This document shows positions 1-64,000 of a stretch of DNA of 64,000 nucleotides, in pieces. Below the pieces are notes generated by a model. That model ran no database searches and was not told the origin of the DNA. It saw only the letters and a program-made list of their open reading frames with translations. The translations under genes and the position numbers were made by a program. Within the stretch, counting starts at the first letter, position 1; each line of letters starts with the position of its first letter. The DNA lies in NCBI GenBank assembly GCA_947461105.1, contig CANHIG010000001.1, forward strand, positions 1,974 to 65,973, in the 5' to 3' direction. Origin of the DNA: Bacteroidota bacterium (GTDB lineage Bacteria; Bacteroidota; Bacteroidia; Chitinophagales; LD1).

Positions 1-871
1 TTTGATACTCTGTGCCATGACCTTTAATAATATATTGAACACCGAATTCATCGCCCACTTTATCTGCGCGAAGTGCTTTCAACCAATTACCGCTTGCATC
101 AAAAATTTGCGGTATTGATTGTGTTTGATTCCATGCTTCAAGGCTAAGATTTAACTCTTTTGCGGTCTTTGAATTTTTATACCATGCTGCATCCAGATAA
201 GTTTGACGAAGCAACGCAATCACTCCCATCAGCGAAGAAGGGTACTCCTGAGTGGAGCTACCTTTATTAAAGGAATAAAAGGTAGCAGCTCTACTACTAA
301 GCATTACAAAATTTTCTCTGTCATCTGCCAGTGTTACTAATGCGCCTGTGCCTCTTGCAATGCCATCTTTCTGGTGAGAGACCACCGCACCAAAACCATT
401 TTTGCGCATTTCATCTGCCTTATCACTGGTAGTTTTGAACAAGTCCGATGCATTGATATAAGGCTTAATTGCCTGATTCCAGCCATATGCCCCTTTTATG
501 TTTGATTCATACTGTACGCCCTGTTTGTTTTCTTTTTTGACTTCAGAAACTCCATAATCGCTATATAAATCAATGAAAGAAGGATAAATGAGTTTGCCTT
601 TCAAATCATGAACAATAACGCCTTTATATTTCTGCGAAGCTGCTGCTTGAAAAGCAGCTGTGCTTTCAACAATCACAATTTTCCCTTCTTTGACAATTAG
701 TGTTGCGTCTTCTATTTTCTTGTCGTAGCTCACAAAAACAGTAGCATGAATAAAAGCGTGGAAATTTTCGCGGTAATCATCCGGACCGTTTATTTTGAAT
801 GTAGTCTCCTTTTGGGCAGATAAATTCTGAAAAAAGCCAAAAGCAAGCAGCGCAAAAAAGAAATGCTTCAT
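1..871 (-). CDS. Amidohydrolase-family-like secreted protein; the 3' end runs off the window
   Basis: This ORF is absent from the supplied track. My translation from the ATG at 871-869 stays open down to position 1. The N-terminus looks like a signal peptide (MKHFFFALLAFGFFQNLSAQ). Later segments read KGKLIYPSFIDLYSDYG and QYIIKGHGTEYQ, which I recall from Bacteroidota amidohydrolase-family proteins. The family call is from memory only. Confidence 0.5.
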   Translation of the reverse strand, partial: MKHFFFALLAFGFFQNLSAQKETTFKINGPDDYRENFHAFIHATVFVSYDKKIEDATLIVKEGKIVIVESTAAFQAAASQKYKGVIVHDLKGKLIYPSFIDLYSDYGVSEVKKENKQGVQYESNIKGAYGWNQAIKPYINASDLFKTTSDKADEMRKNGFGAVVSHQKDGIARGTGALVTLADDRENFVMLSSRAATFYSFNKGSSTQEYPSSLMGVIALLRQTYLDAAWYKNSKTAKELNLSLEAWNQTQSIPQIFDASGNWLKALRADKVGDEFGVQYIIKGHGTEYQ

Positions 872-917
872 AAGGTTGAAATATGACGCAATTTAGCTTT
901 TTTTCGCAGGGCTAAAA

Positions 918-1721
918 ATGGATATGAAACAACTAATCACAGATTTCAAAGGAGGGCAAATTAACTTTTATATACAAGGTAAAGGCGATATTTTAGTCCT
1001 GCTTCATGGCTACTGTGAAGATGCTTCAATTTGGTTTCAAACAGCAAAAAAGCTTTCTGCAACGCATACTGTCATCATGATTGACCTGCCGGGATTTGGC
1101 AAATCCTCTTTGCTTTCAATGCCAAACAGCATGAGCGATTTAGCTGATACTGTGCTGCATGTGATTAACGAATTGAGTATCCCCTCATTTCATATTATGG
1201 GGCATTCGATGGGCGGTTATGTGGCTCTTGAAGTATTGAATAAACAACCTAAGGTTGTCAAAAGCATCGGGCTAATTCATTCTCATTGCTTTAGGGACAG
1301 CGATGAAAAAATCCGCAACCGCAAAAAATCTATTGACTTTATTAAAAAGCACGGAACAACATTTTTCTTGCAGGAGTTTTATACTAATCTGTTTGCCGAA
1401 AACAATATTGCCTCCTTCACAAAAGTTATTCTGGCAATGCGTAAAAAGTATAAAAATATCAGTGCAGAAGCCATTATTCAAGGTGCCAATGCCATGATTG
1501 AACGGCATGACCTGAGCAAAGTATTGAGTAATTGTAATGTTCCTTTTTTTATGTTTTGCGGTAAAGAAGACACGGCTGTTCATTACTCGCTATCGCTCAA
1601 AATGGCTTCGCTGCCTAGGTTCTGCGACTTTCATCTGCTCGGAGGTGTGGGGCATGTTGGATTTATAGAAGCTGAGCGAAAATGGATGAAGGCTTTGAAG
1701 GATTTCCTGGATTTAATGTAA
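918..1721 (+). CDS. Alpha/beta-fold hydrolase
   Basis: 267-aa ORF with an HG oxyanion region (LVLLHGY), a nucleophile elbow (GHSMGG) and a C-terminal His region (GGVGHVGF). Confidence 0.8.
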   Translation: MDMKQLITDFKGGQINFYIQGKGDILVLLHGYCEDASIWFQTAKKLSATHTVIMIDLPGFGKSSLLSMPNSMSDLADTVLHVINELSIPSFHIMGHSMGGYVALEVLNKQPKVVKSIGLIHSHCFRDSDEKIRNRKKSIDFIKKHGTTFFLQEFYTNLFAENNIASFTKVILAMRKKYKNISAEAIIQGANAMIERHDLSKVLSNCNVPFFMFCGKEDTAVHYSLSLKMASLPRFCDFHLLGGVGHVGFIEAERKWMKALKDFLDLM

Positions 1722-1808
1722 ATGCAAACTTTTCATTTTCTAACGTTCTAATAATCTAATACCTGCTCTATGTGGATTACTTTATTTCGGGGTCTTGTGC
1801 ATCACGTT

Positions 1809-1816
1809 TAACTTTG
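1809..1816 (+). promoter_or_regulatory. Putative Bacteroidota -7 promoter box (TAacTTTG) upstream of rnc
   Basis: TAACTTTG matches the TAnnTTTG consensus exactly and lies 17 nt upstream of the TTG start at 1833. This is a motif match only. Confidence 0.3.
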
Positions 1817-1832
1817 TTGAAAATTTTGACTT

Positions 1833-2549
1833 TTGTCTCTTATTCGCAAAGCATACAATGCCCTTTTTACAGACAACAAAGAATTGTCGAAATTCATAAA
1901 GTCCATAACTGGTATTACACCCTCCAAAATCAAGCTCTATAAGCAGGTTTTCAAACACCGATCAAACTACAGCGACTCTAGAGAAAACAATGAAAGGTTG
2001 GAATTGCTCGGAGACTCTGTACTCGATTTAGTAGTGGTCGAATATCTTTTCAAAAAATATCCATACAGAGAGGAAGGTTTTATTACAGAAATGAAATCGA
2101 AAATTGTGAATCGCAGCTCCCTCAACATAGTCGGTCAGAAATTAGGACTTGTAGATATGCTGAGTTGGAATAAAAAATCATCCGGAGATACCCCTAAAGA
2201 CATTGCCGGCAATACTTTTGAAGCATTAGTAGGAGCTATTTATTTAGATGCGGGTCTGGAAGCTGCCAAGAAGTTTATTTTCAAAAGAGTGCTTCAAAGT
2301 CTTATTGATGTTGATGTTTTGGAAGCTACTGAAACAGATTACAAAAGCAAGATTTTCCATTATGTTCAAAAAAATGGCAAAAAATTAGAGTTTCTAACGG
2401 CCTCTGAATTATCTAAAAACAGACGCACCTATTTTGTAATTCATTTGATTATAGATAATGAGTTAATAGCTGTGGGTGAGGGCTTTAGCAAAAAAATAGC
2501 CGAACAGGCAGCAGCCATGAAAGCGCTTTCCACGGTTAAAGTAGACTAA
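1833..2549 (+). CDS. rnc: Ribonuclease III
   Basis: Carries the RNase III signature ERLELLGDSVLDLVV, the second catalytic segment NTFEALVGAIYLD, and a C-terminal dsRBD-like end (GFSKKIAEQAAAMKAL). The start codon is TTG. Confidence 0.9.
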   Translation: MSLIRKAYNALFTDNKELSKFIKSITGITPSKIKLYKQVFKHRSNYSDSRENNERLELLGDSVLDLVVVEYLFKKYPYREEGFITEMKSKIVNRSSLNIVGQKLGLVDMLSWNKKSSGDTPKDIAGNTFEALVGAIYLDAGLEAAKKFIFKRVLQSLIDVDVLEATETDYKSKIFHYVQKNGKKLEFLTASELSKNRRTYFVIHLIIDNELIAVGEGFSKKIAEQAAAMKALSTVKVD

Positions 2550-2626
2550 AATGGTCGTTCGTGGGAAAAAAACCTTTGTTTATTTGAAAATTTAGCTTTT
2601 ATTCGCCCTGCAAATAATTTAAAATC

Positions 2627-5600
2627 ATGAAAAATTTCTTACTCGCTTCAATCGTAATTTTTTCTTTTTTCACTATGCGTGCCCAAAGTACTATCACAAA
2701 TGGAAGCATGGAGACTTGGACCAATGTAGGCGCTGCAACCGAGGAGCCTCAACAATGGAATAGCAATAAAACAGGCGGTGGCAACGCTGCAACTCCCGGA
2801 CAAACTTGTTTCCGCGAAACAACAAACCCTCATAGTGGCACCTATTGTGCTAAGGTGAAAACTACATCATACATTGGCACAGTAGTAAATGGTGCACTTA
2901 CAACCGGAAAAGTAGAAGCCCCGACTTTTACCAAGGCAGATGGATATATCCGCAATATTGCAGGAGATCCAAACTATGCTATGACTTTCACTGCAAGACC
3001 CGATAGTTTTGTATTTTGGTATCGCTATACTAAAGCCGGTAGTGACTATCCAAAAGTAGAGGCAAGGCTGAATGTAGGTTATGCCTACTCTCCTGAAACT
3101 CCTAGCAATAACAATCATCCTGACAGTACACAGAACATCATAGCAAGAGCATTATGGCAAGGTGCTGCTGCTGATCAAGCAACTTGGGTAAGGATTTCGG
3201 TGCCATTTACTTATGTAGCTGGCGCAGCTGGACAAAGAACCCCTCAATATGTTTTCATAACAAGCACCAGCACCGGTGATCAAGCCGGGGGAACAAGTGG
3301 AAGCACACTTTGGCTAGATGACTTTGAAGCAATTTACAATCCAAAAATTGCTACCAATAGTATAACCCCTAGCACCTATTATGTTTCATCATCAACAGGT
3401 TCTTCTATTTCCGTTCCATTTACCTATAACGGAACATTCCAGGCTGGTAATGTCTTTACAGCTCAGCTCAGTGATGCATCAGGTTCATTTGCTACACCTG
3501 TAGCTATCGGAACAATAAGCTTATCAGCAAGCAATGTTTGGCAACAAACTGCTACAATCAGCGGAACTATTCCGGCAGGGACTGCGACAGGCACAGGCTA
3601 CAGAGTAAGAGTAGTAAGCAATAATCCGGCTGTAACAGGAACTGATAACGGTTCAAATATTACCATCAATTTAGTTTCAAACTCTATTGCACCTTCTACT
3701 ACGCAAACTATCATCACAAATGCAAACGGAACTGTACTAAATGTAACAGAAACAACAGGGTCTAATTCTAGAGAATGGAAATACACTACTACTTCGGGTA
3801 GCGGCTATGGCTCTTTTGGATCTGCACAAACTGCACTAAGCTATACTCCTAATTTTTCATCTTCGGGTACATATTATGTAGTATGTGAAACTACATACCC
3901 TGGAGGTATTTTAGTTCGTAGCAATGAAGTTCAAATAAATGTAATTGGAAATTCAATTGCACCTCCTGCACCTCAGTCCATCTCTCAGGGTTCAAATGGG
4001 ACCATACTAACTGTTACTGAATCACAAACTGCAACATCAAGAGTTTGGAAATATTCAACAACCCAAGGCGGACCTTACAATGTTTTTTCTCCTACAGAAA
4101 CAGGAACTACATACACTCCAAACTTTGCTAATAGCGGTATCTACTATGTTATCTGCGAAAGTACAATGGGAGGATTTCCTGTAAAAAGCAATGAAGTGGT
4201 AATAACTGTAAATGCTGTTAACTTATCTACTGGCGCTATTACTGGTTCACCTTTTGAATTTAGCCCAAGTGCACCAAATACAAATAATGTTACTGTACCA
4301 TATACAACAACTGGTTCCGTTTTCATAAACGGCAATATTTTTACCGCACAGCTTTCAGATGCAAGTGGTTCTTTTTCCTCTGCTACTGCTATTGGAACTG
4401 TAACTGATACAACAACAGGAACTATTTCAGCTATCATTCCATCATCTACACCGGCAGGTACTGCATACAGAATAAGAGTAGTAAGCAGTAACATTGCATT
4501 GAACGGAAGCGATAACGGAACAAATTTAGTTGTTGATCAGTTTAACAACAGCATAAGTCCTTCTACTACTCAATCTATTTTATTTAATACAAACGGAACT
4601 GTATTAAATGTGAATGCTTCTCAAAATGCTACTCATGAGTGGAAGTATAGCACTACAATCGGAGGTGCTTATCAAAGCTTTAATCCTGTGAAAACAGGAA
4701 GTAGCTATACTCCAAACTTCTCTGCCCCGGGCACTTACTATGTAGTTTGCGTTTCGAAAAATCGATACAACGATTATGTAACCAGTAATGAAGTGCAAAT
4801 CATAGTTAATAATGGAAACATACTCACCACTTTGGCTGTTTCAGGTTCTCCTTATTTAGTATCGTCAAAAGCAAATGTTCAGGTGAGCGTTACTTTCAGT
4901 TCAAATGTATACTTCAATCCGGGCAATAGTTTTGCAGTTGAATTATCTGACCAAACAGGTTCTTTTGCCTCTCCTGTATTATTGGGTACTGCATCTGGAA
5001 CCACTGTTGCTCCTCTCACAGTTCAGATTCCAAATAACAGCGTTTATGGCACTCAATACAGAATCAGAGTAGCATCTTCTGATCCTTTATTGTATGGCAC
5101 TGATAACGGAACCAACTTATCTATAATTCCTTTTGAGACATCTGTTGCTCTTCCGGATACACAGCGCTTATATTTGAATGTTGCTGGAACTACTGTTACC
5201 GTTACTGAAAGTCATCCGTCTACTCGTAAATGGCTATACTCGCAGTTCTCAGGTTTTAGCTACAATCCATTCAATCCGGCTGCTACTGGAACTTCATATG
5301 CTCCTAAAGTGAATGCATTGGGTACCTATTATATGATTTGTCGCTCTGTAAATGCTGTGAACGATACTGTTGACTCAAGAGAGATCGTATTGATTGTAAC
5401 CAGAGATACTACAGGAATTGACAACACTACTACTACGATAAAAATGTATACGCAAAGTGGCTATCTGAATATCATCCGTGATGAAGCTAAAGATGAAAAT
5501 TTTGATTTGTATAACATGAACGGACAGCTGGTTTTATCTTCAAGACTGATTGATGCTAACATTAAAATTGATATCAGCAATCTCTCGGATGGAATATATT

Positions 5601-5650
5601 TGTTTGCAATTGGTAACTCCAGAGGAAAAATTAATATATTCGGTAAATAA
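2627..5650 (+). CDS. T9SS-secreted modular repeat protein: N-terminal PCMD-like domain, interleaved repeat modules, type-A C-terminal sorting domain
   Basis: Signal peptide MKNFLLASIVIFSFFTMRAQS. Two internal repeat families are arranged A-B-B-A-B-A-B. The A consensus is FTAQLSDASGSF...YR(V/I)RVVS...DNG(S/T)N. The B consensus is SI(A/S)PSTTQ...NGT(V/I)L(N/T)V...WKYSTT...YTPNF...GTYYVVC...SNEVQI. The C-terminus (DLYNMNGQLVL...LSDGIYLFAI) is typical of a Por/T9SS CTD. Confidence 0.75.
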   Translation: MKNFLLASIVIFSFFTMRAQSTITNGSMETWTNVGAATEEPQQWNSNKTGGGNAATPGQTCFRETTNPHSGTYCAKVKTTSYIGTVVNGALTTGKVEAPTFTKADGYIRNIAGDPNYAMTFTARPDSFVFWYRYTKAGSDYPKVEARLNVGYAYSPETPSNNNHPDSTQNIIARALWQGAAADQATWVRISVPFTYVAGAAGQRTPQYVFITSTSTGDQAGGTSGSTLWLDDFEAIYNPKIATNSITPSTYYVSSSTGSSISVPFTYNGTFQAGNVFTAQLSDASGSFATPVAIGTISLSASNVWQQTATISGTIPAGTATGTGYRVRVVSNNPAVTGTDNGSNITINLVSNSIAPSTTQTIITNANGTVLNVTETTGSNSREWKYTTTSGSGYGSFGSAQTALSYTPNFSSSGTYYVVCETTYPGGILVRSNEVQINVIGNSIAPPAPQSISQGSNGTILTVTESQTATSRVWKYSTTQGGPYNVFSPTETGTTYTPNFANSGIYYVICESTMGGFPVKSNEVVITVNAVNLSTGAITGSPFEFSPSAPNTNNVTVPYTTTGSVFINGNIFTAQLSDASGSFSSATAIGTVTDTTTGTISAIIPSSTPAGTAYRIRVVSSNIALNGSDNGTNLVVDQFNNSISPSTTQSILFNTNGTVLNVNASQNATHEWKYSTTIGGAYQSFNPVKTGSSYTPNFSAPGTYYVVCVSKNRYNDYVTSNEVQIIVNNGNILTTLAVSGSPYLVSSKANVQVSVTFSSNVYFNPGNSFAVELSDQTGSFASPVLLGTASGTTVAPLTVQIPNNSVYGTQYRIRVASSDPLLYGTDNGTNLSIIPFETSVALPDTQRLYLNVAGTTVTVTESHPSTRKWLYSQFSGFSYNPFNPAATGTSYAPKVNALGTYYMICRSVNAVNDTVDSREIVLIVTRDTTGIDNTTTTIKMYTQSGYLNIIRDEAKDENFDLYNMNGQLVLSSRLIDANIKIDISNLSDGIYLFAIGNSRGKINIFGK

Positions 5651-5661
5651 TTAATTTAACC

Positions 5662-6201
5662 ATGAAAAAAGGACTAATAGGATTTGCCGCAATAATGTTG
5701 CTTGTAGCAGGATGCAGTGCATTAAATAAGCTTACTCAGTTTCGTATTCCTTATAGCACAAATTCTTCAATTCCTGCAACACCGGGAGGCACATCGAATA
5801 TTGCTCTGGATATTACTACCCCAAAGGTAAATACTGATATTAACAACCAACTCAAGAAAAACAATACAGATGGTAGCTTGCTGCAAAGTGTGAAGTTGGA
5901 TGAGTTTGTGCTAAACATCACTGCTCCGGCAGGAAAAGAATTTAACTTTTTGAGTTCTATCCGTGTTTTTCTTCAGGCTCAAGGTTTGTCAGAAGTAGAA
6001 GTGGCTTACAAAAACAATGTAGCTGCAATTACCGGTTCCCAATTAACGATGGACTTAACAGGAGCTGAACTCAAAAATCATTTGTTGAAAGATTCTATCA
6101 ATTTCAGAGTAACAGGAGTTTCCGCAGATTCTATTCCTGTGCCTATTGATTTGAAAGCAGACTTCAAAGTATTTGTTGACGCCAAAATTTTGGGCATATA
6201 A
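5662..6201 (+). CDS. Lipoprotein of unknown function
   Basis: Signal peptide with a lipobox (LLVAGCS). It starts 11 nt after the preceding T9SS gene and is followed by a terminator. Confidence 0.6.
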   Translation: MKKGLIGFAAIMLLVAGCSALNKLTQFRIPYSTNSSIPATPGGTSNIALDITTPKVNTDINNQLKKNNTDGSLLQSVKLDEFVLNITAPAGKEFNFLSSIRVFLQAQGLSEVEVAYKNNVAAITGSQLTMDLTGAELKNHLLKDSINFRVTGVSADSIPVPIDLKADFKVFVDAKILGI

Positions 6202-6229
6202 TCTTTGCTTACCAAAACCAAAGCGAAAG

Positions 6230-6262
6230 GAGCCATTGTAGATTTACAGTGGCTCTTTTTTT
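6230..6262 (+). terminator. Rho-independent terminator after the lipoprotein gene
   Basis: A 9-bp stem pairs GAGCCATTG (6230-6238) with CAGTGGCTC (6247-6255), including one G-U pair, around an 8-nt loop. A T7 run follows at 6256-6262. It lies inside the 5' extension of track ORF 6249..7361, which argues for the later ctaA start. Confidence 0.6.
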
Positions 6263-6305
6263 GCAGCTGTGTGAGAGATGTTATAGATTGCACAAAAATT
6301 GTATC

Positions 6306-7361
6306 ATGAGTAATCTTTCGAGAAAAGCAATAGGATACTGGCTCATTCTGGGTGCAGTGATGATTTTCTTACAAGTAATCATTGGCGGCACCACACGCCT
6401 CACCGGCAGCGGCCTTTCTATCACAGAGTGGAAACCTATAGTAGGTACTATTCCTCCTCTCAATGAAGCGCAATGGGAAATAAGATTTCAGGAATATCAG
6501 CAGATAGCACAATATAAAAATCTGAATCAGGATATGAATCTGGATGAATTCAAATTCATTTTCTTTTGGGAATATTTCCATCGTCTTTGGGCGCGGCTTA
6601 TGGGTTTTGCATTTATCATTCCTTTTGCATTTTTCATCTATAAAAAATGGATAGATGCCGCTTTGTTTAAAAAACTTTCCTTGATATTGGTATGGGGAGG
6701 CATGGTGGGATTATACGGCTGGATAATGGTGAAAAACGGACTCACAGGTTTATATGTTCCCCCGATTTTTTTGAGCATTCATCTGATTCTTGCACTTAGC
6801 TTGTTAGCATATTTAATTTGGCTGGCCACTTATTTTTTGTTTTCAAACACTACTAATTCCTCTTCAATTCCTCCAAGTCTAAAAAGCTTTGGAATAGTAA
6901 TAATCGGTTTGCTTTTTATTCAATTGATATTAGGAGGAATAGTTTCGGGCATGAAAGCAGGTTTATCATACCCCACCTGGCCTGATATGAACGGAAAGTT
7001 CTTGCCTGTGATTTTTTCTACAATGTCACCAACACTTTCAGGTATACTTCATTATGACCCAAGCGATGAATGGGGAAGAGCTGCTATACAATTCATACAT
7101 CGCTCAGTAGCATATCTGCTGGTGATTTTAATTGTATACTATTTCATAAAACTAAGAGTCATTGCCGATTCAGGTGCTTTCAAAATCGGAGTGCTTCTTT
7201 TACCATTCAGTATTTTATTACAAGCTACCATTGGCATTCTCACCGTGATAAACTGTCAAGGTTCGATTCCTGTATTTTGGGGCGTATTGCACCAAGCAGG
7301 AGCAATGCTGCTACTGGCAAATCTGATGTTTGTTTCCTTCTTTGTTTTTAGAAAAAGCTAA
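6306..7361 (+). CDS. ctaA: Heme A synthase (COX15/CtaA family)
   Basis: From M20 of the track ORF the sequence reads MSNLSRKAIGYWLILGAVMIFLQVIIGGTTRLTGSGLSITEW, a typical COX15 N-terminus. The protein is polytopic with conserved His-containing helices. The start was moved to 6306 because of the upstream terminator. Confidence 0.8.
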   Translation: MSNLSRKAIGYWLILGAVMIFLQVIIGGTTRLTGSGLSITEWKPIVGTIPPLNEAQWEIRFQEYQQIAQYKNLNQDMNLDEFKFIFFWEYFHRLWARLMGFAFIIPFAFFIYKKWIDAALFKKLSLILVWGGMVGLYGWIMVKNGLTGLYVPPIFLSIHLILALSLLAYLIWLATYFLFSNTTNSSSIPPSLKSFGIVIIGLLFIQLILGGIVSGMKAGLSYPTWPDMNGKFLPVIFSTMSPTLSGILHYDPSDEWGRAAIQFIHRSVAYLLVILIVYYFIKLRVIADSGAFKIGVLLLPFSILLQATIGILTVINCQGSIPVFWGVLHQAGAMLLLANLMFVSFFVFRKS

Positions 7362-7399
7362 TAGGCATTCTTCTTTTCGCCCTTAAGTTTTAATTTAAA

Positions 7400-8641
7400 G
7401 TGATGAAAGGAAATGTCGCAAAACTTAAATCTGTTTTCACAGCAGGAGTAATAGTAGCTGCACTCGGCTATTTTGTAGATATATATGATTTGCTTTTGTT
7501 CAGCATTGTGCGCAAAGCAAGTTTGGAATCCATTGGATATTCAGGAGCAGAGCTCGAAAAATATGGACTCATGCTGATTAACATTCAGATGGTGGGGATG
7601 CTTATAGGTGGTGTATTATGGGGAATGCTTGCCGATAAAAAAGGAAGGCTTTCCGTTTTATTTGGCTCCATTATTCTCTATTCACTCGCAAATATTTTGA
7701 ATGGATTTGTTTATGATATTCCATCCTATGCTATTCTCCGTTTCATTGCGGGCATTGGATTAGCGGGTGAATTGGGAGCAGGAATCACTCTGGTATCCGA
7801 ATCGCTACCTAAAGAAAAAAGAGGATATGGCACTATGATAGTGGCCACCATAGGTGTTTCAGGGGCAGTATTTGCAGGGATCATCAGCCGTTATCTAGAT
7901 TGGCGAAGCTGCTATTTTATAGGTGGTGGATTGGGATTAGCATTACTCGTTTTGAGAATCAGCGTCTACGAATCAGGTATGTTCAAAAAGGTTATGGAGC
8001 AAAAAGTAAAGCGCGGTAATTTCCTTCAATTATTCAGCAACAGAAAAATATTCATGAAATACCTGAACTGTATTTTGATAGGATTCCCTACTTGGTTTAC
8101 GATTGGAATTCTTGTAACATTCTCTCCCGAGTTTTCTACTTTCCTGAATATAAGGGGCACTATAAAAGGTGGCGATGCTATTATGTACACTTATGCAGGA
8201 ATCACGGTTGGCGATTTCCTTTGTGGTCTTTTAAGTCAGCTATTAAAAAGCAGGCGTAAGGCAATTTTTATTTTTCTGATACTCACTGCAATTGGCTTCG
8301 TGATGTATTTCACGGCAGACGGGACTTCGGCAACTTACTTTTACGCCACAATGGTAGTAATGGGAATAGGGACAGGATTCTGGGCGGTGATAGTGACAAA
8401 TGCCGCAGAACAGTTTGGCACAAACATCAGAGGAACAGTAGCCACAACAGTGCCTAACTTCATCAGGGGTTCTCTACCGCTCATGTCCATTGCCTATGCG
8501 TTACTACAATTGCAATTTACTAAATTATTGAGTGCTGAAATTCTTGCCGGAATTATAATTGCCATTTCGCTTTGGTCATTATACCAAAGTGATGAAACCT
8601 ATGGTAAGGATTTAGATTTTGTAGAAACACAAGTGGCATAA
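7400..8641 (+). CDS. MFS transporter
   Basis: About 12 hydrophobic helices and an MFS loop 2-3 signature (GMLADKKGR). The start is GTG at 7400 or ATG at 7403. Confidence 0.8.
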   Translation: MMKGNVAKLKSVFTAGVIVAALGYFVDIYDLLLFSIVRKASLESIGYSGAELEKYGLMLINIQMVGMLIGGVLWGMLADKKGRLSVLFGSIILYSLANILNGFVYDIPSYAILRFIAGIGLAGELGAGITLVSESLPKEKRGYGTMIVATIGVSGAVFAGIISRYLDWRSCYFIGGGLGLALLVLRISVYESGMFKKVMEQKVKRGNFLQLFSNRKIFMKYLNCILIGFPTWFTIGILVTFSPEFSTFLNIRGTIKGGDAIMYTYAGITVGDFLCGLLSQLLKSRRKAIFIFLILTAIGFVMYFTADGTSATYFYATMVVMGIGTGFWAVIVTNAAEQFGTNIRGTVATTVPNFIRGSLPLMSIAYALLQLQFTKLLSAEILAGIIIAISLWSLYQSDETYGKDLDFVETQVA

Positions 8642-8675
8642 AAAAAGATGGTCGCTCAAAATTGAGTGACCATCT
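8641..8675 (-). terminator. Rho-independent terminator for the minus-strand DUF4476 gene
   Basis: A 13-bp stem pairs AGATGGTCGCTCA (8646-8658) with TGAGTGACCATCT (8663-8675), including one G-U pair, around a 4-nt loop. On the minus strand it is followed by T6 (the complement of A6 at 8641-8646). It sits between convergent genes. Confidence 0.55.
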
Positions 8676-8694
8676 TCAAAAATAACCATGAATA

Positions 8695-9630
8695 TTATCT
8701 TACCGACCTGATGTATTCACTCAGTTCTTCTTTGCTGCTGCTAAACCCAAAAACATTATTCACCTTAAAATAATTATTTCTGTCTATAGTGTGTGTATAG
8801 GCAAATTTGGCAAAGTCAAGCTTACTCGCTTCAAACCCAAAGGTATTGCAGATAGAAGCAACTTGGTCAGCACTCACACAGTTTGAACTGATAATTTCTT
8901 TCGCCACAGAAAGTTTAGTTTCATCGAAAGAAGAGTTTTTAATAGTTTCAATAGCGGAAGCAAAGTCATTAGGATTCATTTTATACTGATAACTGCAATC
9001 GCCATAAGCATAAGCATTCGGTCGAGGAGCAGGCTGACCGGAAGCAGGTGTAGAAACAGTTCCTGTAGTAGTAGTCGTGGTGGTAGTCGTAGTAGTTCCA
9101 TTATACAAAGGATCATTGATGCTAATATTCATCCCTACTCCAATTCCTCCTACGTTCACATTTACATTTGACCCGGTATTCACGTTTGTTGTCGTTGTCT
9201 GTACAACAGTTTGTGCAGGTTGCGGATTGCCAAAGTGATAAACCGATACATTAGAAGGCGGAATATAATTTGGCATTACAGGCTGGTTGGAAAAAAAGCG
9301 TAAGGCTTGCTTTCCATTATTTTTATCGGTTTTGATTTTATACACCACCTCCTGCGGCATATTGTCTGCATCGCGAACCATCAAAGCGCTTTTGCTGAGT
9401 TCGCCTAAAGCCTTGTCAGCAAAAATAATTTTAGCCGTATAGTATGGCTGAGTCAGGTCTTCAACTCTGATATTAGTTTGCGCTTCGGTGTTCTGACGCT
9501 CACCATTCAGAATCAGGAAAAATTTGTTGCCATCTTCAGAGAAGATAGTAAGGTTTGAGCCAACCATTGGCTGAGCAAAAGTCAAAGCGGAAATGCTTGC
9601 TGCAATTGCTGATAGTATTATTCGTTTCAT
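8695..9630 (-). CDS. Secreted DUF4476-domain protein with a poly-Thr linker
   Basis: The start was moved to MKRIILSAIAASISALTFAQ, which is a signal peptide. A central T11 tract is present. The C-terminal region (FDETKLSVAKEIISSNCVSADQVASICNTFGFEASKLDFAKFAY) matches my memory of DUF4476. Confidence 0.65.
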   Translation of the reverse strand: MKRIILSAIAASISALTFAQPMVGSNLTIFSEDGNKFFLILNGERQNTEAQTNIRVEDLTQPYYTAKIIFADKALGELSKSALMVRDADNMPQEVVYKIKTDKNNGKQALRFFSNQPVMPNYIPPSNVSVYHFGNPQPAQTVVQTTTTNVNTGSNVNVNVGGIGVGMNISINDPLYNGTTTTTTTTTTTGTVSTPASGQPAPRPNAYAYGDCSYQYKMNPNDFASAIETIKNSSFDETKLSVAKEIISSNCVSADQVASICNTFGFEASKLDFAKFAYTHTIDRNNYFKVNNVFGFSSSKEELSEYIRSVR

Positions 9631-9730
9631 AAAATTGGGTTTTGTTGGAGATGTTTCTAATGTTATACCAAAAGGCAAATTTTAAGTTTTATTTAGAATT
9701 GAATATATACAAAATAATGACTTGAAATGT

Positions 9731-10942
9731 TTAAATGCTTTGAGCTGCAATCCATGCTGTAGTCCAGGCCGCCTGAAAATTAAAACCTCCTGTAATAGCG
9801 TCAATATTCATTACTTCGCCTCCGAAATACAAATTTGGCAAGAGTTTACTTTGCATCGTTTTGAAATCTACTTCTTTCAAATCTACGCCACCGGCAGTGA
9901 CAAATTCATCTTTATTAGTGCTTTTGCCATTTACCTGAAAAATGCATTTTGTAAGCTGATTGGCAAGGGCATCCAATTCCTTATTGTTGCAATCTGCCCA
10001 TATTTTCTGTTCGCTGATTTCCGCAGCTGAGCATAGCGATTGCCATAGGCGAAGCGGAATCTCAAAAAGATTATTCTGGAACGCTATCTTTTTGTGATGT
10101 ATGCTTTTCTGTGTTTTCAATTGATCCAAAACTTCCAAAAACTTTTTTTCTCCGCACCAGTTCACCATTAATTCGAAGCAATGATTTCTTTCATGCAATG
10201 CCCTTGCTCCCCATGCTGAAACTCTGAGAATAGCCGGACCGCTCAGTCCCCAATGTGTTATGAGCACTGGACCTTGCACAGATAGTTTTAAATCAATGAC
10301 AGATACCGTTGCGTTTTTTAAGCTCAATCCCATCAACTCTTTAATTCGGCTGTCTTTAATATTGAATGTGAAAAGCGATGGAACAGGAGCAATGATTTTA
10401 TGCCCTAGCGCAGCAAGTATATCCCACATTTTATGTGCACTGCCCGATGCTATGAACACTGCATCAAAAACTTCTTTTTCTGCTTTGTTAATAACCAAAT
10501 GCCACTGCTCATTTACATGCTTCATTTCATCAACAATGGCAAGTGTGCGAATTCTGATGTGATGCTTTTTCGCTTCGTTCATAAAACAATCAATAATAGT
10601 TTCTGAACTATCAGTGATAGGAAACATCCTGCCATCAGATTCCGTTTTGAGTTTCACAGCACACTTTGCAAACCATTCAATTGTCTGTGTTGGAGTAAAA
10701 GCATGAAAAGGCCCCAGCAATTCCTTTTCACCACGAGGATAATTTTTAGCAAGCAGCTTGGCATCGAAAAAAGCGTGAGTAACATTGCATCTGCCGCCAC
10801 CCGAAATACGCACTTTTCCCAGTAGTTTAGGAGCTTTCTCCAGAATTGTGATTTCGTAATCAGGATTTTTTTCAGCGCAATTGATAGCAAAGAAAAAGCC
10901 CGCAGCTCCTCCGCCAATTACAGCTATTTTCCTTCCTTTCAC
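9731..10942 (-). CDS. NAD(P)/FAD-dependent oxidoreductase, HI0933/YhiN (BaiN-like) family
   Basis: N-terminal dinucleotide fold (IAVIGGGAAGFF) and the family motif ISGGGRCNVTH. The C-terminal FGGEVMNIDAITGGFNFQ is typical of this family. Confidence 0.85.
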   Translation of the reverse strand: MKGRKIAVIGGGAAGFFFAINCAEKNPDYEITILEKAPKLLGKVRISGGGRCNVTHAFFDAKLLAKNYPRGEKELLGPFHAFTPTQTIEWFAKCAVKLKTESDGRMFPITDSSETIIDCFMNEAKKHHIRIRTLAIVDEMKHVNEQWHLVINKAEKEVFDAVFIASGSAHKMWDILAALGHKIIAPVPSLFTFNIKDSRIKELMGLSLKNATVSVIDLKLSVQGPVLITHWGLSGPAILRVSAWGARALHERNHCFELMVNWCGEKKFLEVLDQLKTQKSIHHKKIAFQNNLFEIPLRLWQSLCSAAEISEQKIWADCNNKELDALANQLTKCIFQVNGKSTNKDEFVTAGGVDLKEVDFKTMQSKLLPNLYFGGEVMNIDAITGGFNFQAAWTTAWIAAQSI

Positions 10943-12037
10943 TTATATGAGAAACTTGCCGTTTTGATAAATCATCGTACCATCTGCCCAGATTTCTCCG
11001 CCATTTTTCATATCGGTTATCATATCCCAATGTACTGTACTTTCATTTTTACCACCGCATTGTTTGTAGGATTGTCCAACGGCCATGTGAATAGAACCCC
11101 CAATTTTTTCATCAAATAAAATATTTCTTATAGTGCGTTGAATATTGAAATTAGTACCAACTGCCACTTCGCCAAACATATGCGCACCCTCAATCGCAAA
11201 CACCTTATCCAAAACTTCTTTTCCCTTTTCAGCATCCCATTTCACAATCACTCCGTCTTTCACTTCCAGTCTCACACCCTCCACATCCTTGCCCATATAA
11301 ATACACGGATAGCTGAAATACACTGTGCCGTTCACGGTATCTTCCACAGGCGCAGAAAACACTTCACCGCTCGGCATGTTGGCTCTGCCGTCAGAGTTGA
11401 TCCATGTTCTTCCTTTCACTGAAAATGTAATATCTATGTTTGGTCCTTTGTAGTGAATTTTATCGGCTTTGTTGAGATAGTCCACATAGGTTTGCTGCGT
11501 GTGGCGCACCTCAAGCCATTTTGCTACAGGGTCTTCGTCAAAAAGATAGCAGGACTGATACACAAAATTCTGATAATCTTCGAGCGTCATTTCCGCATCA
11601 GCAGCACCGGCCGCTGTCGGATACTGACACAAACTTCTGCGCATACTGTCATTCCCAATTCGTTCAAAATATAGTCTGTTTAGCTCCGCCTGCGACTTTT
11701 GATAGAGGTTATATTTCTCCTGATTCAGCGGCTCTTTATCATCATCGCCTCTGTCGAAAGGTGCGCGAATATTCAGGTATGCATCAAAATTTTCGAAGGC
11801 ATATTTTTTAAACGGATTCACTTCTTTCAGCTGATGTTCTTCAGCTACTTCCAGCATCATTTCATTCAAACCGTTCAGTTCAATATTGAAATAAGGATGT
11901 CCGCCAGCTTTATAAACTTCCTTAGCTACTTCTATCAGTAGCGGCTCTGCCAGATAGGATGCATTGATATAAATTCTCTCGTTGGGTTTTACTGCCAGAC
12001 AGTAATTCACCAGAAGTTTCGCGTATTTGTTATTCAT
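10943..12037 (-). CDS. Aminopeptidase, M29 (AmpS/PepS-like) family
   Basis: 364 aa. The length and segments such as GEVAVGTNF...ILFDEKIGGSIHMAVG match my memory of M29 aminopeptidases. It abuts the upstream gene with no gap. Confidence 0.75.
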   Translation of the reverse strand: MNNKYAKLLVNYCLAVKPNERIYINASYLAEPLLIEVAKEVYKAGGHPYFNIELNGLNEMMLEVAEEHQLKEVNPFKKYAFENFDAYLNIRAPFDRGDDDKEPLNQEKYNLYQKSQAELNRLYFERIGNDSMRRSLCQYPTAAGAADAEMTLEDYQNFVYQSCYLFDEDPVAKWLEVRHTQQTYVDYLNKADKIHYKGPNIDITFSVKGRTWINSDGRANMPSGEVFSAPVEDTVNGTVYFSYPCIYMGKDVEGVRLEVKDGVIVKWDAEKGKEVLDKVFAIEGAHMFGEVAVGTNFNIQRTIRNILFDEKIGGSIHMAVGQSYKQCGGKNESTVHWDMITDMKNGGEIWADGTMIYQNGKFLI

Positions 12038-12217
12038 AGTTTCACAAAATGGAGAGCAATATAAAATTTTTGATTTGTATAGCAGGAGTGTATGATTTTA
12101 ATCTTCCTGAAGATTGAGTATTTGACTTTAGATTGCGGTTTACCACAATTAGTGGGTACAATAAGACAGGTATCCGATAATTTTACATTTACTTTGAACA
12201 AAAGACAAATAAATACC

Positions 12218-12943
12218 ATGTACGCACAAGAATTTCAAGCTATTGTAGAGAGAAGACGTTCAAACAGAAAATTCGACCCTAATATTCAGGTTCCTGATGA
12301 GGTTATCAAACGTAGCATAGAGCTTGCTATTCTCTCACCCAATAGTAGCAATATGCAATTGTGGGAATTTTACATTGTAAAATCAGAATCGAAAAAGAAG
12401 AAGTTTGTTTCATATTGTTTAAACCAATCGGCTGCCAAAACAGCCCAGCAGTTTATAGTGTTTGTTACCCGTCAGGATTTATGGCCAAAGCGTGCCAAAT
12501 GGAACTTGGAACGTATTAAAGAAAGTATGGAGGGTGAGCCCAAAAACACCATGCAAAAGAGAGGTTTAGACTATTATGGAAAATTGATGCCCTTTGTCTA
12601 TTTTAATGATTGGCTGGGAATTACAGGCTGCCTGAGATGGCTTTTAACTTTAGTTGTAGGCTTATTCAGACCTATGATGCGTTTTGGTGGCAAAGCGGAT
12701 CAGCGTGTGGTAGTCCATAAATCATGTGGACTGGCAGCACAAACTTTCATGCTTTCAATTGCTGCTGAAAACTATGACAGCTGCCCTATGGAAGGCTTTG
12801 ATGAGCCGCGTGTAAAAAGGGAATTAAATCTGCCTTTGCATGCAGAAGTCAATATGATCATAGCTGTAGGCAAAGGTTTGGAACAGGGAATTTGGGGTGG
12901 TCGCCAACGCGTACCATACAACGAAGTGGTGTTCGAGTGCTGA
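12218..12943 (+). CDS. Nitroreductase-family protein
   Basis: Starts at M43 of the track ORF. The sequence MYAQEFQAIVERRRSNRKFD contains the typical nitroreductase RRS-R-F motif, and SPNSSNMQLWEF follows. Confidence 0.75.
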   Translation: MYAQEFQAIVERRRSNRKFDPNIQVPDEVIKRSIELAILSPNSSNMQLWEFYIVKSESKKKKFVSYCLNQSAAKTAQQFIVFVTRQDLWPKRAKWNLERIKESMEGEPKNTMQKRGLDYYGKLMPFVYFNDWLGITGCLRWLLTLVVGLFRPMMRFGGKADQRVVVHKSCGLAAQTFMLSIAAENYDSCPMEGFDEPRVKRELNLPLHAEVNMIIAVGKGLEQGIWGGRQRVPYNEVVFEC

Positions 12944-12995
12944 TTAACAGGCTTTATATCAATCGTCCGCATATCTCGAGTAAATGCAAAACCCT

Positions 12996-13358
12996 TTACT
13001 TCAACAAAGTAAACACCAATGCCAAAATAGCCGGCACAGCCTGAACTATAAATATCTTTTTTGATGCTGTGAGCGCGCCATATACTCCGGCTAAAATCAC
13101 ACAACTCAGAAAAAATACGGCAATGTTAGTTGCCCATAAATTGTCAGTAATAAAGAATGTCCAAATTAAACCTGCGGCTAAAAAGCCGTTATATAGTCCT
13201 TGATTGGCTGCAAGCGGTTTAGTTGGTGTAAATAAATCAGCTGGAAAATTCCTGAAAGTCTTTTTACCTAAAGTCTCCCAGGCAAACATTTCCATGTATA
13301 AAATATAAAGGTGCTCTATGGCTACCAATGCTGTCAATATTTTTGCAATTAATTCCAT
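12996..13358 (-). CDS. DUF1304-family small membrane protein
   Basis: 120 aa with four hydrophobic helices. The sequence HLYILYMEMFAWE...ANQGLYNGFLA matches my memory of DUF1304. Confidence 0.7.
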   Translation of the reverse strand: MELIAKILTALVAIEHLYILYMEMFAWETLGKKTFRNFPADLFTPTKPLAANQGLYNGFLAAGLIWTFFITDNLWATNIAVFFLSCVILAGVYGALTASKKIFIVQAVPAILALVFTLLK

Positions 13359-13509
13359 GAGTTTGGTTTTTGATTATACCCGTTTTATAGCTCTCCCATC
13401 GAAGTTATGAAAATTAAATTTTAAGCTGATAGCGCCCATCATAATCTGAACTTTCACCTCCATCAAAATAATTTTCATTGCTACAGCGTTTTACTTCAAA
13501 ACACAGGAT

Positions 13510-14361
13510 ATGAAAAAAATACTGCCATTACTGATTTTGCTTTCGGCTGAAATAAGTTTTGCCGCAAACCTCACCCTATACGAGGCACTGAAATCTTCAA
13601 ATATTTCGCATATCATTCACGGCAATTCGGCAAGTACACATTATTTAGAGCCGATAGTTCTAGAACTCACAAATAAGAGCAGTGAGCCGTATCGAATTTC
13701 GGTGGAAACAGGCGATATGTTTATTCCCGATAATACTGCACTTCAAAACATTGTAATTACGGCAACTGATTTTCTCAGCCTGAAACCTAACAGCACCCAG
13801 AAATTCAAACTGAAAGGTATGTGCACCGAATCGCATGATGGCAGCGGAAACGATAAGACAGCTTACACTTTTCAGTCTTCACAAAATCCGAAACTCAAAC
13901 AACTTTGCGATTTTATCAGCACCAAAAAATACCAAACAGCGGCTGCGCAAAATGCAGTATGGACGCTGATGAATAATGATGACTTGAACAACATTTATGC
14001 AGCGGATACTTTAGAGGAAAATAATTTGATTCGATTCATGGCTGCTCTTGTTGGCAAAAAAATTCCCGCCAAAAATCCGAATGACTACAGAAACAATTAT
14101 CATGCAACGACTCCGGTGCAATCCGTTTCAGGCGAACTCAACTATAGTTTTTCTCGAACTCAGGACATTCAGATTGCCATGTTTAATTCGCGAGGTGTTT
14201 TAGTACGCGAACTGGTGAATAAAAAGAAAGTGACTCCGGGGCGCTATACTCAAACCTATCAATTTGATTCCAGCGTTTATCCTGAAGATGTTTACCAAAT
14301 AAAACTAATCATGAACAACGAAATTGCATTGAGCCAAAAATGGGATAAGACGGATTGGTAG
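13510..14361 (+). CDS. Secreted hypothetical protein, possibly with a weak T9SS-like C-terminal beta-sandwich
   Basis: Signal peptide MKKILPLLILLSAEISFA. The last ~80 aa (LNYSFSRTQDIQIAMFNSRGVLVRELV...YQIKLIMNNE) resemble a sorting or FlgD-Ig-like domain. I recognised no family. Confidence 0.55.
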   Translation: MKKILPLLILLSAEISFAANLTLYEALKSSNISHIIHGNSASTHYLEPIVLELTNKSSEPYRISVETGDMFIPDNTALQNIVITATDFLSLKPNSTQKFKLKGMCTESHDGSGNDKTAYTFQSSQNPKLKQLCDFISTKKYQTAAAQNAVWTLMNNDDLNNIYAADTLEENNLIRFMAALVGKKIPAKNPNDYRNNYHATTPVQSVSGELNYSFSRTQDIQIAMFNSRGVLVRELVNKKKVTPGRYTQTYQFDSSVYPEDVYQIKLIMNNEIALSQKWDKTDW

Positions 14362-14405
14362 TATTCCAAATACCGAAAATGAATACCTTATTTGCGCATT
14401 CTTTT

Positions 14406-17400
14406 CTATCGCAATAATGAAATACTAAATTGTTTATTTACTGCTTCATTACTCAAACTGGTTGCCGTGAAATAGCAAACATAAATGTCTGAAGGCTGAG
14501 GTATAGCCTTGAACCTGCCATCCCAACCAATTGTATTATCATTAGACTCAAAAACTTTTTCGCCCCAGCGATTATATATTCTCATTTGGAAATCCTTAAT
14601 CTGATTGGTGAAAATGATTTTGTAAACGTCATTCTTCAAATCACCATTTGGTGAGAATGCTGATGGTGCTGCAAAAACTAGTTTATCATTAATGGTATTG
14701 ATTTTTGTGCTTGCAGAAATGCTACAACCGCTGTTGTAATTTACCTTTAAAGTATATATGGCGGAATCATTACCTGAGAAAATGGGGTTTGGACAATTAG
14801 TACAACTCAAACCCAAAGCAGGTGTCCATTCATACGAATTAATGGCAGAACCAGGATATGGACCAAAAATAGAATTAAGCTGAATCGTATTGCCAGCATA
14901 AGCAGTAGTGTCAGCAGGTAAAATATCTAATGTTGCAGCAGCAGGATGAACCAGATTATAAGCATCTACAGCCGTGCAGCCGCCTGCATCTGTTACTGTA
15001 ACATCATAAGTGCCATCACAGAGACCAGTATTGATTGATGATACATTGCCATTACCCCAAACATAAGTATATGGTTGATTAGTTCCAGATACATTAGCTG
15101 TCACTATTCCGTCACAGTTATTGAAACAGGTAATAGGTTGTGTATTGCTAATTTGTACATTAAGCGTTGTTGCTTCAGTAACAGATGCTGAAGCCGTTGC
15201 AGAGCAACCATTCGCATCTATTGCTGTTACGACATATATTCCGGCAGCAATAGCAGTAGTTGTGTTTGTATTATTTCCGCCACCCCAATCAAAAGTCACG
15301 TTTGGATCGGTAGAGTTCGCAACAATATTGATTGTAGAATTATTACATGTTATTACTGCACTTTGTGGCGTAACTGAAATATTTGGAGGTGTTATATTGC
15401 TAGTAACGAAAGCAGTGACAGTGGCAGTACAAGAATTGGAAGGATCGGTAACCGTAACCGTGTAACTTCCGGCTGCGGTTGCATTGAATGAATTAGTGTT
15501 ATTTCCACCACCCCAGCTGTAAGTGACCCCGGAAGTAGAAGAACTTGCAATGATATTGACTGTAGGAATCGCACAAGTTAATGCTGTATTTATAGGGGCT
15601 ACAGTGGCGTTAGGAGCGTTTGTGTTCTGAGTAATATTCACAGAAGCAGATGCAGTACATGAATTTAGAGGATCTGTCACAGTAACAGAGTATGTCCCCG
15701 AACTGTTTGCTGTATTACTAGATGAAGTATTTCCTCCGCCCCAATTGAAAGTAGCACCTGCTGTAGATGATGAAGCAGTAAGCCCAATACTTGTAATGCT
15801 ACATGAAATTTGTCCGCTGGATGGTGAAATGCTAACAATAGGAGTAGATGCATTTGAAGAAACTTTAGCAGAATCTATTGCAGTACATAATGAAACTAAA
15901 TCTGTAATGGTTACATAATAAGTTCCGGACTGTGTAGCATTCAAAGTACTATTTGTGCTGCCATCTGACCAAAGAAATCCGGGATTTGCACTGGAAGAAG
16001 ATGCGGAAAGTAAAACTCCGGGATTCGTACAAGAAAGCGTACTGTTTTGGGGAGTAATAGAAGCAGTTGGCGGACTGCCGATTGTCACTGCCAGATTACC
16101 CGGGGCAGAGATACAATTACCCTGAGACACTGAAAGCGTTATATTTTTAGTGCCGGTCGATGGCCAGGTTACATTATAAGGTCCTGCCCCAAAACCATTA
16201 AGAACATTACCTGCATCAAAACTCCAATTATAAACAACTCCATTAGGATACGATCCTGAAATACCAATTTGGATTGGTGTGTTGCCACATGCCGGATTTG
16301 GATTTGCAGTAATTTGAGGAGCTGCAACATTTACAACATTTACTCTAAATGTATCTGTAACAGAGCATTGGTATCTGTCTTTTACAACTACACCATAAGA
16401 AGTTGATGTAGTAGGGCTAAATGATTGAGGATTTGCGGTAGCGCCCCCAGGTGACCAGCTATAGGTATAAGCAGGTGAACCAAATCTTGTAAACGCATTT
16501 ACATTAACTGATTGCCCACTACAAATAGTAGTATCTCTCGGATAGGCAGCATTTACATTGCCGCCTTGTCTTAAGTCCATAACAGGACAAAGATTAAGTT
16601 TGATAACAGAATTATATGAAGCTGGAGCCAGACAAACACCAGTAGGTTGTAAATACACATCATTCCATTTACCATTACTCATTTGTAAAATTGCTCCATC
16701 TTCACCTATAGTGGATCCTGCGCAATTTGAATTATTGGGTTCGCCTGGATTCCAATTAGTAAAATTAGATGTGTTGCCATCTTCCCATACCCATGTACCC
16801 TCAATGGCTCTATCTGTATATCCAATCCAAAAACCTCCTGATGCATAACCTGCTGCATTACTAGCTGCGAGAACGGCCGCATTCTCAGTTGCGCTGGTTA
16901 TACTTGCAAGGTTCGCACCCACCGCAGCAGCCTGATTTTGAGCAGTCTGCCATCTATTGGTAGCTGTAGTATTTACAAAATATTTGTTACAAGGGAAACC
17001 TGTAACATTAAGCGCTACCCATCCCTGAGCTCCTAATGCCGCATTGATAGCTGTAAAATCGCAGCCCGGAGGTGTAGGGCAATTTGTTGTAGTTAATGTT
17101 ACAGTAGCAGTAGCCGAACATCCATATCTATCTGTAGAAACTACAGAATAAAGATTATTCCCTAATACAGGCGCCTGAACACTTATAGCTGCTCCATTTC
17201 CAATTACTGTAGGACTTGGTGGAAAGGTCCATTGGTAAGAATAATTTGGAGAACCCAAAATAGTGGTTGCACTCAATGGAGCAGAGGCACCAAAACATAC
17301 ACTCGGAGCAGTTGCAGATACTTGAGGGCAAAGGTTAATCTTGAGTAATGATTTCCCTTGTGGTCCAAAGGAGCCTCCAAAAGGTGTAGTCTGCAAATCA

Positions 17401-17864
17401 TTCCATTTGCCACTACCCAATAATAATTGTGCTCCATCTTCTGGGATTCCAGGATACCCTGAACTATTGTTTGGTTCTCCCGGTGACCAGTTAGTATAGG
17501 TTACCGGTGTGCCGTCATTCCATTGCCATGATCCACTTTTATTATTCAGTCCTATCCATATAGTACCTGAGGTAAAACCGGCATTGTTTAAAGCGGTTAG
17601 TATTGCGGCATTCTCAGCAGCATCATTGATAGAAGCCAAATCTGCTCCAACTTGCTGAGCTTTTGTTCTGGAATCGTTCCAAAATCTGTTGGTATTGTCC
17701 ACAAAATATAACGCACATGGTTGTCCTGCAACTACCACTTCCGTATAACCAGCTCCTGTTAATGCACTTCTTATTGCAGTTAGGTTACAAGATGGAGATT
17801 GAGCTATAGATTCATTTAAGGCAAAAAATAATAGAGATAAAACAGTAAAAATTAATTTTCTCAT
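14406..17864 (-). CDS. Large adhesin-like protein: two canonical C-type lectin domains, Ig-like/SprB repeats, type-B T9SS (gliding-motility) C-terminal domain
   Basis: Has a signal peptide. Both CTLDs carry WIG, EPN and WND motifs (WIGLNN...WSPGEPNN...GKWNDL and WIGYTD...WNPGEPNN...GKWNDV). About five ~80-aa Cys-containing repeats follow (LSCTNPGV...GTYYVTITD...C). One SprB-type repeat is present (CFNNCDGI...PYTYVWGNG...CDGTYDVTVTDAGGC). The C-terminus reads FSPNGDLKNDVY...IYNRWGEKVF...GWDG. Confidence 0.8.
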   Translation of the reverse strand: MRKLIFTVLSLLFFALNESIAQSPSCNLTAIRSALTGAGYTEVVVAGQPCALYFVDNTNRFWNDSRTKAQQVGADLASINDAAENAAILTALNNAGFTSGTIWIGLNNKSGSWQWNDGTPVTYTNWSPGEPNNSSGYPGIPEDGAQLLLGSGKWNDLQTTPFGGSFGPQGKSLLKINLCPQVSATAPSVCFGASAPLSATTILGSPNYSYQWTFPPSPTVIGNGAAISVQAPVLGNNLYSVVSTDRYGCSATATVTLTTTNCPTPPGCDFTAINAALGAQGWVALNVTGFPCNKYFVNTTATNRWQTAQNQAAAVGANLASITSATENAAVLAASNAAGYASGGFWIGYTDRAIEGTWVWEDGNTSNFTNWNPGEPNNSNCAGSTIGEDGAILQMSNGKWNDVYLQPTGVCLAPASYNSVIKLNLCPVMDLRQGGNVNAAYPRDTTICSGQSVNVNAFTRFGSPAYTYSWSPGGATANPQSFSPTTSTSYGVVVKDRYQCSVTDTFRVNVVNVAAPQITANPNPACGNTPIQIGISGSYPNGVVYNWSFDAGNVLNGFGAGPYNVTWPSTGTKNITLSVSQGNCISAPGNLAVTIGSPPTASITPQNSTLSCTNPGVLLSASSSSANPGFLWSDGSTNSTLNATQSGTYYVTITDLVSLCTAIDSAKVSSNASTPIVSISPSSGQISCSITSIGLTASSSTAGATFNWGGGNTSSSNTANSSGTYSVTVTDPLNSCTASASVNITQNTNAPNATVAPINTALTCAIPTVNIIASSSTSGVTYSWGGGNNTNSFNATAAGSYTVTVTDPSNSCTATVTAFVTSNITPPNISVTPQSAVITCNNSTINIVANSTDPNVTFDWGGGNNTNTTTAIAAGIYVVTAIDANGCSATASASVTEATTLNVQISNTQPITCFNNCDGIVTANVSGTNQPYTYVWGNGNVSSINTGLCDGTYDVTVTDAGGCTAVDAYNLVHPAAATLDILPADTTAYAGNTIQLNSIFGPYPGSAINSYEWTPALGLSCTNCPNPIFSGNDSAIYTLKVNYNSGCSISASTKINTINDKLVFAAPSAFSPNGDLKNDVYKIIFTNQIKDFQMRIYNRWGEKVFESNDNTIGWDGRFKAIPQPSDIYVCYFTATSLSNEAVNKQFSISLLR

Positions 17865-17992
17865 TGTTAAGATTTTGGTAACTATGAATGTAATTTAATA
17901 CCCCAAAAAGAGTAATCTATTCTTCATTAAAATTACATAATCTGAGAAAATTGCTATGGGATTAGGAACCTAAAAATGACAGCAAAATGTAC

Positions 17993-18790
17993 TTATTTTT
18001 TGCCATCAGTTAATCCCGGATCCCAATCTATAATCGCTGTTTTGGAAGCTAGTGGCTTTGCAGTGCCGGTATTAAATGTTCTCCTCCAAAGCACTTCAAG
18101 ATTTGCAAATTGAGCATCTCCATTAGACACAGATATATTTGCCCACTCTAATCTAAATGCATCACTTTGTCCCTTTTCCAAAATTATTGGTTTTGGCTTT
18201 CTTTTCATATTGGCAAATTCTGCACCGTTTGGAAATTTAAGAGCAGCTTCACCGGGTTGAATCACAGCTATATCGTTGCCCTGATAAACAACAGAGAATT
18301 TAACACCCACAAAATCAGTTTTTTTGTCATTAGCCAGATGAGTAATTTTAAAGTCGCCTGTTTCAAAATAGTTTTGTGCCGCAGGCAGTTTAAAAGGTGG
18401 CGCATCGAAAAACTTCTTGACTGTTACTTTGTAAAACCCATCAAGTTTCACCTGATAACTTGGTACACGAAATTGAGAACCTTTTACATCTATCAATTTT
18501 GATGCCTCATCAAATGGTCCAACAAACATGTTTTTTTCAGAAGCCTTGTATTTTACTCCGTTTACAACCAGCACTATATTGTTGGGTTTAACCATTATAA
18601 TATCTGCTGATTTATTTTTGATACGCATTTTGAATTTAGTATAGCTATCAACAGCATCGCCTATAGTGACTTCTACATCACCAAGTTCAACTGTAATGCT
18701 TTTGAAAAACACTCTTTTGTACTTGGCCGGATCTTAGACAAATGAGGTACTCGCCACAAATACTAACAGTATTAAAATTGCTTTTCCCAT
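17993..18790 (-). pseudogene. Secreted two-domain protein of unknown function, interrupted by an in-frame TAA between the signal peptide and the body
   Basis: The ATG at 18790 encodes MGKAILILLVFVASTSFV. A TAA follows at 18736-18734. Then DPAKYKR runs in the same frame into the 239-aa track ORF, which has a GTG start at 18712. The alternative reading is that only 17993..18712 is expressed, without a signal peptide. Confidence 0.45.
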
Positions 18791-18838
18791 GTTTTGGGTT
18801 TTATGCCTTAATATAGGGAATTAATTTGCCTCCAGAAA

Positions 18839-19948
18839 TCATTGATATGCTTCCATAATTTTTTTTGAAAAAGTTTCATTCGAAAATATTTCACTTCTGG
18901 TTTTTAGCAAAGCTGTTTCCTGAGATTTATAATGGATCAGGTGAAGCATCTTCTCTGCAAACGAATTAAGATTGTCTAAATCAAAATAGTCAATAGCATC
19001 GCCACCTAACTCACGAAAGCATTCCACATCACTAGCCAACACTCTCGTCCCTGAAGTCATTGCCTCCAATATCGGAATGCCGAAACCTTCAAACTGCGAA
19101 GGATATACAAATAAATCTGCCAAACGATATATTGCAGCCAGTTCAGCCAAAGGCAGGTTTGAAAGTATCTTTATTCGTGAAGCAATATTTTTCTCTGCAA
19201 TATAATTTTCAATTGTCTTGCGCTCCATTTCATATCCACCCACCAAAACAAGATTATGGGGAACTTTTGCCATAATCTGCTCAAAGGCTTTTACTAAAAG
19301 CAAATGATTCTTTCGCGGATAAAATGAAGAAACATTTAAAATAAAATATTCATTCAATACATGCTTTAAACGGACAGTCTCCATATCTTCATTCGTGATA
19401 TTGCTTGAAAAAATGTTATCACAGCTTTGATACACTACCTCAATTTTTCGCTCATCGGCACCGATTAACTTTATTAAATCGCTTTTGGTTTGCCCACTGA
19501 TCGCAATTATCTTATCCGCAACTTTACAGGCATATCGTATTTTAGTTTCATAAATTAAACGGTCTGCAAGCGGATATTGCTTTTTCTCTTTCAGGAAAAT
19601 CAAATCATGTATGGTTACTACTTTTTTTACTCCTCTATGCTTGTCTATACCAAATGGCAACTCGTTTGACAGACCATGATAAAGATCCAGCCTGAGTGCA
19701 GCGATATCTTTTATTACATTGCGTGTTCGCCAATAAGATGGAATTAATTTATCTATTCCTCTTTCAGGCAACTCAATCTTATACTCACCATCAATTTGCT
19801 CCAGCAAATACTCTTTGATTTTAGGCGTAAAAAGATGATAGTCGTTTTCAGGAAAGTTACGCAACAACCCATTAATCAGATTTCGGGAATAAACACCCAA
19901 GCCTGTATCATTCATCAACGCTCGCTTTGCATCAAATCCGATTTTCAT
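18839..19948 (-). CDS. Glycosyltransferase family 4 (GT-B, group 1)
   Basis: The C-terminal sequence PSQFEGFGIPILEAMTSGTRVLAS contains the E-x7-E motif. It overlaps the upstream GT2 gene by 4 nt. Confidence 0.85.
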   Translation of the reverse strand: MKIGFDAKRALMNDTGLGVYSRNLINGLLRNFPENDYHLFTPKIKEYLLEQIDGEYKIELPERGIDKLIPSYWRTRNVIKDIAALRLDLYHGLSNELPFGIDKHRGVKKVVTIHDLIFLKEKKQYPLADRLIYETKIRYACKVADKIIAISGQTKSDLIKLIGADERKIEVVYQSCDNIFSSNITNEDMETVRLKHVLNEYFILNVSSFYPRKNHLLLVKAFEQIMAKVPHNLVLVGGYEMERKTIENYIAEKNIASRIKILSNLPLAELAAIYRLADLFVYPSQFEGFGIPILEAMTSGTRVLASDVECFRELGGDAIDYFDLDNLNSFAEKMLHLIHYKSQETALLKTRSEIFSNETFSKKIMEAYQ

Positions 19949-20709
19949 GATTGCTGATTTTTGGATGCATAAAGTTGTTGCAAGATTTGATATCTGAGTC
20001 TTGTACTATGTGCCGACATTTTTGCAATTGTCATACCTTCTCTGCCATCAAGCCAACCAAATTTTACGACATAGCCAACCAGAAATTTAATAGCAGGTTT
20101 CAGATAAAGGCTATAAAGCGAACTATGTTTTGAATGCTGAAAATCGCTTTGCGCAGCAAGTGCAGCATAGGATTCGGACTTGACACGAAAGGCCTCCTCA
20201 CTTTCAAAACTATAATGATAACAGAGTCCTTTAATTTTCTCGATTTTTATAGATTTATCAAAAATCAATTTTTCGTGAACAAGCCCTTCCCACTTTGCGA
20301 TTCGCCTGTCGTATATCCTTGTTTTCCAATCCGGGAACCACCCGCTGTGCTTAATAAATTTACCGCAAAAATTAGTCATTCGATTAAAGCGATACACTGC
20401 ATTTTCATTGAGGTCTTTCAGCGCATTTATTTCGTGATTCAACTCTTTGGAAAGTACTTCGTCAGCATCTATCGCCAATATAAAATCATTGGCTGCTAAA
20501 GAAGCAGCATAATTTCTGGCATCAGAAAAATCAGTCCACTCGCGTTTCTGAAAATTCACATTGTAGTTCAGACAAATTTGTTGCGTATTGTCTGTTGAGC
20601 GCGCATCCAGCACCACAATATCATCAGCTATATCATAGAGTGACTTTAAACAACGATCTATATTTCGCGCTTCATTTTTTGTGATCATAACAACAGACAA
20701 CTTTCTCAT
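19945..20709 (-). CDS. Glycosyltransferase family 2 (LPS-core type)
   Basis: The N-terminus LSVVMITKNEARNIDRCLKSL and a DxD motif (AIDADEV) are present. It overlaps both neighbouring genes by 4 nt. Confidence 0.85.
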   Translation of the reverse strand: MRKLSVVMITKNEARNIDRCLKSLYDIADDIVVLDARSTDNTQQICLNYNVNFQKREWTDFSDARNYAASLAANDFILAIDADEVLSKELNHEINALKDLNENAVYRFNRMTNFCGKFIKHSGWFPDWKTRIYDRRIAKWEGLVHEKLIFDKSIKIEKIKGLCYHYSFESEEAFRVKSESYAALAAQSDFQHSKHSSLYSLYLKPAIKFLVGYVVKFGWLDGREGMTIAKMSAHSTRLRYQILQQLYASKNQQS

Positions 20710-21983
20710 ACTTCAGCACTCATACGTTTTAAAAATAGCATGGAGAAAAGCATAAATAATGTGCCTCCAACCTGTTCCTCCAAGGTATATTCTACCATAA
20801 ACGACACAGCCATTACCAGATGAAATATCAATCCTATATAAGTTGTACGGCTTTTGAAAAGCCAAAGCGGCAGCAGCCATGCCATCAAGAAAAAAATCAT
20901 TCCAATAATACCTGTACTGCTTAATGTCCAGAGAAATTCATTATGCGGCATTTTTCTACTCTCCTCCGAAACAACTGTTGGAAAAAGTTGACGAGACATC
21001 TCTTTAGATTCTTTTAGAATATCACCAGTTCCCACGCCAAACCAAATATTTTTTTTAAATAGCTCAACGCCTGTTTTGAGCGAAGCCAGGCGCATAGCAT
21101 CTGAGTTGCCATCTATCTTGCCTATTTGCCACTGGCTATAGTCGTAGCGCATGTAGGATATTCTGTTTTGCAAAGAAGGTGCGAAAGTAAAGCTCAGCCA
21201 ACCAATAATAATGGCCGATAACGTCATGCCTAAAATCAATTTCCACTGGCGTGTTTTGAAAGAAAAATAAACGACCGTGAATGCTAAGCCAACATACAAG
21301 GAAAGCAATCCGCTACGAACGCTCAGAATATGGATTGCGATAAAAAGATATGCCCACACAAAGAGCAACCACTTTTTATAAGAGTTGATATAAAGCCAAA
21401 TTGTCGCAAAAAATGCAAAGACTAAAAGCAGGCTATATCTGATATGTGAAAACGGCACAGGCATCCTGCCTCCACTAAAAAAAGATTCATTGATTTGCTG
21501 AAAATGCTGTATGTAACGAAACAAGAAAACCCCTGAACTGATTACCATGAGCAAAACGTATACTTTCAAAATTTTGGCGATTACTTTTTCGGATATCGGG
21601 GGCAACAACCAAAAGGCTATTGGCAAAACCAGAAATGGTAGTTTGAGTAAAAGCCAGGAGAGCCACTGCCCGGTGTTTTCAGAATAAAAAAAGGAATAAA
21701 GAAATGGCAGGAAAAAAAATACAGGAATCAGCAGAACATAGCTTGAGTATGGAATCTTCGCATTTGCCGAAAAAAAATTAAAAATTCCCAATACCAATAA
21801 ACATGCTACGCCAATGGAAATAAGAGCCCGAGACCCTATAAAACCTATAAAAATCATAGCAATAAAAAGCAACAGCCCCCGTTCAAAAAACTGTTCTCTA
21901 TTTTTGTTTAAAAAAAAATCTGCGCGCGTCAAAATGCTTCTGTTATTTTTATGCAATCTAAAAAATCCTTTTGTTGGAGACAC
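20706..21983 (-). CDS. O-antigen ligase (Wzy_C)-family polytopic membrane protein
   Basis: About 10-11 hydrophobic helices plus a periplasmic-loop region with PHNEFLWTLSSTGIIG, a Wzy_C-like motif. It is clustered with the GT2 and GT4 genes. Confidence 0.7.
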   Translation of the reverse strand: MSPTKGFFRLHKNNRSILTRADFFLNKNREQFFERGLLLFIAMIFIGFIGSRALISIGVACLLVLGIFNFFSANAKIPYSSYVLLIPVFFFLPFLYSFFYSENTGQWLSWLLLKLPFLVLPIAFWLLPPISEKVIAKILKVYVLLMVISSGVFLFRYIQHFQQINESFFSGGRMPVPFSHIRYSLLLVFAFFATIWLYINSYKKWLLFVWAYLFIAIHILSVRSGLLSLYVGLAFTVVYFSFKTRQWKLILGMTLSAIIIGWLSFTFAPSLQNRISYMRYDYSQWQIGKIDGNSDAMRLASLKTGVELFKKNIWFGVGTGDILKESKEMSRQLFPTVVSEESRKMPHNEFLWTLSSTGIIGMIFFLMAWLLPLWLFKSRTTYIGLIFHLVMAVSFMVEYTLEEQVGGTLFMLFSMLFLKRMSAEV

Positions 21984-22852
21984 AATCTACTTTTAAAGAT
22001 TTCAAATCGCTGGGAAGAGCCATCTCACTGGTAGAGAATGATGCCAACCAGGCTAATGAAATTCTGTCATCTATATCTCCATCATCTATTCCTACAATTG
22101 GCATCACCGGACCACCAGGGGCAGGCAAAAGCACTCTGTTAAACGCTATTCTGGCTGAATTATTGGATGCAGGCAAAAAAGTAGGATTAGTACTTGTAGA
22201 TCCTTCATCTCCTTTTCATTTTGGGGCACTGCTGGGAGACAGGCTGCGTATGTCGCACTACTTTACCCATCCAAATATCTTTATTCGTTCTGTGGCTACT
22301 CGCGGTTCTCTTGGTGGACTATCCGATAAAATTGTTGAAATACTGGAAGTGATGAAATCTTATCCGTTTGATTATATTTTTATCGAAACCGTGGGAGTGG
22401 GACAGAGCGAGGTAGAAATTGCAGGAATAGCCGATACCACAATAGTTGTGCTGGTGCCAGAGGCTGGAGATAGCATTCAGGCAATGAAAGCAGGACTGAT
22501 GGAAATTGCAGATATTTTTGTGGTAAATAAATCAGACAGACCTCAGGCTGAATTGTTTTATAACAATCTCTCGCTTCAGCTTCACCTCAACGGCCGAGAT
22601 GATATTCCAATTTTAAAAACGGTAGCTTCAGAATCTACAGGCATAAAAGAATTGGTTGTTGAACTCCAAAAGCAGCATAGCCGCGAAGAAAACAAGCAAC
22701 GCAAAATTCAACTGGCTACCGAAAAAGCATACCGCCTCATTCAAAAAAACAGAATGAAGGATTTTGACAAGGCACAACTAAAGTCTGATATAGAAAAAGA
22801 AATTGACGGAAACAACTTCTCTATTTTCAGATTTGTAAAGAAACACAACTGA
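21971..22852 (+). CDS. meaB: MeaB/ArgK-type G3E-family GTPase
   Basis: P-loop GITGPPGAGKSTL, the ETVGVGQSE segment and the NKxD motif (VVNKSD) are present. The TTG start from the track is uncertain. Confidence 0.8.
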   Translation: MLETQSTFKDFKSLGRAISLVENDANQANEILSSISPSSIPTIGITGPPGAGKSTLLNAILAELLDAGKKVGLVLVDPSSPFHFGALLGDRLRMSHYFTHPNIFIRSVATRGSLGGLSDKIVEILEVMKSYPFDYIFIETVGVGQSEVEIAGIADTTIVVLVPEAGDSIQAMKAGLMEIADIFVVNKSDRPQAELFYNNLSLQLHLNGRDDIPILKTVASESTGIKELVVELQKQHSREENKQRKIQLATEKAYRLIQKNRMKDFDKAQLKSDIEKEIDGNNFSIFRFVKKHN

Positions 22853-22864
22853 TACGTTTCAGCC

Positions 22865-24094
22865 TTATTCATTAAAGTTCAAAGGACTTTTGGCAGCAAC
22901 CCTTGAAGGAAGGAAAGAAGCCACTGCCGCAATGTTCATTACAGTAAAAAATGTGAGCAGCACATCAGAAAATAAAAGCTTGACCGGATAAGCATCTACT
23001 ACGAAAGTGCTGCTTGATGAGCCAAGCTTCACAAAGCCAAAATGAATTTGCAGCAAACAAACGATAATAGCCAGAATGATTCCAATGCCCGCACCAATCA
23101 ATGCAGCTAACACGCCCTGAAAAACAAAAATCCTTTGTACATCAGGAGCTGTAGCACCCATACTTTTCAATATAGAAATATCCTTTTGTTTGTCTAACAC
23201 CACCATATACAAAGAGCCAATGATATTGAAGGATACAATAATCATGATGAAAGTGAGAATAGCATATACCGCCCAACGCTCCATTTTCATGATTCGGTAT
23301 AGTGTTTCCTTCTGCTCATATTTTGTTTTTATTGTGAAAGAATCCCCCAGCAAGTTTTTCAGTTTCCTGCTCACCTCTTCTGCTTTTGCTCCTTGCTTCA
23401 ATTTCAGTTCATAGGCAGAGAGTAAAGTATTTTCACCCAAAAGGTTTCTGATAAAATCGAGCGATACAAAAACGTATTTGCTATCAAATTCCTGTTGAAT
23501 AGAAAATATACCTCCGGGAATAGCTGATGCACTATAGAAAGCATCTTCAGGTGCAAATGTAGTGACTTCATCGCTTCTGGGAATATTAATTGTCATAGCT
23601 TCAGTAACCCGGTCTACATTTAAGCTCAAAGCTGATGCGATATTAGCACCAAGCACAGCATACGGAAATTCATTAGTCTTCAACAGAAAACTTCCTGCTT
23701 TTATTGTTTTTTGCATTCCCGTAACACTCAAATAATTGCTATCAACACCTTTTACTACTGCCAAATAATCTCTATCTGCATATTGGATATAGGCATTTTC
23801 TTCCAATACAGCAGTGCTATTTACAATCTCCGGTAAAGATTTTATTTTTTGCTGTAAAGCATCTGAGTCGTAGAAAAACTTACCTTTAGCAGCAGTAATT
23901 TGTATTTCGGGGTAGAAAGAATTGTAGAGTGAAACAACCAAGTGCTCAAAACCATTAAAAACGCTGAGGACAACAACAAGTGCAAAAGCTCCGAAACACA
24001 TACCCAGCATAGAAATCCAGGTGACAATATTAATCGCGTTGGTGCTTTTCTTTGAGAAAAGATAGCGAAATGCAATTTTGACCTGGTATAGCAT
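22865..24094 (-). CDS. FtsX-like ABC transporter permease (LolC/E-like)
   Basis: 409 aa. The N-terminus IAFRYLFSKKSTNAINIVTWIS, a large periplasmic loop and the C-terminal three-helix FtsX module (ILKSMGAT...) are present. Confidence 0.8.
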   Translation of the reverse strand: MLYQVKIAFRYLFSKKSTNAINIVTWISMLGMCFGAFALVVVLSVFNGFEHLVVSLYNSFYPEIQITAAKGKFFYDSDALQQKIKSLPEIVNSTAVLEENAYIQYADRDYLAVVKGVDSNYLSVTGMQKTIKAGSFLLKTNEFPYAVLGANIASALSLNVDRVTEAMTINIPRSDEVTTFAPEDAFYSASAIPGGIFSIQQEFDSKYVFVSLDFIRNLLGENTLLSAYELKLKQGAKAEEVSRKLKNLLGDSFTIKTKYEQKETLYRIMKMERWAVYAILTFIMIIVSFNIIGSLYMVVLDKQKDISILKSMGATAPDVQRIFVFQGVLAALIGAGIGIILAIIVCLLQIHFGFVKLGSSSSTFVVDAYPVKLLFSDVLLTFFTVMNIAAVASFLPSRVAAKSPLNFNE

Positions 24095-24106
24095 TAGAGC
24101 AGTTGA

Positions 24107-24481
24107 TTAACTGTTTTCGCTTTTGATTTTATCGTCTTCTTCATGTATCTTTTTGAAAAGCTCCTCTATTTTGGCTGCCTGATCCAGTGTTTCATCCAGA
24201 AAAAATTCAATCTCAGGCATTTTCCTGAGATTGCGGATTTTAGGCACCATAGCTCTTTTCAAATTAGCCTTTGATTCCTCCAAAGACTGCATCACCACTT
24301 TTTTATTCTCAGCATTGTACACGCTGAAATAAAAGCGTGCAATAGACAAATCTGAGGACACCCAAACATTTGTAATAGATACCAATGCAACACCATATAT
24401 GTTGCGTCCCTCTCGAGATAGTATTTCAGTAAGTGCCTCATTCATCAATGAGCCGATTTTATTTTGTCTTCTATTGTCCAT
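24107..24481 (-). CDS. rbfA: Ribosome-binding factor A
   Basis: 124 aa. The N-terminal RRQNKIGSLMNEALTEIL and the segment ITNVWVSSDLSIARFYFSV match the typical RbfA layout. Confidence 0.85.
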   Translation of the reverse strand: MDNRRQNKIGSLMNEALTEILSREGRNIYGVALVSITNVWVSSDLSIARFYFSVYNAENKKVVMQSLEESKANLKRAMVPKIRNLRKMPEIEFFLDETLDQAAKIEELFKKIHEEDDKIKSENS

Positions 24482-24624
24482 TGCAGTTCTGTTAGGGGGT
24501 AAAAATGAATAATTAAGCTGAATAAATTTGGAAAGTGATGATTAATAAAGCTTTTTTAAAAATATACAAAACATTTTAGCGATTTTGCGTTAATCATTTT
24601 CGAAGCAAATTTATATTTACCGCT

Positions 24625-26445
24625 GTGCGAATTTTTTTAAGAATAGTTGCTTATGTGAAACAATATTCAGGCTACACCCTGCTGAATTTGCTGTTTAATA
24701 TTTTATCTGCTTTTTTCTCCCTGTTCTCTGTAGTGATGGTCATTCCCCTGCTGCAGCTGCTTTTCGGACAGGTGCCCGATGTTACAGAAAAACCACAAGC
24801 GGGTTATAGTGCTAGCTCCATACTCGAATGGATAAAATATTTGCTGAGCACGGTGAAAAAAGAGGAAGGCGCAGTGCATGCGTTGCTTGGAGTTTGCATC
24901 ACCGTAGTGGTTATTATTTTTCTTAAAAACACCTTTCGTTATTTAGCATTGCGCGCGCTGGCTCCTATAAGAAATGGCATACTCAGAGACATACGCAATC
25001 AGCTTTTTGATAAAATCACCTCGCTGTCATTATCCTACTTTGGCAGAACAAAAAAAGGCGATTTGATTTCAAGAATCACTAATGATGTGAAAGCAGTCGA
25101 AATGGGTGTAATCAGTATGCTCGAAGTGACAGTACGCGAGCCGATTAATATCATTCTTTCATTGCTTTGGATGCTCATGATTAGCCCAAAGCTTACACTA
25201 TTTGTATTTGTGATGCTGAGCATTACAGGCGGCATTATCGGCAAAATCGGCAAAAGCCTGAAAAGGCATTCTAAGGATACGCAAAGCACCATCGGTCAAA
25301 TGATAGTGCTGATTGAAGAAAGTATTTCGGGATTAAAAATCATTCAGGCTTTTAATGCCAGAACGTATAAGCAAAGGCAGTTTCACGAACTGAACAAAAC
25401 AATCTATTCGCAGGCAAATATGATTAACCTCCGATATGAACTCTCTTCACCCCTCACAGAATTTCTTTCGATATGTGTGTTCAGTTCTGTGCTTTGGTTT
25501 GGCGGCAATCTTGTTTTTAAAGACGAACTGGATGCGGCAACCTTCATAGGATTCATAGCCATGTTCTCCTTGCTTATTCAGCCCGCAAAAAGTTTCTCAA
25601 ATGCCTTTTACAATATACGCATTGGTCTTGCAGCAGCAGAAAGAGTTTTTGAAGTATTGGAAACTGAGTCTGATGTAAAAGATAGTGCTAATGCCACAAT
25701 TAAAGAAAATTTTACAGATTCTGTCACATTCAAAGAAGTGCAGTTTAGCTATGCAAATTCAGAGCGAAACGCGCTCAACAAAATTTCTTTCGATATTCAA
25801 AAAGGACAAATGGTTGCCATAGTTGGCGCATCGGGTTCAGGAAAAACTACGCTTGTGGATTTACTACTCAGATTTCACCAGGGATACTCAGGTGAAATTT
25901 TACTAGATGATACTGATATAAATAATTACAAAATCGACAGCACCCGAAGTCTTATGGCTGTGGTGTCTCAAGAGCCGGTACTTTTTAATGATTCTATTTG
26001 GAATAATATCGTTTTTGGTATAGAGAATTGCACAGAAGAAGCGGTAATCAATGCAGCAAAAGTGGCAAATGCTCATGATTTTATTATGCAATTAGAACAT
26101 GGCTACAATACAAATATTGGTGACAGAGGTATGAGACTGAGCGGTGGTGAAAGGCAAAGAATAACAATAGCTCGTGCCAAACTAAGAAACCCTCCTATTT
26201 TGATTTTAGATGAAGCTACCTCATCGCTGGATTCTGCATCCGAAAAATTAGTGCAGGATGCGCTGGCAAATGCTATGAAAGAAAGAACTGTAATTGCCAT
26301 AGCACACAGGCTTTCTACTATTCAACATGCAGATAAGATAATAGTAATGAGCGAAGGCAGAGTAGCCGAAACAGGCAATCATGAATCTTTGATTGCGCAA
26401 AATGGACTATACGCTAAAATGATTGCTTTGCAGCAGTTTGAATAG
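24625..26445 (+). CDS. ABC exporter, fused permease/ATPase (MsbA-like)
   Basis: A six-helix TMD is followed by an NBD with Walker A (GASGSGKTT), the ABC signature (LSGGERQR) and Walker B (ILILDEATS). The start codon is GTG. Confidence 0.85.
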   Translation: MRIFLRIVAYVKQYSGYTLLNLLFNILSAFFSLFSVVMVIPLLQLLFGQVPDVTEKPQAGYSASSILEWIKYLLSTVKKEEGAVHALLGVCITVVVIIFLKNTFRYLALRALAPIRNGILRDIRNQLFDKITSLSLSYFGRTKKGDLISRITNDVKAVEMGVISMLEVTVREPINIILSLLWMLMISPKLTLFVFVMLSITGGIIGKIGKSLKRHSKDTQSTIGQMIVLIEESISGLKIIQAFNARTYKQRQFHELNKTIYSQANMINLRYELSSPLTEFLSICVFSSVLWFGGNLVFKDELDAATFIGFIAMFSLLIQPAKSFSNAFYNIRIGLAAAERVFEVLETESDVKDSANATIKENFTDSVTFKEVQFSYANSERNALNKISFDIQKGQMVAIVGASGSGKTTLVDLLLRFHQGYSGEILLDDTDINNYKIDSTRSLMAVVSQEPVLFNDSIWNNIVFGIENCTEEAVINAAKVANAHDFIMQLEHGYNTNIGDRGMRLSGGERQRITIARAKLRNPPILILDEATSSLDSASEKLVQDALANAMKERTVIAIAHRLSTIQHADKIIVMSEGRVAETGNHESLIAQNGLYAKMIALQQFE

Positions 26446-26453
26446 TGATGGCA

Positions 26454-26482
26454 GACATATATGTCGGTTGGAAACAACCGAC
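26454..26482. terminator. Hairpin cluster between convergent genes (possible U-tract-less terminator)
   Basis: A 12-bp perfect palindrome, GACATATATGTC, spans 26454-26465. It overlaps an 8-bp stem, GTCGGTTG/CAACCGAC, with a GAAA loop at 26463-26482. No T-run follows on either strand. Confidence 0.3.
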
Positions 26483-26534
26483 AGCACTGAAGAAAATGTC
26501 AGGTTGGTAAGAGAACCAAACTTTTGTAAGTTGT

Positions 26535-28343
<1,809 letters not shown>

Positions 28344-28860
28344 GTTTAATTGATAATTTTTTAACGGAAAAAGCCTACGAATCTAACCAAAAACAATTGA
28401 TAATAAAGATATAGCATTACATAATTCCTTCAAAAACCAAAGTTTTTCCATCAAGTGAAATCAGGTATACAGTAAACCCTGTCTGATAGACTTTTATGCA
28501 TCATATATAATAACATCATGAATAAGGCCTATGCATTTTATCTCGTCAAATATGTTCAGGTACACCCCAAAGAAGTTGTTTAATATCGAAACTGAGGAAG
28601 TAAATATCTGCCTGTAAAAAGTCACAAGAAAATCACCCAAGTGTTAAGAGGATATAAAGAAAAAATCGTTCACCGATAACCATTGTACGTTCATTGCAAA
28701 TAGACGGATTAGAGTTGCATTTGATATGAATCCCGAGCTATATTTACACCCGGAACCACAAAGGAAATAGCGTTTTTAGTAGATGATGATATCGGCAGTG
28801 TCTTTGCAAAGCCCTTCCTTTTCTTTCAGAAACATTTTAAAAGTTCAAAATATATACGTT

Positions 28861-29328
28861 ATGAAAAAGTTTTTCATGGTTGTCACAAGTGTCGCAATAT
28901 CTATCTTTTCGACCTTTGCTCAGTCGAATGCGGAGCACGTAGCATCTGCCACTCAGGTGGTGATGAATGCCGTAATAAACAATCCGAATATTATTGTTAT
29001 TACAGGAAAGCTTATTGATGCTTCAACCAGCATGCCTGTGACTCAAGCAAAGCTGAATTTTGCAAAAACGGGCGAGCAATTGATTAATGCCGCAGTAGAT
29101 GAAAAAGGCAACTTTGCCATTGCTATCAACAAATTAGCTATGGGTAATGCAAACAATTTGCTAATAAAAATTGCGGGCTACGAAGATTTCAAAATAAAGA
29201 AAATAAACAAAACAGGCAATCAGAAACGTATGGATATTAGACTTAATCCTGATGAGGCAAATCGCACTTCAAATGCTAAATATCATCTTTCCGATGATCC
29301 GTACAATACGCTTGTTATTAAGTTTTAA
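28861..29328 (+). CDS. Small secreted protein with a CarboxypepD_reg-like beta-sandwich segment
   Basis: The start was moved to MKKFFMVVTSVAISIFSTFAQS, which is a signal peptide. The segment ITGKLIDASTSMPVTQAKLNF...DEKGNFAI resembles a carboxypeptidase-regulatory-like fold. A terminator follows the gene. Confidence 0.5.
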   Translation: MKKFFMVVTSVAISIFSTFAQSNAEHVASATQVVMNAVINNPNIIVITGKLIDASTSMPVTQAKLNFAKTGEQLINAAVDEKGNFAIAINKLAMGNANNLLIKIAGYEDFKIKKINKTGNQKRMDIRLNPDEANRTSNAKYHLSDDPYNTLVIKF

Positions 29329-29360
29329 AAGAAAATAAAGTAGTGTTTTTAGGGTTAAAT

Positions 29361-29390
29361 AAGGCTCCCTTGTGGGAGCCTTATTTTTTT
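29361..29390 (+). terminator. Rho-independent terminator
   Basis: A perfect 9-bp stem pairs AAGGCTCCC (29361-29369) with GGGAGCCTT (29374-29382) around the loop TTGT. The sequence ATTTTTTT follows. Confidence 0.65.
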
Positions 29391-29581
29391 CTGTACTTCT
29401 CGCTAAATGTGCGCTGAGATTTGATATTCCTGTATATCAAAAAACAAAAAAGGGCACAGATGTATGGGAAATATACTAAATAGTGAATGGAACGAAGTGT
29501 AATCAAATAGTAAGTCCCCATTACAACAGATACAACTACTGCCGAGAGCCAAGCTCTTTCAAGAATTTTTAGAATTTGCAT
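29381..29581 (-). CDS. Small two-helix membrane protein (hypothetical)
   Basis: 66-aa ORF lying 17 nt downstream of lptC, with two hydrophobic helices. Its 3' end overlaps the plus-strand terminator, so it may be spurious. Confidence 0.35.
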   Translation of the reverse strand: MQILKILERAWLSAVVVSVVMGTYYLITLRSIHYLVYFPYICALFCFLIYRNIKSQRTFSEKYRKK

Positions 29582-29598
29582 GATTTCAATTTTAAGTG

Positions 29599-30171
29599 TT
29601 AGGGAAGTTCTTCTGATTTCACTTTTATCTTTCCTGTAATATGCTTTATGGTGTAATCTGTAAAAGTTTCGTTTGATTCCATTCCATTTCCTAATACAAT
29701 CTCGTCATTAGTAGTGATTTTGACAAAAGAATTGGAATAAATCTGTTTGCGCGACTCGTCCCAAATCAATTCTTCTGTATCCATCTTTTCACCTCTAACA
29801 TTTGTTACCACTACATTGTTTCTGGCTGTCATCATTGATGAACCATCCTGAGCTGTAGCATACTTAGCAGTCATTACTGTTTCGATATTCCCGTCTTTTC
29901 CATAAAAATGAATCACTATCCCATCTATGAATTCCATATAGGGCTTCTCCGTATTAAACCTTAACACTGTCTTTGCAAAAGCCTTTATTTTGTTTTCACC
30001 GGATGAGGAATATAAAATTTCAACATGTTTCCCTCGCTCTATGCTCACATTGGCTTTACTGGTAATCTGCCTTGCAGCGTCCATATCATTTTTGCAGCTA
30101 CTAAGCAAAACAAGAGATATGCAATATAAAAATAAATGCAGCACAGCTTTATATGAGCCGCTGTGACGCAT
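29599..30171 (-). CDS. lptC: LPS export system periplasmic protein LptC-like
   Basis: The start was moved to MRHSG..., which has a lipobox-like LLSSC. It overlaps the upstream stop as TAATG. The OstA/LptC-like beta-jellyroll pattern is present (GIVIHFYGKDGNIETVMTAKYA...VVVTNVRGEKMDTEELIWDE). The coaX-OMP-lptC gene order supports the call. Confidence 0.65.
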   Translation of the reverse strand: MRHSGSYKAVLHLFLYCISLVLLSSCKNDMDAARQITSKANVSIERGKHVEILYSSSGENKIKAFAKTVLRFNTEKPYMEFIDGIVIHFYGKDGNIETVMTAKYATAQDGSSMMTARNNVVVTNVRGEKMDTEELIWDESRKQIYSNSFVKITTNDEIVLGNGMESNETFTDYTIKHITGKIKVKSEELP

Positions 30172-31469
30172 TAGTCGAATTTTCTTTTCTGAAACCAAAG
30201 ACTATTAAAGGCTACACCAAAAGTTAGGCGATAATACGTTTCACTTATCAGTGCTGAATTTTGCGGTACTCTGCTACCTATATCACCCATAAGGAATAGT
30301 TGTAAGTAATCGTTGGTAGACACCCTGTCGCGACCAAAAACAAAAGGCAGCACAATGCCAAAAGTACCTCCATATTCATTTACACCGGTATTGTCCACTC
30401 TTATTTCTGACTTTGCAGCATATCCGCCAATCTTGTATTGAATGCGTTTAATAAATTTCCCGGTATAGTCAGGTGTTATTCCAAATCCCACCGATGCCCT
30501 CCAGCTGTCATTCAACTTATTGGTGCTTGCCGGAGAGCTGAATGAGCTCCAGTTGGAATATTTAAAATCTGCGCCTATTATCCACCAAAACTCATTGCCA
30601 ATTGTAAATCCACCTCCGATGGTATATGGCAACTGAATTTTCCCTTTGGATTGGTTGAGCGAAAGTGGTGTATCAACAATTTTATTTACCCCGCTCGATA
30701 GCGTATAAAATCTTTCCCAAACTCCATTTACAGTAGAATTAACCTTCACCTGACTGTTGCCAAAAAGCCCTACAGTAATAAATACATCAGTTTTATTGTG
30801 ATTATCTTTAGTGCTTTTCAGAATTCGTTTTTTGTATTGAACCCCAAGATCGTATACAAATCCACTGACATTCATTTTTATGTTGCTTCTCGTATTTAAA
30901 GCGTTTAGTGTATCCGTAAAACTAAAGCCCTTGTTGTATTCTTCCTTGCCAAACAGATAACCCAAATTAAACCCGAATGAAAAACCGGCTACCTGATAGC
31001 CACTCCCTAAATATAATTTATAGATAGATCCCTTGCCTTTATAATCGCTGAAAGTATCCACATTCTGTTGCTGAAATTTGTAGTTTGTAGTAGCATAAGG
31101 CAATAAACCTATACTCATTCCCCAAACATTCCTTTTTAACGGGAAGCCAAGCGCAAAGTGATTGAGCGTGCCATAAGTTCCCAGATAAGTGGAGTCTTTA
31201 GTTTTGATTGATGAAATATCTACATTGGCTCCGATTTCAGAAGTAGTAAGAGAAAGCTCTGAGTATGAAGCTGGATTCCCGGGATTTAATCCAACGCTGC
31301 TTCTATAGCCACCTACAATCTCACCCATCGCCTTGTTTGATGAAAACACATTGGAGCGGAGATAACCCAAGCCAAATCTTGAATAAGGAGAAACGGTCTG
31401 AGCGGTGGCATCAATAAAAATCCAAAGGCATAAAATGGTAAAAAGAAAACGGCACAGTTTAATTGTCAT
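30171..31469 (-). CDS. Outer-membrane beta-barrel protein (putative porin)
   Basis: Has a signal peptide (FIDATAQ). Aromatic and Gly-rich strands alternate throughout, and the protein ends with a C-terminal aromatic-containing strand. Confidence 0.55.
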   Translation of the reverse strand: MTIKLCRFLFTILCLWIFIDATAQTVSPYSRFGLGYLRSNVFSSNKAMGEIVGGYRSSVGLNPGNPASYSELSLTTSEIGANVDISSIKTKDSTYLGTYGTLNHFALGFPLKRNVWGMSIGLLPYATTNYKFQQQNVDTFSDYKGKGSIYKLYLGSGYQVAGFSFGFNLGYLFGKEEYNKGFSFTDTLNALNTRSNIKMNVSGFVYDLGVQYKKRILKSTKDNHNKTDVFITVGLFGNSQVKVNSTVNGVWERFYTLSSGVNKIVDTPLSLNQSKGKIQLPYTIGGGFTIGNEFWWIIGADFKYSNWSSFSSPASTNKLNDSWRASVGFGITPDYTGKFIKRIQYKIGGYAAKSEIRVDNTGVNEYGGTFGIVLPFVFGRDRVSTNDYLQLFLMGDIGSRVPQNSALISETYYRLTFGVAFNSLWFQKRKFD

Positions 31470-32169
31470 TATGATTCAGTATGTGATTTAATCCCTCCAG
31501 CAAAAGTTCAGGGCGGGCAAAGATGTTATTTTTAAGCTGTGAAACCAAGAAAGCCGTATCGCCTCCGGTTAGTATAATGTTAAGATTAGCAAAACGTTCC
31601 TCAAAAGATTTTATTGTGCCTTTGATTTCGTGCAAAATACCGTGAGAAACGCCACTAATCATGGATGAATGAGTAGAGTCGCCAATAAATTCCGATTGCA
31701 ATTTGCCATCCCATTCTATCATTGGTAATCTGGATGTGAATTGATTCATGGCTTTAAACCTAAGTTTTGAACCCGGAGAAATAGCACCTCCCCAAAAACA
31801 ATTTTCGGCATCAACAAAATTATAAGTGATACAGGTGCCCATAACTATCACAAGGGTGTTCTGATTTGGGAAATGCAATGTGGCTCCTGCAATGGCAGCC
31901 AGGCGGTCATTCCCTAATGTTTCGGGGCTACTGTACTTGATGCTGAAAGGTAATTTTGATTTATAGGATAAGAGATGAAATGCAGTGCTGTTTTCCTCGC
32001 ACCATTTAATGGCATTTGAAGAAACAACAACTGTCGAGATTATTGTTTTCTGTACTTGATGCCATTGTATGTCATTAACCCCAATGCCAGAATGCAGAAG
32101 CTTATTACCTTCGAATATTGCGAATTTTAAAGCTGTATTCCCTTCATCAATACATAAGTTCATATTCAT
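31459..32169 (-). CDS. coaX: Type III pantothenate kinase
   Basis: The N-terminal LCIDEGNTALKFAIF (D-x-GNT), the LGNDRLAA motif and a C-terminal GGDA motif (LTGGDTAF) are present. Confidence 0.85.
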   Translation of the reverse strand: MNMNLCIDEGNTALKFAIFEGNKLLHSGIGVNDIQWHQVQKTIISTVVVSSNAIKWCEENSTAFHLLSYKSKLPFSIKYSSPETLGNDRLAAIAGATLHFPNQNTLVIVMGTCITYNFVDAENCFWGGAISPGSKLRFKAMNQFTSRLPMIEWDGKLQSEFIGDSTHSSMISGVSHGILHEIKGTIKSFEERFANLNIILTGGDTAFLVSQLKNNIFARPELLLEGLNHILNHNDN

Positions 32170-32172
32170 GCT

Positions 32173-33723
32173 TTAGCGGACAGGAGCGTATTCTCGAATT
32201 CGCTTACCGTCATAATAAACAACTACCAGTGCCTGTCTGTATCGAGGTTTAATCACATTAAAATATAAATCTCTAACGTCAGCATATTTAGCCCCGCCTC
32301 CTATCAAATATTTATAAGACTCGTTTTCCAACAGCACCTCATATCCGCGCAAATGATCATAATAATTTGTGTCAATAGGTATTTGGCGACTCAATTCATA
32401 AAACTGCACCCTGTAAAGTGTATCTGCACGCTGCTTAACTTGTGTTTTTACCACAGGAGGTGCAGATGGAGTAAGATTGGTCTCTTTAAAAGGATTGAAT
32501 TTATTATTAACCGGAGCATTTGTAATCTGGGCAGATTCTTCAATATCCTCAACAGTAATATCAGTGATATTATACTGTATTTCATCTACGTAGCGACCCA
32601 TAGTTCCGCGTGTTGTAACAGCATGCTTCACCATTTTTTCGCGCTCTGCATCAGGAAAGTTTTTATACAATTGCTTACTTTCCACTGCCGCCACCGGCAC
32701 TACCTGTAGCTGTGTTTTGCCATTGATCGTGTCATAATAATTCCAAATTGGAATAAATCCAAAATCGCCCTCTTTAACCTGACCCGTGAAATTATTTTTG
32801 AAAATTTCAATATCCAATAAGGTGCCAGATTTTGAACGGTCATCTTTGCTTCCAGACACTAAATTCCCCAACGAGTAAGCAACAATTCCAAACCTTGGCT
32901 GTGCCTGATAATAGTGTTGCACAATGTCAATTTTCTGAACTGTGTTAGGAAATGTGCCTACAATCAAATTTGCTCCTTGCTCCAGAATAAATTTCGCAAT
33001 CTGCTCTTGTGAATACGAGGGATAGTCCTGATAATTTTCGCCCCAGTCAAGATATACAATGATGTAATCAGCTTTTTGATCTCGCGCCAACTTCATATCT
33101 CGCTCTATCTGATTTTGGTCAATCTGATTAATCAAATAATCCAAAGAAATAGATGGTCGCTTACCTAAATTAGCATAGTTTAAAATAGCAATTTTGAATC
33201 CTCGCTTCTCAAGAAGAATGGGATAGTTTCCATTGCGCTGGATATTGTCAGTAAACGCTCCTGTGGTCTGAATATCAAAAGCGCCCAAAGCTCTCTCTGT
33301 TCTCAGCAACCCTCTTTTATCAATGTTGGCCGTGTTTTTATTGGCAAGCATACAAAGGTTTATGCCTGAATATTTCAAGGCCAATGCAAATTCATCAGGA
33401 GCAGAATAAGGAGATTCAGGTTCTGCAGTAAAAGATGTTTTGAGCTGTGCAATTACCAAATGACCGATATTCAAAATAGGATTCACATGCTTCAATTCCT
33501 TGGAGAAATCGAATCTGTGTTCTACTCTATCGAATGCATTTTTTATTTGCTCTTCTGTTTTATAAATATTGCCGGCTACTACAATATGCAGCTTGGTAAA
33601 AGAGTCTACTCTTTCCACATCATCATCGGGATGTTCAATAGCTCTGAATCTGATTTGCTGACCGGACACCATATTAATTCCAGCTAATACCAAAAATACT
33701 AATACACCTATAAATCGCATCAA
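32173..33723 (-). CDS. CapA-family (PGA_cap, metallophosphatase-like) protein with a SPOR-like C-terminal region
   Basis: Has a signal peptide. The central region ADYIIVYLDWGENYQDYPS...ILEQGANLIVGTFPNTVQ resembles CapA. The C-terminal YRVQFYEL...VVVYYDGKRI resembles a SPOR-like domain. The family call is from memory. Confidence 0.5.
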   Translation of the reverse strand: MMRFIGVLVFLVLAGINMVSGQQIRFRAIEHPDDDVERVDSFTKLHIVVAGNIYKTEEQIKNAFDRVEHRFDFSKELKHVNPILNIGHLVIAQLKTSFTAEPESPYSAPDEFALALKYSGINLCMLANKNTANIDKRGLLRTERALGAFDIQTTGAFTDNIQRNGNYPILLEKRGFKIAILNYANLGKRPSISLDYLINQIDQNQIERDMKLARDQKADYIIVYLDWGENYQDYPSYSQEQIAKFILEQGANLIVGTFPNTVQKIDIVQHYYQAQPRFGIVAYSLGNLVSGSKDDRSKSGTLLDIEIFKNNFTGQVKEGDFGFIPIWNYYDTINGKTQLQVVPVAAVESKQLYKNFPDAEREKMVKHAVTTRGTMGRYVDEIQYNITDITVEDIEESAQITNAPVNNKFNPFKETNLTPSAPPVVKTQVKQRADTLYRVQFYELSRQIPIDTNYYDHLRGYEVLLENESYKYLIGGGAKYADVRDLYFNVIKPRYRQALVVVYYDGKRIREYAPVR

Positions 33724-34383
33724 CTATGAATTTACAGTTTCAATAATCTTTTTGTTTTCAAACACGTGATTTCCCGAAAGACCTGAATTAAGAAAATAAA
33801 TCATCGCAGCCGCAACAGTCTCTGCCTTAATTCCCTGATATTTTGAGAGAGGTCCTGCAAAAAGAAAACCCAGTTTTTTAAATAACATTTGCCCCACTTT
33901 TTCAGCAGGTCTGTTTTCCTTTCGATCACCTAAAAGCATCGATGGTTGTAATATCACAGATGTATCAAACCCGATAGAAGCAACCGCTTCCTCTATTTCG
34001 CCTTTTACCTTGCTGTAGAATATCGAAGATTTGGAATCTGCTCCCAATGAGGAAACCAAGATATGTTGTTTGGCTCCCATTGCTTTTGCAGTTTTTGCAA
34101 TTTCAAAAGGATATGTAAAGTCTACTTTATAAAAATTCTCCTTACTGCCTGCTACTGCTATTGTTGTCCCCATCACCGAGAACACATCATCCACTCTGCA
34201 ATACTCAGCCCATGTTTCCCTTTTATCAAAATCGACCAAAATGTTTGTCAGTTTAGGATTATTCATATCAAGTTTCTTTCTGGTGAGTGCTACCACCTCG
34301 GCATATCTCGTATCATCAAGTAGTTGCTTCAAACAATTGCTTCCCACAAGCCCTGTTGCGCCTATTATTAATGCTTTTTTCAT
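33724..34383 (-). CDS. NAD(P)H-binding atypical SDR (HTATIP2/YwnB-like)
   Basis: Rossmann N-terminus KALIIGATGLVGSNCL in a 219-aa protein. Confidence 0.75.
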   Translation of the reverse strand: MKKALIIGATGLVGSNCLKQLLDDTRYAEVVALTRKKLDMNNPKLTNILVDFDKRETWAEYCRVDDVFSVMGTTIAVAGSKENFYKVDFTYPFEIAKTAKAMGAKQHILVSSLGADSKSSIFYSKVKGEIEEAVASIGFDTSVILQPSMLLGDRKENRPAEKVGQMLFKKLGFLFAGPLSKYQGIKAETVAAAMIYFLNSGLSGNHVFENKKIIETVNS

Positions 34384-34424
34384 TTGTGTCTAAAAATAGA
34401 ATTTTACTACTATTTTCGGCACCG

Positions 34425-35171
34425 ATGGATACACAGTCAATTGTTTTTGTACTCTTTGCTGGACTATTAACCGGCATCATCAACTCTATATCAGCAGCGG
34501 GTTCGTTAGTTTCGTTACCGGCACTTATGTTTGTAGGGCTCCCAATAGATGTAGCTAACGGCACAAACAGGATAGGAATACTTGCGCTCTGCAGTTCAGC
34601 TGTGGTCGGTCTGAAATCAAAAAGTGTAAAGCATGATAATTATATCTGGTGGTTGGTGCTGGCAGTAATTCCGGGTGCTGTGGCAGGTGCTCTATTGGCG
34701 GTAAACATCAACAAAGAAATACTCAACTGGGTACTTCGCGTAATGGTACTTGCCTTTATTTTGATTACGCTATTCAACCCGGTAACATTGCTGGTCAACA
34801 GCAAAGAAGTAATGACCACAAAAAGAAAAATTATTGCAACAATCGCTTTCTTCTTTATAGGTATATATGGTGGCTTTATACAAGCAGGAACCGGATTTTT
34901 TATGATGCTCGCTACCTGGCTGATCCATAAATTTCCTTTGGTAAAAACCAATTACTTCAAAAACTTTCTGATGATGATTTATACCATTCCGGCACTAATC
35001 GTGTTTTCCCTAAACGGAATGGTAGATTTGAAATATGGACTCATTCTGGCAGTTGGCAGCTCAATAGGCGCCTGGGGCGCAAGCAGATGGAGCGTTTATG
35101 CAAATCCTGTTTGGGTAAAAAGAGGTATGCTGGCAATATTGATTGGACTTTTTATCAGACTTTGGCTGTAA
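34425..35171 (+). CDS. TauE/SafE-family anion exporter
   Basis: The start was moved to MDTQSIVFVLFAGLLTGIINSISAAG. The earlier track start overlaps the divergent gene. There are about 7-8 helices, and the GxxxG-rich internal duplication typical of TauE is present. Confidence 0.75.
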   Translation: MDTQSIVFVLFAGLLTGIINSISAAGSLVSLPALMFVGLPIDVANGTNRIGILALCSSAVVGLKSKSVKHDNYIWWLVLAVIPGAVAGALLAVNINKEILNWVLRVMVLAFILITLFNPVTLLVNSKEVMTTKRKIIATIAFFFIGIYGGFIQAGTGFFMMLATWLIHKFPLVKTNYFKNFLMMIYTIPALIVFSLNGMVDLKYGLILAVGSSIGAWGASRWSVYANPVWVKRGMLAILIGLFIRLWL

Positions 35172-36210
35172 TACCTGCATCATTTTTATTTGCCAACTGA
35201 CCACAAGCCGCATCTATATCTTTTCCGCGACTTCTCCTCACGGCAACTGTGATACCTCGCTTTCTCAAATGATTTACAAAAGCATCTCTTTTATCAGCTT
35301 TTGCTTTTTTTAAAGTCACACCCTCTACGTTGTTGTATTCAATAATATTGATAAATGCAGGAACGCGCTGATAAAGCACAATTAAATCTTCAGCATCCTT
35401 TATGCTGTCATTAAAATTATCAAAAAGAATGTATTCAAAAGTCACCTTATTTCCTGTCTTGCTGTAAAAATAGTTGAGCGCTTCCACCAATGAATCGAGA
35501 TTATTAGAGCGATTGATATCCATGATTTCATCGCGCTTTTGGTCGGTAGCTGCATGCAGCGAAAGGGCGAGATTAAAATTCATGTTTTCATCAGCAAGTC
35601 TAATTATGCCTCGTGAAATTCCACTGGTAGAAACCGTAATTCTTTTTTGCGCCATGTGAAGCCCTTCTGGCGAAGTAATCATTTTGATACTTCGCATCAC
35701 ATTGTCGTAATTCAGCAATGGCTCACCCATACCCATATAAACGATATTGGTCAACCCTTTTCCATTGTTAAGCTTTGCATATTTATTCAGCAAAATAACC
35801 TGATCATAAATTTCACCAACTTCTAAATTACGCTCCCGCTTCAAAAAACCTGTAGCACAAAAAGTGCAACTCAAAGAACAGCCCACCTGTGATGATACAC
35901 AGGCCGTAGCGCGATTCTGATCTGGAATCATTACTCCTTCTATCAATCGATTGTCCTTCAGTTGCATACCGATTTTCACCGTTCCGTCCTTGCTTGTTTG
36001 TGAAATGCTCTCTATCACCGTACAGAAATCAAACTGTGCTTTTAACTGTTCGCGAAACTCTTTCGGAAGGTTGCTCATTTCATCAAAAGAGCGTGCAGAC
36101 TTTTGCCAAAGCCATTCATAGATTTGCTTTGCTCGAAATTTAGGAGCGTTGATTTTAGCCAACTCTTCACTAATCTCATTATATTCAAGCTGACGTATGT
36201 CTAATGCCAT
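35155..36210 (-). CDS. rlmN: Radical-SAM 23S rRNA/tRNA adenine-C2 methyltransferase RlmN
   Basis: The N-terminal FRAKQIYEWLW, the CxxxCxxC cluster (CSLSCTFCATG), MGMGEPLLN and a C-terminal DIDAACGQL are present. Confidence 0.9.
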   Translation of the reverse strand: MALDIRQLEYNEISEELAKINAPKFRAKQIYEWLWQKSARSFDEMSNLPKEFREQLKAQFDFCTVIESISQTSKDGTVKIGMQLKDNRLIEGVMIPDQNRATACVSSQVGCSLSCTFCATGFLKRERNLEVGEIYDQVILLNKYAKLNNGKGLTNIVYMGMGEPLLNYDNVMRSIKMITSPEGLHMAQKRITVSTSGISRGIIRLADENMNFNLALSLHAATDQKRDEIMDINRSNNLDSLVEALNYFYSKTGNKVTFEYILFDNFNDSIKDAEDLIVLYQRVPAFINIIEYNNVEGVTLKKAKADKRDAFVNHLRKRGITVAVRRSRGKDIDAACGQLANKNDAGITAKV

Positions 36211-36336
36211 GTTGCAAAGTTAAGCAAGAATTTGGGAGTGAAGCATGAAAATGAATTGTAAAAAACTAACGTTGATGATAAATTAATGACGACAATGCAC
36301 TAGGTTCTTATTATTGCTTTATAATTTGTGACTATT

Positions 36337-37893
36337 ATGAAATACTTTATTCCAATTTTACTTTTATCCCTCTATAAACCGTGCATTGCAGAAACGCCAC
36401 TTTTCAATAAAGCTATTGAAGCGTTTTATGATACTGCTCAAGCGCCTTTTTATTTTGGAGTAGCATCGGGCGATCCGAAGTCTAACAGAGTAGTACTTTG
36501 GACAAAACTGGTTAATATCGAATCATACAAAACAACTGTATCATGGGTCATTGCCACTGACAGCAGTTTGAAAAACATTGTTCAATCCGGTAAAACTGGT
36601 ACCGATACTTCCTCAGCCTACACCGTTAAATTAAACGTAGAGAATCTGGCTCCGTATACTACATACTTTTATCAGTTTACTGTTGGCGAAAAGCATTCTC
36701 CGATTGGCAGAACAAAAACAGCCCCAAACGATGCTACGCAATTGAAATTTGCTGTGGTGAGCTGCAACAATTATACTAACGGATATTTTAATGCTTACCG
36801 CTCCATCGCTCAGCGAAATGATATAGATGCAGTAATACATCTAGGTGATTATATTTATGAATATGGCAACAATCGTCATAAAAAGGGTAAGACTGTACGC
36901 TCACACATTCCCGATCGTGAAATTTTAATTCTTCAGGATTACAGAACGAGATATGCCCAATACCGTTTAGATAAAGACCTGCAAGAAGCGCACAGACTTC
37001 ATCCATTTATTACTGAGTGGGACGATCACGAAACAGCAAATAATTCTTACAAAGATGGGGCGCAAAACCATCAAGCCAATGAGGGTGATTGGGAAGAAAG
37101 AAAAAGCATTGCTAAGCGTGTTTATTTTGAGTGGCTCCCTATACAGGATAATGATGCCAAGAGCGTAATCCGAAAAATTAGCTATGGCAATTTAGCTGAT
37201 GTATTTATGCTTGACGAAAGGCTGGAAGCAAGAAGCAAACAGCTCAATCATTACACTGACAGCAGTTATCTCTCTTCAGAAAGACACATGATTGGAGATG
37301 CTCAATCTGATTGGCTGGAGCAGGGAATAAAAAATTCAAAAGCCATATGGAAGGTAATTGCCAATCAGGTAATGCTTAGCGAAATTGATGTAAGCGGTAT
37401 ATCGAAGAAGATTGGAAAGATTATGGACATCTGGGATGGATACCCGGTAGAAAGAGATAAAATAATGCAGTTCTTCTATGACAATAAAATCAACAACATA
37501 ATTGTAATTACGGGTGATATTCACTCGGCATTTGCTTTTGATTTAGTAGCTCATCCAAAAGACAAAAAAAGATATAATCCCAAAACAGGAGCAGGTGTAA
37601 TTGGAGCTGAATTTGTATGCACCAGCATCAGTTCCTCCAATATAGATGAACGTGTACCAAGAGGATTAGCAAAACTAGTGGGCAGTTTGGCAAAGAGTAA
37701 GAAACATAATCCGCATTTACGCTATACCAATGTAGTAGATCATGGCTATACAATTCTTACGCTTACTAAAGGAAAAGCGCGGGCAGATTGGTATTATATG
37801 AAAACAGTAAAAAAGAAAACCGACAAACTATTTCCTGTAAAAAGCTGGTCAACCCTAACCGAAAAAAACAGTTTATTCAGAGAAAGAAATTGA
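36337..37893 (+). CDS. phoD: PhoD-family alkaline phosphatase/phosphodiesterase
   Basis: The motifs GVASGDP, HLGDYIYEYG and EWDDHETANN are present. The ATG at 36337 (MKYFIPILLL, signal-like) is preferred over the GTG at 36328. Confidence 0.85.
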   Translation: MKYFIPILLLSLYKPCIAETPLFNKAIEAFYDTAQAPFYFGVASGDPKSNRVVLWTKLVNIESYKTTVSWVIATDSSLKNIVQSGKTGTDTSSAYTVKLNVENLAPYTTYFYQFTVGEKHSPIGRTKTAPNDATQLKFAVVSCNNYTNGYFNAYRSIAQRNDIDAVIHLGDYIYEYGNNRHKKGKTVRSHIPDREILILQDYRTRYAQYRLDKDLQEAHRLHPFITEWDDHETANNSYKDGAQNHQANEGDWEERKSIAKRVYFEWLPIQDNDAKSVIRKISYGNLADVFMLDERLEARSKQLNHYTDSSYLSSERHMIGDAQSDWLEQGIKNSKAIWKVIANQVMLSEIDVSGISKKIGKIMDIWDGYPVERDKIMQFFYDNKINNIIVITGDIHSAFAFDLVAHPKDKKRYNPKTGAGVIGAEFVCTSISSSNIDERVPRGLAKLVGSLAKSKKHNPHLRYTNVVDHGYTILTLTKGKARADWYYMKTVKKKTDKLFPVKSWSTLTEKNSLFRERN

Positions 37894-37902
37894 TTTTCAT
37901 AT

Positions 37903-39071
37903 CTATTCCTTTATCAGTTTCAGTCGCACAGTCTGCGAACCTTGATTTATAATCCCAATGTAGATTCCGCTATTCAAATTAGCGATGCTCACTTCATTAC
38001 TTCCGGTGGACAAATGCTTTGAAGCCAAAAGTTTCCCATTAATATCTGTAAGAGTTAAAATAGCGTCTTCCGACATTTCGATTTTAACTATATCGGATAT
38101 CGGGTTTGGGAATACTTTATACTGAAATCCGGAATTTTCTGGCCCTTGAATACCTGTGATTTGACCCATTTTATGCTTTTTGAAAAACAACCAAATTTCT
38201 TTGGAAGCTATTACATCTCTGTTTGTATTTCCGACAATAGCAGTGGGATAAACATTATCATTGATGGCCAGGTATGCCCACCTCCTGTGATTTTATAATG
38301 CAATACTTCAGTAGATGCGGTGCAGTTGTTGTAATGAATTTTCTCCACTGTTGATCCATCACCGGCATCTACATCGGGCAGTGAAGTAGTCACAGGAGTA
38401 TTCGTACATCCATTTACAGCTATCCAATAATTAAGTACATCCGCTACAGCGGAAGCTCCTGTGGCTGCAGTTCCCGTGTATCCAACTATAGGGTCTGATG
38501 TGCCGTGAATTTCAAAAACCGGAATTGGTCTGAGTGGATTGCAGCTAGTAAAAGAGCCATCATCCATACTGCCTGTAACAGAAGCAATAGCCGCAATTCT
38601 ATTGCTGAGCTGGCAGGCTAATCGATAGCTGAAGAAGCCTCCATTACTCATTCCGCAAGAATAGATACGCTCTGTATCTATTTGAGCGCAGAAACCGGCA
38701 GGGCAATTATTGGAGTTTGCCAGCAAATAATCAATCATGGCATTTGTAAACCCCAAATCATCTTCTGTAGAGGTTGTGGAGCCATCGTTCCAGGAATTAT
38801 TAATGCCTTGGGGATATACCAATATGAATCCGGCAGTGTCTGCCACTTCATTAAACTTGGTATAGTTTCGCATAGATGTATTGGTTTCCGTAAGCCCATG
38901 AAAAGCAAAAACTACAGGAAGTTTTTGACCCGTACAGTTATAAGTGGCACATGGCGAGTGGACAATAAAGTCTCTAGTTTTGCCATCGTGCACAAGATTG
39001 AAAGAAAAATCCTGAGCGAATAAGCCCTCAGCAAACAGAACCAAAATGAAAAGATGTAATAATTTTTTCAT
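37903..39071 (-). pseudogene. PHB-depolymerase-family (LpqC-like, CE1) esterase with a T9SS C-terminal sorting domain, split by a frameshift
   Basis: The upstream ORF (38211..39071) has a signal peptide, GMSNGG and GGGHTWP. The esterase C-terminus (INDNVYPTAIVGNTNRDVIASKEIWLFFKKHK) and a Por CTD (FQYKVFPNPISD...GIYIGII) continue in the -1 frame. The two frames overlap at 38211-38292. The total span of 1169 nt is one base short of a multiple of 3. Confidence 0.7.
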
Positions 39072-39146
39072 GGTGTTAGATTTTGTTCCATGAAGATATA
39101 CAACAATTACTTCAAATAAGAAATATGAGAATCATTTCCTTTACAA

Positions 39147-39389
39147 CTATGTCCCGTTGTTTTCTTCTTTTATGAAGCCGGCTTCTCTAAGAATAATCGT
39201 TGCCCTTTCTACATCATCTGCATTCACTTGCAACTTAATCCCTCCGATTGCATTGGAATACAGAGGATTAACTGATGCTACAAACTCATCTTTCAAAAAA
39301 GTCTCCACGCCCTCAGACTCGAGAAGTCCTTGCGCAACTGCCAACTCGTGAATATAGGTGAAAGTGAGTATTGTTATCAGTTCGTTCAT
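39147..39389 (-). CDS. DUF2007-like small protein
   Basis: Starts at MNELITILTF. The 80-aa sequence has the pattern HELAVAQGLLESEGVETFLKDE...IKLQV..DDVERATIIL, as I recall for DUF2007. Confidence 0.5.
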   Translation of the reverse strand: MNELITILTFTYIHELAVAQGLLESEGVETFLKDEFVASVNPLYSNAIGGIKLQVNADDVERATIILREAGFIKEENNGT

Positions 39390-39418
39390 GTTAGATTTTT
39401 GAAAAAGAACTTTGAGTA

Positions 39419-40249
39419 TTACTTCATGAGCAGCTCCCATGCCGCATCTATTTTCCCTTCGCTGATGAGCTGCTTGGCTAATTGATGTTGCGATACATCT
39501 GAAGTGAAATCCCCTGTTGTAGCAATTGAAGCTACAGAAGCCAATTGGGCTAAATCATTTCCGGATAATACCGATGAGTGTTTTATTACTTCAGGCAAAT
39601 GATCGAAGCCAATACCCAATTTATCTGAAGGTTTTGGCTTAGGTACTTCAAACAAATTGCCGCTGTCTACACGGCAATAAAAATCTTTGCCAAGCCGTGC
39701 GATATATTTCATTTTCAACGGATCAATATTGTTGTTTTCATCCATAACCTGCTCGCTGATATGAACTAATACAACTTCACAAATAATAAGATTACCCGCA
39801 CCTCCGCTAGTTCCTGTCTCGATTACCTGAATCACTTTACACTCTAGCTGAACAAAAGCTTCGCCAACTCGAGGCGGTGATACTATATCCGATTTCAATG
39901 GAGTAAACCCTGCCTTTTCAAATTCGTTGATGCCTTTTGGATACTCGCCACTTGCCAGATTCATCTGATAAAGCATATCTTCATTCACAATATTGATAAC
40001 ACATTCCTTCGTTTCCTGTATGTAATCAAAAGTGTTTTTGGTTTTACCTGTTCTTCCGCTACGGGCAGGAGAAAAAATACAAATTGGCGGATTAGAGCCG
40101 AAAATATTGAAGAAACTAAAAGGCGAAAGATTCACATTACCCTTGCTATCACTCGTTGATACAAAAGCAATAGGCCTGGGCGCAATGGAACTCAGCAACA
40201 AATCATGAAGCTTTGGCTGAGGCGTTTCTGTAGGATTAAATGTTTTCAT
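39419..40249 (-). CDS. Flavin reductase-family protein (FMN-binding split barrel)
   Basis: RPIAFVSTSDSKGNVNLSPFSFFN is the typical flavin-reductase-like core. It overlaps fahA by 4 nt. Confidence 0.75.
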   Translation of the reverse strand: MKTFNPTETPQPKLHDLLLSSIAPRPIAFVSTSDSKGNVNLSPFSFFNIFGSNPPICIFSPARSGRTGKTKNTFDYIQETKECVINIVNEDMLYQMNLASGEYPKGINEFEKAGFTPLKSDIVSPPRVGEAFVQLECKVIQVIETGTSGGAGNLIICEVVLVHISEQVMDENNNIDPLKMKYIARLGKDFYCRVDSGNLFEVPKPKPSDKLGIGFDHLPEVIKHSSVLSGNDLAQLASVASIATTGDFTSDVSQHQLAKQLISEGKIDAAWELLMK

Positions 40250-41484
40250 TTCGCAGGCAATATTTTATTAAACACCTCACCAAACCCGACCTTTACATTT
40301 TCTTTTTCACAAAAGCCTTTTATACTCACAGTATCGCCATCCAGAATAAATTTCCTCTCGGTACCATCCGGCATTTGTATTGGATTTTTACCTCCCCAAG
40401 TGATTTCCAGCATAGAGCCATAAGAGTCCGGAGTGCTTCCTGAAATAGTTCCTGATGCATACAAATCGCCTACTTCTATATTGCAACCATTAACAGTATG
40501 GTGCGCCAATTGCTGACACATATTCCAATACATGTGTTTGAAATTGCTTTTGCTCACAGTCTTTGCGCTACCGTTTTCAGCTACTATATCTACTGTAAGA
40601 TTCAAATCATAATTCTTTTTTCCTGCAAATTGCAAATACGAAAGTGGGGTTGGTTCTTGCTGAGGAGAATCTGTTCGAAATGGCTCCAAAGCATCTAAAG
40701 TTACAATCCAGGGAGAAACCGAAGAGCCAAAGTTTTTAGCCAGAAATGGTCCGAGCGGCACATACTCCCATTTCTGAATATCGCGTGCACTCCAGTCGTT
40801 AAACAGTACCAAACCAAAAATATAATCTTCTGCATCGGCAGTAGAAACGGAATCTCCAAGTTCAGTCTCTTTCCCAACAATAAAGCCAACCTCTAACTCA
40901 AAATCGAGCAGGCGGCATGGCCCAAATGAAGGCATTGGTTGGTCATCAGCCTTAGTTTGCCCTTTGGGTCTATGAAGTGGAGTGCCACTTACCACTATCG
41001 AAGATGCGCGACCATGATAACCAACAGGCAGATGAAGCCAATTGGGTAAAAGCGCATTTGCCGGGTCTCTGAACATAGCTCCAACATTTGTAGCATGTTC
41101 TCTGCTGCTATAAAAATCTGTGTAATTTGAAATATGTACCGGCAAAAGATTTTTGACCTCATCATCAGGCAATAAATACTTAATCAGCTTGTTCTTTGAT
41201 GTTTCATTTTCTATGGAAAATAAAAATTGTATTTTCTTTCTGATAGCTGATGTAACTGGCTTGCCAAGTGCAATAAAACGATTGAGCGTTTTCTCTCTTA
41301 ATATGCTTTTGTCAAAAGTGAATTCATCCAAAAACCCATCCTTCGCTAAGGTATATAAATCAATAACATTATCTCCTATTCTGCTAGCAGCAACTATAGT
41401 TCCATCCTTTTGTTGAATGATGCCAAACGGAATATTGTAAATAGAAAAGTCGCTATCGTTGGAGTAGTTGAGCCAGGATTTCAT
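40246..41484 (-). CDS. fahA: Fumarylacetoacetase
   Basis: 412 aa. The N-terminal FSIYNIPFGI, LPVGYHGRASSIVVSGTP, FELEVGFIVG and DLYASGTISG are typical of FAH. Confidence 0.9.
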   Translation of the reverse strand: MKSWLNYSNDSDFSIYNIPFGIIQQKDGTIVAASRIGDNVIDLYTLAKDGFLDEFTFDKSILREKTLNRFIALGKPVTSAIRKKIQFLFSIENETSKNKLIKYLLPDDEVKNLLPVHISNYTDFYSSREHATNVGAMFRDPANALLPNWLHLPVGYHGRASSIVVSGTPLHRPKGQTKADDQPMPSFGPCRLLDFELEVGFIVGKETELGDSVSTADAEDYIFGLVLFNDWSARDIQKWEYVPLGPFLAKNFGSSVSPWIVTLDALEPFRTDSPQQEPTPLSYLQFAGKKNYDLNLTVDIVAENGSAKTVSKSNFKHMYWNMCQQLAHHTVNGCNIEVGDLYASGTISGSTPDSYGSMLEITWGGKNPIQMPDGTERKFILDGDTVSIKGFCEKENVKVGFGEVFNKILPAK

Positions 41485-41575
41485 GAGTTTTCTTGATTAA
41501 TGCAGATTAAAGATTAGCGCAAGTTAATCATTAATTGATTTCGGGAAAGCAAAGAGGAAGAATACCGTTATAACA

Positions 41576-41878
41576 TCATACATCAAAGCTCCATTCGCCC
41601 TTTTCAGTATTTTTTCGCGACTCAAATTTTTCCAGCTGTCGTTTGATAATTTCATCTGCAATAATTTCTGAAGCAGCTACTTCTTCGGTGTTTTCTTTGA
41701 GCAGATTGGCGAGTTTTTTTTCATTAATGTCAATTCGATAAAGCACCCATTTCAGGCGTTCCATGTCATAATGCATCAAATGATCAATTTGATTGATGAG
41801 CCAAACCCTAATTTCGGAAAAATCAGCAGAATGATAGTTCAGTATATCCTCAAAACTATCAGGGAGTTGCTCGCTCAT
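41576..41878 (-). CDS. Hypothetical 100-aa cytoplasmic protein
   Basis: Begins at MSEQLPDSFEDILNYH. The longer track ORF (to 42040) overlaps the upstream lipoprotein gene in another frame and looks like an artefact. Confidence 0.45.
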   Translation of the reverse strand: MSEQLPDSFEDILNYHSADFSEIRVWLINQIDHLMHYDMERLKWVLYRIDINEKKLANLLKENTEEVAASEIIADEIIKRQLEKFESRKNTEKGEWSFDV

Positions 41879-41888
41879 TTTTAATGAA

Positions 41889-42074
41889 TCAATATTGTTT
41901 GAAAACACAGCCCGCCTTTTCGCAGGTGTCCTTAGCCTCTTTCTCAGTTCCGGGCTTGTACGCAATCGGCATTGCCGTTGAATAATTGGCCTTGCACTCG
42001 CATCTGTATGCCTTTGTACATGAGCCAAGTGATAGGGCACACAAAATGGCAGAAATGGTAAAAAGTTTTTTCAT
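41889..42074 (-). CDS. Small Cys-rich lipoprotein
   Basis: MKKLFTISAILCALSLGSC provides the lipobox. The ~43-aa mature peptide has four further Cys residues (CECK...CEKAGC). Confidence 0.5.
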   Translation of the reverse strand: MKKLFTISAILCALSLGSCTKAYRCECKANYSTAMPIAYKPGTEKEAKDTCEKAGCVFKQY

Positions 42075-42119
42075 AGCTATACTATATTCTATAAATGTAC
42101 ACAAATCTGCTAATATTCA

Positions 42120-43286
42120 ATGAAAGAAGCAAGGAATTTTTATTTTAGCGGTATGAGTAACTATGTAGTTTCTGCAAGAAAATACCGCCCGGCAAGGTTT
42201 TCTGACATGATTGGTCAGGAAAGTGTATCTGCTACCTTGCAGAATGCTATAAAAACCGAGCAGTTGGCTCACTCATTTCTTTTTTGCGGACCACGCGGAG
42301 TAGGTAAAACCACTGCTGCTCGTATTCTTGCGAAAACCATCAACTGTGAAAATATCACTGCTGATATTGAGGCTTGCAACGCTTGTCCATCCTGTGTTTC
42401 ATTTAATAGCAACGCTTCGTTCAATATTTATGAGCTTGATGCTGCTTCAAATAATTCAGTTGATGATATCAGGGCACTCGTAGATCAGGTGCGTTTTCCG
42501 CCACAATCAGGCAAATTTAAAATCTACATAATAGATGAGGTTCATATGCTCTCCAATCAGGCATTCAATGCCTTTTTAAAAACTTTGGAGGAGCCGCCAT
42601 CATACTGCAAGTTTATATTGGCTACTACTGAAAAACATAAGATATTACCTACTATTCTCTCCCGTTGCCAGATCTTCGATTTCAAGCGAATGACCATTGA
42701 CGGAATTGTAAATCACTTGAAATCAATTGCAACAAAAGAAGCAATAGAAGTAGAAGATGATGCCCTGCATGTGATAGCTCAGAAATGTGATGGTGGAATG
42801 CGCGATGCGCTCTCTATGTTTGACAGATTAGCAAGTTTTTCAGGTGGGAAGTTGACCTACAAATCTGCCTTAGAAAATCTGAATGTACTTGATCACGATT
42901 ATTACTTCAAACTTACTGAAGCACTTGCAGTGCAAGACTTTTCAGCAGTGATGATTCATTTCACAGATATTTTGCAGCGTGGTTTTGAAGGAGATGACTT
43001 AATTATAGGGCTGTGCGAACACTTTCGCAATTTGCTATTTGCCAAGAATGCAGATACGGTCTCACTGATGGAAACAAGCGATAGTTTAAAGCAGAAATAT
43101 AGTGAACAGGCGCAGCTAATCTCTTCTTCGTTTTTGTTAAGCTGCCTTCAGTTTGGCAATCAATGTGACATCCAATATAAATCAGCCAAAAACAAAAGGT
43201 TGCTGGTAGAACTAACGCTGATGCGGATGTGTTATGTAAATCAACTGATAGATGCTTTAGAAGCGTCAAAAAAAAAAGTAGCATAG
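42120..43286 (+). CDS. dnaX: DNA polymerase III subunit gamma/tau, 0-frame product (gamma-length)
   Basis: Walker A GPRGVGKTT, a zinc module CENITADIEACNACPSC, DEVHML and the sensor motif SRCQIF are present. The ORF stops 3 codons after an A10 run. Confidence 0.9.
   Translation: MKEARNFYFSGMSNYVVSARKYRPARFSDMIGQESVSATLQNAIKTEQLAHSFLFCGPRGVGKTTAARILAKTINCENITADIEACNACPSCVSFNSNASFNIYELDAASNNSVDDIRALVDQVRFPPQSGKFKIYIIDEVHMLSNQAFNAFLKTLEEPPSYCKFILATTEKHKILPTILSRCQIFDFKRMTIDGIVNHLKSIATKEAIEVEDDALHVIAQKCDGGMRDALSMFDRLASFSGGKLTYKSALENLNVLDHDYYFKLTEALAVQDFSAVMIHFTDILQRGFEGDDLIIGLCEHFRNLLFAKNADTVSLMETSDSLKQKYSEQAQLISSSFLLSCLQFGNQCDIQYKSAKNKRLLVELTLMRMCYVNQLIDALEASKKKVA
43268..43277 (+). other. A10 homopolymer: candidate slippery or slippage site in dnaX
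   Basis: The 0-frame reads TCA AAA AAA AAA GTA GCA TAG. The -1 frame stays open to 43855. Confidence 0.5.
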
Positions 43287-43855
43287 CAGACCCCCAAAGC
43301 ACGCTGCCAAATTTGCCCCCTATAATAGTTAAAGAAAAAATCGACTTCGTACCACAGCCTCAGGAAGCGCCTTCTATTCGAAAAACACCAAAAGTTATCA
43401 AGTTTGCTGATTTGAAATCAGCAGAAACAAATCCTGATACCACCGCTGAGATTAAACCTCAAACACCCGAAAAGAAAGAGATTCTAAAGATTGCTTTAAA
43501 TGAGAATTCGCTAAAGCAAGTATGGGAAGAAACAGCAAATAATTTTAAAGAGAGCAAGCCCGGCATCAGCAACCTCATGCTGCTTTATCTGCCTAAAATA
43601 GAAGAAAGTACTATAGTGCTAAACATAGAAAGTGCTGTGCAAAAAAATGCTTTTGAGGAACAATGGGAACATATTGAGCGTACAATATTACAAAGATTTG
43701 AGGGAAATAACACGATGCGCTTAACAATGGAATTGCATGCGGACTCGGGTAAGAAAAAACTTTTCGGACCACAAGAGAAATTAAAACGGCTCATCGAAAT
43801 CAATCCTGCCATCTCTAATTTTACTAAGGAATTAGGGTTGGATTTTGATTATTAA
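43268..43855 (+). CDS. dnaX: dnaX tau-specific C-terminal extension, in the -1 frame relative to 42120..43286
   Basis: The -1 frame is open from 43229 to 43855. It encodes a Pro/Lys-rich linker and then a structured C-terminal region (LKQVWEETANNF...LGLDFDY). There is no convincing independent start. The fused product would be about 578 aa. Confidence 0.6.
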   Translation, partial: KKKSSIADPQSTLPNLPPIIVKEKIDFVPQPQEAPSIRKTPKVIKFADLKSAETNPDTTAEIKPQTPEKKEILKIALNENSLKQVWEETANNFKESKPGISNLMLLYLPKIEESTIVLNIESAVQKNAFEEQWEHIERTILQRFEGNNTMRLTMELHADSGKKKLFGPQEKLKRLIEINPAISNFTKELGLDFDY

Positions 43856-43926
43856 TCACTAATAAACAGCATTTAAAAGAGTTAAACAAAATTATATCAT
43901 CTCTAATTATTTCATTTACATTTTCA

Positions 43927-43948
43927 CTGCATTTAAATTTAAATGCAG
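43927..43948. promoter_or_regulatory. Perfect 22-bp palindrome CTGCATTTAAATTTAAATGCAG (operator or terminator hairpin)
   Basis: I verified that the sequence is self-complementary. It lies 72 nt after the dnaX stop and immediately upstream of a TAnnTTTG box for the M16 peptidase gene. Confidence 0.5.
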
Positions 43949-43953
43949 ATAGT

Positions 43954-43961
43954 TATGTTTG
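43954..43961 (+). promoter_or_regulatory. Putative -7 promoter box (TAtgTTTG) for the M16 peptidase gene
   Basis: Exact TAnnTTTG match, with 35 nt between its end and the ATG at 43997. Confidence 0.35.
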
Positions 43962-43996
43962 TATAAATACTTTCAAACAACATATTTACTAATATC

Positions 43997-46921
43997 ATGC
44001 AATTCTCTACTAAACAAATTTTAATTAGGCACTTATTAATATATATATTAATATCAATAATGCCTCCTGTCTTTTCTCAACAAAAAAAACCCGCCGCTAA
44101 CATGCAGAACGATTCATACAAAGTTAGAGAATATAATCTTCCAAACGGTCTTAAAATTATTTTTTCTCCAAACAGTAATTCACCAAGAATTCAAACGATG
44201 ATTGCTGTGAAAGCAGGAAGCAAATATGACCCCACTGAAACTACGGGATTGGCTCACTATCTAGAACATATGATGTTCAAAGGCACTAATAATTATGGGA
44301 CATTGAATTGGAAAGAAGAAAGCAACCTTCTTGATGAAATTGCAAGACTTTATGAAGCGCATAAAAATGAAAAGGATACACAAAAGAAAAATGAGATATA
44401 TCATAAAATTGACAGCATCAGTTTCGAAGCATCAAAACTCGCCATCCCCAGTGAATATGATAAAATGGTGGCTACTCTGGGTGCAAGCGGCACTAATGCC
44501 TTTACCAGCAATGATATGACCGTATATGTAAATGATATCCCTTCTAATGCTATCGAGAAATGGGCGGCTTTGGAGTCTGAACGCTTTTCTTCGCTTGTGT
44601 TGCGCCTTTTTCATACTGAGCTGGAAACCGTATATGAAGAGTTTAACAGAAATCAGGATGATGATATCAGATGGTCAAATTTTGCAGTAGATAGCATGCT
44701 TATGCCCAATCATCCTTATGGCACACAGACTACTATCGGGCTGGGAGAGCATCTAAAAAATCCTTCCATGCAAAACATTCACAACTATTTTAATACTTAT
44801 TATGTGCCTAACAATATGGCCGTGATTTTGAGTGGTGATGTGAATCCTGATAAGGCTATTCCAATTCTCGAAAAATATTTTGGGAAATTGAAGAGTAAAG
44901 AAGTTCCAACTTTCAAGAAGCAATCACCTGTTGCTATTAATAATATTCAAACTGCTGAGATAAAAGGCCCCACAAAAGAGCACCTCTACATTGGTTTCCG
45001 ATTTGATGGAGACAACACTAGAGAAGCACTATATGCAAAAGCATTAGACATGATTTTATCTAATGGCGCTGCGGGACTTCTCGAATTAAACTTGACACAA
45101 AAACAGAAAGTCCTTTCTGCAAATAGTTATGTGAATACGCTTAAGGATTATTCCGTATTTAAAATTTATGGGGAGCCTAAATCGGGACAGAAGCTGGAAG
45201 AAGTAAAAGATTTACTCATTGAACAAATTGAACTTATTAAACAAGGGAAATTTGATGAAGAAATTTTAAAGGCAAACATCGAAAACCTAAGGTTGCAATT
45301 ATTGCAAAGTGTCGAGAATAACAGGTCGCGTGCATATAGAATCATGGATGCTTTTGTGAAAGATATTCCATGGCCAGACCGAGTAAATGAACTGGATTTG
45401 ATGGCTAAAATTACTAAGGAAGATATTGTACAGTTTGCCAGAAAAAACTTCAATAACAACTATGCTATTTGCTACAAAAGGCTGGGGGAACCAAATAGGC
45501 ATAAAGTAGATAAGCCTACAATAACTCCTGTACAGCTTAACAAGGATTCTATTTCATCTTTCAAGCTTGCATTTGATAAAATGGAGCAAGGCAATATAGC
45601 TGCAAAGTTTTTGGATTTTGAAAAAGATGTGACTACTCTGAAGCTAATTAATGGCGGCAGTTTTCTATATACAAAAAACAATTATGCTCCCATTTTCTCT
45701 TTAAATCTTGTATATAATATTGGCACAGATAATGACACCAGATTAGGGCTGACTTCAGAGTACATTACGTATCTGGGAACAGACAAACTTAGCTCCGATG
45801 AAATAAAGATTAAGCTTTACAAACTGGGGCTTACTTATAGAACTTCAGTAGGCAGAGATCGCTTTTATATTTCGCTTTCAGGTCTTGAAAAGAATTTAGA
45901 ACAAGGTATGTCGCTTGTGCTTGAGGTACTTCATCATTACAAACCTGAAAAAGAAATATTTGCAAATCTGGTTGGCGACATTCTGAAAAAACGCGCCAAC
46001 GCCAAATTGAATAAAGGTGTGATTTTAAATCAGGCTATGCTCAATTACCTGAAATATGGCAGCGATAATCCATTCAAAAACATAGTGACTCAAAGCGAAT
46101 TAGAAAATACCGACCCATCAGAACTGATTAGGCAAATTGCATCGTTAGCGAAGATGCCTGATAAAATTACATACTATGGCAACAAAGATGCAAAATCAAC
46201 ATTTGACATGTTGAATAAGGAGTTAAAAAAGATTGATGCTCAGCCTATAGCGTTTGAGAAACCAAAAGTCTATGCGGAACAGCCGATCACAGAACCTCAG
46301 GTATATTTTTGCAACTACAATATGAAACAAGTAGAAGTGATTTCACTGGCAAAATCGCAAAGATTCAATAAAGAGTGGATGCCATATATCAGCTTGTATA
46401 ATGACTATTACGGTTCAGGACTTTCCTCAATCATATTTCAGGAAGTGAGAGAAAAAATAGCATTAGCCTATGCGGTAAACAGCAATTTCGGTGTGCCACA
46501 GAAAAAAGAGGAATCTCATTACATCACCTCTTACATTGGCACTCAGGCAGATAAATTGGAGATTGCTGTAAACAAAATGAGGGAGCTGATGACGAACTTG
46601 GTAGAAGTGCCTAAACAATTTGATGGTGCGAAACAATCATTGATAAAGAATATAGAGAGTGATTGGATTACAGGAGAAGGAGTGTTCGGAGTAATTGAGC
46701 GGGCAGAAAGACGTGGCTTGAATTATGATATCAGAAAAGATATTTACAATTCTCTGAAAACGCTCAGCTTGCCCGACTTAACCAAATTCTTTAATGCCAA
46801 TATAAAACCACGAACTCCAAGTTATTTAGTAATCGGGAATCGTGATAATATTGATTTAAATGTACTTGGGAAACTTGGCAATGTGAAAGAATTGAAGCTT
46901 GAAGATGTCTTTGGGTATTAA
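43997..46921 (+). CDS. M16-family zinc peptidase (fused double insulinase unit)
   Basis: Carries the inverted zinc motif HYLEHMMFKGT (HxxEH). The 974-aa length is consistent with two M16 active/inactive domain pairs. The N-terminus is signal-like. Confidence 0.85.
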   Translation: MQFSTKQILIRHLLIYILISIMPPVFSQQKKPAANMQNDSYKVREYNLPNGLKIIFSPNSNSPRIQTMIAVKAGSKYDPTETTGLAHYLEHMMFKGTNNYGTLNWKEESNLLDEIARLYEAHKNEKDTQKKNEIYHKIDSISFEASKLAIPSEYDKMVATLGASGTNAFTSNDMTVYVNDIPSNAIEKWAALESERFSSLVLRLFHTELETVYEEFNRNQDDDIRWSNFAVDSMLMPNHPYGTQTTIGLGEHLKNPSMQNIHNYFNTYYVPNNMAVILSGDVNPDKAIPILEKYFGKLKSKEVPTFKKQSPVAINNIQTAEIKGPTKEHLYIGFRFDGDNTREALYAKALDMILSNGAAGLLELNLTQKQKVLSANSYVNTLKDYSVFKIYGEPKSGQKLEEVKDLLIEQIELIKQGKFDEEILKANIENLRLQLLQSVENNRSRAYRIMDAFVKDIPWPDRVNELDLMAKITKEDIVQFARKNFNNNYAICYKRLGEPNRHKVDKPTITPVQLNKDSISSFKLAFDKMEQGNIAAKFLDFEKDVTTLKLINGGSFLYTKNNYAPIFSLNLVYNIGTDNDTRLGLTSEYITYLGTDKLSSDEIKIKLYKLGLTYRTSVGRDRFYISLSGLEKNLEQGMSLVLEVLHHYKPEKEIFANLVGDILKKRANAKLNKGVILNQAMLNYLKYGSDNPFKNIVTQSELENTDPSELIRQIASLAKMPDKITYYGNKDAKSTFDMLNKELKKIDAQPIAFEKPKVYAEQPITEPQVYFCNYNMKQVEVISLAKSQRFNKEWMPYISLYNDYYGSGLSSIIFQEVREKIALAYAVNSNFGVPQKKEESHYITSYIGTQADKLEIAVNKMRELMTNLVEVPKQFDGAKQSLIKNIESDWITGEGVFGVIERAERRGLNYDIRKDIYNSLKTLSLPDLTKFFNANIKPRTPSYLVIGNRDNIDLNVLGKLGNVKELKLEDVFGY

Positions 46922-48051
46922 TCTTCAATTTCTTCAAGCTTTTTAATAGCTCTTGCTTTAAACACGCCTGGCGAGTTTGTAAGCTGTTTTAAGATTTTTA
47001 TGGCATCATCCTTTTCCCCTCCGGACAAAAGTATGTTTGCCTTATACCATTTAGAACCTTCAGTATATGAACCCTTTTTAATCAGCTTATCAAACTTCTG
47101 TTCTGCCTTTGGTTTGTTGCCATTGATATAATTGCAAACTCCGCTAAAATAAATCGCCTCTGAATTATTAGGAGATTTAGCAGAAATCTCTTCAAATAAT
47201 GCTCCCGCATTTTTATAGTCACCGGCATTGAAAGACTTCATCGCCTTATCAAAACTCACTGCAGTTTCCTTTTCCTCATCTTTAGCTTTTTTGTCTCCTT
47301 CATTACTCTGCGCTGCTGATGCCGCTGTCAAGGCCTGCGCTTGCATCGGTGCTACACTTATATTTTGTTTTGCAGCTTTTTCTTCTTTTTTGATTGCCGA
47401 TGGTTTGTCAGTTACCTCAGTTACCGGAGCAACTGATTTCCCTGCGACATTTTGGGTGCTAGCTACAGGCAACTTTTTCTCTTCCTTGGCTTTTTTATCA
47501 GGAAGTTGTTCCTCTACTGCTCTTGACTGCGGCTCTGCAACTTCAGTGTGTGCATCAGCTATATTTGATGAAAAGGTATCAATAACAGTAGAATCGGGAA
47601 GGGGAGATTCGGACAAGAAGTCAGTATTCTTCACTTCATTGAGCGCATCGTTGATAAGCGTATCTGAATATGCTACTACAGCCAGTTGCTCACTTTGATT
47701 GTGATTATTATACATCATAAAAACAAATCCGATTCCTAATACCAATCCAATAAATGCTGCAGCATAAGCCAAAAGCGCCCAGTTTACCTGAATAGAGGTA
47801 ATAGCTATTTTCCCTGCTCCGGTGTTATCTTTTATTTTCTCTTTCACTTCGTTTGCTGCTATCAATGCAGCATCTATATCCGCTGCAGCCTTAAATCCCT
47901 CAAAAGCATCCTGCGCAAAAACATCATTGGCCAAAATATTTTTGACTTCAGTCAATTGCTCATCAGAGAGCTTGCCTTCCACATAGGCCCTCATAGCCTT
48001 GGCGGTAAGCACTCCATTATGAGTTAATGTTATCTTTCTGAACTGAGCCAT
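46918..48051 (-). CDS. Anti-sigma-factor-like single-pass membrane protein with Lys/Glu/Ala-rich linker and C-terminal TPR
   Basis: Starts 1 nt after the sigma gene stop. It has a cytoplasmic N-domain, one TM helix (WALLAYAAAFIGLVLGIGFVFMMY), a low-complexity linker and a TPR-like end (AGDYKNAGALFEEI...AIYFSGVCNY). Confidence 0.55.
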   Translation of the reverse strand: MAQFRKITLTHNGVLTAKAMRAYVEGKLSDEQLTEVKNILANDVFAQDAFEGFKAAADIDAALIAANEVKEKIKDNTGAGKIAITSIQVNWALLAYAAAFIGLVLGIGFVFMMYNNHNQSEQLAVVAYSDTLINDALNEVKNTDFLSESPLPDSTVIDTFSSNIADAHTEVAEPQSRAVEEQLPDKKAKEEKKLPVASTQNVAGKSVAPVTEVTDKPSAIKKEEKAAKQNISVAPMQAQALTAASAAQSNEGDKKAKDEEKETAVSFDKAMKSFNAGDYKNAGALFEEISAKSPNNSEAIYFSGVCNYINGNKPKAEQKFDKLIKKGSYTEGSKWYKANILLSGGEKDDAIKILKQLTNSPGVFKARAIKKLEEIED

Positions 48052-48052
48052 T

Positions 48053-48652
48053 TTATTGTTTCGTTAGATAATTTTTCAAATTCCTTTTGCCATTTTGAAT
48101 ATGGCTTTTCACTTCGTTCATACTAAAACCTGTACTTGCAGCAATCTCCTTATAGCTCATTTCCCCTATGTAAAACATTTTTATACAATCTTGCTGTTCT
48201 GCATTTAAGGACTCAATGCCATGTTCCAACTGTTGCAATACCATTTCTTTATCATGTTGGTCTGAAAGATGCACATCCTGCTCTTTTTCCACACTTACCG
48301 CATTGCATTTAAACTCCTTTTCACTTTTTTGAAAAGAACTTGTTTTTCTGAATTCCATCATGCAGTAGTTCTTAACCACCGTATGAAGCCAAGGTTTGAA
48401 TGTAGCAATTTGATGTTTTTTTAATTCGAAAATAAGTTTTTCGAAAATCTGCATGGTGGCATCCTGTGCATCCTCCTTACTTTGAAGATATTTCAGGCAT
48501 ACTCCAAATACCAAATCAGTGTACCTGATATACAACTCACCCATATATAGGTTGTCGTGAGAGTTTTTAAACATCTCTACCAATTCCTCATCGGAAACGC
48601 TATCGTATTTGTTTCTGCTCAATTTTTTATGCTGCACTAAAATAGCCAGCAA
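48053..48652 (-). CDS. ECF-type RNA polymerase sigma-70 factor
   Basis: Region 2 reads ELYIRYTDLVFGVCLKYL...PWLHTVVKNYCMMEFRK. The region 4 HTH reads MSYKEIAASTGFSMNEVKSHIQNGKRNL. The TTG start is uncertain. Confidence 0.8.
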   Translation of the reverse strand: MLAILVQHKKLSRNKYDSVSDEELVEMFKNSHDNLYMGELYIRYTDLVFGVCLKYLQSKEDAQDATMQIFEKLIFELKKHQIATFKPWLHTVVKNYCMMEFRKTSSFQKSEKEFKCNAVSVEKEQDVHLSDQHDKEMVLQQLEHGIESLNAEQQDCIKMFYIGEMSYKEIAASTGFSMNEVKSHIQNGKRNLKNYLTKQ

Positions 48653-48781
48653 CTGTCAAAAAGAAACCACTGTATCCACCTGCTTCCCAAAAAAGTTTAA
48701 AATAGTAGGCGCTATATGAAATTGTTCTGAGATATTTATGGAAAATATGGTTGCTTGACACCAATATTCAAATTCAATTTT

Positions 48782-51700
48782 ATGCAAAAATCAAAATTCA
48801 TTTTACTTACTGCGCTTCCACTGCTTTTGCTGTCTTTTTATGGCCTGGCATGGCAAGCAAGCTATCCGAGAGAAAACGCGGCACTCAGAAACATCAAATC
48901 TCTTTTTGAATCGTTTTCGAAAAAAACCCACAATGAGCGCATCTATATCCAAACTGATAAGACTTTTTACAAGCCAAGTGAAATACTGTGGTTTTCAGTA
49001 TTTGTAATAAATGAAGACAATCTAAAAGTATCAGAAATCTCTGACATACTGAACATCGAGTTTATTTCTCCCAGAGGAAATGTAGACAAGAAATATAAGC
49101 TCATAATAAAAGACGGAATTACTCAAGGCGATATAGACCTCACTGGGTATTTAGGTGGCCTATACAAACTGAAAGCATATACAACCTTTCAGCAAAATGA
49201 CAGTTCAATATTAGTAGCTGAAAAAGAAATCACAGTCCAATCTGTAGTTTTACCGCGCTTGAAACTGAAGCTAGATTTTGATAAAAAAGCATACGGAAAA
49301 GGAGATGAAGTAATTGCAAAACTTGATATTGCCACTAATGAAAACAAGGCTTTAGCTAAAACCAAAATTTCGTACAGTGTTTCCCTGTCAGGCAAAAAAA
49401 TACTTAATGCTGAGACAAATACAGACAATAGCGGAAAAGCAGCCATCAAGTTTTTGCTGCCAAAAGATTTAAACACAACAGATGCATTACTCAATGTGAA
49501 TCTAGATTTCGAAGGAGATTTAGAATCAATTTCACGCTCTGTTCCTGTCGTGCTCAATAAAATTGATTTGTCATTTATGCCTGAAGGAGGCGATTTTATA
49601 GAAGGTGTTACCTCTATAATTGGATTTAGAGCAGTAAATGAATTTGGAAAACCAGCCGATATAGAAGGCGTTGTGACAGATGAGCGGAAAAATATAGTAG
49701 CTAAATTTTCATCGCTGCATGATGGCATGGGAAAATTTACTTTCACTCCTGAAAAAGGCAAACAATACACCGCCCAAATCTCAAAACCCGAGGGTATTTC
49801 AGAAAGCTACAATCTTCCTGATGCATTGAAAAATGGATATCTGATTCAATCAAAAAAAGGGGAGCTTAATAAACTTGAATTGTCTGCATTTAGTTTCAAA
49901 ACAGATACCATTTCTTTACTGGTTCAATCCAGAGGTAAAATATATTTCTCAAAATCTATAGCTGCACAGAAAGGATGGAATACTATCTCTGTAAATACGG
50001 AGAAATTTCCTATTGGTGTTTGTCAAATCACACTTTTCGACAGTAAAGGAATTGCACGAAGCGAGCGATTGGTTTTTGTAAACAGCTCAAAGCAACTTAA
50101 TGTGAAAATTTCAACTTCGAAGCAAGTGTATAAACCAAGAGAAAAAGTAGTAGTAAATATAAGAACTACAGATGAGAATGGATTGCCCGTAAGCAGTGAT
50201 TTGGCATTGAGTGTTGTAGATGATAATCTGCTTTCATTTGCTGATGATAAACAGGGAAATATTTTATCAAAAATTCTGCTGGAGCCCGATTTGAAACAGG
50301 CAGTTCACGAACCCAACTTCTATTTTGACAGCAAAGAGCCGAAATCAGCAGAAGCGCTAGACAATCTGATGCTCACTGCCGGATGGAGAAGATATACATG
50401 GAAACAAATACTCAGTAAGAAAACTCCGGAATATGGCTTCAGTGCAGAAAAGGCAACTTTATCAGGAAAGGTTTTAGATGGATATGAATCCAAACCTATA
50501 GCTGGAGCAACTATTAAATTGAAAAAATCGGGCAAATCGGCAACGACAGATAAAGATGGTTATTTTACCATGCCTTCTTTTGATATAACAGAAGAAAAGG
50601 AGCTGACTATTTCAGCTAAGGGATTCAACGACCAAAATATGACGTTAAGCACTTATGAGCAGAATGCCAGCTACTATATTTACAAAGGAAGAGCTTACCC
50701 GAGATTTATGATGGCAGGCAAAGCGAATGAGGCCACAGTTGCAAAAGAAGAAATGTTGATGGATATGGTTCCGATGGCTGCTGCAATTCCTGCACAAGCT
50801 GAGGTGATGAAATACAAACATCCACTGGTTGAAGTAGCCGACTTAGCTGAAAAACCAAAAGTGGATGAAAATAAAATAGCAGAAGAGGAGCTAAAAAATG
50901 GCTTGTTTGAAGAAGCCGAAGTGGGCGACCTCCGATTTGCAGGGATAAAGAAAAGAGACAAGGATGAGGAAGATGCCCCTGTTTCATACCACAGAGCAAA
51001 AGAATTTCCTAAGCGAGTTTATGCTAAAGAAGATGATACCAGATCAGACTTGCAATCAACAATTTTCTGGAATGGCCACGTGAGTACTGACCAAAATGGA
51101 AAGGCTACTGTTGAGTTCCTGGCCAATGATTTGATTTCTTCATTCAAAATCACAACTGAAGGTTTTGGGACAAATGGAGAAATAGGAAGAGTTGATTTTA
51201 ACTATGCGGTTAATATTCCCTTCGCAATTGACGCCAAAATACCAACCGAATTGGTAAGTGGAGATATTGTAAATATTCCTGTTTTTTTAAAGAATAATAC
51301 CGATGAAAAAGCGGAAGGATTATTGACCATTAATCTGCCAAAAATACTAATAGGCAAAGGCAATCTTGAGCAGAAAATCATCATTGAAGCTAAAGAATCA
51401 AAGAAGATAACTATACCAATAGAAGTAGCGAAAGAAATCGGCAAAGGTCAAATATCAATCGAGTTTAAAGGAAACTTCAATGACAATCTTTCGCGCGAAG
51501 TAGTGGTAGTTGCAAAAGGATTTCCAGCAAATATTTCTCTTTCGGGTCAGGAGTTAAATAAAAGCTTTTTGATTAACCCGATAAATATTGTGCAGGGTTC
51601 GTTGCGGGTTAATTTTAATGCATATCCAAGTGTGATGTCTGAATTGATGAAAGGCATAGAGGCTATATTGCAAGAGCCTTATGGCTGCTTTGAACAAACT

Positions 51701-53101
51701 TCTTCTTCTAATTATCCAAACATAATGGTGTTGGACTATATGCGCAAAACGAAAATCAACAACCCCGAAGTAGAAGCAAAAGCAATGAGGCTATTGGATG
51801 AGGGTTATAAAAAGTTGGTGTCGTTTGAAACAAAAGAAAATGGCTATGAATGGTTTGGTGCCGTACCCGCTCATGAGGCATTAACTGCTTACGGTCTCAT
51901 GGAATTTGAGGACATGAAATCAGTATATCCGAAAGTGGATCAGGTGATGATAGAGCGCACAAGAAAAATGCTTCTTGATAAGCGCGATGGCAAAGGAGGC
52001 TTTATAAGAAATCCAAAAGCGCTGGACAGCTTCGGTGGTGCTGATGAAGACATAACTAATGCCTACATCGTGTATGCCATGACAGAAAGTGGTTACAAAG
52101 ATTTAAAAACTGAACTTGATGCCTTGTATGAAAGTGCCAGAAAATCTAAAGATCCTTATGTATTAGCATTAGCTGCAAATGCATTTTACAACGTGCAAGA
52201 TTCAAAACGAGGAGATGATATGATGGCAATGCTTTATAAAGAACAATCAGACTTCGGCTATTGGATTGGCAAAAGACATTCCATTACCCGCTCTACCGGT
52301 GATGCACTGAAAATAGAAACTACTTCTCTGGTATCCATCGCTATCATGAAATCTGCTACACCAAATCAGTTAGCTGTGCAGAATGCAATGAAATATTTAG
52401 TAGGTGCCAGAAATGGATTAGGTGGATTTGGCTCTTCTCAATCTACTATCCTCGCATTAAAAGCGTTGACCAAATATGCAGAATTCAGCAAGAAAACTGA
52501 TGAAGCTGGAACGATAGAGCTTTATCAAAATGACAAGTTAATTGCAACTAAGGATTATGCAAAAGGAGAGAAAAATAATGTTGTAATTACTGACTTGGGA
52601 AAACACATTAAAGAAGGTAAACAAAAACTGGAAGTGCGATTTAAAGGGTGCAAAACCGCATTGCCCTATTCAATCAATGTTTCCTATAACACTTCTTTAC
52701 CCCAATCATCGAAGGACTGTGTGTTGGATTTGAACACTTCTGTTTCAAGAACGAATACTAAAGTTGGAGAAACGTTGCGATTATCTGCAACCCTTAAGAA
52801 CAAAAACAATTCCGGACAACCTATGAGCATTGCAATCATTGGACTTCCGGCAGGCTTATCTGTTCAGCCTTGGCAGCTGAAAGAAATGAAAGAGAAGAAT
52901 ATTTTCGACTTTTATGAGCTGATTGGAAATAATATTGTATGCTACTACCGAAGCCTTGCACCAAATGCAGTAAAAGAAATCAACTTTGATTTGAAAGCGG
53001 AAATATCGGGAGTGTATGATGCACCGGCAGCATCGGCATACCTATATTATACTAATGAAAACAAGGTTTGGAAAGCATTGGAAAGGATAACTATCAACTA
53101 A
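48782..53101 (+). CDS. Alpha-2-macroglobulin-family protein with an inserted CarboxypepD_reg-like domain and a CxEQ thioester-type motif
   Basis: Has a signal peptide starting MQKSKFILL. MG-domain repeats are present (IYIQTDKTFYKPSEILWF and KISTSKQVYKPREKVVVNI). The sequence TIFWNGHVSTDQNGKATVEF resembles a bait-region domain. EPYGCFEQTSSSNYP places CFEQ at 51686-51697. The segment AHEALTAYGLMEF is also present. The ATG at 48782 is preferred over the TTG at 48755. Confidence 0.8.
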   Translation: MQKSKFILLTALPLLLLSFYGLAWQASYPRENAALRNIKSLFESFSKKTHNERIYIQTDKTFYKPSEILWFSVFVINEDNLKVSEISDILNIEFISPRGNVDKKYKLIIKDGITQGDIDLTGYLGGLYKLKAYTTFQQNDSSILVAEKEITVQSVVLPRLKLKLDFDKKAYGKGDEVIAKLDIATNENKALAKTKISYSVSLSGKKILNAETNTDNSGKAAIKFLLPKDLNTTDALLNVNLDFEGDLESISRSVPVVLNKIDLSFMPEGGDFIEGVTSIIGFRAVNEFGKPADIEGVVTDERKNIVAKFSSLHDGMGKFTFTPEKGKQYTAQISKPEGISESYNLPDALKNGYLIQSKKGELNKLELSAFSFKTDTISLLVQSRGKIYFSKSIAAQKGWNTISVNTEKFPIGVCQITLFDSKGIARSERLVFVNSSKQLNVKISTSKQVYKPREKVVVNIRTTDENGLPVSSDLALSVVDDNLLSFADDKQGNILSKILLEPDLKQAVHEPNFYFDSKEPKSAEALDNLMLTAGWRRYTWKQILSKKTPEYGFSAEKATLSGKVLDGYESKPIAGATIKLKKSGKSATTDKDGYFTMPSFDITEEKELTISAKGFNDQNMTLSTYEQNASYYIYKGRAYPRFMMAGKANEATVAKEEMLMDMVPMAAAIPAQAEVMKYKHPLVEVADLAEKPKVDENKIAEEELKNGLFEEAEVGDLRFAGIKKRDKDEEDAPVSYHRAKEFPKRVYAKEDDTRSDLQSTIFWNGHVSTDQNGKATVEFLANDLISSFKITTEGFGTNGEIGRVDFNYAVNIPFAIDAKIPTELVSGDIVNIPVFLKNNTDEKAEGLLTINLPKILIGKGNLEQKIIIEAKESKKITIPIEVAKEIGKGQISIEFKGNFNDNLSREVVVVAKGFPANISLSGQELNKSFLINPINIVQGSLRVNFNAYPSVMSELMKGIEAILQEPYGCFEQTSSSNYPNIMVLDYMRKTKINNPEVEAKAMRLLDEGYKKLVSFETKENGYEWFGAVPAHEALTAYGLMEFEDMKSVYPKVDQVMIERTRKMLLDKRDGKGGFIRNPKALDSFGGADEDITNAYIVYAMTESGYKDLKTELDALYESARKSKDPYVLALAANAFYNVQDSKRGDDMMAMLYKEQSDFGYWIGKRHSITRSTGDALKIETTSLVSIAIMKSATPNQLAVQNAMKYLVGARNGLGGFGSSQSTILALKALTKYAEFSKKTDEAGTIELYQNDKLIATKDYAKGEKNNVVITDLGKHIKEGKQKLEVRFKGCKTALPYSINVSYNTSLPQSSKDCVLDLNTSVSRTNTKVGETLRLSATLKNKNNSGQPMSIAIIGLPAGLSVQPWQLKEMKEKNIFDFYELIGNNIVCYYRSLAPNAVKEINFDLKAEISGVYDAPAASAYLYYTNENKVWKALERITIN

Positions 53102-53865
53102 GACCCGGATTTTTTCCTGAGTCTGATATTTATCAATTCTACAACGAGAGAGAATAGAACTGCAACATAAACAAAGCCCTTGTTTACATGCATTCCAAAT
53201 CCCTCAAGTATCAGGGTGAGGCCGATAAGTATCAAAAAAGAAAGCGCAAGTACCTGTAGAGTCGGATACTTATTAATTAAATCACTTATCGGCCCGCTGA
53301 ATTGCATCATGGCTAGTATCGCGATAATGACTGCAAAAATCATTATCAGCACTTCCTGTGTTAGGCCTACTGCTGTAAGAATAGAATCAAACGAAAAGAT
53401 GATGTCAATAAAAATAACCTGAGCAATCACCGGCCAGAATGCCGCTTTCACCGATAACTCTTTTGCTGTTTCCTTTTGCTCCACCTTAGAATGGATTTCT
53501 GTGGTGGATTTTGCCAAAAGGAAAAAACCGCCAATTAAAAGAATGAAATCTCTGCCACTAATTTCAACTGCTTCTTTTATATGCTCAATACCCATTTTTT
53601 CAAACAACATCTCAAAAGGAAGAGTAAACAAAGGCTCCGTCAATCCAATAATCCATGTAATAGAAAGCAAAAGCAAAATTCTGAATCCGAGTGCAATCAG
53701 TAACCCTAAATTACGCGCGCTCTTTTGCTGACTTTTTGGAAGCTTGTTGGTTACTATAGATATGAAAATGATATTATCTACGCCCAATACTATTTCTAAA
53801 AATGCTAAAGTTAATAAGCTTATCCATGCTGCCGGTTGGGCAAATACACTAATATTAAAATCCAT
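53098..53865 (-). CDS. TerC-family integral membrane protein
   Basis: LEIVLGVDNIIFISI and a second DxIFxxDS-type repeat (IFIDIIFSFDSILTAVG) are typical of TerC. There are about seven helices. Confidence 0.85.
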   Translation of the reverse strand: MDFNISVFAQPAAWISLLTLAFLEIVLGVDNIIFISIVTNKLPKSQQKSARNLGLLIALGFRILLLLSITWIIGLTEPLFTLPFEMLFEKMGIEHIKEAVEISGRDFILLIGGFFLLAKSTTEIHSKVEQKETAKELSVKAAFWPVIAQVIFIDIIFSFDSILTAVGLTQEVLIMIFAVIIAILAMMQFSGPISDLINKYPTLQVLALSFLILIGLTLILEGFGMHVNKGFVYVAVLFSLVVELINIRLRKKSGS

Positions 53866-54456
53866 GTGGGTAAAGATATTTATTCAAATAAAATTTAGGA
53901 ATAACAGCAATATTAAATTGCATTTTTGCAGCTAATGCCTGATTAAAATGTTTCTTTTCATGCTCCCGCATGATGAAAAAGGCATCTGAAACAGAATAGC
54001 AAATTTTATCATTAGCCGGAGAGGCAATCACAGTTGAAAGCAGATTCTTAGATGACAATGTTTGGAAATATTGAATCAGCTTGTTGTTGCTGTTCGACAG
54101 TTCATCGAAGATTGCACTATCCAGAAGTGTTTTTTTAGGCTCAAAAACAGGTAGTGTTTTCATCTTTTTGCTGTCAGGCTTCACAGAGTTAATAATCATA
54201 TTTACAATCCATTTGGGCAGGAACGGAATTTTAGACATATAGCCTGCTTTGTATTTTCCTGCTATCAGTGCATCAAAAGTTTTATCATAAGTATCATTTG
54301 TGGTTTTACAAGGTGATTCATAATTGTGCCAATACTCCACTCATTTTCATGAGATGACTTATTAAGTTGCTCCATTGAGAGGGATGAGAACTCATCCCGA
54401 TACTGATTAGCAATTTTTTTAAACGCTTCAATGATATCAACTGTGTTATATTCCAT
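53855..54456 (-). pseudogene. DinB-superfamily protein split by a frameshift at a short A-run
   Basis: ORF 54265..54456 ends with ...ENEWSIGTIMNHLVKPQ... and ORF 53855..54340 continues with KTTNDTYDKTFDALIAGKYK...IMREHEKKHFNQ. One extra A in the A4 run at 54304-54307 (minus strand) would fuse them. The 602-nt span is one base short of a multiple of 3. Confidence 0.6.
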
Positions 54457-54501
54457 ATATTATTTATAGGTTTACTGAATCAAAGTTATCAATAAAATCT
54501 A

Positions 54502-54975
54502 ATGCGCTTTTTACTTAATATCGGATCATACGGATTAGACAGCTCCTCAATTGATTGGGGCTATTTAGGGATTGTTGCACTGAAAGTGTTGATGGGATTT
54601 AGCATACTCATAACACTGTTTATCATTTTCCTGATATTATCCGCTATACTTATTGCCCGTTCAGTAAAATCAGGCATTGAAAACAAGTCGTTAAACTTTG
54701 CATTAAAGAAGTTCTTGCGCGGCTTCTTCTATGTTACCGCTTTCTTCTCAGTTACTTTACTGCTGATGATAGCTCTTCCGTTTTCCAAAAACTATCCGCT
54801 GTATATTGTATTGATTGGAGCAATAGGTGTTTCTTTCTTGCTTACCTTCACAATTATATCTTTGATTGGAGTGCTTATAGAGAGAGTGCTGCTAAAACTC
54901 TATGTGTTCAAAAGAATATCTGTATTACTTCACAAGCTTTTGTTACTTATTGACAGCTATATAGCCAAGAGATAA
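54502..54975 (+). CDS. Hypothetical four-helix membrane protein
   Basis: 157-aa ORF containing only hydrophobic helices. I recognised no family. Confidence 0.45.
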   Translation: MRFLLNIGSYGLDSSSIDWGYLGIVALKVLMGFSILITLFIIFLILSAILIARSVKSGIENKSLNFALKKFLRGFFYVTAFFSVTLLLMIALPFSKNYPLYIVLIGAIGVSFLLTFTIISLIGVLIERVLLKLYVFKRISVLLHKLLLLIDSYIAKR

Positions 54976-54976
54976 A

Positions 54977-56227
54977 TTAATTCAGCTTCTTAATCAGCAA
55001 TGCTGCATTATGTCCTCCGAAACCAAATGTGTTGGAGAGCGCTGCGCGAATTTCCCTTTTCTGAGCCTGATTAGGTGTGAGATTAAGCTTGGCATCTATT
55101 TCTGGATCGGCAGTGAAATGATTAATAGTAGGTGGGACCAAACTCTGCTGCATGGCAAGAACACAAACAATAGCCTCAACCGCACCGGCTGCTCCTAAAA
55201 GATGCCCAGTCATAGACTTCGATGAGCTGATATTGAGCTTATAAGCATCATCACCAAATACATCAATAATTGCTTTTAATTCCGAATTGTCTCCAAGTGG
55301 CGTAGAAGTTCCATGAGTATTGATGTAATCTACATCTGACGGTTGGAGACCAGCTTCGCGTAATGCCTCTTTCATTACAATTTTTGCACCTAATCCATCA
55401 GGATGTGGCGCTGTAAGGTGATATGCATCTGCACTTAATCCGGATCCAACCACTTCTGCATATATCTTCGCGCCTCTTGCCACGGCATGTTCGTAGGCTT
55501 CTACGACCAACGCCCCAGCGCCCTCGCCCATCACAAATCCATCACGGTCTTTGTCGTATGGTCGCGATGCAGTAGCTGGGTCCTCATTTCTCTCGCTCAG
55601 TGCTTTCATAGACGAAAATCCTCCTATGCCACCTTCTAAAATTGCAGCTTCTGCTCCACCTGCAATGATTACATCTGCCTTACCTAATTGAATAAATTGC
55701 ATAGCCTCGATGAGCGCAATAGTGGACGAAGCACATGCCGCTACCGGTGCAAAATTGGGACCTCTATAGCCATACTTCATCGAAATATGACCGGCTGCTA
55801 TGTCTGAAATTATTTTTGGAATGAAAAAAGGATTGAACCTGGGAGTTCCATCGCCTGAATAGTAGTACTTATATTCCTCCTCTATCATTTTGAGACCTCC
55901 TATACCGCTGGAAAAAACAACACCTACCCGTTCAAGATTGATGCCGTCATTAGTTAGTCCGGAGTCTTTTATGGCATCTTCAGCTGCTACCAAAGCAAAT
56001 TGAGTAAAGCGATCGTATCGCTTTACATCTTTCCGGTCAAAATAATTTAACGGATCAAAATTCTTGAGCTCACACGCAATCTTAGTTTTGTACTTAGTGG
56101 TATCAAAGCCTGTAATAACGGATGCCCCACTTCTACCCTCAGAAAGCCCATCCCAAAACTCAGTAATATTATTGCCTATTGGCGATAATACTCCCATTCC
56201 GGTTATTACTACTCTACGCAAGTTCAT
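54977..56227 (-). CDS. fabF: Beta-ketoacyl-ACP synthase II
   Basis: RVVITGMGVLSPIG, the active-site Cys (AACASST), NTHGTSTPLGD and GHLLGAAG are present. It lies directly downstream of acpP. Confidence 0.95.
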   Translation of the reverse strand: MNLRRVVITGMGVLSPIGNNITEFWDGLSEGRSGASVITGFDTTKYKTKIACELKNFDPLNYFDRKDVKRYDRFTQFALVAAEDAIKDSGLTNDGINLERVGVVFSSGIGGLKMIEEEYKYYYSGDGTPRFNPFFIPKIISDIAAGHISMKYGYRGPNFAPVAACASSTIALIEAMQFIQLGKADVIIAGGAEAAILEGGIGGFSSMKALSERNEDPATASRPYDKDRDGFVMGEGAGALVVEAYEHAVARGAKIYAEVVGSGLSADAYHLTAPHPDGLGAKIVMKEALREAGLQPSDVDYINTHGTSTPLGDNSELKAIIDVFGDDAYKLNISSSKSMTGHLLGAAGAVEAIVCVLAMQQSLVPPTINHFTADPEIDAKLNLTPNQAQKREIRAALSNTFGFGGHNAALLIKKLN

Positions 56228-56251
56228 GCGGTTCGAGGGGCTAAATAAAAA

Positions 56252-56488
56252 TTAAGCTAAGGCTTTTTCGAGATACTCTATCGCCTGACCCACAGTTGTG
56301 ATTGTCTCTGCTTGCTCATCGGGTATAGAGATATTGAATTCTTTCTCAAATTCCATAATAAGTTCCACTGTATCTAATGAGTCAGCACCTAAATCAGTAG
56401 TAAAACTTGCCTCAGAAGTCACTTGACTTTCTTCAACACCTAATTTGTCTACTATGATTTTCTTTACTCTTTCTGCAATAGTTGCCAT
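56252..56488 (-). CDS. acpP: Acyl carrier protein
   Basis: 78 aa, with the phosphopantetheine site in [17 protein letters not shown]. Confidence 0.95.
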
Positions 56489-56510
56489 TTGTGTATTTTT
56501 AAATCGAATG

Positions 56511-56518
56511 CAAAGGTA
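56511..56518 (-). promoter_or_regulatory. Putative -7 promoter box (TAccTTTG) for acpP-fabF
   Basis: The minus strand reads TACCTTTG, an exact TAnnTTTG match, with 22 nt between its end and the acpP ATG. A TTG lies about 18 nt further upstream. Confidence 0.35.
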
Positions 56519-56611
56519 CTATTTTCATCCATATTGCAAAGCAACAAATAAGTGCTTGAAAAATAAGAGGTTGTGATGTCTTTTAGTAGTTTTAGCTAAC
56601 ATTTTCAATAT

Positions 56612-57052
56612 ATGCCAGTGAAAAAAAACTTAGGAGAAAATGAATGGGAATCATTCGTTCTGGTCGGAATCAGCTCATTACTAAAGGATTACAGGATTTC
56701 CTTTTTTTTGAATGAATTTCTACAGGCGGATTTTGAACAGGTAGAACCACTGCAAATTATTCCAAAAGGGAAGTCGGAAACTGTAAAATTTAAAACTTTC
56801 AGATGGAAATCTGAATATACAGGATTTGAGTTTTTCCTGTTTGATAACCATTCCGGCAAAGACATCCTACTGCCCGAAGTGAGCAAAATTAATTTTCTGG
56901 TGAAAATTTCTGGTGAATATGACCCTAAACCAATGGTCGAATTTTTGAAACAAATCCCTGAAGTATCTACCGCATCTATTTTACCTTTAGGGAAAATAAA
57001 ATCACACAAAAATCTGGAGCATAATTATACGCCAATAAAAAAAGATTCATGA
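56612..57052 (+). CDS. IPExxxVDY-family-like protein
   Basis: 146 aa. It contains LPEVSKINF at the position of the eponymous IPExxxVDY motif. It overlaps pyk by 4 nt. The family call is from memory. Confidence 0.45.
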   Translation: MPVKKNLGENEWESFVLVGISSLLKDYRISFFLNEFLQADFEQVEPLQIIPKGKSETVKFKTFRWKSEYTGFEFFLFDNHSGKDILLPEVSKINFLVKISGEYDPKPMVEFLKQIPEVSTASILPLGKIKSHKNLEHNYTPIKKDS

Positions 57053-58479
57053 ACATTAAGTACAACAAGACAAAAATAATTGGAACATGGGGGCCTGCAT
57101 GTGAGGACAAAACTATCATGCGCAAAATGATTGAGGAAGGCTTAGATCTTTTTCGCTTTAATTTTTCGCATGGCGAACACAGCAAACATCTTGAAGGTTT
57201 TAAAAAAGTGAAGCAGCTTTCTACTGAAATGGAAGTTAACATTGGCATTTTGGCTGACCTGCAAGGGCCTAAAATCAGAGTAGGAAAAGTAAAGGATAAT
57301 GTAGCAATGCTAAAAACCGGCAAGGAAGTTCAAATCACCACAGAAGAATGTGTAAGCACTGAGGAGAAAATATTTATTAGTTACAGCGCTTTGGCTAAAG
57401 AGGCTAAAAAAGGTGATAGAATATTGATAGACGATGGCAAAATAGAACTGAAAGTGATAAAGGCAGATGGCAAAAAAATGCTTACAGCTAAAATAATTAA
57501 TGGTGGGAAACTAAGTAATAACAAAGGAGTAAATCTGCCTGACACTAAAACTACAGTGCCTGCTCTCACCCCAAAAGACAAGAAAGATCTTGCTTTCGCT
57601 ATAGAGCATGGTGCAAACTGGATTGCTCTTTCGTTTGTTCGTTCAGCAAAGGATGTGGTTAATCTGAAAAAAATAATTGGCGAAAAAAATAGCTACATGA
57701 AAGTGATGGCTAAAATCGAAAAGCCGGAAGCATTAAAAGAACTCGATACCATAATTGATGCAGCAGATGGTATTATGATAGCCAGAGGCGATTTGGCGGT
57801 AGAGGTGCCGCAGGAAGAAATGCCTTTAATTCAGAAAGATATAATCAGACGTTGCATCCTAAAAGCAAAGCCTGTAATAGTTGCTACGCAAATGATGGAT
57901 TCCATGATTGAAAATCCAAATCCAACTCGTGCAGAAATCACTGATGTGGCAAATGCTGTTTTGGATGGCACAGATGCTGTGATGCTCAGCGGAGAAACAT
58001 CTACCGGGATACATCCTGTGAAGGTAATTCACATTATGCAGAAGATACTTCAAAACATTGAGGCTGGAGATTTGATTTACAACAAGGAGTTAAAACCTAA
58101 TATAAAGTCCAACACTTTTATCTCAGATGCTATTTGCTATAATGCCGCTCGTATCAGCAGCGACTTAGGCGCAACGGCAATTGTGGGAATGACCTTTTCA
58201 GGCTATACTGGATTCATGCTTTCCAGCTACAGACCCAAAGCGGGGATTTTTATTTTTACAGAAAACAAAGCTCTGCTGAATGCATTAAGTATTTGCTGGG
58301 GGGTAGAGGCATTTTACTACAGCAATTTTGTTGGAACCGATTCGACCATAAAAGATGTGATAAAAATTCTCAAAGCAAAAAAACTTATAAAAGCAAAAGA
58401 CCTGATTGTAAATATTGGCTCCATGCCGCTGTCTTCAAAAGGAAGAGCAAACATGGTAAAGGTAACTGAGGTAGAATAA
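57049..58479 (+). CDS. pyk: Pyruvate kinase
   Basis: KTKIIGTWGPA, FRFNFSHG, DLQGPKIR, MIARGDLAVEVP and ATQMMDSM are all present. Confidence 0.95.
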   Translation: MNIKYNKTKIIGTWGPACEDKTIMRKMIEEGLDLFRFNFSHGEHSKHLEGFKKVKQLSTEMEVNIGILADLQGPKIRVGKVKDNVAMLKTGKEVQITTEECVSTEEKIFISYSALAKEAKKGDRILIDDGKIELKVIKADGKKMLTAKIINGGKLSNNKGVNLPDTKTTVPALTPKDKKDLAFAIEHGANWIALSFVRSAKDVVNLKKIIGEKNSYMKVMAKIEKPEALKELDTIIDAADGIMIARGDLAVEVPQEEMPLIQKDIIRRCILKAKPVIVATQMMDSMIENPNPTRAEITDVANAVLDGTDAVMLSGETSTGIHPVKVIHIMQKILQNIEAGDLIYNKELKPNIKSNTFISDAICYNAARISSDLGATAIVGMTFSGYTGFMLSSYRPKAGIFIFTENKALLNALSICWGVEAFYYSNFVGTDSTIKDVIKILKAKKLIKAKDLIVNIGSMPLSSKGRANMVKVTEVE

Positions 58480-58481
58480 AC

Positions 58482-59873
58482 ATGGCTGAACTTGAAATGC
58501 AAAACATGAAAAACACTATTTCAAAAATACTTCCATTTGTAATAATTGGCAGTGTGATTATCATACTATCATCGCTACATTTCGGGTGGTTAAATTCTTT
58601 TTTCTTTGATGCTGAGCATGCAGATGTGCAGGGTATCGATTATTTTTCTGCGCCAAAATCCTACTTGAATTTACTTGAAAAGAGAAGCATGTTTGACACT
58701 TGGGGGGGGGCTACTTATGGCCCACATGCTACCTGGTATCTGGCTCACCCGGCATTTAGCGTTTTTGTAGCATCCTGGTTTTCCTTTTTCTCTCCGTGGA
58801 CAAGCTATTGGCTATTTGTAATATTTTCGCTTGCAATCATGGTATTCTGCGGATGGCTCATCGCAAATACCACTAATGATTTATTCAAAAAACAGCTGAG
58901 CTTCTTTGTCTTGCTTTGTGCATTTCCTACCTACTGGCTATTGTTTGTAGGCAATATTCATGCACCATTGGTTTTAGCACTGACACTAATCATGTTGGGA
59001 ATATTTGATCTCACATATAATGAAAATATTGAAACCGGCAATGCAAAACTACTGTCAGGGTTGCTCATTTCGTTTTTTACCAAACCCATAGTTTTACTGA
59101 TGCTCCCTCTGCTACTAGTCACAAAAGAAACGCGCAAAACCACCTTCGGAAGCCTGTTAATTTATGGATTCGTTTCTATACTGTTTATAGTTATTCCCAT
59201 ACTGAATCCTGAAGGAGTTGGGCTTGGAAAAATACTCAGTATCGATTTTGAATTTGTGAAGCAGCACATGAATATTTATAAAAACAATTTTGTTTTGAAT
59301 GAATACATGAAAGATAATAGTATGCATTGGTTCAATCTTATTGCTCAATCAGACTATAAGCTAATGCATATTGATGTGTACTCATTGCCTGTATTTATTG
59401 ATACTATTGTAGGGCACGAAACCGCAGCGGGGATTTACAAAACACCGATTTACCTCAGTATGATTTTGTCACTGGGTGTTATTTTCATAGAAGATAAAAA
59501 AATAAGATTGGAAAACACCTTGTTGCTTTTGATGGCGATTCCGCTCACCTTCTTTTTAAGCTACAATACTGTTTGGGAATATCAGTTCACATCGGCACTT
59601 CCTATGGTCGCAATGCTTCCTGTGCTTAGAGAAAAGAATGTATTTTACAAAAAGTATATTCCTATACTGTTCACAATTGGCTTGTTTTTTTGCTTGCCTA
59701 GTCTGTATTTTTTAGTGCGGAAATCCGACTTCACCAATAACGATTTGACACTGATTCGGCTTGACAGAGTTTTGCCTGCACTGCTCTTATTTTTAATTAT
59801 GGTATTTATTCTAATTGGCTCAATGAAACGGCATATTGATTTGAGCATTGAAGATGCTCCTGAATTAAATTAA
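58482..59873 (+). CDS. Polytopic membrane protein, GT-C-like (DUF2029/GT87-like) candidate glycosyltransferase
   Basis: About 11-12 hydrophobic helices. The first extracytoplasmic loop is acidic (FFFDAEHADVQGIDYF), as in GT-C enzymes. It starts 3 nt after the pyk stop. The family call is weak. Confidence 0.45.
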   Translation: MAELEMQNMKNTISKILPFVIIGSVIIILSSLHFGWLNSFFFDAEHADVQGIDYFSAPKSYLNLLEKRSMFDTWGGATYGPHATWYLAHPAFSVFVASWFSFFSPWTSYWLFVIFSLAIMVFCGWLIANTTNDLFKKQLSFFVLLCAFPTYWLLFVGNIHAPLVLALTLIMLGIFDLTYNENIETGNAKLLSGLLISFFTKPIVLLMLPLLLVTKETRKTTFGSLLIYGFVSILFIVIPILNPEGVGLGKILSIDFEFVKQHMNIYKNNFVLNEYMKDNSMHWFNLIAQSDYKLMHIDVYSLPVFIDTIVGHETAAGIYKTPIYLSMILSLGVIFIEDKKIRLENTLLLLMAIPLTFFLSYNTVWEYQFTSALPMVAMLPVLREKNVFYKKYIPILFTIGLFFCLPSLYFLVRKSDFTNNDLTLIRLDRVLPALLLFLIMVFILIGSMKRHIDLSIEDAPELN

Positions 59874-59881
59874 CGCTGCAA

Positions 59882-60634
59882 TCACTTCACGGCCTTCTCT
59901 AACTCATCCATTGCCCAGGCAAGATTGTTTTTTCCTAATGTATTTTCAGGATTCTTATCTACCGCTCTTTTAAAAATTATAATCGCTTCTCTGTATTTCT
60001 TTTTGAGCATATAAGCTACACCAATATAGTTGAGTACATCTGTGTTATTAGGTTCTGTTTTGAGTATTATACTCCAGATTTCGATACTTTTATCATAGTT
60101 GCCTATTTTAAGATAATTCAAACCATAGGAAATTAAAAATCTTGTATCTCTATGACCTGCGGCTACATTTTCCTGAGTTTTTATGTTCTCAATTATTTTT
60201 TCTTTCTCATCGGTTGCCCATTTCAAATTATTTTTTGCCAATTGAAAATCTGGAGCGAGTTCCAGCGCTTTGTTGCAAGCATCAATACCGTCCTGATACT
60301 GCATCAACATCGTGTATGCACAACCTAAATCGTTATACGCAACCTCACTTTTAGGATTTAATTCTAGCGCTCGCTTGAGCGGATCAATACTTTTTCCCGG
60401 TTGTTGCAACCCGATATATCCTACAGCCAGAGCTATGAGATTGTCATAGCTAGGATTTTCCTTCACTTTGCTTTCGAGCAAAGCTATATCTGTTTGTGGT
60501 GTTGAATTTAAAGTTGACTGTTGCTTGGGTAAGTCAGGTTTCCCTGCTGACTTTACAAGAAGGTATACAATTGGAAACACCAACAATATTGTCGCTATCA
60601 AAAATAATAATACTCGCTTTTTTTGGAACATCAT
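59882..60634 (-). CDS. Membrane-anchored TPR-repeat protein
   Basis: An N-terminal TM helix is followed by about five TPR units (for example AYNDLGCAYTMLMQYQDGIDACNKALELAPD). Confidence 0.75.
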   Translation of the reverse strand: MMFQKKRVLLFLIATILLVFPIVYLLVKSAGKPDLPKQQSTLNSTPQTDIALLESKVKENPSYDNLIALAVGYIGLQQPGKSIDPLKRALELNPKSEVAYNDLGCAYTMLMQYQDGIDACNKALELAPDFQLAKNNLKWATDEKEKIIENIKTQENVAAGHRDTRFLISYGLNYLKIGNYDKSIEIWSIILKTEPNNTDVLNYIGVAYMLKKKYREAIIIFKRAVDKNPENTLGKNNLAWAMDELEKAVK

Positions 60635-60687
60635 GTTTACTATGGTTGTGAGACAAAAATAACTTTTAGCAGGATTAAAACTACAGG

Positions 60688-61326
60688 TTATACTCCCTTG
60701 TCTATCATAAACTCTTTCTGATTTTCTTTATTTAATGGCATATTAAATGAGTGCTTCATCTTGCTGAGAAAAAAGCTATCTGCCTTCCCATTTCCATAGC
60801 CAAACACTTCGGCAATTTGCTCATCATCCAATATAAATCGAATTCTATTTATCTTCTCCTCACCATAACAATTTTTTCCTGCAATCTTCCCTGTGTATTT
60901 TTGATTGATGTGCTCGAACTCTGTTCCAATAAATCCAATCTCGTTCTGCCTGCACCATGTTCCTAACCAAATATTTGAGGAGGCAGTTAGTAAATATACC
61001 TGCCGACCTTTTGCCTTGTGCTGAGTAATTAGCTGAATTGCTTCCGGATAAACAAACTTAGGCAATTCATTTAAGCTAAAACTTTTGCCCTTTTCTTCCA
61101 GTTCCGACACTGAAACGCCTTTATAAAAAAAGGTAAAAAACCGCTCTTTTAAATTTTGATTGGGATAAATTTTTAGAAGATAAAGAACAATAAAAGGGGC
61201 ATTTAAAAAAATGCACAAAAGCAGTTTGAAGCTTCCGTCAGTGTATTTGATAAATTCTATGAAGGAATCTTTAAAACTAATCGTTCCATCAAAATCAAAT
61301 AGTGCAACCTCTCTTTTTTCGCTCAT
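60688..61326 (-). CDS. HAD-IB-family hydrolase (phosphatase)
   Basis: Motif I is ALFDFDGTIS (DxDxT). A cap region is present, and the protein has a late GNGKADS segment. It starts 1 nt after the upstream SDR gene. Confidence 0.75.
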   Translation of the reverse strand: MSEKREVALFDFDGTISFKDSFIEFIKYTDGSFKLLLCIFLNAPFIVLYLLKIYPNQNLKERFFTFFYKGVSVSELEEKGKSFSLNELPKFVYPEAIQLITQHKAKGRQVYLLTASSNIWLGTWCRQNEIGFIGTEFEHINQKYTGKIAGKNCYGEEKINRIRFILDDEQIAEVFGYGNGKADSFFLSKMKHSFNMPLNKENQKEFMIDKGV

Positions 61327-61327
61327 G

Positions 61328-62065
61328 CTATAGATTAGTTTTCTTGAAAATACGCTCCGGTATATTTCTTATAATAAACATAATCAATCTCCAAATGGGC
61401 AAAACGTAGACTACATCTTTCTTCGCTTTATTTGCCAGCCAAATAGCATCGGCAACTTGCGCTGCACTTGCAGTAATTGGTTTTGGCGTTTCGGGTAGCA
61501 ATTCCACCATTTTCGTTTTGATAAAGCCCGGAATGATAGTAGCAACATGTACATTTGATGCGGCAAGTCTGGCTCGTAGTCCACTCAGAAAGGCAGTTAA
61601 CCCCGCCTTTGACGAGCCATATATATAGTTACTTTTTCTGCCTCGCTCCCCTGCAACGGAGGAAACACAAATAATCGTGCCTTCCCTTTTGCTTTCCATA
61701 TCATTAGCAATGATTCCCAATATGGAGACATTGCCCACAAAATTTGAAGCGATAATCAGATTGGCTTGAGTAAAATCCGACAGCGCTTGCTCATGATTTC
61801 CTAGGTATCCAAAAACAGAAAGCACTACATTGGGTTTTACACCGAGTGATTCGTAAAAAGACTTATGACTGCTTGTCGCTAATGCGTCAAATTGAACACT
61901 AACAACATGTACATTATATCTGATTGATAAATCAGCTGCCAAATTTCTTTGATACTCATCCCCATTCCGTGTTGCTAAAATCAAATCAAATCCTTCTTTT
62001 GCGAACCTGTGCGCACAAGCTATTCCAACATCGGAGCTTGAGCCTAAAATCAAAAGTGTACTCAT
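61328..62065 (-). CDS. Short-chain dehydrogenase/reductase, DprE2-like
   Basis: Rossmann fold LILGSSSDVGIACA and the catalytic YGSSKAG (YxxxK) are present. Its operon position after a DprE1-like FAD oxidase supports the call. Confidence 0.7.
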   Translation of the reverse strand: MSTLLILGSSSDVGIACAHRFAKEGFDLILATRNGDEYQRNLAADLSIRYNVHVVSVQFDALATSSHKSFYESLGVKPNVVLSVFGYLGNHEQALSDFTQANLIIASNFVGNVSILGIIANDMESKREGTIICVSSVAGERGRKSNYIYGSSKAGLTAFLSGLRARLAASNVHVATIIPGFIKTKMVELLPETPKPITASAAQVADAIWLANKAKKDVVYVLPIWRLIMFIIRNIPERIFKKTNL

Positions 62066-62082
62066 AGTTATTTTTATGCAGT

Positions 62083-63390
62083 TTATATTTTAAGTCTCAT
62101 AGACTGTAGTGACTGGAATTTTGCAGGATGAGAAAATGCTGTAGTGTATGATTTATGGAAAGTATCGCTGTTCATCCGGGCATCTTTTGTAAGATAAAGA
62201 CGACCCGAATACGCCAAAACTATTTCATCCAATTCGTCTAAGAGTTTGAAAACCTTTTTGCTTATCTTGAAATCAAGTGCAAGCGTATAGCCTTTAATCG
62301 GAAAAGATAGTGGAGAAGCAACTGCGTCATTCTCTCCAAAGGTTTTCAAAACCGCCAGAAAAGAACCGCAACCTGAATTTGCAATTTTAGTAAGAATTTT
62401 AACCAGTCCTTCCTTGCCGTTTTCAAAAGGAATGGCAAACTGATACTGCGTAAATCCATTGGCACCATAAATTCTATTCCAGTTATTTATCGCGTCAAGT
62501 GGATAAAAATAGGGATTGTAATGAATTACATTATCTACCTCGTGTTGCATTTGCTTATGATAATACAGAAAGTTAAATGCCTTAATAGATAACTCGTTAA
62601 GCACAAAGTTGGGGAACATAAATGGCACATTGATTTGCTTGTTTGAATGAACAGCTAAAGGCTGATGAGATTGTTTTTCATTCAACTCTTTATTTGTTGC
62701 ATGCTCGCCAAGCATCAGTATAGAACGACCCAGACTATTTCCTTTTGACAAACAATCAATCCATGCCACAGAATAGGTGTAATCGCAAAACTTATCGAAA
62801 TACTCCAGCATTTCATAAATGTTTTTCGCCTTAATTGCCTTTTGCTTTATATAACTGGTTTCTATCTTTTTAAGTTTGAGATTCACAGAAATAATTACAC
62901 CTGTAAGTCCCATCCCACCAATTGTTTCAGTAAACAATGCCGGATTAGAATTTTTAGAGCAATGGATAATAGTTCCTGTTTCGTTAAGTAAGTTAAATGA
63001 TTCTATATAACGAGAAATTGAGCCCTCTGAATGATGATTCTTCCCATGAATATTTGATGCAACAGCACCTCCTATAGTTATAAACTTGGTGCCGGGTGTT
63101 ACCGGTAAAAAGAATCCTTTAGGCACAATCACTTCCAGAATATCTCTTAGCAACACTCCAGCTTCACATGATATCATGCCATTTTCAGTATCAAATGACA
63201 AGAATTTATTTAACTCCAATGTAGAGAAAATCGTTTTTTGGAGGGAGCTGTCGCCATAGCATCTGCCATTTCCACGCGGAATAATTACAAGATTTTCTTT
63301 GACAAATTCCGCAATCTTCGCATAGTGACTAAAGGCAATTTGATTTGCATCTATTCGAGGAAAAACGCCCCAGTTAAATACTTTTCCCAT
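62083..63390 (-). CDS. FAD-binding (PCMH-type) oxidoreductase, DprE1-like
   Basis: The FAD_binding_4 pattern IIPRGNGRCYGDSSL...ITIGGAVASNIHGKNHH is present. The length and C-terminal layout resemble decaprenylphospho-ribose 2'-oxidase. Confidence 0.7.
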   Translation of the reverse strand: MGKVFNWGVFPRIDANQIAFSHYAKIAEFVKENLVIIPRGNGRCYGDSSLQKTIFSTLELNKFLSFDTENGMISCEAGVLLRDILEVIVPKGFFLPVTPGTKFITIGGAVASNIHGKNHHSEGSISRYIESFNLLNETGTIIHCSKNSNPALFTETIGGMGLTGVIISVNLKLKKIETSYIKQKAIKAKNIYEMLEYFDKFCDYTYSVAWIDCLSKGNSLGRSILMLGEHATNKELNEKQSHQPLAVHSNKQINVPFMFPNFVLNELSIKAFNFLYYHKQMQHEVDNVIHYNPYFYPLDAINNWNRIYGANGFTQYQFAIPFENGKEGLVKILTKIANSGCGSFLAVLKTFGENDAVASPLSFPIKGYTLALDFKISKKVFKLLDELDEIVLAYSGRLYLTKDARMNSDTFHKSYTTAFSHPAKFQSLQSMRLKI

Positions 63391-64000
63391 AAAGAATAAA
63401 TAAGAAAGTTAGCCCCCAAAGTAATAAAGTAATTTGCAGAAATCTGTCTCTCCACAATACATCTGTAGGAGAGCCGGAGTCTTTATCCACCACAGTGATT
63501 TGTATATAGCGCATGATGCCAATAAAAACAAAAAGTGAAGTGAAATATAGCTTGTCAGAACCTATTCGTGCAATCACTTCCGTAGAAATAGAATATAAAA
63601 CATAAGAAATCAAAGTGATGGAAAACGAAATACTCTTTGCTATATCCAAAAAAGCTATTGAATATCCTGATAATGACTTCCTGATACTGTTTTTCTGAAC
63701 ATCAATGACTAAATCGTCTCTTCGTTTAGCAAAAGCCATAGATATCGTAAGCAGAAAAACCATAATTATCATCCAGTTTGAAACAAAAACTTGCGCCTCA
63801 ACACCTCCTGGCAACACTCGCAATACAAACCCAATGCTAATGCAAGAAACATCCACAATAGAAATGTTTTTCAATAGGAATGAGTATAAAATATTCAGTG
63901 CAAAATAGCAGAGCAGATAAATAGCGGAATACTTCAACAGAAAAAGAGAAGCAAGAAATAATAATGACATCAAAACGAATAGTGCCCATGCTAATTTCAC
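63374..64000 (-). CDS. UbiA-family prenyltransferase, decaprenyl-phosphate phosphoribosyltransferase-like; the 5' end lies outside the window
   Basis: Polytopic protein. The sequence NILYSFLLKNISIVDVSCISIGFVLRVLPGG resembles the second Asp-rich region of DPPR-synthase-type UbiA proteins. It overlaps the next gene by 17 nt. Confidence 0.65.
   Translation of the reverse strand: MKLAWALFVLMSLLFLASLFLLKYSAIYLLCYFALNILYSFLLKNISIVDVSCISIGFVLRVLPGGVEAQVFVSNWMIIMVFLLTISMAFAKRRDDLVIDVQKNSIRKSLSGYSIAFLDIAKSISFSITLISYVLYSISTEVIARIGSDKLYFTSLFVFIGIMRYIQITVVDKDSGSPTDVLWRDRFLQITLLLWGLTFLFILYGKSI

Follow-up and report, generated by a model that had tools for sequence, protein, structure and literature searches.

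The question raised by this locus is how a tau subunit of DNA polymerase III could be obtained from a dnaX gene in which the reading frame of the clamp-loader core is closed shortly after ten consecutive adenines and the rest of the protein is encoded in the -1 frame. The gene is located in the window, a term used here for the whole 64-kb stretch of DNA that was analysed. In a preliminary description of the sequence it was proposed that the default product of the gene is short and that a product of tau length needs a -1 shift or an additional A. The data presented below show that the split is real and conserved, and very probably a case of functional recoding. The reading favoured here, to which a probability of about 0.75 is assigned from sequence evidence, is that of a functional dnaX gene in which a conserved run of ten A's serves programmed transcriptional slippage (realignment).

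Organization of the dnaX locus

The locus is dnaX, encoding the gamma/tau subunit of the clamp loader, with both the AAA+ module and the curated full-length model recognized. The 0-frame product consists of clamp-loader domains I-III, which were identified by the Pfam families DNA_pol3_delta2 (PF13177, E-value 3e-44), DNAX_ATPase_lid (PF22608, 8e-13) and DNA_pol3_gamma3 (PF12169, 2e-10), and it contains the Walker A sequence GPRGVGKT and the sequence LSRCQ with the SRC arginine-finger motif. The NCBIfam model TIGR02397 (dnaX_nterm) was matched with 434 bits (cutoff 250). Translation probably starts at the ATG at 42153 (M12), giving a protein of 377 aa, and every close homologue begins with MSNYVV; an in-frame ATG located upstream, at 42120, would give a dnaX ORF of 388 aa (42120-43286, + strand). 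The coordinates of the features discussed are collected in Table 1.

Table 1. Features of the dnaX locus, in positions of the window.
Feature	Position	Strand	Basis
dnaX 0-frame ORF, gamma-length	42153..43286	+	Pfam, TIGR02397, homologue starts at MSNYVV
Predicted RNA hairpin GAUGCUU-UAG-AAGCGUC, candidate slippage stimulator	43251..43267	+	Folding, covariation
A10 slippery run, frame-change site	43268..43277	+	Sequence; same length in at least 14 independent relatives
Tau-specific coding region, -1 frame, 192 codons and TAA	43277..43855	+	tblastn, dN, homology, AlphaFold
TAG, +1-frame stop; products of A9 or A12 transcripts would end here as gamma	43279..43281	+	Sequence
TAG, 0-frame stop; gamma terminates ...EASKKKVA	43284..43286	+	Sequence

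The 3' end of the 0-frame ORF reads GAA GCG TCA AAA AAA AAA GTA GCA TAG, and a stop is found within 3 codons after the run in the 0 frame and after 1 codon in the +1 frame. The -1 frame is open from upstream of the run as far as the TAA at 43853-43855. No ATG is present in this -1 ORF upstream of its folded domain, and the sole start codon found there, a GTG at 43229, lies within the gamma coding region. When one A was inserted in silico, a fused DnaX of 578 aa was obtained (567 aa from M12), which matched the NCBIfam equivalog NF011531 (DNA polymerase III subunit gamma/tau) with 710 bits (cutoff 685). When one A was deleted, the three lysine codons were followed immediately by the TAG at 43279-43281, so that gamma is obtained from two of the three frames and tau from one.

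The A10 run is the longest homopolymer in the 64-kb window. From base composition about 0.3 runs of this length are expected per strand in 64 kb, and the run is therefore unremarkable by itself; its weight rests on position and conservation, not on its occurrence. Every further homopolymer of at least 8 bases in the window lies inside an intact ORF, the overlapping neighbour ORF pairs that were checked are complete, separate genes, and a search across the window for other frame breaks linked to homopolymers found none.

The tau-specific part comprises a disordered Pro/Lys-rich linker (about 43277-43486) and a folded C-terminal domain (about 43487-43852). An AlphaFold prediction made with an alignment of 53 sequences gave low pLDDT for residues 1-70, corresponding to the linker, and an alpha/beta structure with pLDDT above 90 for residues 71-150. 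The best Foldseek matches of the C-terminal domain were KH-like domains (DnaA domain I, E 1.4e-3; DciA; RbfA), the match to domain V of E. coli tau (2AYA) was weak (rank 13, E 0.16), and no Foldseek match was found at E 1e-3 or below, so that the identity of the tau C-terminus is based on homology to one-ORF DnaX proteins and not on the fold. The tau-specific part aligns clearly with the C-termini of these one-ORF proteins and, judged by this alignment, the domain is the tau C-terminus, with a predicted KH-like fold.

The layout drawn in the preliminary description was therefore borne out: a 0-frame ORF that stops three codons after A10, a -1 frame open to 43855 without a convincing start of its own, a fused product of about 578 aa, and a Pro/Lys-rich linker followed by a structured C-terminal domain.

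Conservation of the split in close relatives

Relatives from at least 14 independent assemblies, with a gamma part that is 70-91% identical, have exactly ten adenines and an identical two-frame layout, and the synonymous sites of these sequences have reached saturation. These sequences come from different samples, species and assemblers, with JGI, NCBI, ENA and Logan as sources, and the loci with exactly A10 are L001, L002, L003, L086, L087 and L089-L096, plus the window. In all of these relatives the 0 frame stops 4-5 codons on (with the codon straddling the run's end included), the +1 frame stops after 1-2 codons and the tau part is in the -1 frame. The tblastn comparison likewise placed the tau-specific region of the relatives in the -1 frame, where it is open for 192-207 codons. 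A metagenome scan with a degenerate DNA pattern located 5' of the run returned a single contig, L087.

Variation in run length was observed at two loci. Locus L085 has A12 and the same two-ORF layout as the window. Locus L088, from a Logan assembly, has A11 and a single fused ORF of 575 aa, and its product belongs to the same 90% protein cluster as 379-aa forms; a single nucleotide thus switches the default product. Orthologues had been named in the preliminary description as the place to look for an uninterrupted dnaX, and close relatives were found to keep the split, with the short product as the default.

In a collection of 5.8 billion proteins, the closest entries were 75-91% identical and all of gamma length (378-389 aa), ending shortly after EASKKK, and full-length DnaX proteins were found only at 63% identity or less; the collection had no entry identical to the 377-aa gamma of the window.

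Purifying selection acts on both the gamma part and the -1 tau part. Between the window and L001, dN/dS was 0.03 for the gamma part. For the tau-specific part dN was 0.28 and synonymous sites were saturated, a condition in which no dN/dS ratio is possible and dN is far below the saturated dS. The -1 ORF is therefore a selected protein and not a remnant.

Survey of the A-run in Bacteroidota

The survey included at least 80 Bacteroidota dnaX loci, obtained from species-representative genomes with the fused protein as query, together with the relatives and the window (89 loci in total). The motif is very conserved, and the genome scan covered a broad sample of Bacteroidota instead of close relatives.

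Among the matches listed, a run of at least 8 adenines was present at the end of domain III, that is, at the gamma/tau boundary, in 74 of the 89 loci, and its length was A10 in 63 loci, A9 in five, A11 in three, A12 in two and A13 in one. At all 74 run loci among these matches there is exactly one open frame, about 200 codons long. A stop is met within 7 codons in each of the two non-tau frames at 93% of the run loci among the matches listed, compared with 17% of control positions in the same genes; taken singly, the off-frames in these matches have a median stop at 2 and 4 codons, versus 8 and 11 in the controls.

The frame used for tau varies. Among the matches listed it is the 0 frame in 52 of the 74 loci, the -1 frame in 20 and the +1 frame in two (L040 and L052), mostly with A10, and the -1 loci in these matches are dispersed among Flavobacteriales, Cytophagales, Bacteroidales, Chitinophagales and the clade of the window. 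Lysine codons elsewhere in the surveyed dnaX genes are AAA in only 68% of cases among the matches listed. High-GC genes keep the run, as in L064 (0 AAA and 17 AAG codons elsewhere in the gene) and L086 (3 AAA and 20 AAG). The presence of the run in genes that hardly use AAA indicates that it is selected at the nucleotide level.

A predicted hairpin adjoining the A-run

The 3' end of the predicted hairpin directly adjoins the first A of the run, its stem has 6-7 bp, and it folds with -5.7 to -5.9 kcal/mol. Across eight clade sequences, each of the 48 cells examined for pairing is a standard pair, and compensatory changes involving third codon positions were found in two of the six pairs (U-A, A-U and U-G in one; A-U, U-A, C-G and U-G in the other). 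The observed covariation values were reached in none of 500 shuffles, and registers slid from the hairpin pair in just 21-44% of cells.

In the survey, a hairpin of -5 kcal/mol or below located 0-3 nt 5' of the run was found at 50% of the 74 loci among the matches listed, compared with 16% of control positions (Mann-Whitney p 8e-11, with loci counted without correction for shared ancestry). About 40-50% of the surveyed loci among these matches have no such hairpin or a weak one, and the stem sequences of the run-adjacent hairpins are unrelated between lineages. The geometry of hairpin plus A-run is that of an intrinsic terminator with an A-tract in place of the U-tract.

It is tentatively suggested that the hairpin of the window is a selected nascent-RNA element that stimulates or tunes slippage of RNA polymerase, forming a terminator-like module with an rA:dT hybrid, a proposal we consider possible and still doubtful. 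If the proposal is true, the dnaX of Bacteroidota would be the first essential cellular gene known with hairpin-assisted transcriptional slippage, and the tau:gamma ratio would be set across the phylum by one A10 module whose default has flipped repeatedly (tau frame 0, -1 or +1).

Other signals were sought around the junction. Rfam and tRNA scans of the window gave no matches. A promoter scan across the junction gave 7 promoter-like sites against a shuffled mean of 6.6, none of them at the junction and with a sigma-70 consensus that is unsuited to Bacteroidota, and a terminator scan across the junction gave 4 terminator-like sites against 1.7 in shuffled sequences, none of them at the junction.

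Proposed mechanism and alternative explanations

According to the mechanism proposed, faithful A10 transcripts would be translated into gamma, with domains I-III and the end KKKVA. Some transcripts are predicted to gain one A (A11, or A14), which would bring the 192 downstream codons into frame and produce tau, formed by the gamma part, the linker and the C-terminal domain expected to contact polymerase and helicase, with the predicted junction peptide EASKKKSSIADPQ. Transcripts with A9 or A12 would meet the TAG at 43279 and would also give gamma. The nascent RNA probably folds into the hairpin at the upstream boundary of the all-A:T RNA-DNA hybrid, and the hairpin may there promote or tune the realignment much as a terminator hairpin would.

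Several observations point to transcription as the step concerned. Near stops in both non-tau frames, together with one open frame, constitute a Thermus-type signature. Antonov et al. (2013, NAR 41:6514; PMC3711429) inferred transcriptional realignment for two-ORF dnaX genes, their criterion being differing shift directions among orthologues, and by this criterion the several shift directions found among the orthologues surveyed here also indicate transcriptional realignment. We infer from these patterns that the frame would change at transcription; the efficiency of slippage and the role of the hairpin are likewise deductions from sequence comparison.

The alternative that survives best, considered improbable by us, is that -1 programmed ribosomal frameshifting, or sliding of the ribosome, on A_AAA_AAA in a faithful A10 mRNA yields most of the tau, in an E. 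coli-like manner with the roles of the products reversed. The product predicted is identical to that of an A11 transcript, and an A10 run offers -1 slippery heptamers in any phase, on which ribosomes can shift -1 or slide, so that translation may make some contribution to tau even beside slippage. However, ten A's have been kept where seven would suffice, and the 0 frame of the window has A_AAA_AAA, which in E. coli is reported to be much less prone to shifting than A_AAA_AAG (PMC5009743). The latter heptamer is absent from the 0 frame of the window, which reads UCA AAA AAA AAA GUA, so that the G opens the next codon. Reversed dnaX genes are treated as cases of frameshifting in the review cited, and a candidate from Chlorobium has E. 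coli-like stimulators; neither the window nor any of five relatives showed a downstream stem-loop. In the window, folding of the downstream region gave no significant structure (z -0.56 for 60 nt and +1.24 for 120 nt), in agreement with the earlier remark that a strong downstream hairpin is absent, and the five relatives (z -0.3 to -0.9) have no shared structure there. The upstream sequence GATGCTTTAGAAGCGTC contains no AGGAGG-like Shine-Dalgarno element. Shine-Dalgarno pairing is little used by Bacteroidota. Also against ribosomal frameshifting are the near stops kept in both non-tau frames and the existence of two +1-type loci (L040 and L052), and a ribosome decoding the site would have unwound any hairpin lying immediately 5' of it. 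The survey pattern and the lack of downstream RNA structure consequently favour slippage over an E. coli-like ribosomal mechanism.

Gene fission or decay, in which gamma would be the only clamp-loader product of dnaX and the downstream ORF would be separately translated or a dying remnant, is very unlikely. It agrees with the separate downstream ORFs of 147-223 aa that gene callers annotate in the relatives, but an ORF of 192-207 codons kept open under purifying selection is not a remnant, and for separate translation it has no ATG before its folded domain and a GTG only within gamma-coding sequence. To couple the polymerases of the Pol III holoenzyme, tau has to be held on the clamp loader by domains I-III, and a free C-terminal part is at odds with this tethering. 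Fission also leaves the near stops after the run in both non-tau frames unexplained.

Equally hard to sustain is phase variation at the DNA level, in which replication slippage would toggle the run between A10 and A11 and tau would be made by subpopulations of cells. A10 tracts are mutable, and the A11 variant L088 falls in the same 90% protein cluster as the short forms; the assemblies are nevertheless overwhelmingly A10. Tau is essential in every cell, as established for E. coli, and heritable switching at typical rates cannot provide it cell by cell.

A sequencing or assembly error, with a true genomic A11 and a single tau ORF, had been put forward in the preliminary description as the simplest alternative, and homopolymers are indeed error-prone and L088 does combine A11 with a fused ORF, but this explanation can be practically discarded because 14 or more contigs that differ in sample, source and species have exactly A10 with the same frames, because the other long homopolymers of the window lie within intact ORFs, and because the layout is also present in many Bacteroidota lineages and in the finished genomes reported by Antonov et al. 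(2013; PMC3711429).

Under transcriptional slippage at the A10 run, the essential product tau would seem to depend on a 'mistake' of RNA polymerase. The A10 module is kept phylum-wide while the default product flips, and it thereby offers a natural setting in which to study what determines the efficiency of slippage. For annotation, the consequence is that pipelines and gene callers report a truncated gamma/tau and an orphan hypothetical ORF, and taking recoding into account restores an essential subunit of the replisome.

Comparison with known systems

Two-ORF dnaX genes split at poly-A are already known, and the novelty is smaller than the preliminary description implied. Antonov et al. (2013; PMC3711429) described 17 dnaX genes from 12 genera that consist of two ORFs with a -1 frameshift, nine of them with A10, belonging to Bacteroidetes, Chlorobi and Verrucomicrobia. 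The genera seen for their Supplementary Figure S3 include Flavobacterium johnsoniae, F. psychrophilum, Cytophaga hutchinsonii, Capnocytophaga, Chlorobium and Coraliomargarita. The dnaX of the window is like this type, with adjacent ORFs in a -1 relation at A10, a conserved site and a tau that needs recoding, and in view of that report it belongs to an already known type of gene; the genera seen for that figure do not include its lineage (uncultured, Chitinophagales-like). The literature on two-ORF A10 dnaX genes is bioinformatic only, no experiment having been found in the literature searched. An upstream hairpin, a phylum-wide A10 in one-ORF genes and +1-type loci are not mentioned in the consulted parts of Antonov et al. 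(2013) or elsewhere in the literature searched, and such reports may exist beyond it; the run-adjacent hairpin may be a new feature of dnaX recoding.

In Thermus thermophilus dnaX (Larsen et al. 2000 PNAS, as summarised in PMC1088944), the polymerase slips on the A-run and the transcripts vary in run length; tau is obtained only from the run lengths that restore the tau frame, and all others end quickly as gamma. The window resembles this gene in having poly-A at the gamma/tau boundary and near stops in the non-tau frames. The two differ in run length and default product: in Thermus the run is A9, tau is read in the 0 frame and slipped transcripts give gamma, whereas in the window the run is A10, gamma is read in the 0 frame and slipped transcripts are predicted to give tau. 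A one-nucleotide change can reverse the default dnaX product, as stated in the review of Atkins et al. (2016; PMC5009743).

In E. coli dnaX (PMC3711429; PMC5009743), the heptamer A_AAA_AAG is flanked by a Shine-Dalgarno-like element upstream and a stem-loop downstream, and the shift yields gamma. The window is like E. coli in giving two products, with the split on lysine codons at the end of domain III, and unlike it in that the heptamer, the Shine-Dalgarno-like element and the stem-loop are all absent and the roles of the products are reversed.

The closest parallel for the hairpin is the IS630 element of Roseiflexus (Penno et al. 2015, as described in PMC5009743, legend to Fig. 18), in which slippage depends on a nascent stem-loop formed beside the 9-10 bp RNA-DNA hybrid. 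There too the hairpin lies directly upstream of the slippage motif with a terminator-like geometry, the gap being 0-3 nt in the dnaX loci. In Roseiflexus, however, the gene is an IS transposase, the slippage motif (U5C4) is short and heteropolymeric, and one C is lost, whereas the window has an essential chromosomal gene with a long A-run. If the hairpin is functional, hairpin-assisted slippage, known from a mobile element, would also occur in a core housekeeping gene.

A long product that needs a non-templated nucleotide at a homopolymer is also a feature of Shigella mxiE and of the poly-A frameshifts of Blochmannia and Buchnera, dnaX included. The frameshifts of these endosymbionts are viewed as erosion tolerated through slippage, and the one in dnaX lies inside the tau-only region, whereas the frame change described here is located at the gamma/tau boundary and is conserved across the phylum.

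In-frame TAG codons and run length at the dnaX junction

Three dnaX genes of uncultured Bacteroidales (L050, L056 and L065) have no A-run, and an in-frame TAG is found at the gamma/tau boundary instead, in the conserved context CCA/ACA TAG ATT GCW AGG. The tau part runs on for 189-254 codons past this TAG with the frame unchanged. When the three loci were re-read with TAG as a sense codon, this rough test gave no clear sign of genome-wide TAG reassignment in the neighbouring genes. The TAG is a candidate for programmed UAG readthrough that would produce tau, and no description of UAG readthrough in Bacteroidales dnaX was found in the literature searched.

Both fused and two-ORF forms of dnaX are present in a single 90%-identity protein cluster, the former with A11 (L088) and the latter with A10 (L003 and L087). 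This difference reflects either a natural switch in which product is the default or an error in assembling the homopolymer.

Features of the window and of related dnaX loci (L-handles, coordinates within each locus)
Feature	Location	Description
In-frame TAG	L050:4102-4113, L056:2788-2799, L065:4099-4110	dnaX gamma/tau boundary, 3 uncultured Bacteroidales MAGs
A11 run	L088:1376-1386	Fused 575-aa dnaX, one Logan assembly
A10 run	L003:2483-2492; L087 at 645-654 (reverse-complement coordinates)	Two-ORF dnaX
In-frame ATG at 42120	window 42120-42152	Upstream of the probable dnaX start, would add 11 residues (MKEARNFYFSG)
G9 run	window 58702-58710	Within intact 463-aa ORF (58482-59873)
A7, A8, A8, A9 cluster	window 21686-21918, + strand	T-runs in coding strand of minus-strand gene
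A10 run	L040:4095-4104, L052:4093-4102	dnaX of a Paludibacter MAG and a Bacteroidaceae genome, tau in +1 frame
0-frame TAA	L036:~4140-4160	dnaX of a Bacteroidales MAG, tau part in +1 frame for 248 codons

Start codon and other homopolymer tracts in the window

The called starts of close homologues do not include the 11 residues added by the upstream ATG, and the true dnaX start is probably at 42153. The G9 tract is a possible phase-variation tract, and the ORF that contains it has no Pfam match; no other run of G or C in the window (38.6% GC) exceeds 6. The minus-strand gene at 20706-21983, which has an O-antigen ligase (Wzy_C) domain, carries the cluster of A-runs in its N-terminal part, and its ORF is intact.

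dnaX genes with tau in the +1 frame

Because tau lies in the +1 frame in L040 and L052, its synthesis would need one A lost or two gained. No description of this A10 layout was found in the 2013 paper on two-ORF poly-A dnaX genes (Antonov et al., PMC3711429). The L036 junction has an A-run of A5 only (gagtgcTAAaaatccgg), and its layout could correspond to an error, a pseudogene or another kind of shift.

Follow-up and report, generated by a model that had tools for sequence, protein, structure and literature searches.

Four tightly packed genes at the end of the window (the whole 64,000-nt stretch of Bacteroidota DNA analysed here) probably form an operon for the synthesis, on the cytoplasmic side of the inner membrane, of a D-arabinofuranose (D-Araf) donor linked to polyprenyl phosphate, as judged from their sequences. 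A first-pass annotation had read them as a polyprenyl-phospho-arabinofuranose pathway of the mycobacterial type, and this reading is supported computationally, the three core enzymes being closest, among characterised relatives, by large margins to Rv3806c, DprE1 and DprE2. The predicted route runs from PRPP through lipid-P-Rib-5-P and lipid-P-Rib to lipid-P-Araf, on a lipid carrier that is probably undecaprenyl phosphate. The UbiA-family protein, a predicted polyprenyl-phosphate 5-phosphoribosyltransferase (PPPRS), would join PRPP and polyprenyl phosphate into polyprenyl-P-ribose-5-P. The HAD-IB enzyme would take off the 5-phosphate, the DprE1-like flavoenzyme would oxidise C2' to give a 2'-keto intermediate, and the DprE2-like SDR would reduce this with inverted stereochemistry, yielding polyprenyl-P-D-Araf. 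A flippase would then carry the lipid-linked sugar across the membrane, and a GT-C enzyme would arabinosylate an envelope glycan or protein; here the best candidate for this transferase is the adjacent GT87-like protein, acting with a membrane-anchored periplasmic TPR protein.

Gene organization and the four predicted enzymes

The ORF list places the UbiA-family, DprE1-like FAD oxidase, DprE2-like SDR and HAD-IB hydrolase genes on the minus strand at the window end (Table 1), and the Pfam and NCBIfam calls on them are UbiA, FAD_binding_4/DprE1, adh_short/DprE2 and HAD-IB. The junctions are a 17-nt overlap between the UbiA and DprE1-like genes (63374-63390), a 17-nt gap between the DprE1-like and DprE2-like genes (62066-62082) and a 1-nt gap before the HAD gene (61327). 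The TPR gene follows the HAD gene on the minus strand after 53 nt, and the GT87-like gene is convergent with it across an 8-nt gap. This packing, both neighbours, and the motifs GNGRCYGD (FAD protein, residues 40-47), YGSSKAG (SDR, 149-155) and DFDGT (HAD, 11-15) are all as the first-pass annotation had described them.

Table 1. The predicted arabinofuranose donor cassette and its two neighbours, in window coordinates
Feature	Coordinates	Strand	Basis or remark
UbiA-family PPPRS-like protein, 3' 208 codons	63374..64000	-	ORF runs off window end
DprE1-like FAD-dependent polyprenyl-phospho-ribofuranose 2'-oxidase (predicted), 435 aa	62083..63390	-	NF053785, DprE1 structures
DprE2-like SDR, 2'-keto reductase (predicted), 245 aa	61328..62065	-	NF005489, NF053786, DprE2 structure
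Stand-alone HAD-IB hydrolase, candidate polyprenyl-phospho-ribose-5-phosphate 5-phosphatase, 212 aa	60688..61326	-	PF12710, TIGR01490, cassette position
Membrane-anchored TPR protein, 250 aa	59882..60634	-	TPR_1/TPR_2, hydrophobic N-terminal segment
GT-C-fold GT87-like membrane glycosyltransferase candidate, 463 aa, ~10 TM	58482..59873	+	weak GT87, AF2 model, Foldseek

The GTG start listed for the UbiA ORF is an artefact of truncation at the window end. Completing the gene beyond position 64000, a check proposed in the first pass, was done with a near-identical metagenomic scaffold (L001, 3 mismatches in 11,918 bp), where it occupies L001:9139-10017, encodes 292 aa and would extend to window-equivalent coordinate 64252. 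At full length, the protein reaches 211, 199 and 146 bits on three decaprenyl-phosphate phosphoribosyltransferase (DPPRS) models, against 60 bits or less on MenA/UbiA/CyoE-type models; the first two scores, on NF008977 and NF008978, lie under the respective cut-offs of 234 and 207. The Rv3806c structure 8j8j is matched at 127 bits (E 1e-35, 31% identity) and 4-hydroxybenzoate prenyltransferase at 29 bits. Both DPPRS motifs are present: an intact loop II NDxxDxxxD (NDILDIDED, residues 59-67), and a loop IV RxxE-type motif in which KRRDD aligns to KRYAE of Mycobacterium tuberculosis (Mtb), a conservative E-to-D change. In Rv3806c and in ORF15, activity depends on the loop II residues (Kelly et al. 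2024, PMC11127046).

The FAD protein misses the equivalog threshold of the NCBIfam DprE1 model NF053785 (400 bits, cut-off 500), yet this is its top family by ~340 bits, with other FAD-oxidase families, including lactone, alditol and glycolate oxidases, at 57 bits or less. The DprE1 structures from M. smegmatis and M. tuberculosis are matched at ~257-260 bits and 36% identity, and other solved structures at no more than 41 bits. By this comparison of scores, DprE1 and DPPRS models and structures are far ahead of alditol oxidases and MenA/UbiA. Alignment to 4aut shows a FAD-binding domain protein that keeps the equivalents of Mtb Y60, G117, H132, K134, Q334, Q336 and K418 and differs at Y314 (F), N385 (T) and C387 (A). 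We take H132, K134, Q334, Q336 and K418 to be the active-site residues, following the DprE1 structural literature. C387 is the benzothiazinone attachment site and is not known to be required for catalysis. The protein reads as lacking an N-terminal signal sequence.

On NF005489 ('SDR family oxidoreductase') the SDR scores 293 bits, over the cut-off of 267, and on the DprE2 model NF053786 it scores 193 bits (cut-off 250). Its top solved relative is DprE2 (21gq_C, 9e-34, 34% identity), and the Gly-rich GxxSxxG and S...YxxxK motifs appear as GSSSDVG at residue 8, SSVAG at 135 and YGSSK at 149. Because the equivalog scores fall short of the cut-offs (400 versus 500, 193 versus 250 and 211 versus 234 for the FAD, SDR and UbiA proteins), orthology in the strict sense is not established.

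The fourth protein belongs to a TIGR01490-like HAD-IB class (96.7 bits, cut-off 98.3; PF12710 at 6e-24). Its nucleophile motif DFDGT (DxDxT, with the loop-I Asp) and its E/K motif are invariant in 20 homologs; motif IV reads GNGKAD instead of GDxxxD, and the fused domain of the phosphoribose phosphatase (PRP) type likewise has GN..AD. Besides the HAD fold, there is a genetic link to the PPPRS: at a Chlorobiaceae locus (L082), a HAD-UbiA fusion (648 bits on NF006088) is followed by DprE1 and DprE2, with no separate HAD gene, and the profile of the stand-alone HAD family matches the HAD domain of this fusion (hhalign probability 91%, E 1e-6). Kelly et al. (2024, PNAS, PMC11127046) showed by experiment that a phosphoribose phosphatase domain of the HAD type, joined to a UbiA enzyme, dephosphorylates polyprenyl-P-ribose-5-P, and the Chlorobiaceae fusion agrees with that domain arrangement. 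The first-pass suggestion that the HAD-IB enzyme takes the place of the PAP2-type 5-phosphatase is reasonable, and as a concept was already published in the same paper.

Conservation and the candidate transferase

In species-representative genomes, no fewer than 593 of the 600 pattern matches encode a relative. The order UbiA-DprE1-DprE2-HAD is found in ~45 of 80 sampled loci from different genera, mostly Bacteroidota, among them Chryseobacterium, Epilithonimonas, Empedobacter, Chitinophaga, Flavitalea, Proteiniphilum and Sandaracinomonas; since identical gene order recurs across dozens of genomes, the arrangement is not due to chance. Two loci (L088, L089) carry UbiA-DprE1-HAD-GT-C and lack any DprE2 homolog within 9 kb, and in another (L092) the cassette sits inside a polysaccharide locus. 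Large polytopic membrane proteins of different, unrelated families repeatedly adjoin the cassette, while Chryseobacterium-type loci have none close to it. NCBI names for the homologs are generic ('FAD-binding oxidoreductase', 'HAD-IB family hydrolase'); JGI calls several of the FAD proteins 'decaprenylphospho-beta-D-ribofuranose 2-oxidase'.

The 463-aa neighbour models as a GT-C glycosyltransferase candidate closest to PimE (GT87). By sequence it falls outside Pfam GT87 (PF09594; 20.3 bits, E 5e-4, cut-off 25), some of its homologs carry a precomputed PF09594 match, and a profile search against PDB sequences gave no match. With its AF2 model (pLDDT 77.6, pTM 0.84), the best Foldseek PDB hit is PimE (9dm5/9dm7, TM 0.54-0.67), followed by PIG-M, PglB, AglB, Pmt4, ArnT and EmbC; the top matches are all GT-C enzymes. 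The polytopic GT-C-type model has a conserved acidic residue in its first extracytoplasmic loop, Asp53 in GIDYF, invariant in 20 homologs. The TPR protein (TPR_1 7e-22, TPR_2 2e-20), with an N-terminal hydrophobic anchor read from its sequence, may assist the GT-C as an accessory protein or by binding the acceptor.

Orthologs of both adjoin the cassette in a second lineage (L087, L090 and L091, with 72-74% DprE1 identity to the window), the TPR ortholog at the same position (321 bits). The six-gene block is kept there despite both flanks differing: SIMPL and MlaD in the second lineage, GH31 and pyruvate kinase in the window. Together with the GT-C fold prediction, this supports the first-pass proposal that the GT-C-like and TPR proteins are partners. 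The retained block and the recurrence of some polytopic membrane protein beside the cassette count against a possible but rather unlikely alternative, in which the cassette makes lipid-linked Araf while the GT87-like and TPR proteins are unrelated to it (e.g. users of polyprenyl-P-mannose) and the true arabinofuranosyltransferase is encoded elsewhere in the genome. In favor of that alternative, GT87-like homologs with 56-69% identity occur in three other genomes (L084, L085, L086) away from any cassette, one of them (L086) with a TPR homolog convergent to the GT-C homolog; because these are not cassette-adjacent, the link of the GT87-like protein to Araf comes from two related lineages only. 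The window GT-C gene is also on the opposite strand, closely spaced with the genes of pyruvate kinase and a 146-aa protein (2-nt gap, 4-nt overlap), its nearest fold match PimE is a mannosyltransferase, and the Chryseobacterium-type loci suggest that a distant transferase is common.

If the two neighbours do serve the cassette, a more specific reading can be drawn from TfpW of Pseudomonas, a transferase that combines a GT-C and a periplasmic TPR domain in one 646-aa protein. Perhaps the GT87-like GT-C and the separate periplasmic TPR protein are a 'split TfpW', a two-protein O-arabinofuranosyltransferase that draws on the D-Araf of the cassette to decorate Bacteroidota proteins that are secreted or lie at the surface; we consider this doubtful. 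Its targets would likely be T9SS cargo or adhesins. If true, both the protein-glycosylation system and the sugar would be without an earlier report for Bacteroidota in the literature searched; we found no D-Araf-containing glycan from Bacteroidota in the searchable literature.

The sugar itself could be a different lipid-linked pentofuranose, either ribofuranose, with the oxidase and reductase serving some other purpose, or a pentose with a 2-keto or other modification, which we regard as improbable. From a single PPPRS/PRP entry, the auxiliary epimerase decides between Ribf and Xylf, and in the same survey DprE1/E2 homologs track Araf-containing glycans while a different SDR (ORF13) tracks Xylf (Kelly et al., PMC11127046). 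The loci without a DprE2 homolog (L088, L089) speak for plasticity of the pathway and, like the three departures from Mtb DprE1 noted above, count for this alternative; the window, however, carries DprE1- and DprE2-like genes both, tightly coupled, and from established DprE1/E2 chemistry, C2' oxidation and then reduction of ribofuranose would be non-futile only as arabinofuranose. Least probable by far is that there is no glycan pathway here, the UbiA protein being an aromatic or quinone prenyltransferase and the others unrelated redox enzymes (an alditol or lactone oxidase, for example) or phosphatases: generic NCBI names and generic Pfam families (UbiA at 25 bits on the window fragment, under cut-off; FAD_binding_4; adh_short; HAD) would allow it, but the DPPRS and DprE1 score gaps, the conservation of the four genes together as a single cassette and the HAD-UbiA fusion adjoining DprE1/E2 argue strongly against it.

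Comparison with known systems

The mycobacterial decaprenyl-phospho-D-arabinofuranose (DPA) pathway, which serves the cell wall, consists of Rv3806c (UbiA/DPPRS), Rv3807c, DprE1 (Rv3790) and DprE2 (Rv3791). The cassette shares with it three core enzyme families (31%, 36% and 34% identity) with catalytic motifs kept, the predicted chemistry from PRPP to lipid-P-Araf, and the predicted use of the donor by GT-C enzymes. It differs in that the phosphatase is HAD-IB rather than of the Rv3807c type, all four genes are closely packed in a single operon, the carrier is presumably undecaprenyl and not decaprenyl phosphate, and Ala replaces the benzothiazinone-target Cys387. No Emb/Aft-type transferase or GtrA-like Rv3789 homolog lies near the cassette, and the host is a diderm member of the Bacteroidota without arabinogalactan.

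The three-component pentofuranose system comprises, in Citrobacter youngae, the ORF15 PRP-PPPRS, a MATE flippase, a GT136 GT-C and auxiliary epimerases (Kelly, Whitfield et al., PNAS 2024, PMC11127046). Common to both are a UbiA-type PPPRS, a phosphoribose phosphatase of the HAD type, DprE1/E2-type epimerisation as an option and a GT-C, with a modular, variable GT-C beside a conserved donor cassette. In the window the HAD is a separate gene and not fused (as it is in L082), and the GT-C candidate is GT87-like, not GT136. A system of this kind would be expected to encode a dedicated lipid-sugar flippase (MATE, SMR or GtrA-like), and no MATE or SMR gene is adjacent to the window cassette; no GtrA/SMR/MATE-type protein was found among the polytopic membrane proteins of the window (COX15, MFS, DUF1304, Wzy_C, FtsX, ABC, TauE, TerC and one family-less 157-aa ORF) or adjoining the cassette in L087-L092. 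There is no Bacteroidota example in the Kelly et al. paper or its supplement (PMC11127046).

Two further precedents, named in the first-pass annotation, were both confirmed in papers: (i) For pilin glycosylation with D-Araf in Pseudomonas aeruginosa Pa5196/PA7 (PsPA7_6245-6251 plus TfpW), DPPRS, DprE1 and DprE2 homologs supply the lipid-linked sugar. The window resembles it as a Gram-negative system with GT-C and TPR, a likeness drawn from architecture, although the TPR is here a separate periplasmic protein and GT-C and TPR are two proteins; the phosphatase family differs, and no pilin gene or GtrA-like 6247 homolog lies near the cassette. (ii) The noeC(N)HOP genes of Azorhizobium caulinodans and Rhizobium sp. 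IRBG74, which modify a lipo-chitooligosaccharide (Nod factor), include the DPA-pathway orthologs noeC, noeH and noeO, the transferase noeP and a proposed phosphatase, noeN. Here the likeness, an operon of DPA-pathway orthologs with a dedicated transferase and a proposed phosphatase, is one of gene content, and the window is without nod genes. The cassette would be a compact, widely conserved and uncharacterised member of a type of pathway already described in other bacteria.

The four-gene cassette and its core enzymes

The operon layout reported in the first-pass annotation is reproduced by our ORF listing: four packed minus-strand genes, of which the first two overlap by 17 nt and the later junctions leave gaps of 17 nt and 1 nt, encode proteins in which the quoted motifs GNGRCYGD (DprE1-like), YGSSKAG (DprE2-like) and DFDGT (HAD) are all found. 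The sequence beyond position 64000 could be recovered from L001, a 116-kb ENA metagenome scaffold that differs from the window by 3 mismatches in 11,918 bp; with it the UbiA gene can be read from its start, and the full protein has 292 aa. The genes upstream of it in L001 are GH31, PaaD and PaaA, none of the pathway, and the UbiA start lies 58 nt past the GH31 alpha-glucosidase gene; UbiA is therefore the first gene of the operon. GH31 was considered as part of the unit and rejected, its place being taken by SIMPL in the lineage of a comparison locus, L087. An Rfam scan of the whole window gave no matches, and scans for sigma-70 promoters and intrinsic terminators around the operon, which do not cover Bacteroidota promoters, gave no more than the shuffle expectation.

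Coordinates of the cassette, its neighbours and other window features
Feature	Position	Strand	Description
UbiA-family protein	63374-64000	-	ORF, 208 aa in window, runs off end
DprE1-like FAD protein	62083-63390	-	ORF, 435 aa
DprE2-like SDR	61328-62065	-	ORF, 245 aa
HAD-IB protein	60688-61326	-	ORF, 212 aa
TPR protein	59882-60634	-	250 aa, N-terminal hydrophobic anchor, 53 nt downstream of HAD gene
Polytopic membrane protein (GT-C candidate)	58482-59873	+	463 aa, convergent with TPR gene, 8-nt gap
146-aa ORF	56612-57052	+	No Pfam family
157-aa ORF	54502-54975	+	3-4 hydrophobic segments, no Pfam family
Collagen-repeat protein	26535-28343	-	602 aa
Surface-polysaccharide module	18839-21983	-	GT4, GT2 and Wzy_C/O-antigen-ligase-like 12-TM genes in a row
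Large secreted protein	14406-17864	-	Type IX sorting domain
Large secreted protein	2627-5650	+	Type IX sorting domain

Similarity scores place each core enzyme closest to its mycobacterial pathway counterpart. Three models of decaprenyl-phosphate phosphoribosyltransferases (DPPRS) match the full-length UbiA protein with 211, 199 and 146 bits, and models of the MenA/UbiA/CyoE type reach at most 60 bits; the protein aligns to the Rv3806c structure 8j8j (E 1e-35, 31% identity) and carries NDILDIDED (NDxxDxxxD) at residues 59-67. For the FAD protein the NCBIfam DprE1 model gives 400 bits and no other FAD-oxidase family more than 57; solved DprE1 structures give about 257-260 bits, and no other solved flavoenzyme exceeds 41. 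The protein's identity to M. smegmatis DprE1 is 36%. The alignment shows that equivalents of M. tuberculosis Y60, G117, H132, K134, Q334, Q336 and K418 are kept, with Thr at N385 and Phe at Y314. Among solved structures the SDR, which carries the Gly-rich and S...YxxxK motifs, is closest to DprE2 of the DprE1-DprE2 complex (9e-34, 34% identity). The pathway-specific scores all fall somewhat under the NCBIfam equivalog cut-offs; judged by these comparisons, the core proteins are divergent relatives that an annotation pipeline would not name automatically. By inspection, all three soluble enzymes lack a signal sequence, which fits cytoplasmic synthesis.

Cys387 of M. tuberculosis DprE1 is the covalent attachment site of benzothiazinones. 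The corresponding residue 371 of the DprE1-like protein is Ala, invariant in a 15-sequence alignment, and covalent action of such drugs on these bacteria would thus not be expected.

The candidate HAD phosphatase and the proposed pathway

TIGR01490 (96.7 bits) and PF12710 (6e-24) place the HAD protein in HAD-IB, and its DFDGT nucleophile motif is invariant. Its homologs all stand alone, at about 200 aa, and come from organisms like those that carry the cassette. A PDB search with the single sequence found no match, and the family profile matched only an uncharacterised HAD-IB protein and phosphoserine phosphatases. At a Chlorobiaceae locus, L082, one ORF (8476-9939) encodes a HAD domain followed by UbiA; DprE1- and DprE2-like genes come immediately after it, and no separate HAD gene is present. 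The fusion is a full NF006088 member (648 bits), and hhalign pairs its HAD domain with the window HAD family profile (91%, E 1e-6). This is Rosetta-stone-type evidence suggesting that the stand-alone HAD acts on the UbiA product. Motif IV of the window protein (residues 178-183) is GNGKAD; its closest relatives have Asn or His there, and most family members have GDSxGD. The idea that this marks a defective enzyme was dismissed, for the same GN..AD pattern appears in the L082 HAD domain fused to the polyprenyl-phosphate phosphoribosyltransferase (PPPRS).

We propose the following pathway: (i) UbiA would join PRPP and polyprenyl-P to give polyprenyl-P-ribose-5-P; (ii) HAD-IB would dephosphorylate it; (iii) the FAD-dependent DprE1-like protein would oxidize C2'; (iv) the DprE2-like protein would carry out a stereo-inverting reduction, yielding polyprenyl-P-D-Araf; (v) the lipid would be flipped across the membrane; and (vi) a GT-C enzyme would pass Araf to an acceptor. 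The homology and fusion evidence together support the first-pass interpretation as a donor pathway for lipid-linked D-Araf, and we consider the finding real. For step (v), every polytopic protein predicted in the window was scanned with Pfam, and none matched the GtrA, SMR or MATE families.

Candidate transferase and its neighbours

About 300 proteins, every one from uncultured Bacteroidia, make up the family of the GT-C candidate; most lack an annotation and some have a GT87 Pfam match. A PDB sequence search with the family profile gave no match. The AlphaFold model of the candidate (pLDDT 77.6, pTM 0.84), used in a PDB fold search, has top matches that are all GT-C, led by PimE (GT87; TM 0.54-0.67) and followed by PIG-M, PglB, AglB, Pmt4, ArnT and EmbC. 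An invariant Asp (D53, in GIDYF) lies in the first extracytoplasmic loop. As to the surroundings of its gene, the 146-aa ORF has a 4-nt overlap with the start of pyruvate kinase and shares a transcription unit with the GT-C-like gene; farther off lies a 157-aa ORF with several hydrophobic segments.

Three comparison loci (L087, L090 and L091), whose DprE1 is 72-74% identical, retain the block UbiA-DprE1-DprE2-HAD-TPR-(GT87-like, convergent). The flanks of the block in this lineage are SIMPL and MlaD/amidase instead of the GH31 and pyruvate kinase of the window lineage; retention of all six genes while both flanks differ supports a functional link of the TPR and GT87-like proteins to the cassette. 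Counting against the link, more distant GT-C homologs (L084-L086) are located elsewhere. One of these is convergent to a 148-aa TPR homolog (L086:8001-9831), with a 671-aa TPR protein next and no Araf cassette nearby; GT-C and TPR may form a module of their own. We still regard the GT87-like protein, helped by the TPR protein, as probably the transferase in this organism. Separately, the GT-C homolog in a Bacteroidia MAG (L084:8001-17413) heads an island of further polytopic proteins adjoining tatC, three with PMT_2 matches and others without a family.

In other lineages the cassette adjoins different, mutually unrelated large polytopic proteins: (i) a family of ~550 aa with a weak PMT_2 match, divergent from UbiA, at 25 Chitinophagaceae/Cytophagales loci; (ii) a PMT_2-like protein immediately after HAD in L088 and L089; and (iii) a 551-aa, ~13-TM protein with no family assignment between DprE1 and DprE2 in L092, where the cassette sits inside a polysaccharide locus (L092:1-15284; AsnB-like, three GT4, GT47/exostosin-like, methyltransferase, GT2). 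The window GT-C family and the ~550-aa family show no relationship (hhalign probability 0.1%), HMMs of the two do not match the other cassette-linked membrane proteins, and for most of the latter Pfam and NCBIfam offer no family. Published modular systems are recognised by a donor cassette that is conserved and a membrane transferase that varies.

Distribution, possible acceptors and relation to known systems

The DprE1-like family is very large, with >8000 proteins scored at 55-74% identity across Bacteroidota and beyond; in a scan of species-representative genomes, 593 of the 600 matches listed encode a DprE1-like relative. The order UbiA-DprE1-DprE2-HAD occurs in about 45 of the 80 loci kept. 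Named homologs of the window proteins are from Bacteroidia MAGs, and carriers of the cassette include Chryseobacterium, Epilithonimonas, Empedobacter, Chitinophaga, Flavitalea, Paraflavitalea, Proteiniphilum, Sandaracinomonas and many MAGs. Two loci show the one-strand variant UbiA-DprE1-HAD-PMT_2-like GT-C (L088:8124-12512 and L089:8139-12505), followed in L089 by ALGX, MBOAT, Wzz and Wzy_C; phmmer (E<=1e-3) found no DprE2 homolog within ~9 kb of either. In these two the reductase gene must lie at another site or the pathway must have a different end point. The four-gene system is uncharacterised yet very widespread.

C-terminal sorting domains of the T9SS (Por_Secre_tail, CHU_C/SprB) are encoded in the window and, with the named homologs, identify the host as a member of the Bacteroidota. 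Two large secreted proteins bearing such domains, one with PCMD and Por_Secre_tail, the other with a C-type lectin domain, SprB repeat and CHU_C, are possible glycoprotein acceptors. An acceptor glycan could come from the small surface-polysaccharide module, which lies some 40 kb away from the cassette. A GC spike elsewhere in the window (0.48 vs ~0.38) corresponds to a protein of collagen triple-helix repeats and a glycine-rich domain, and the opposite-strand ORFs overlapping it are probably artefacts of repeat composition.

The mycobacterial cell wall, a major drug target, is the best-known source of D-arabinofuranose. If the pathway operates as proposed, this sugar would be a common surface-glycan constituent across Bacteroidota, whose carriers of the cassette include animal and human pathogens (Riemerella, Chryseobacterium, Empedobacter). 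The cassette yields a concrete sugar to seek, a portable four-gene donor unit and orphan GT-C candidates for acceptor mapping. D-arabinan-degrading enzymes are present in gut Bacteroidetes (PMC10115798).

The published framework comes from the work of Kelly, Whitfield et al. (PNAS 2024, PMC11127046), where Citrobacter ORF15, in which a UbiA-type enzyme and a HAD-type phosphoribose phosphatase are fused, was shown experimentally to be a polyprenyl-phosphoribose synthase. That study defined 'three-component' systems (synthase, flippase, GT-C transferase) and noted that Araf-containing glycans are accompanied by DprE1/E2 homologs. Because this framework already describes such a phosphatase, fused to PPPRS, the first-pass proposal of a HAD enzyme in place of the mycobacterial phosphatase is sound yet not new. 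The two precedents named in the first pass are both confirmed in papers: the P. aeruginosa pilin system (PsPA7_6246/6248/6249 with TfpW, a GT-C/TPR protein) and, for Nod factors, the Azorhizobium/Rhizobium noeC(N)HOP operon. Neither PMC11127046, its supplement nor our literature searches gave a Bacteroidota example, and searches on DprE1/DprE2 or decaprenylphosphoryl sugars in Bacteroidetes, Flavobacterium and Chryseobacterium found nothing relevant. TfpW joins GT-C and TPR parts in a single protein, whereas the window encodes two separate proteins; by analogy, their pairing raises the possibility of protein O-arabinosylation. The combination of PPPRS, HAD phosphatase, DprE1/E2 and GT-C is thus already published, and the contribution here is not a new mechanism or principle but a wider phylogenetic range, with the testable prediction of D-Araf glycans in Bacteroidota.
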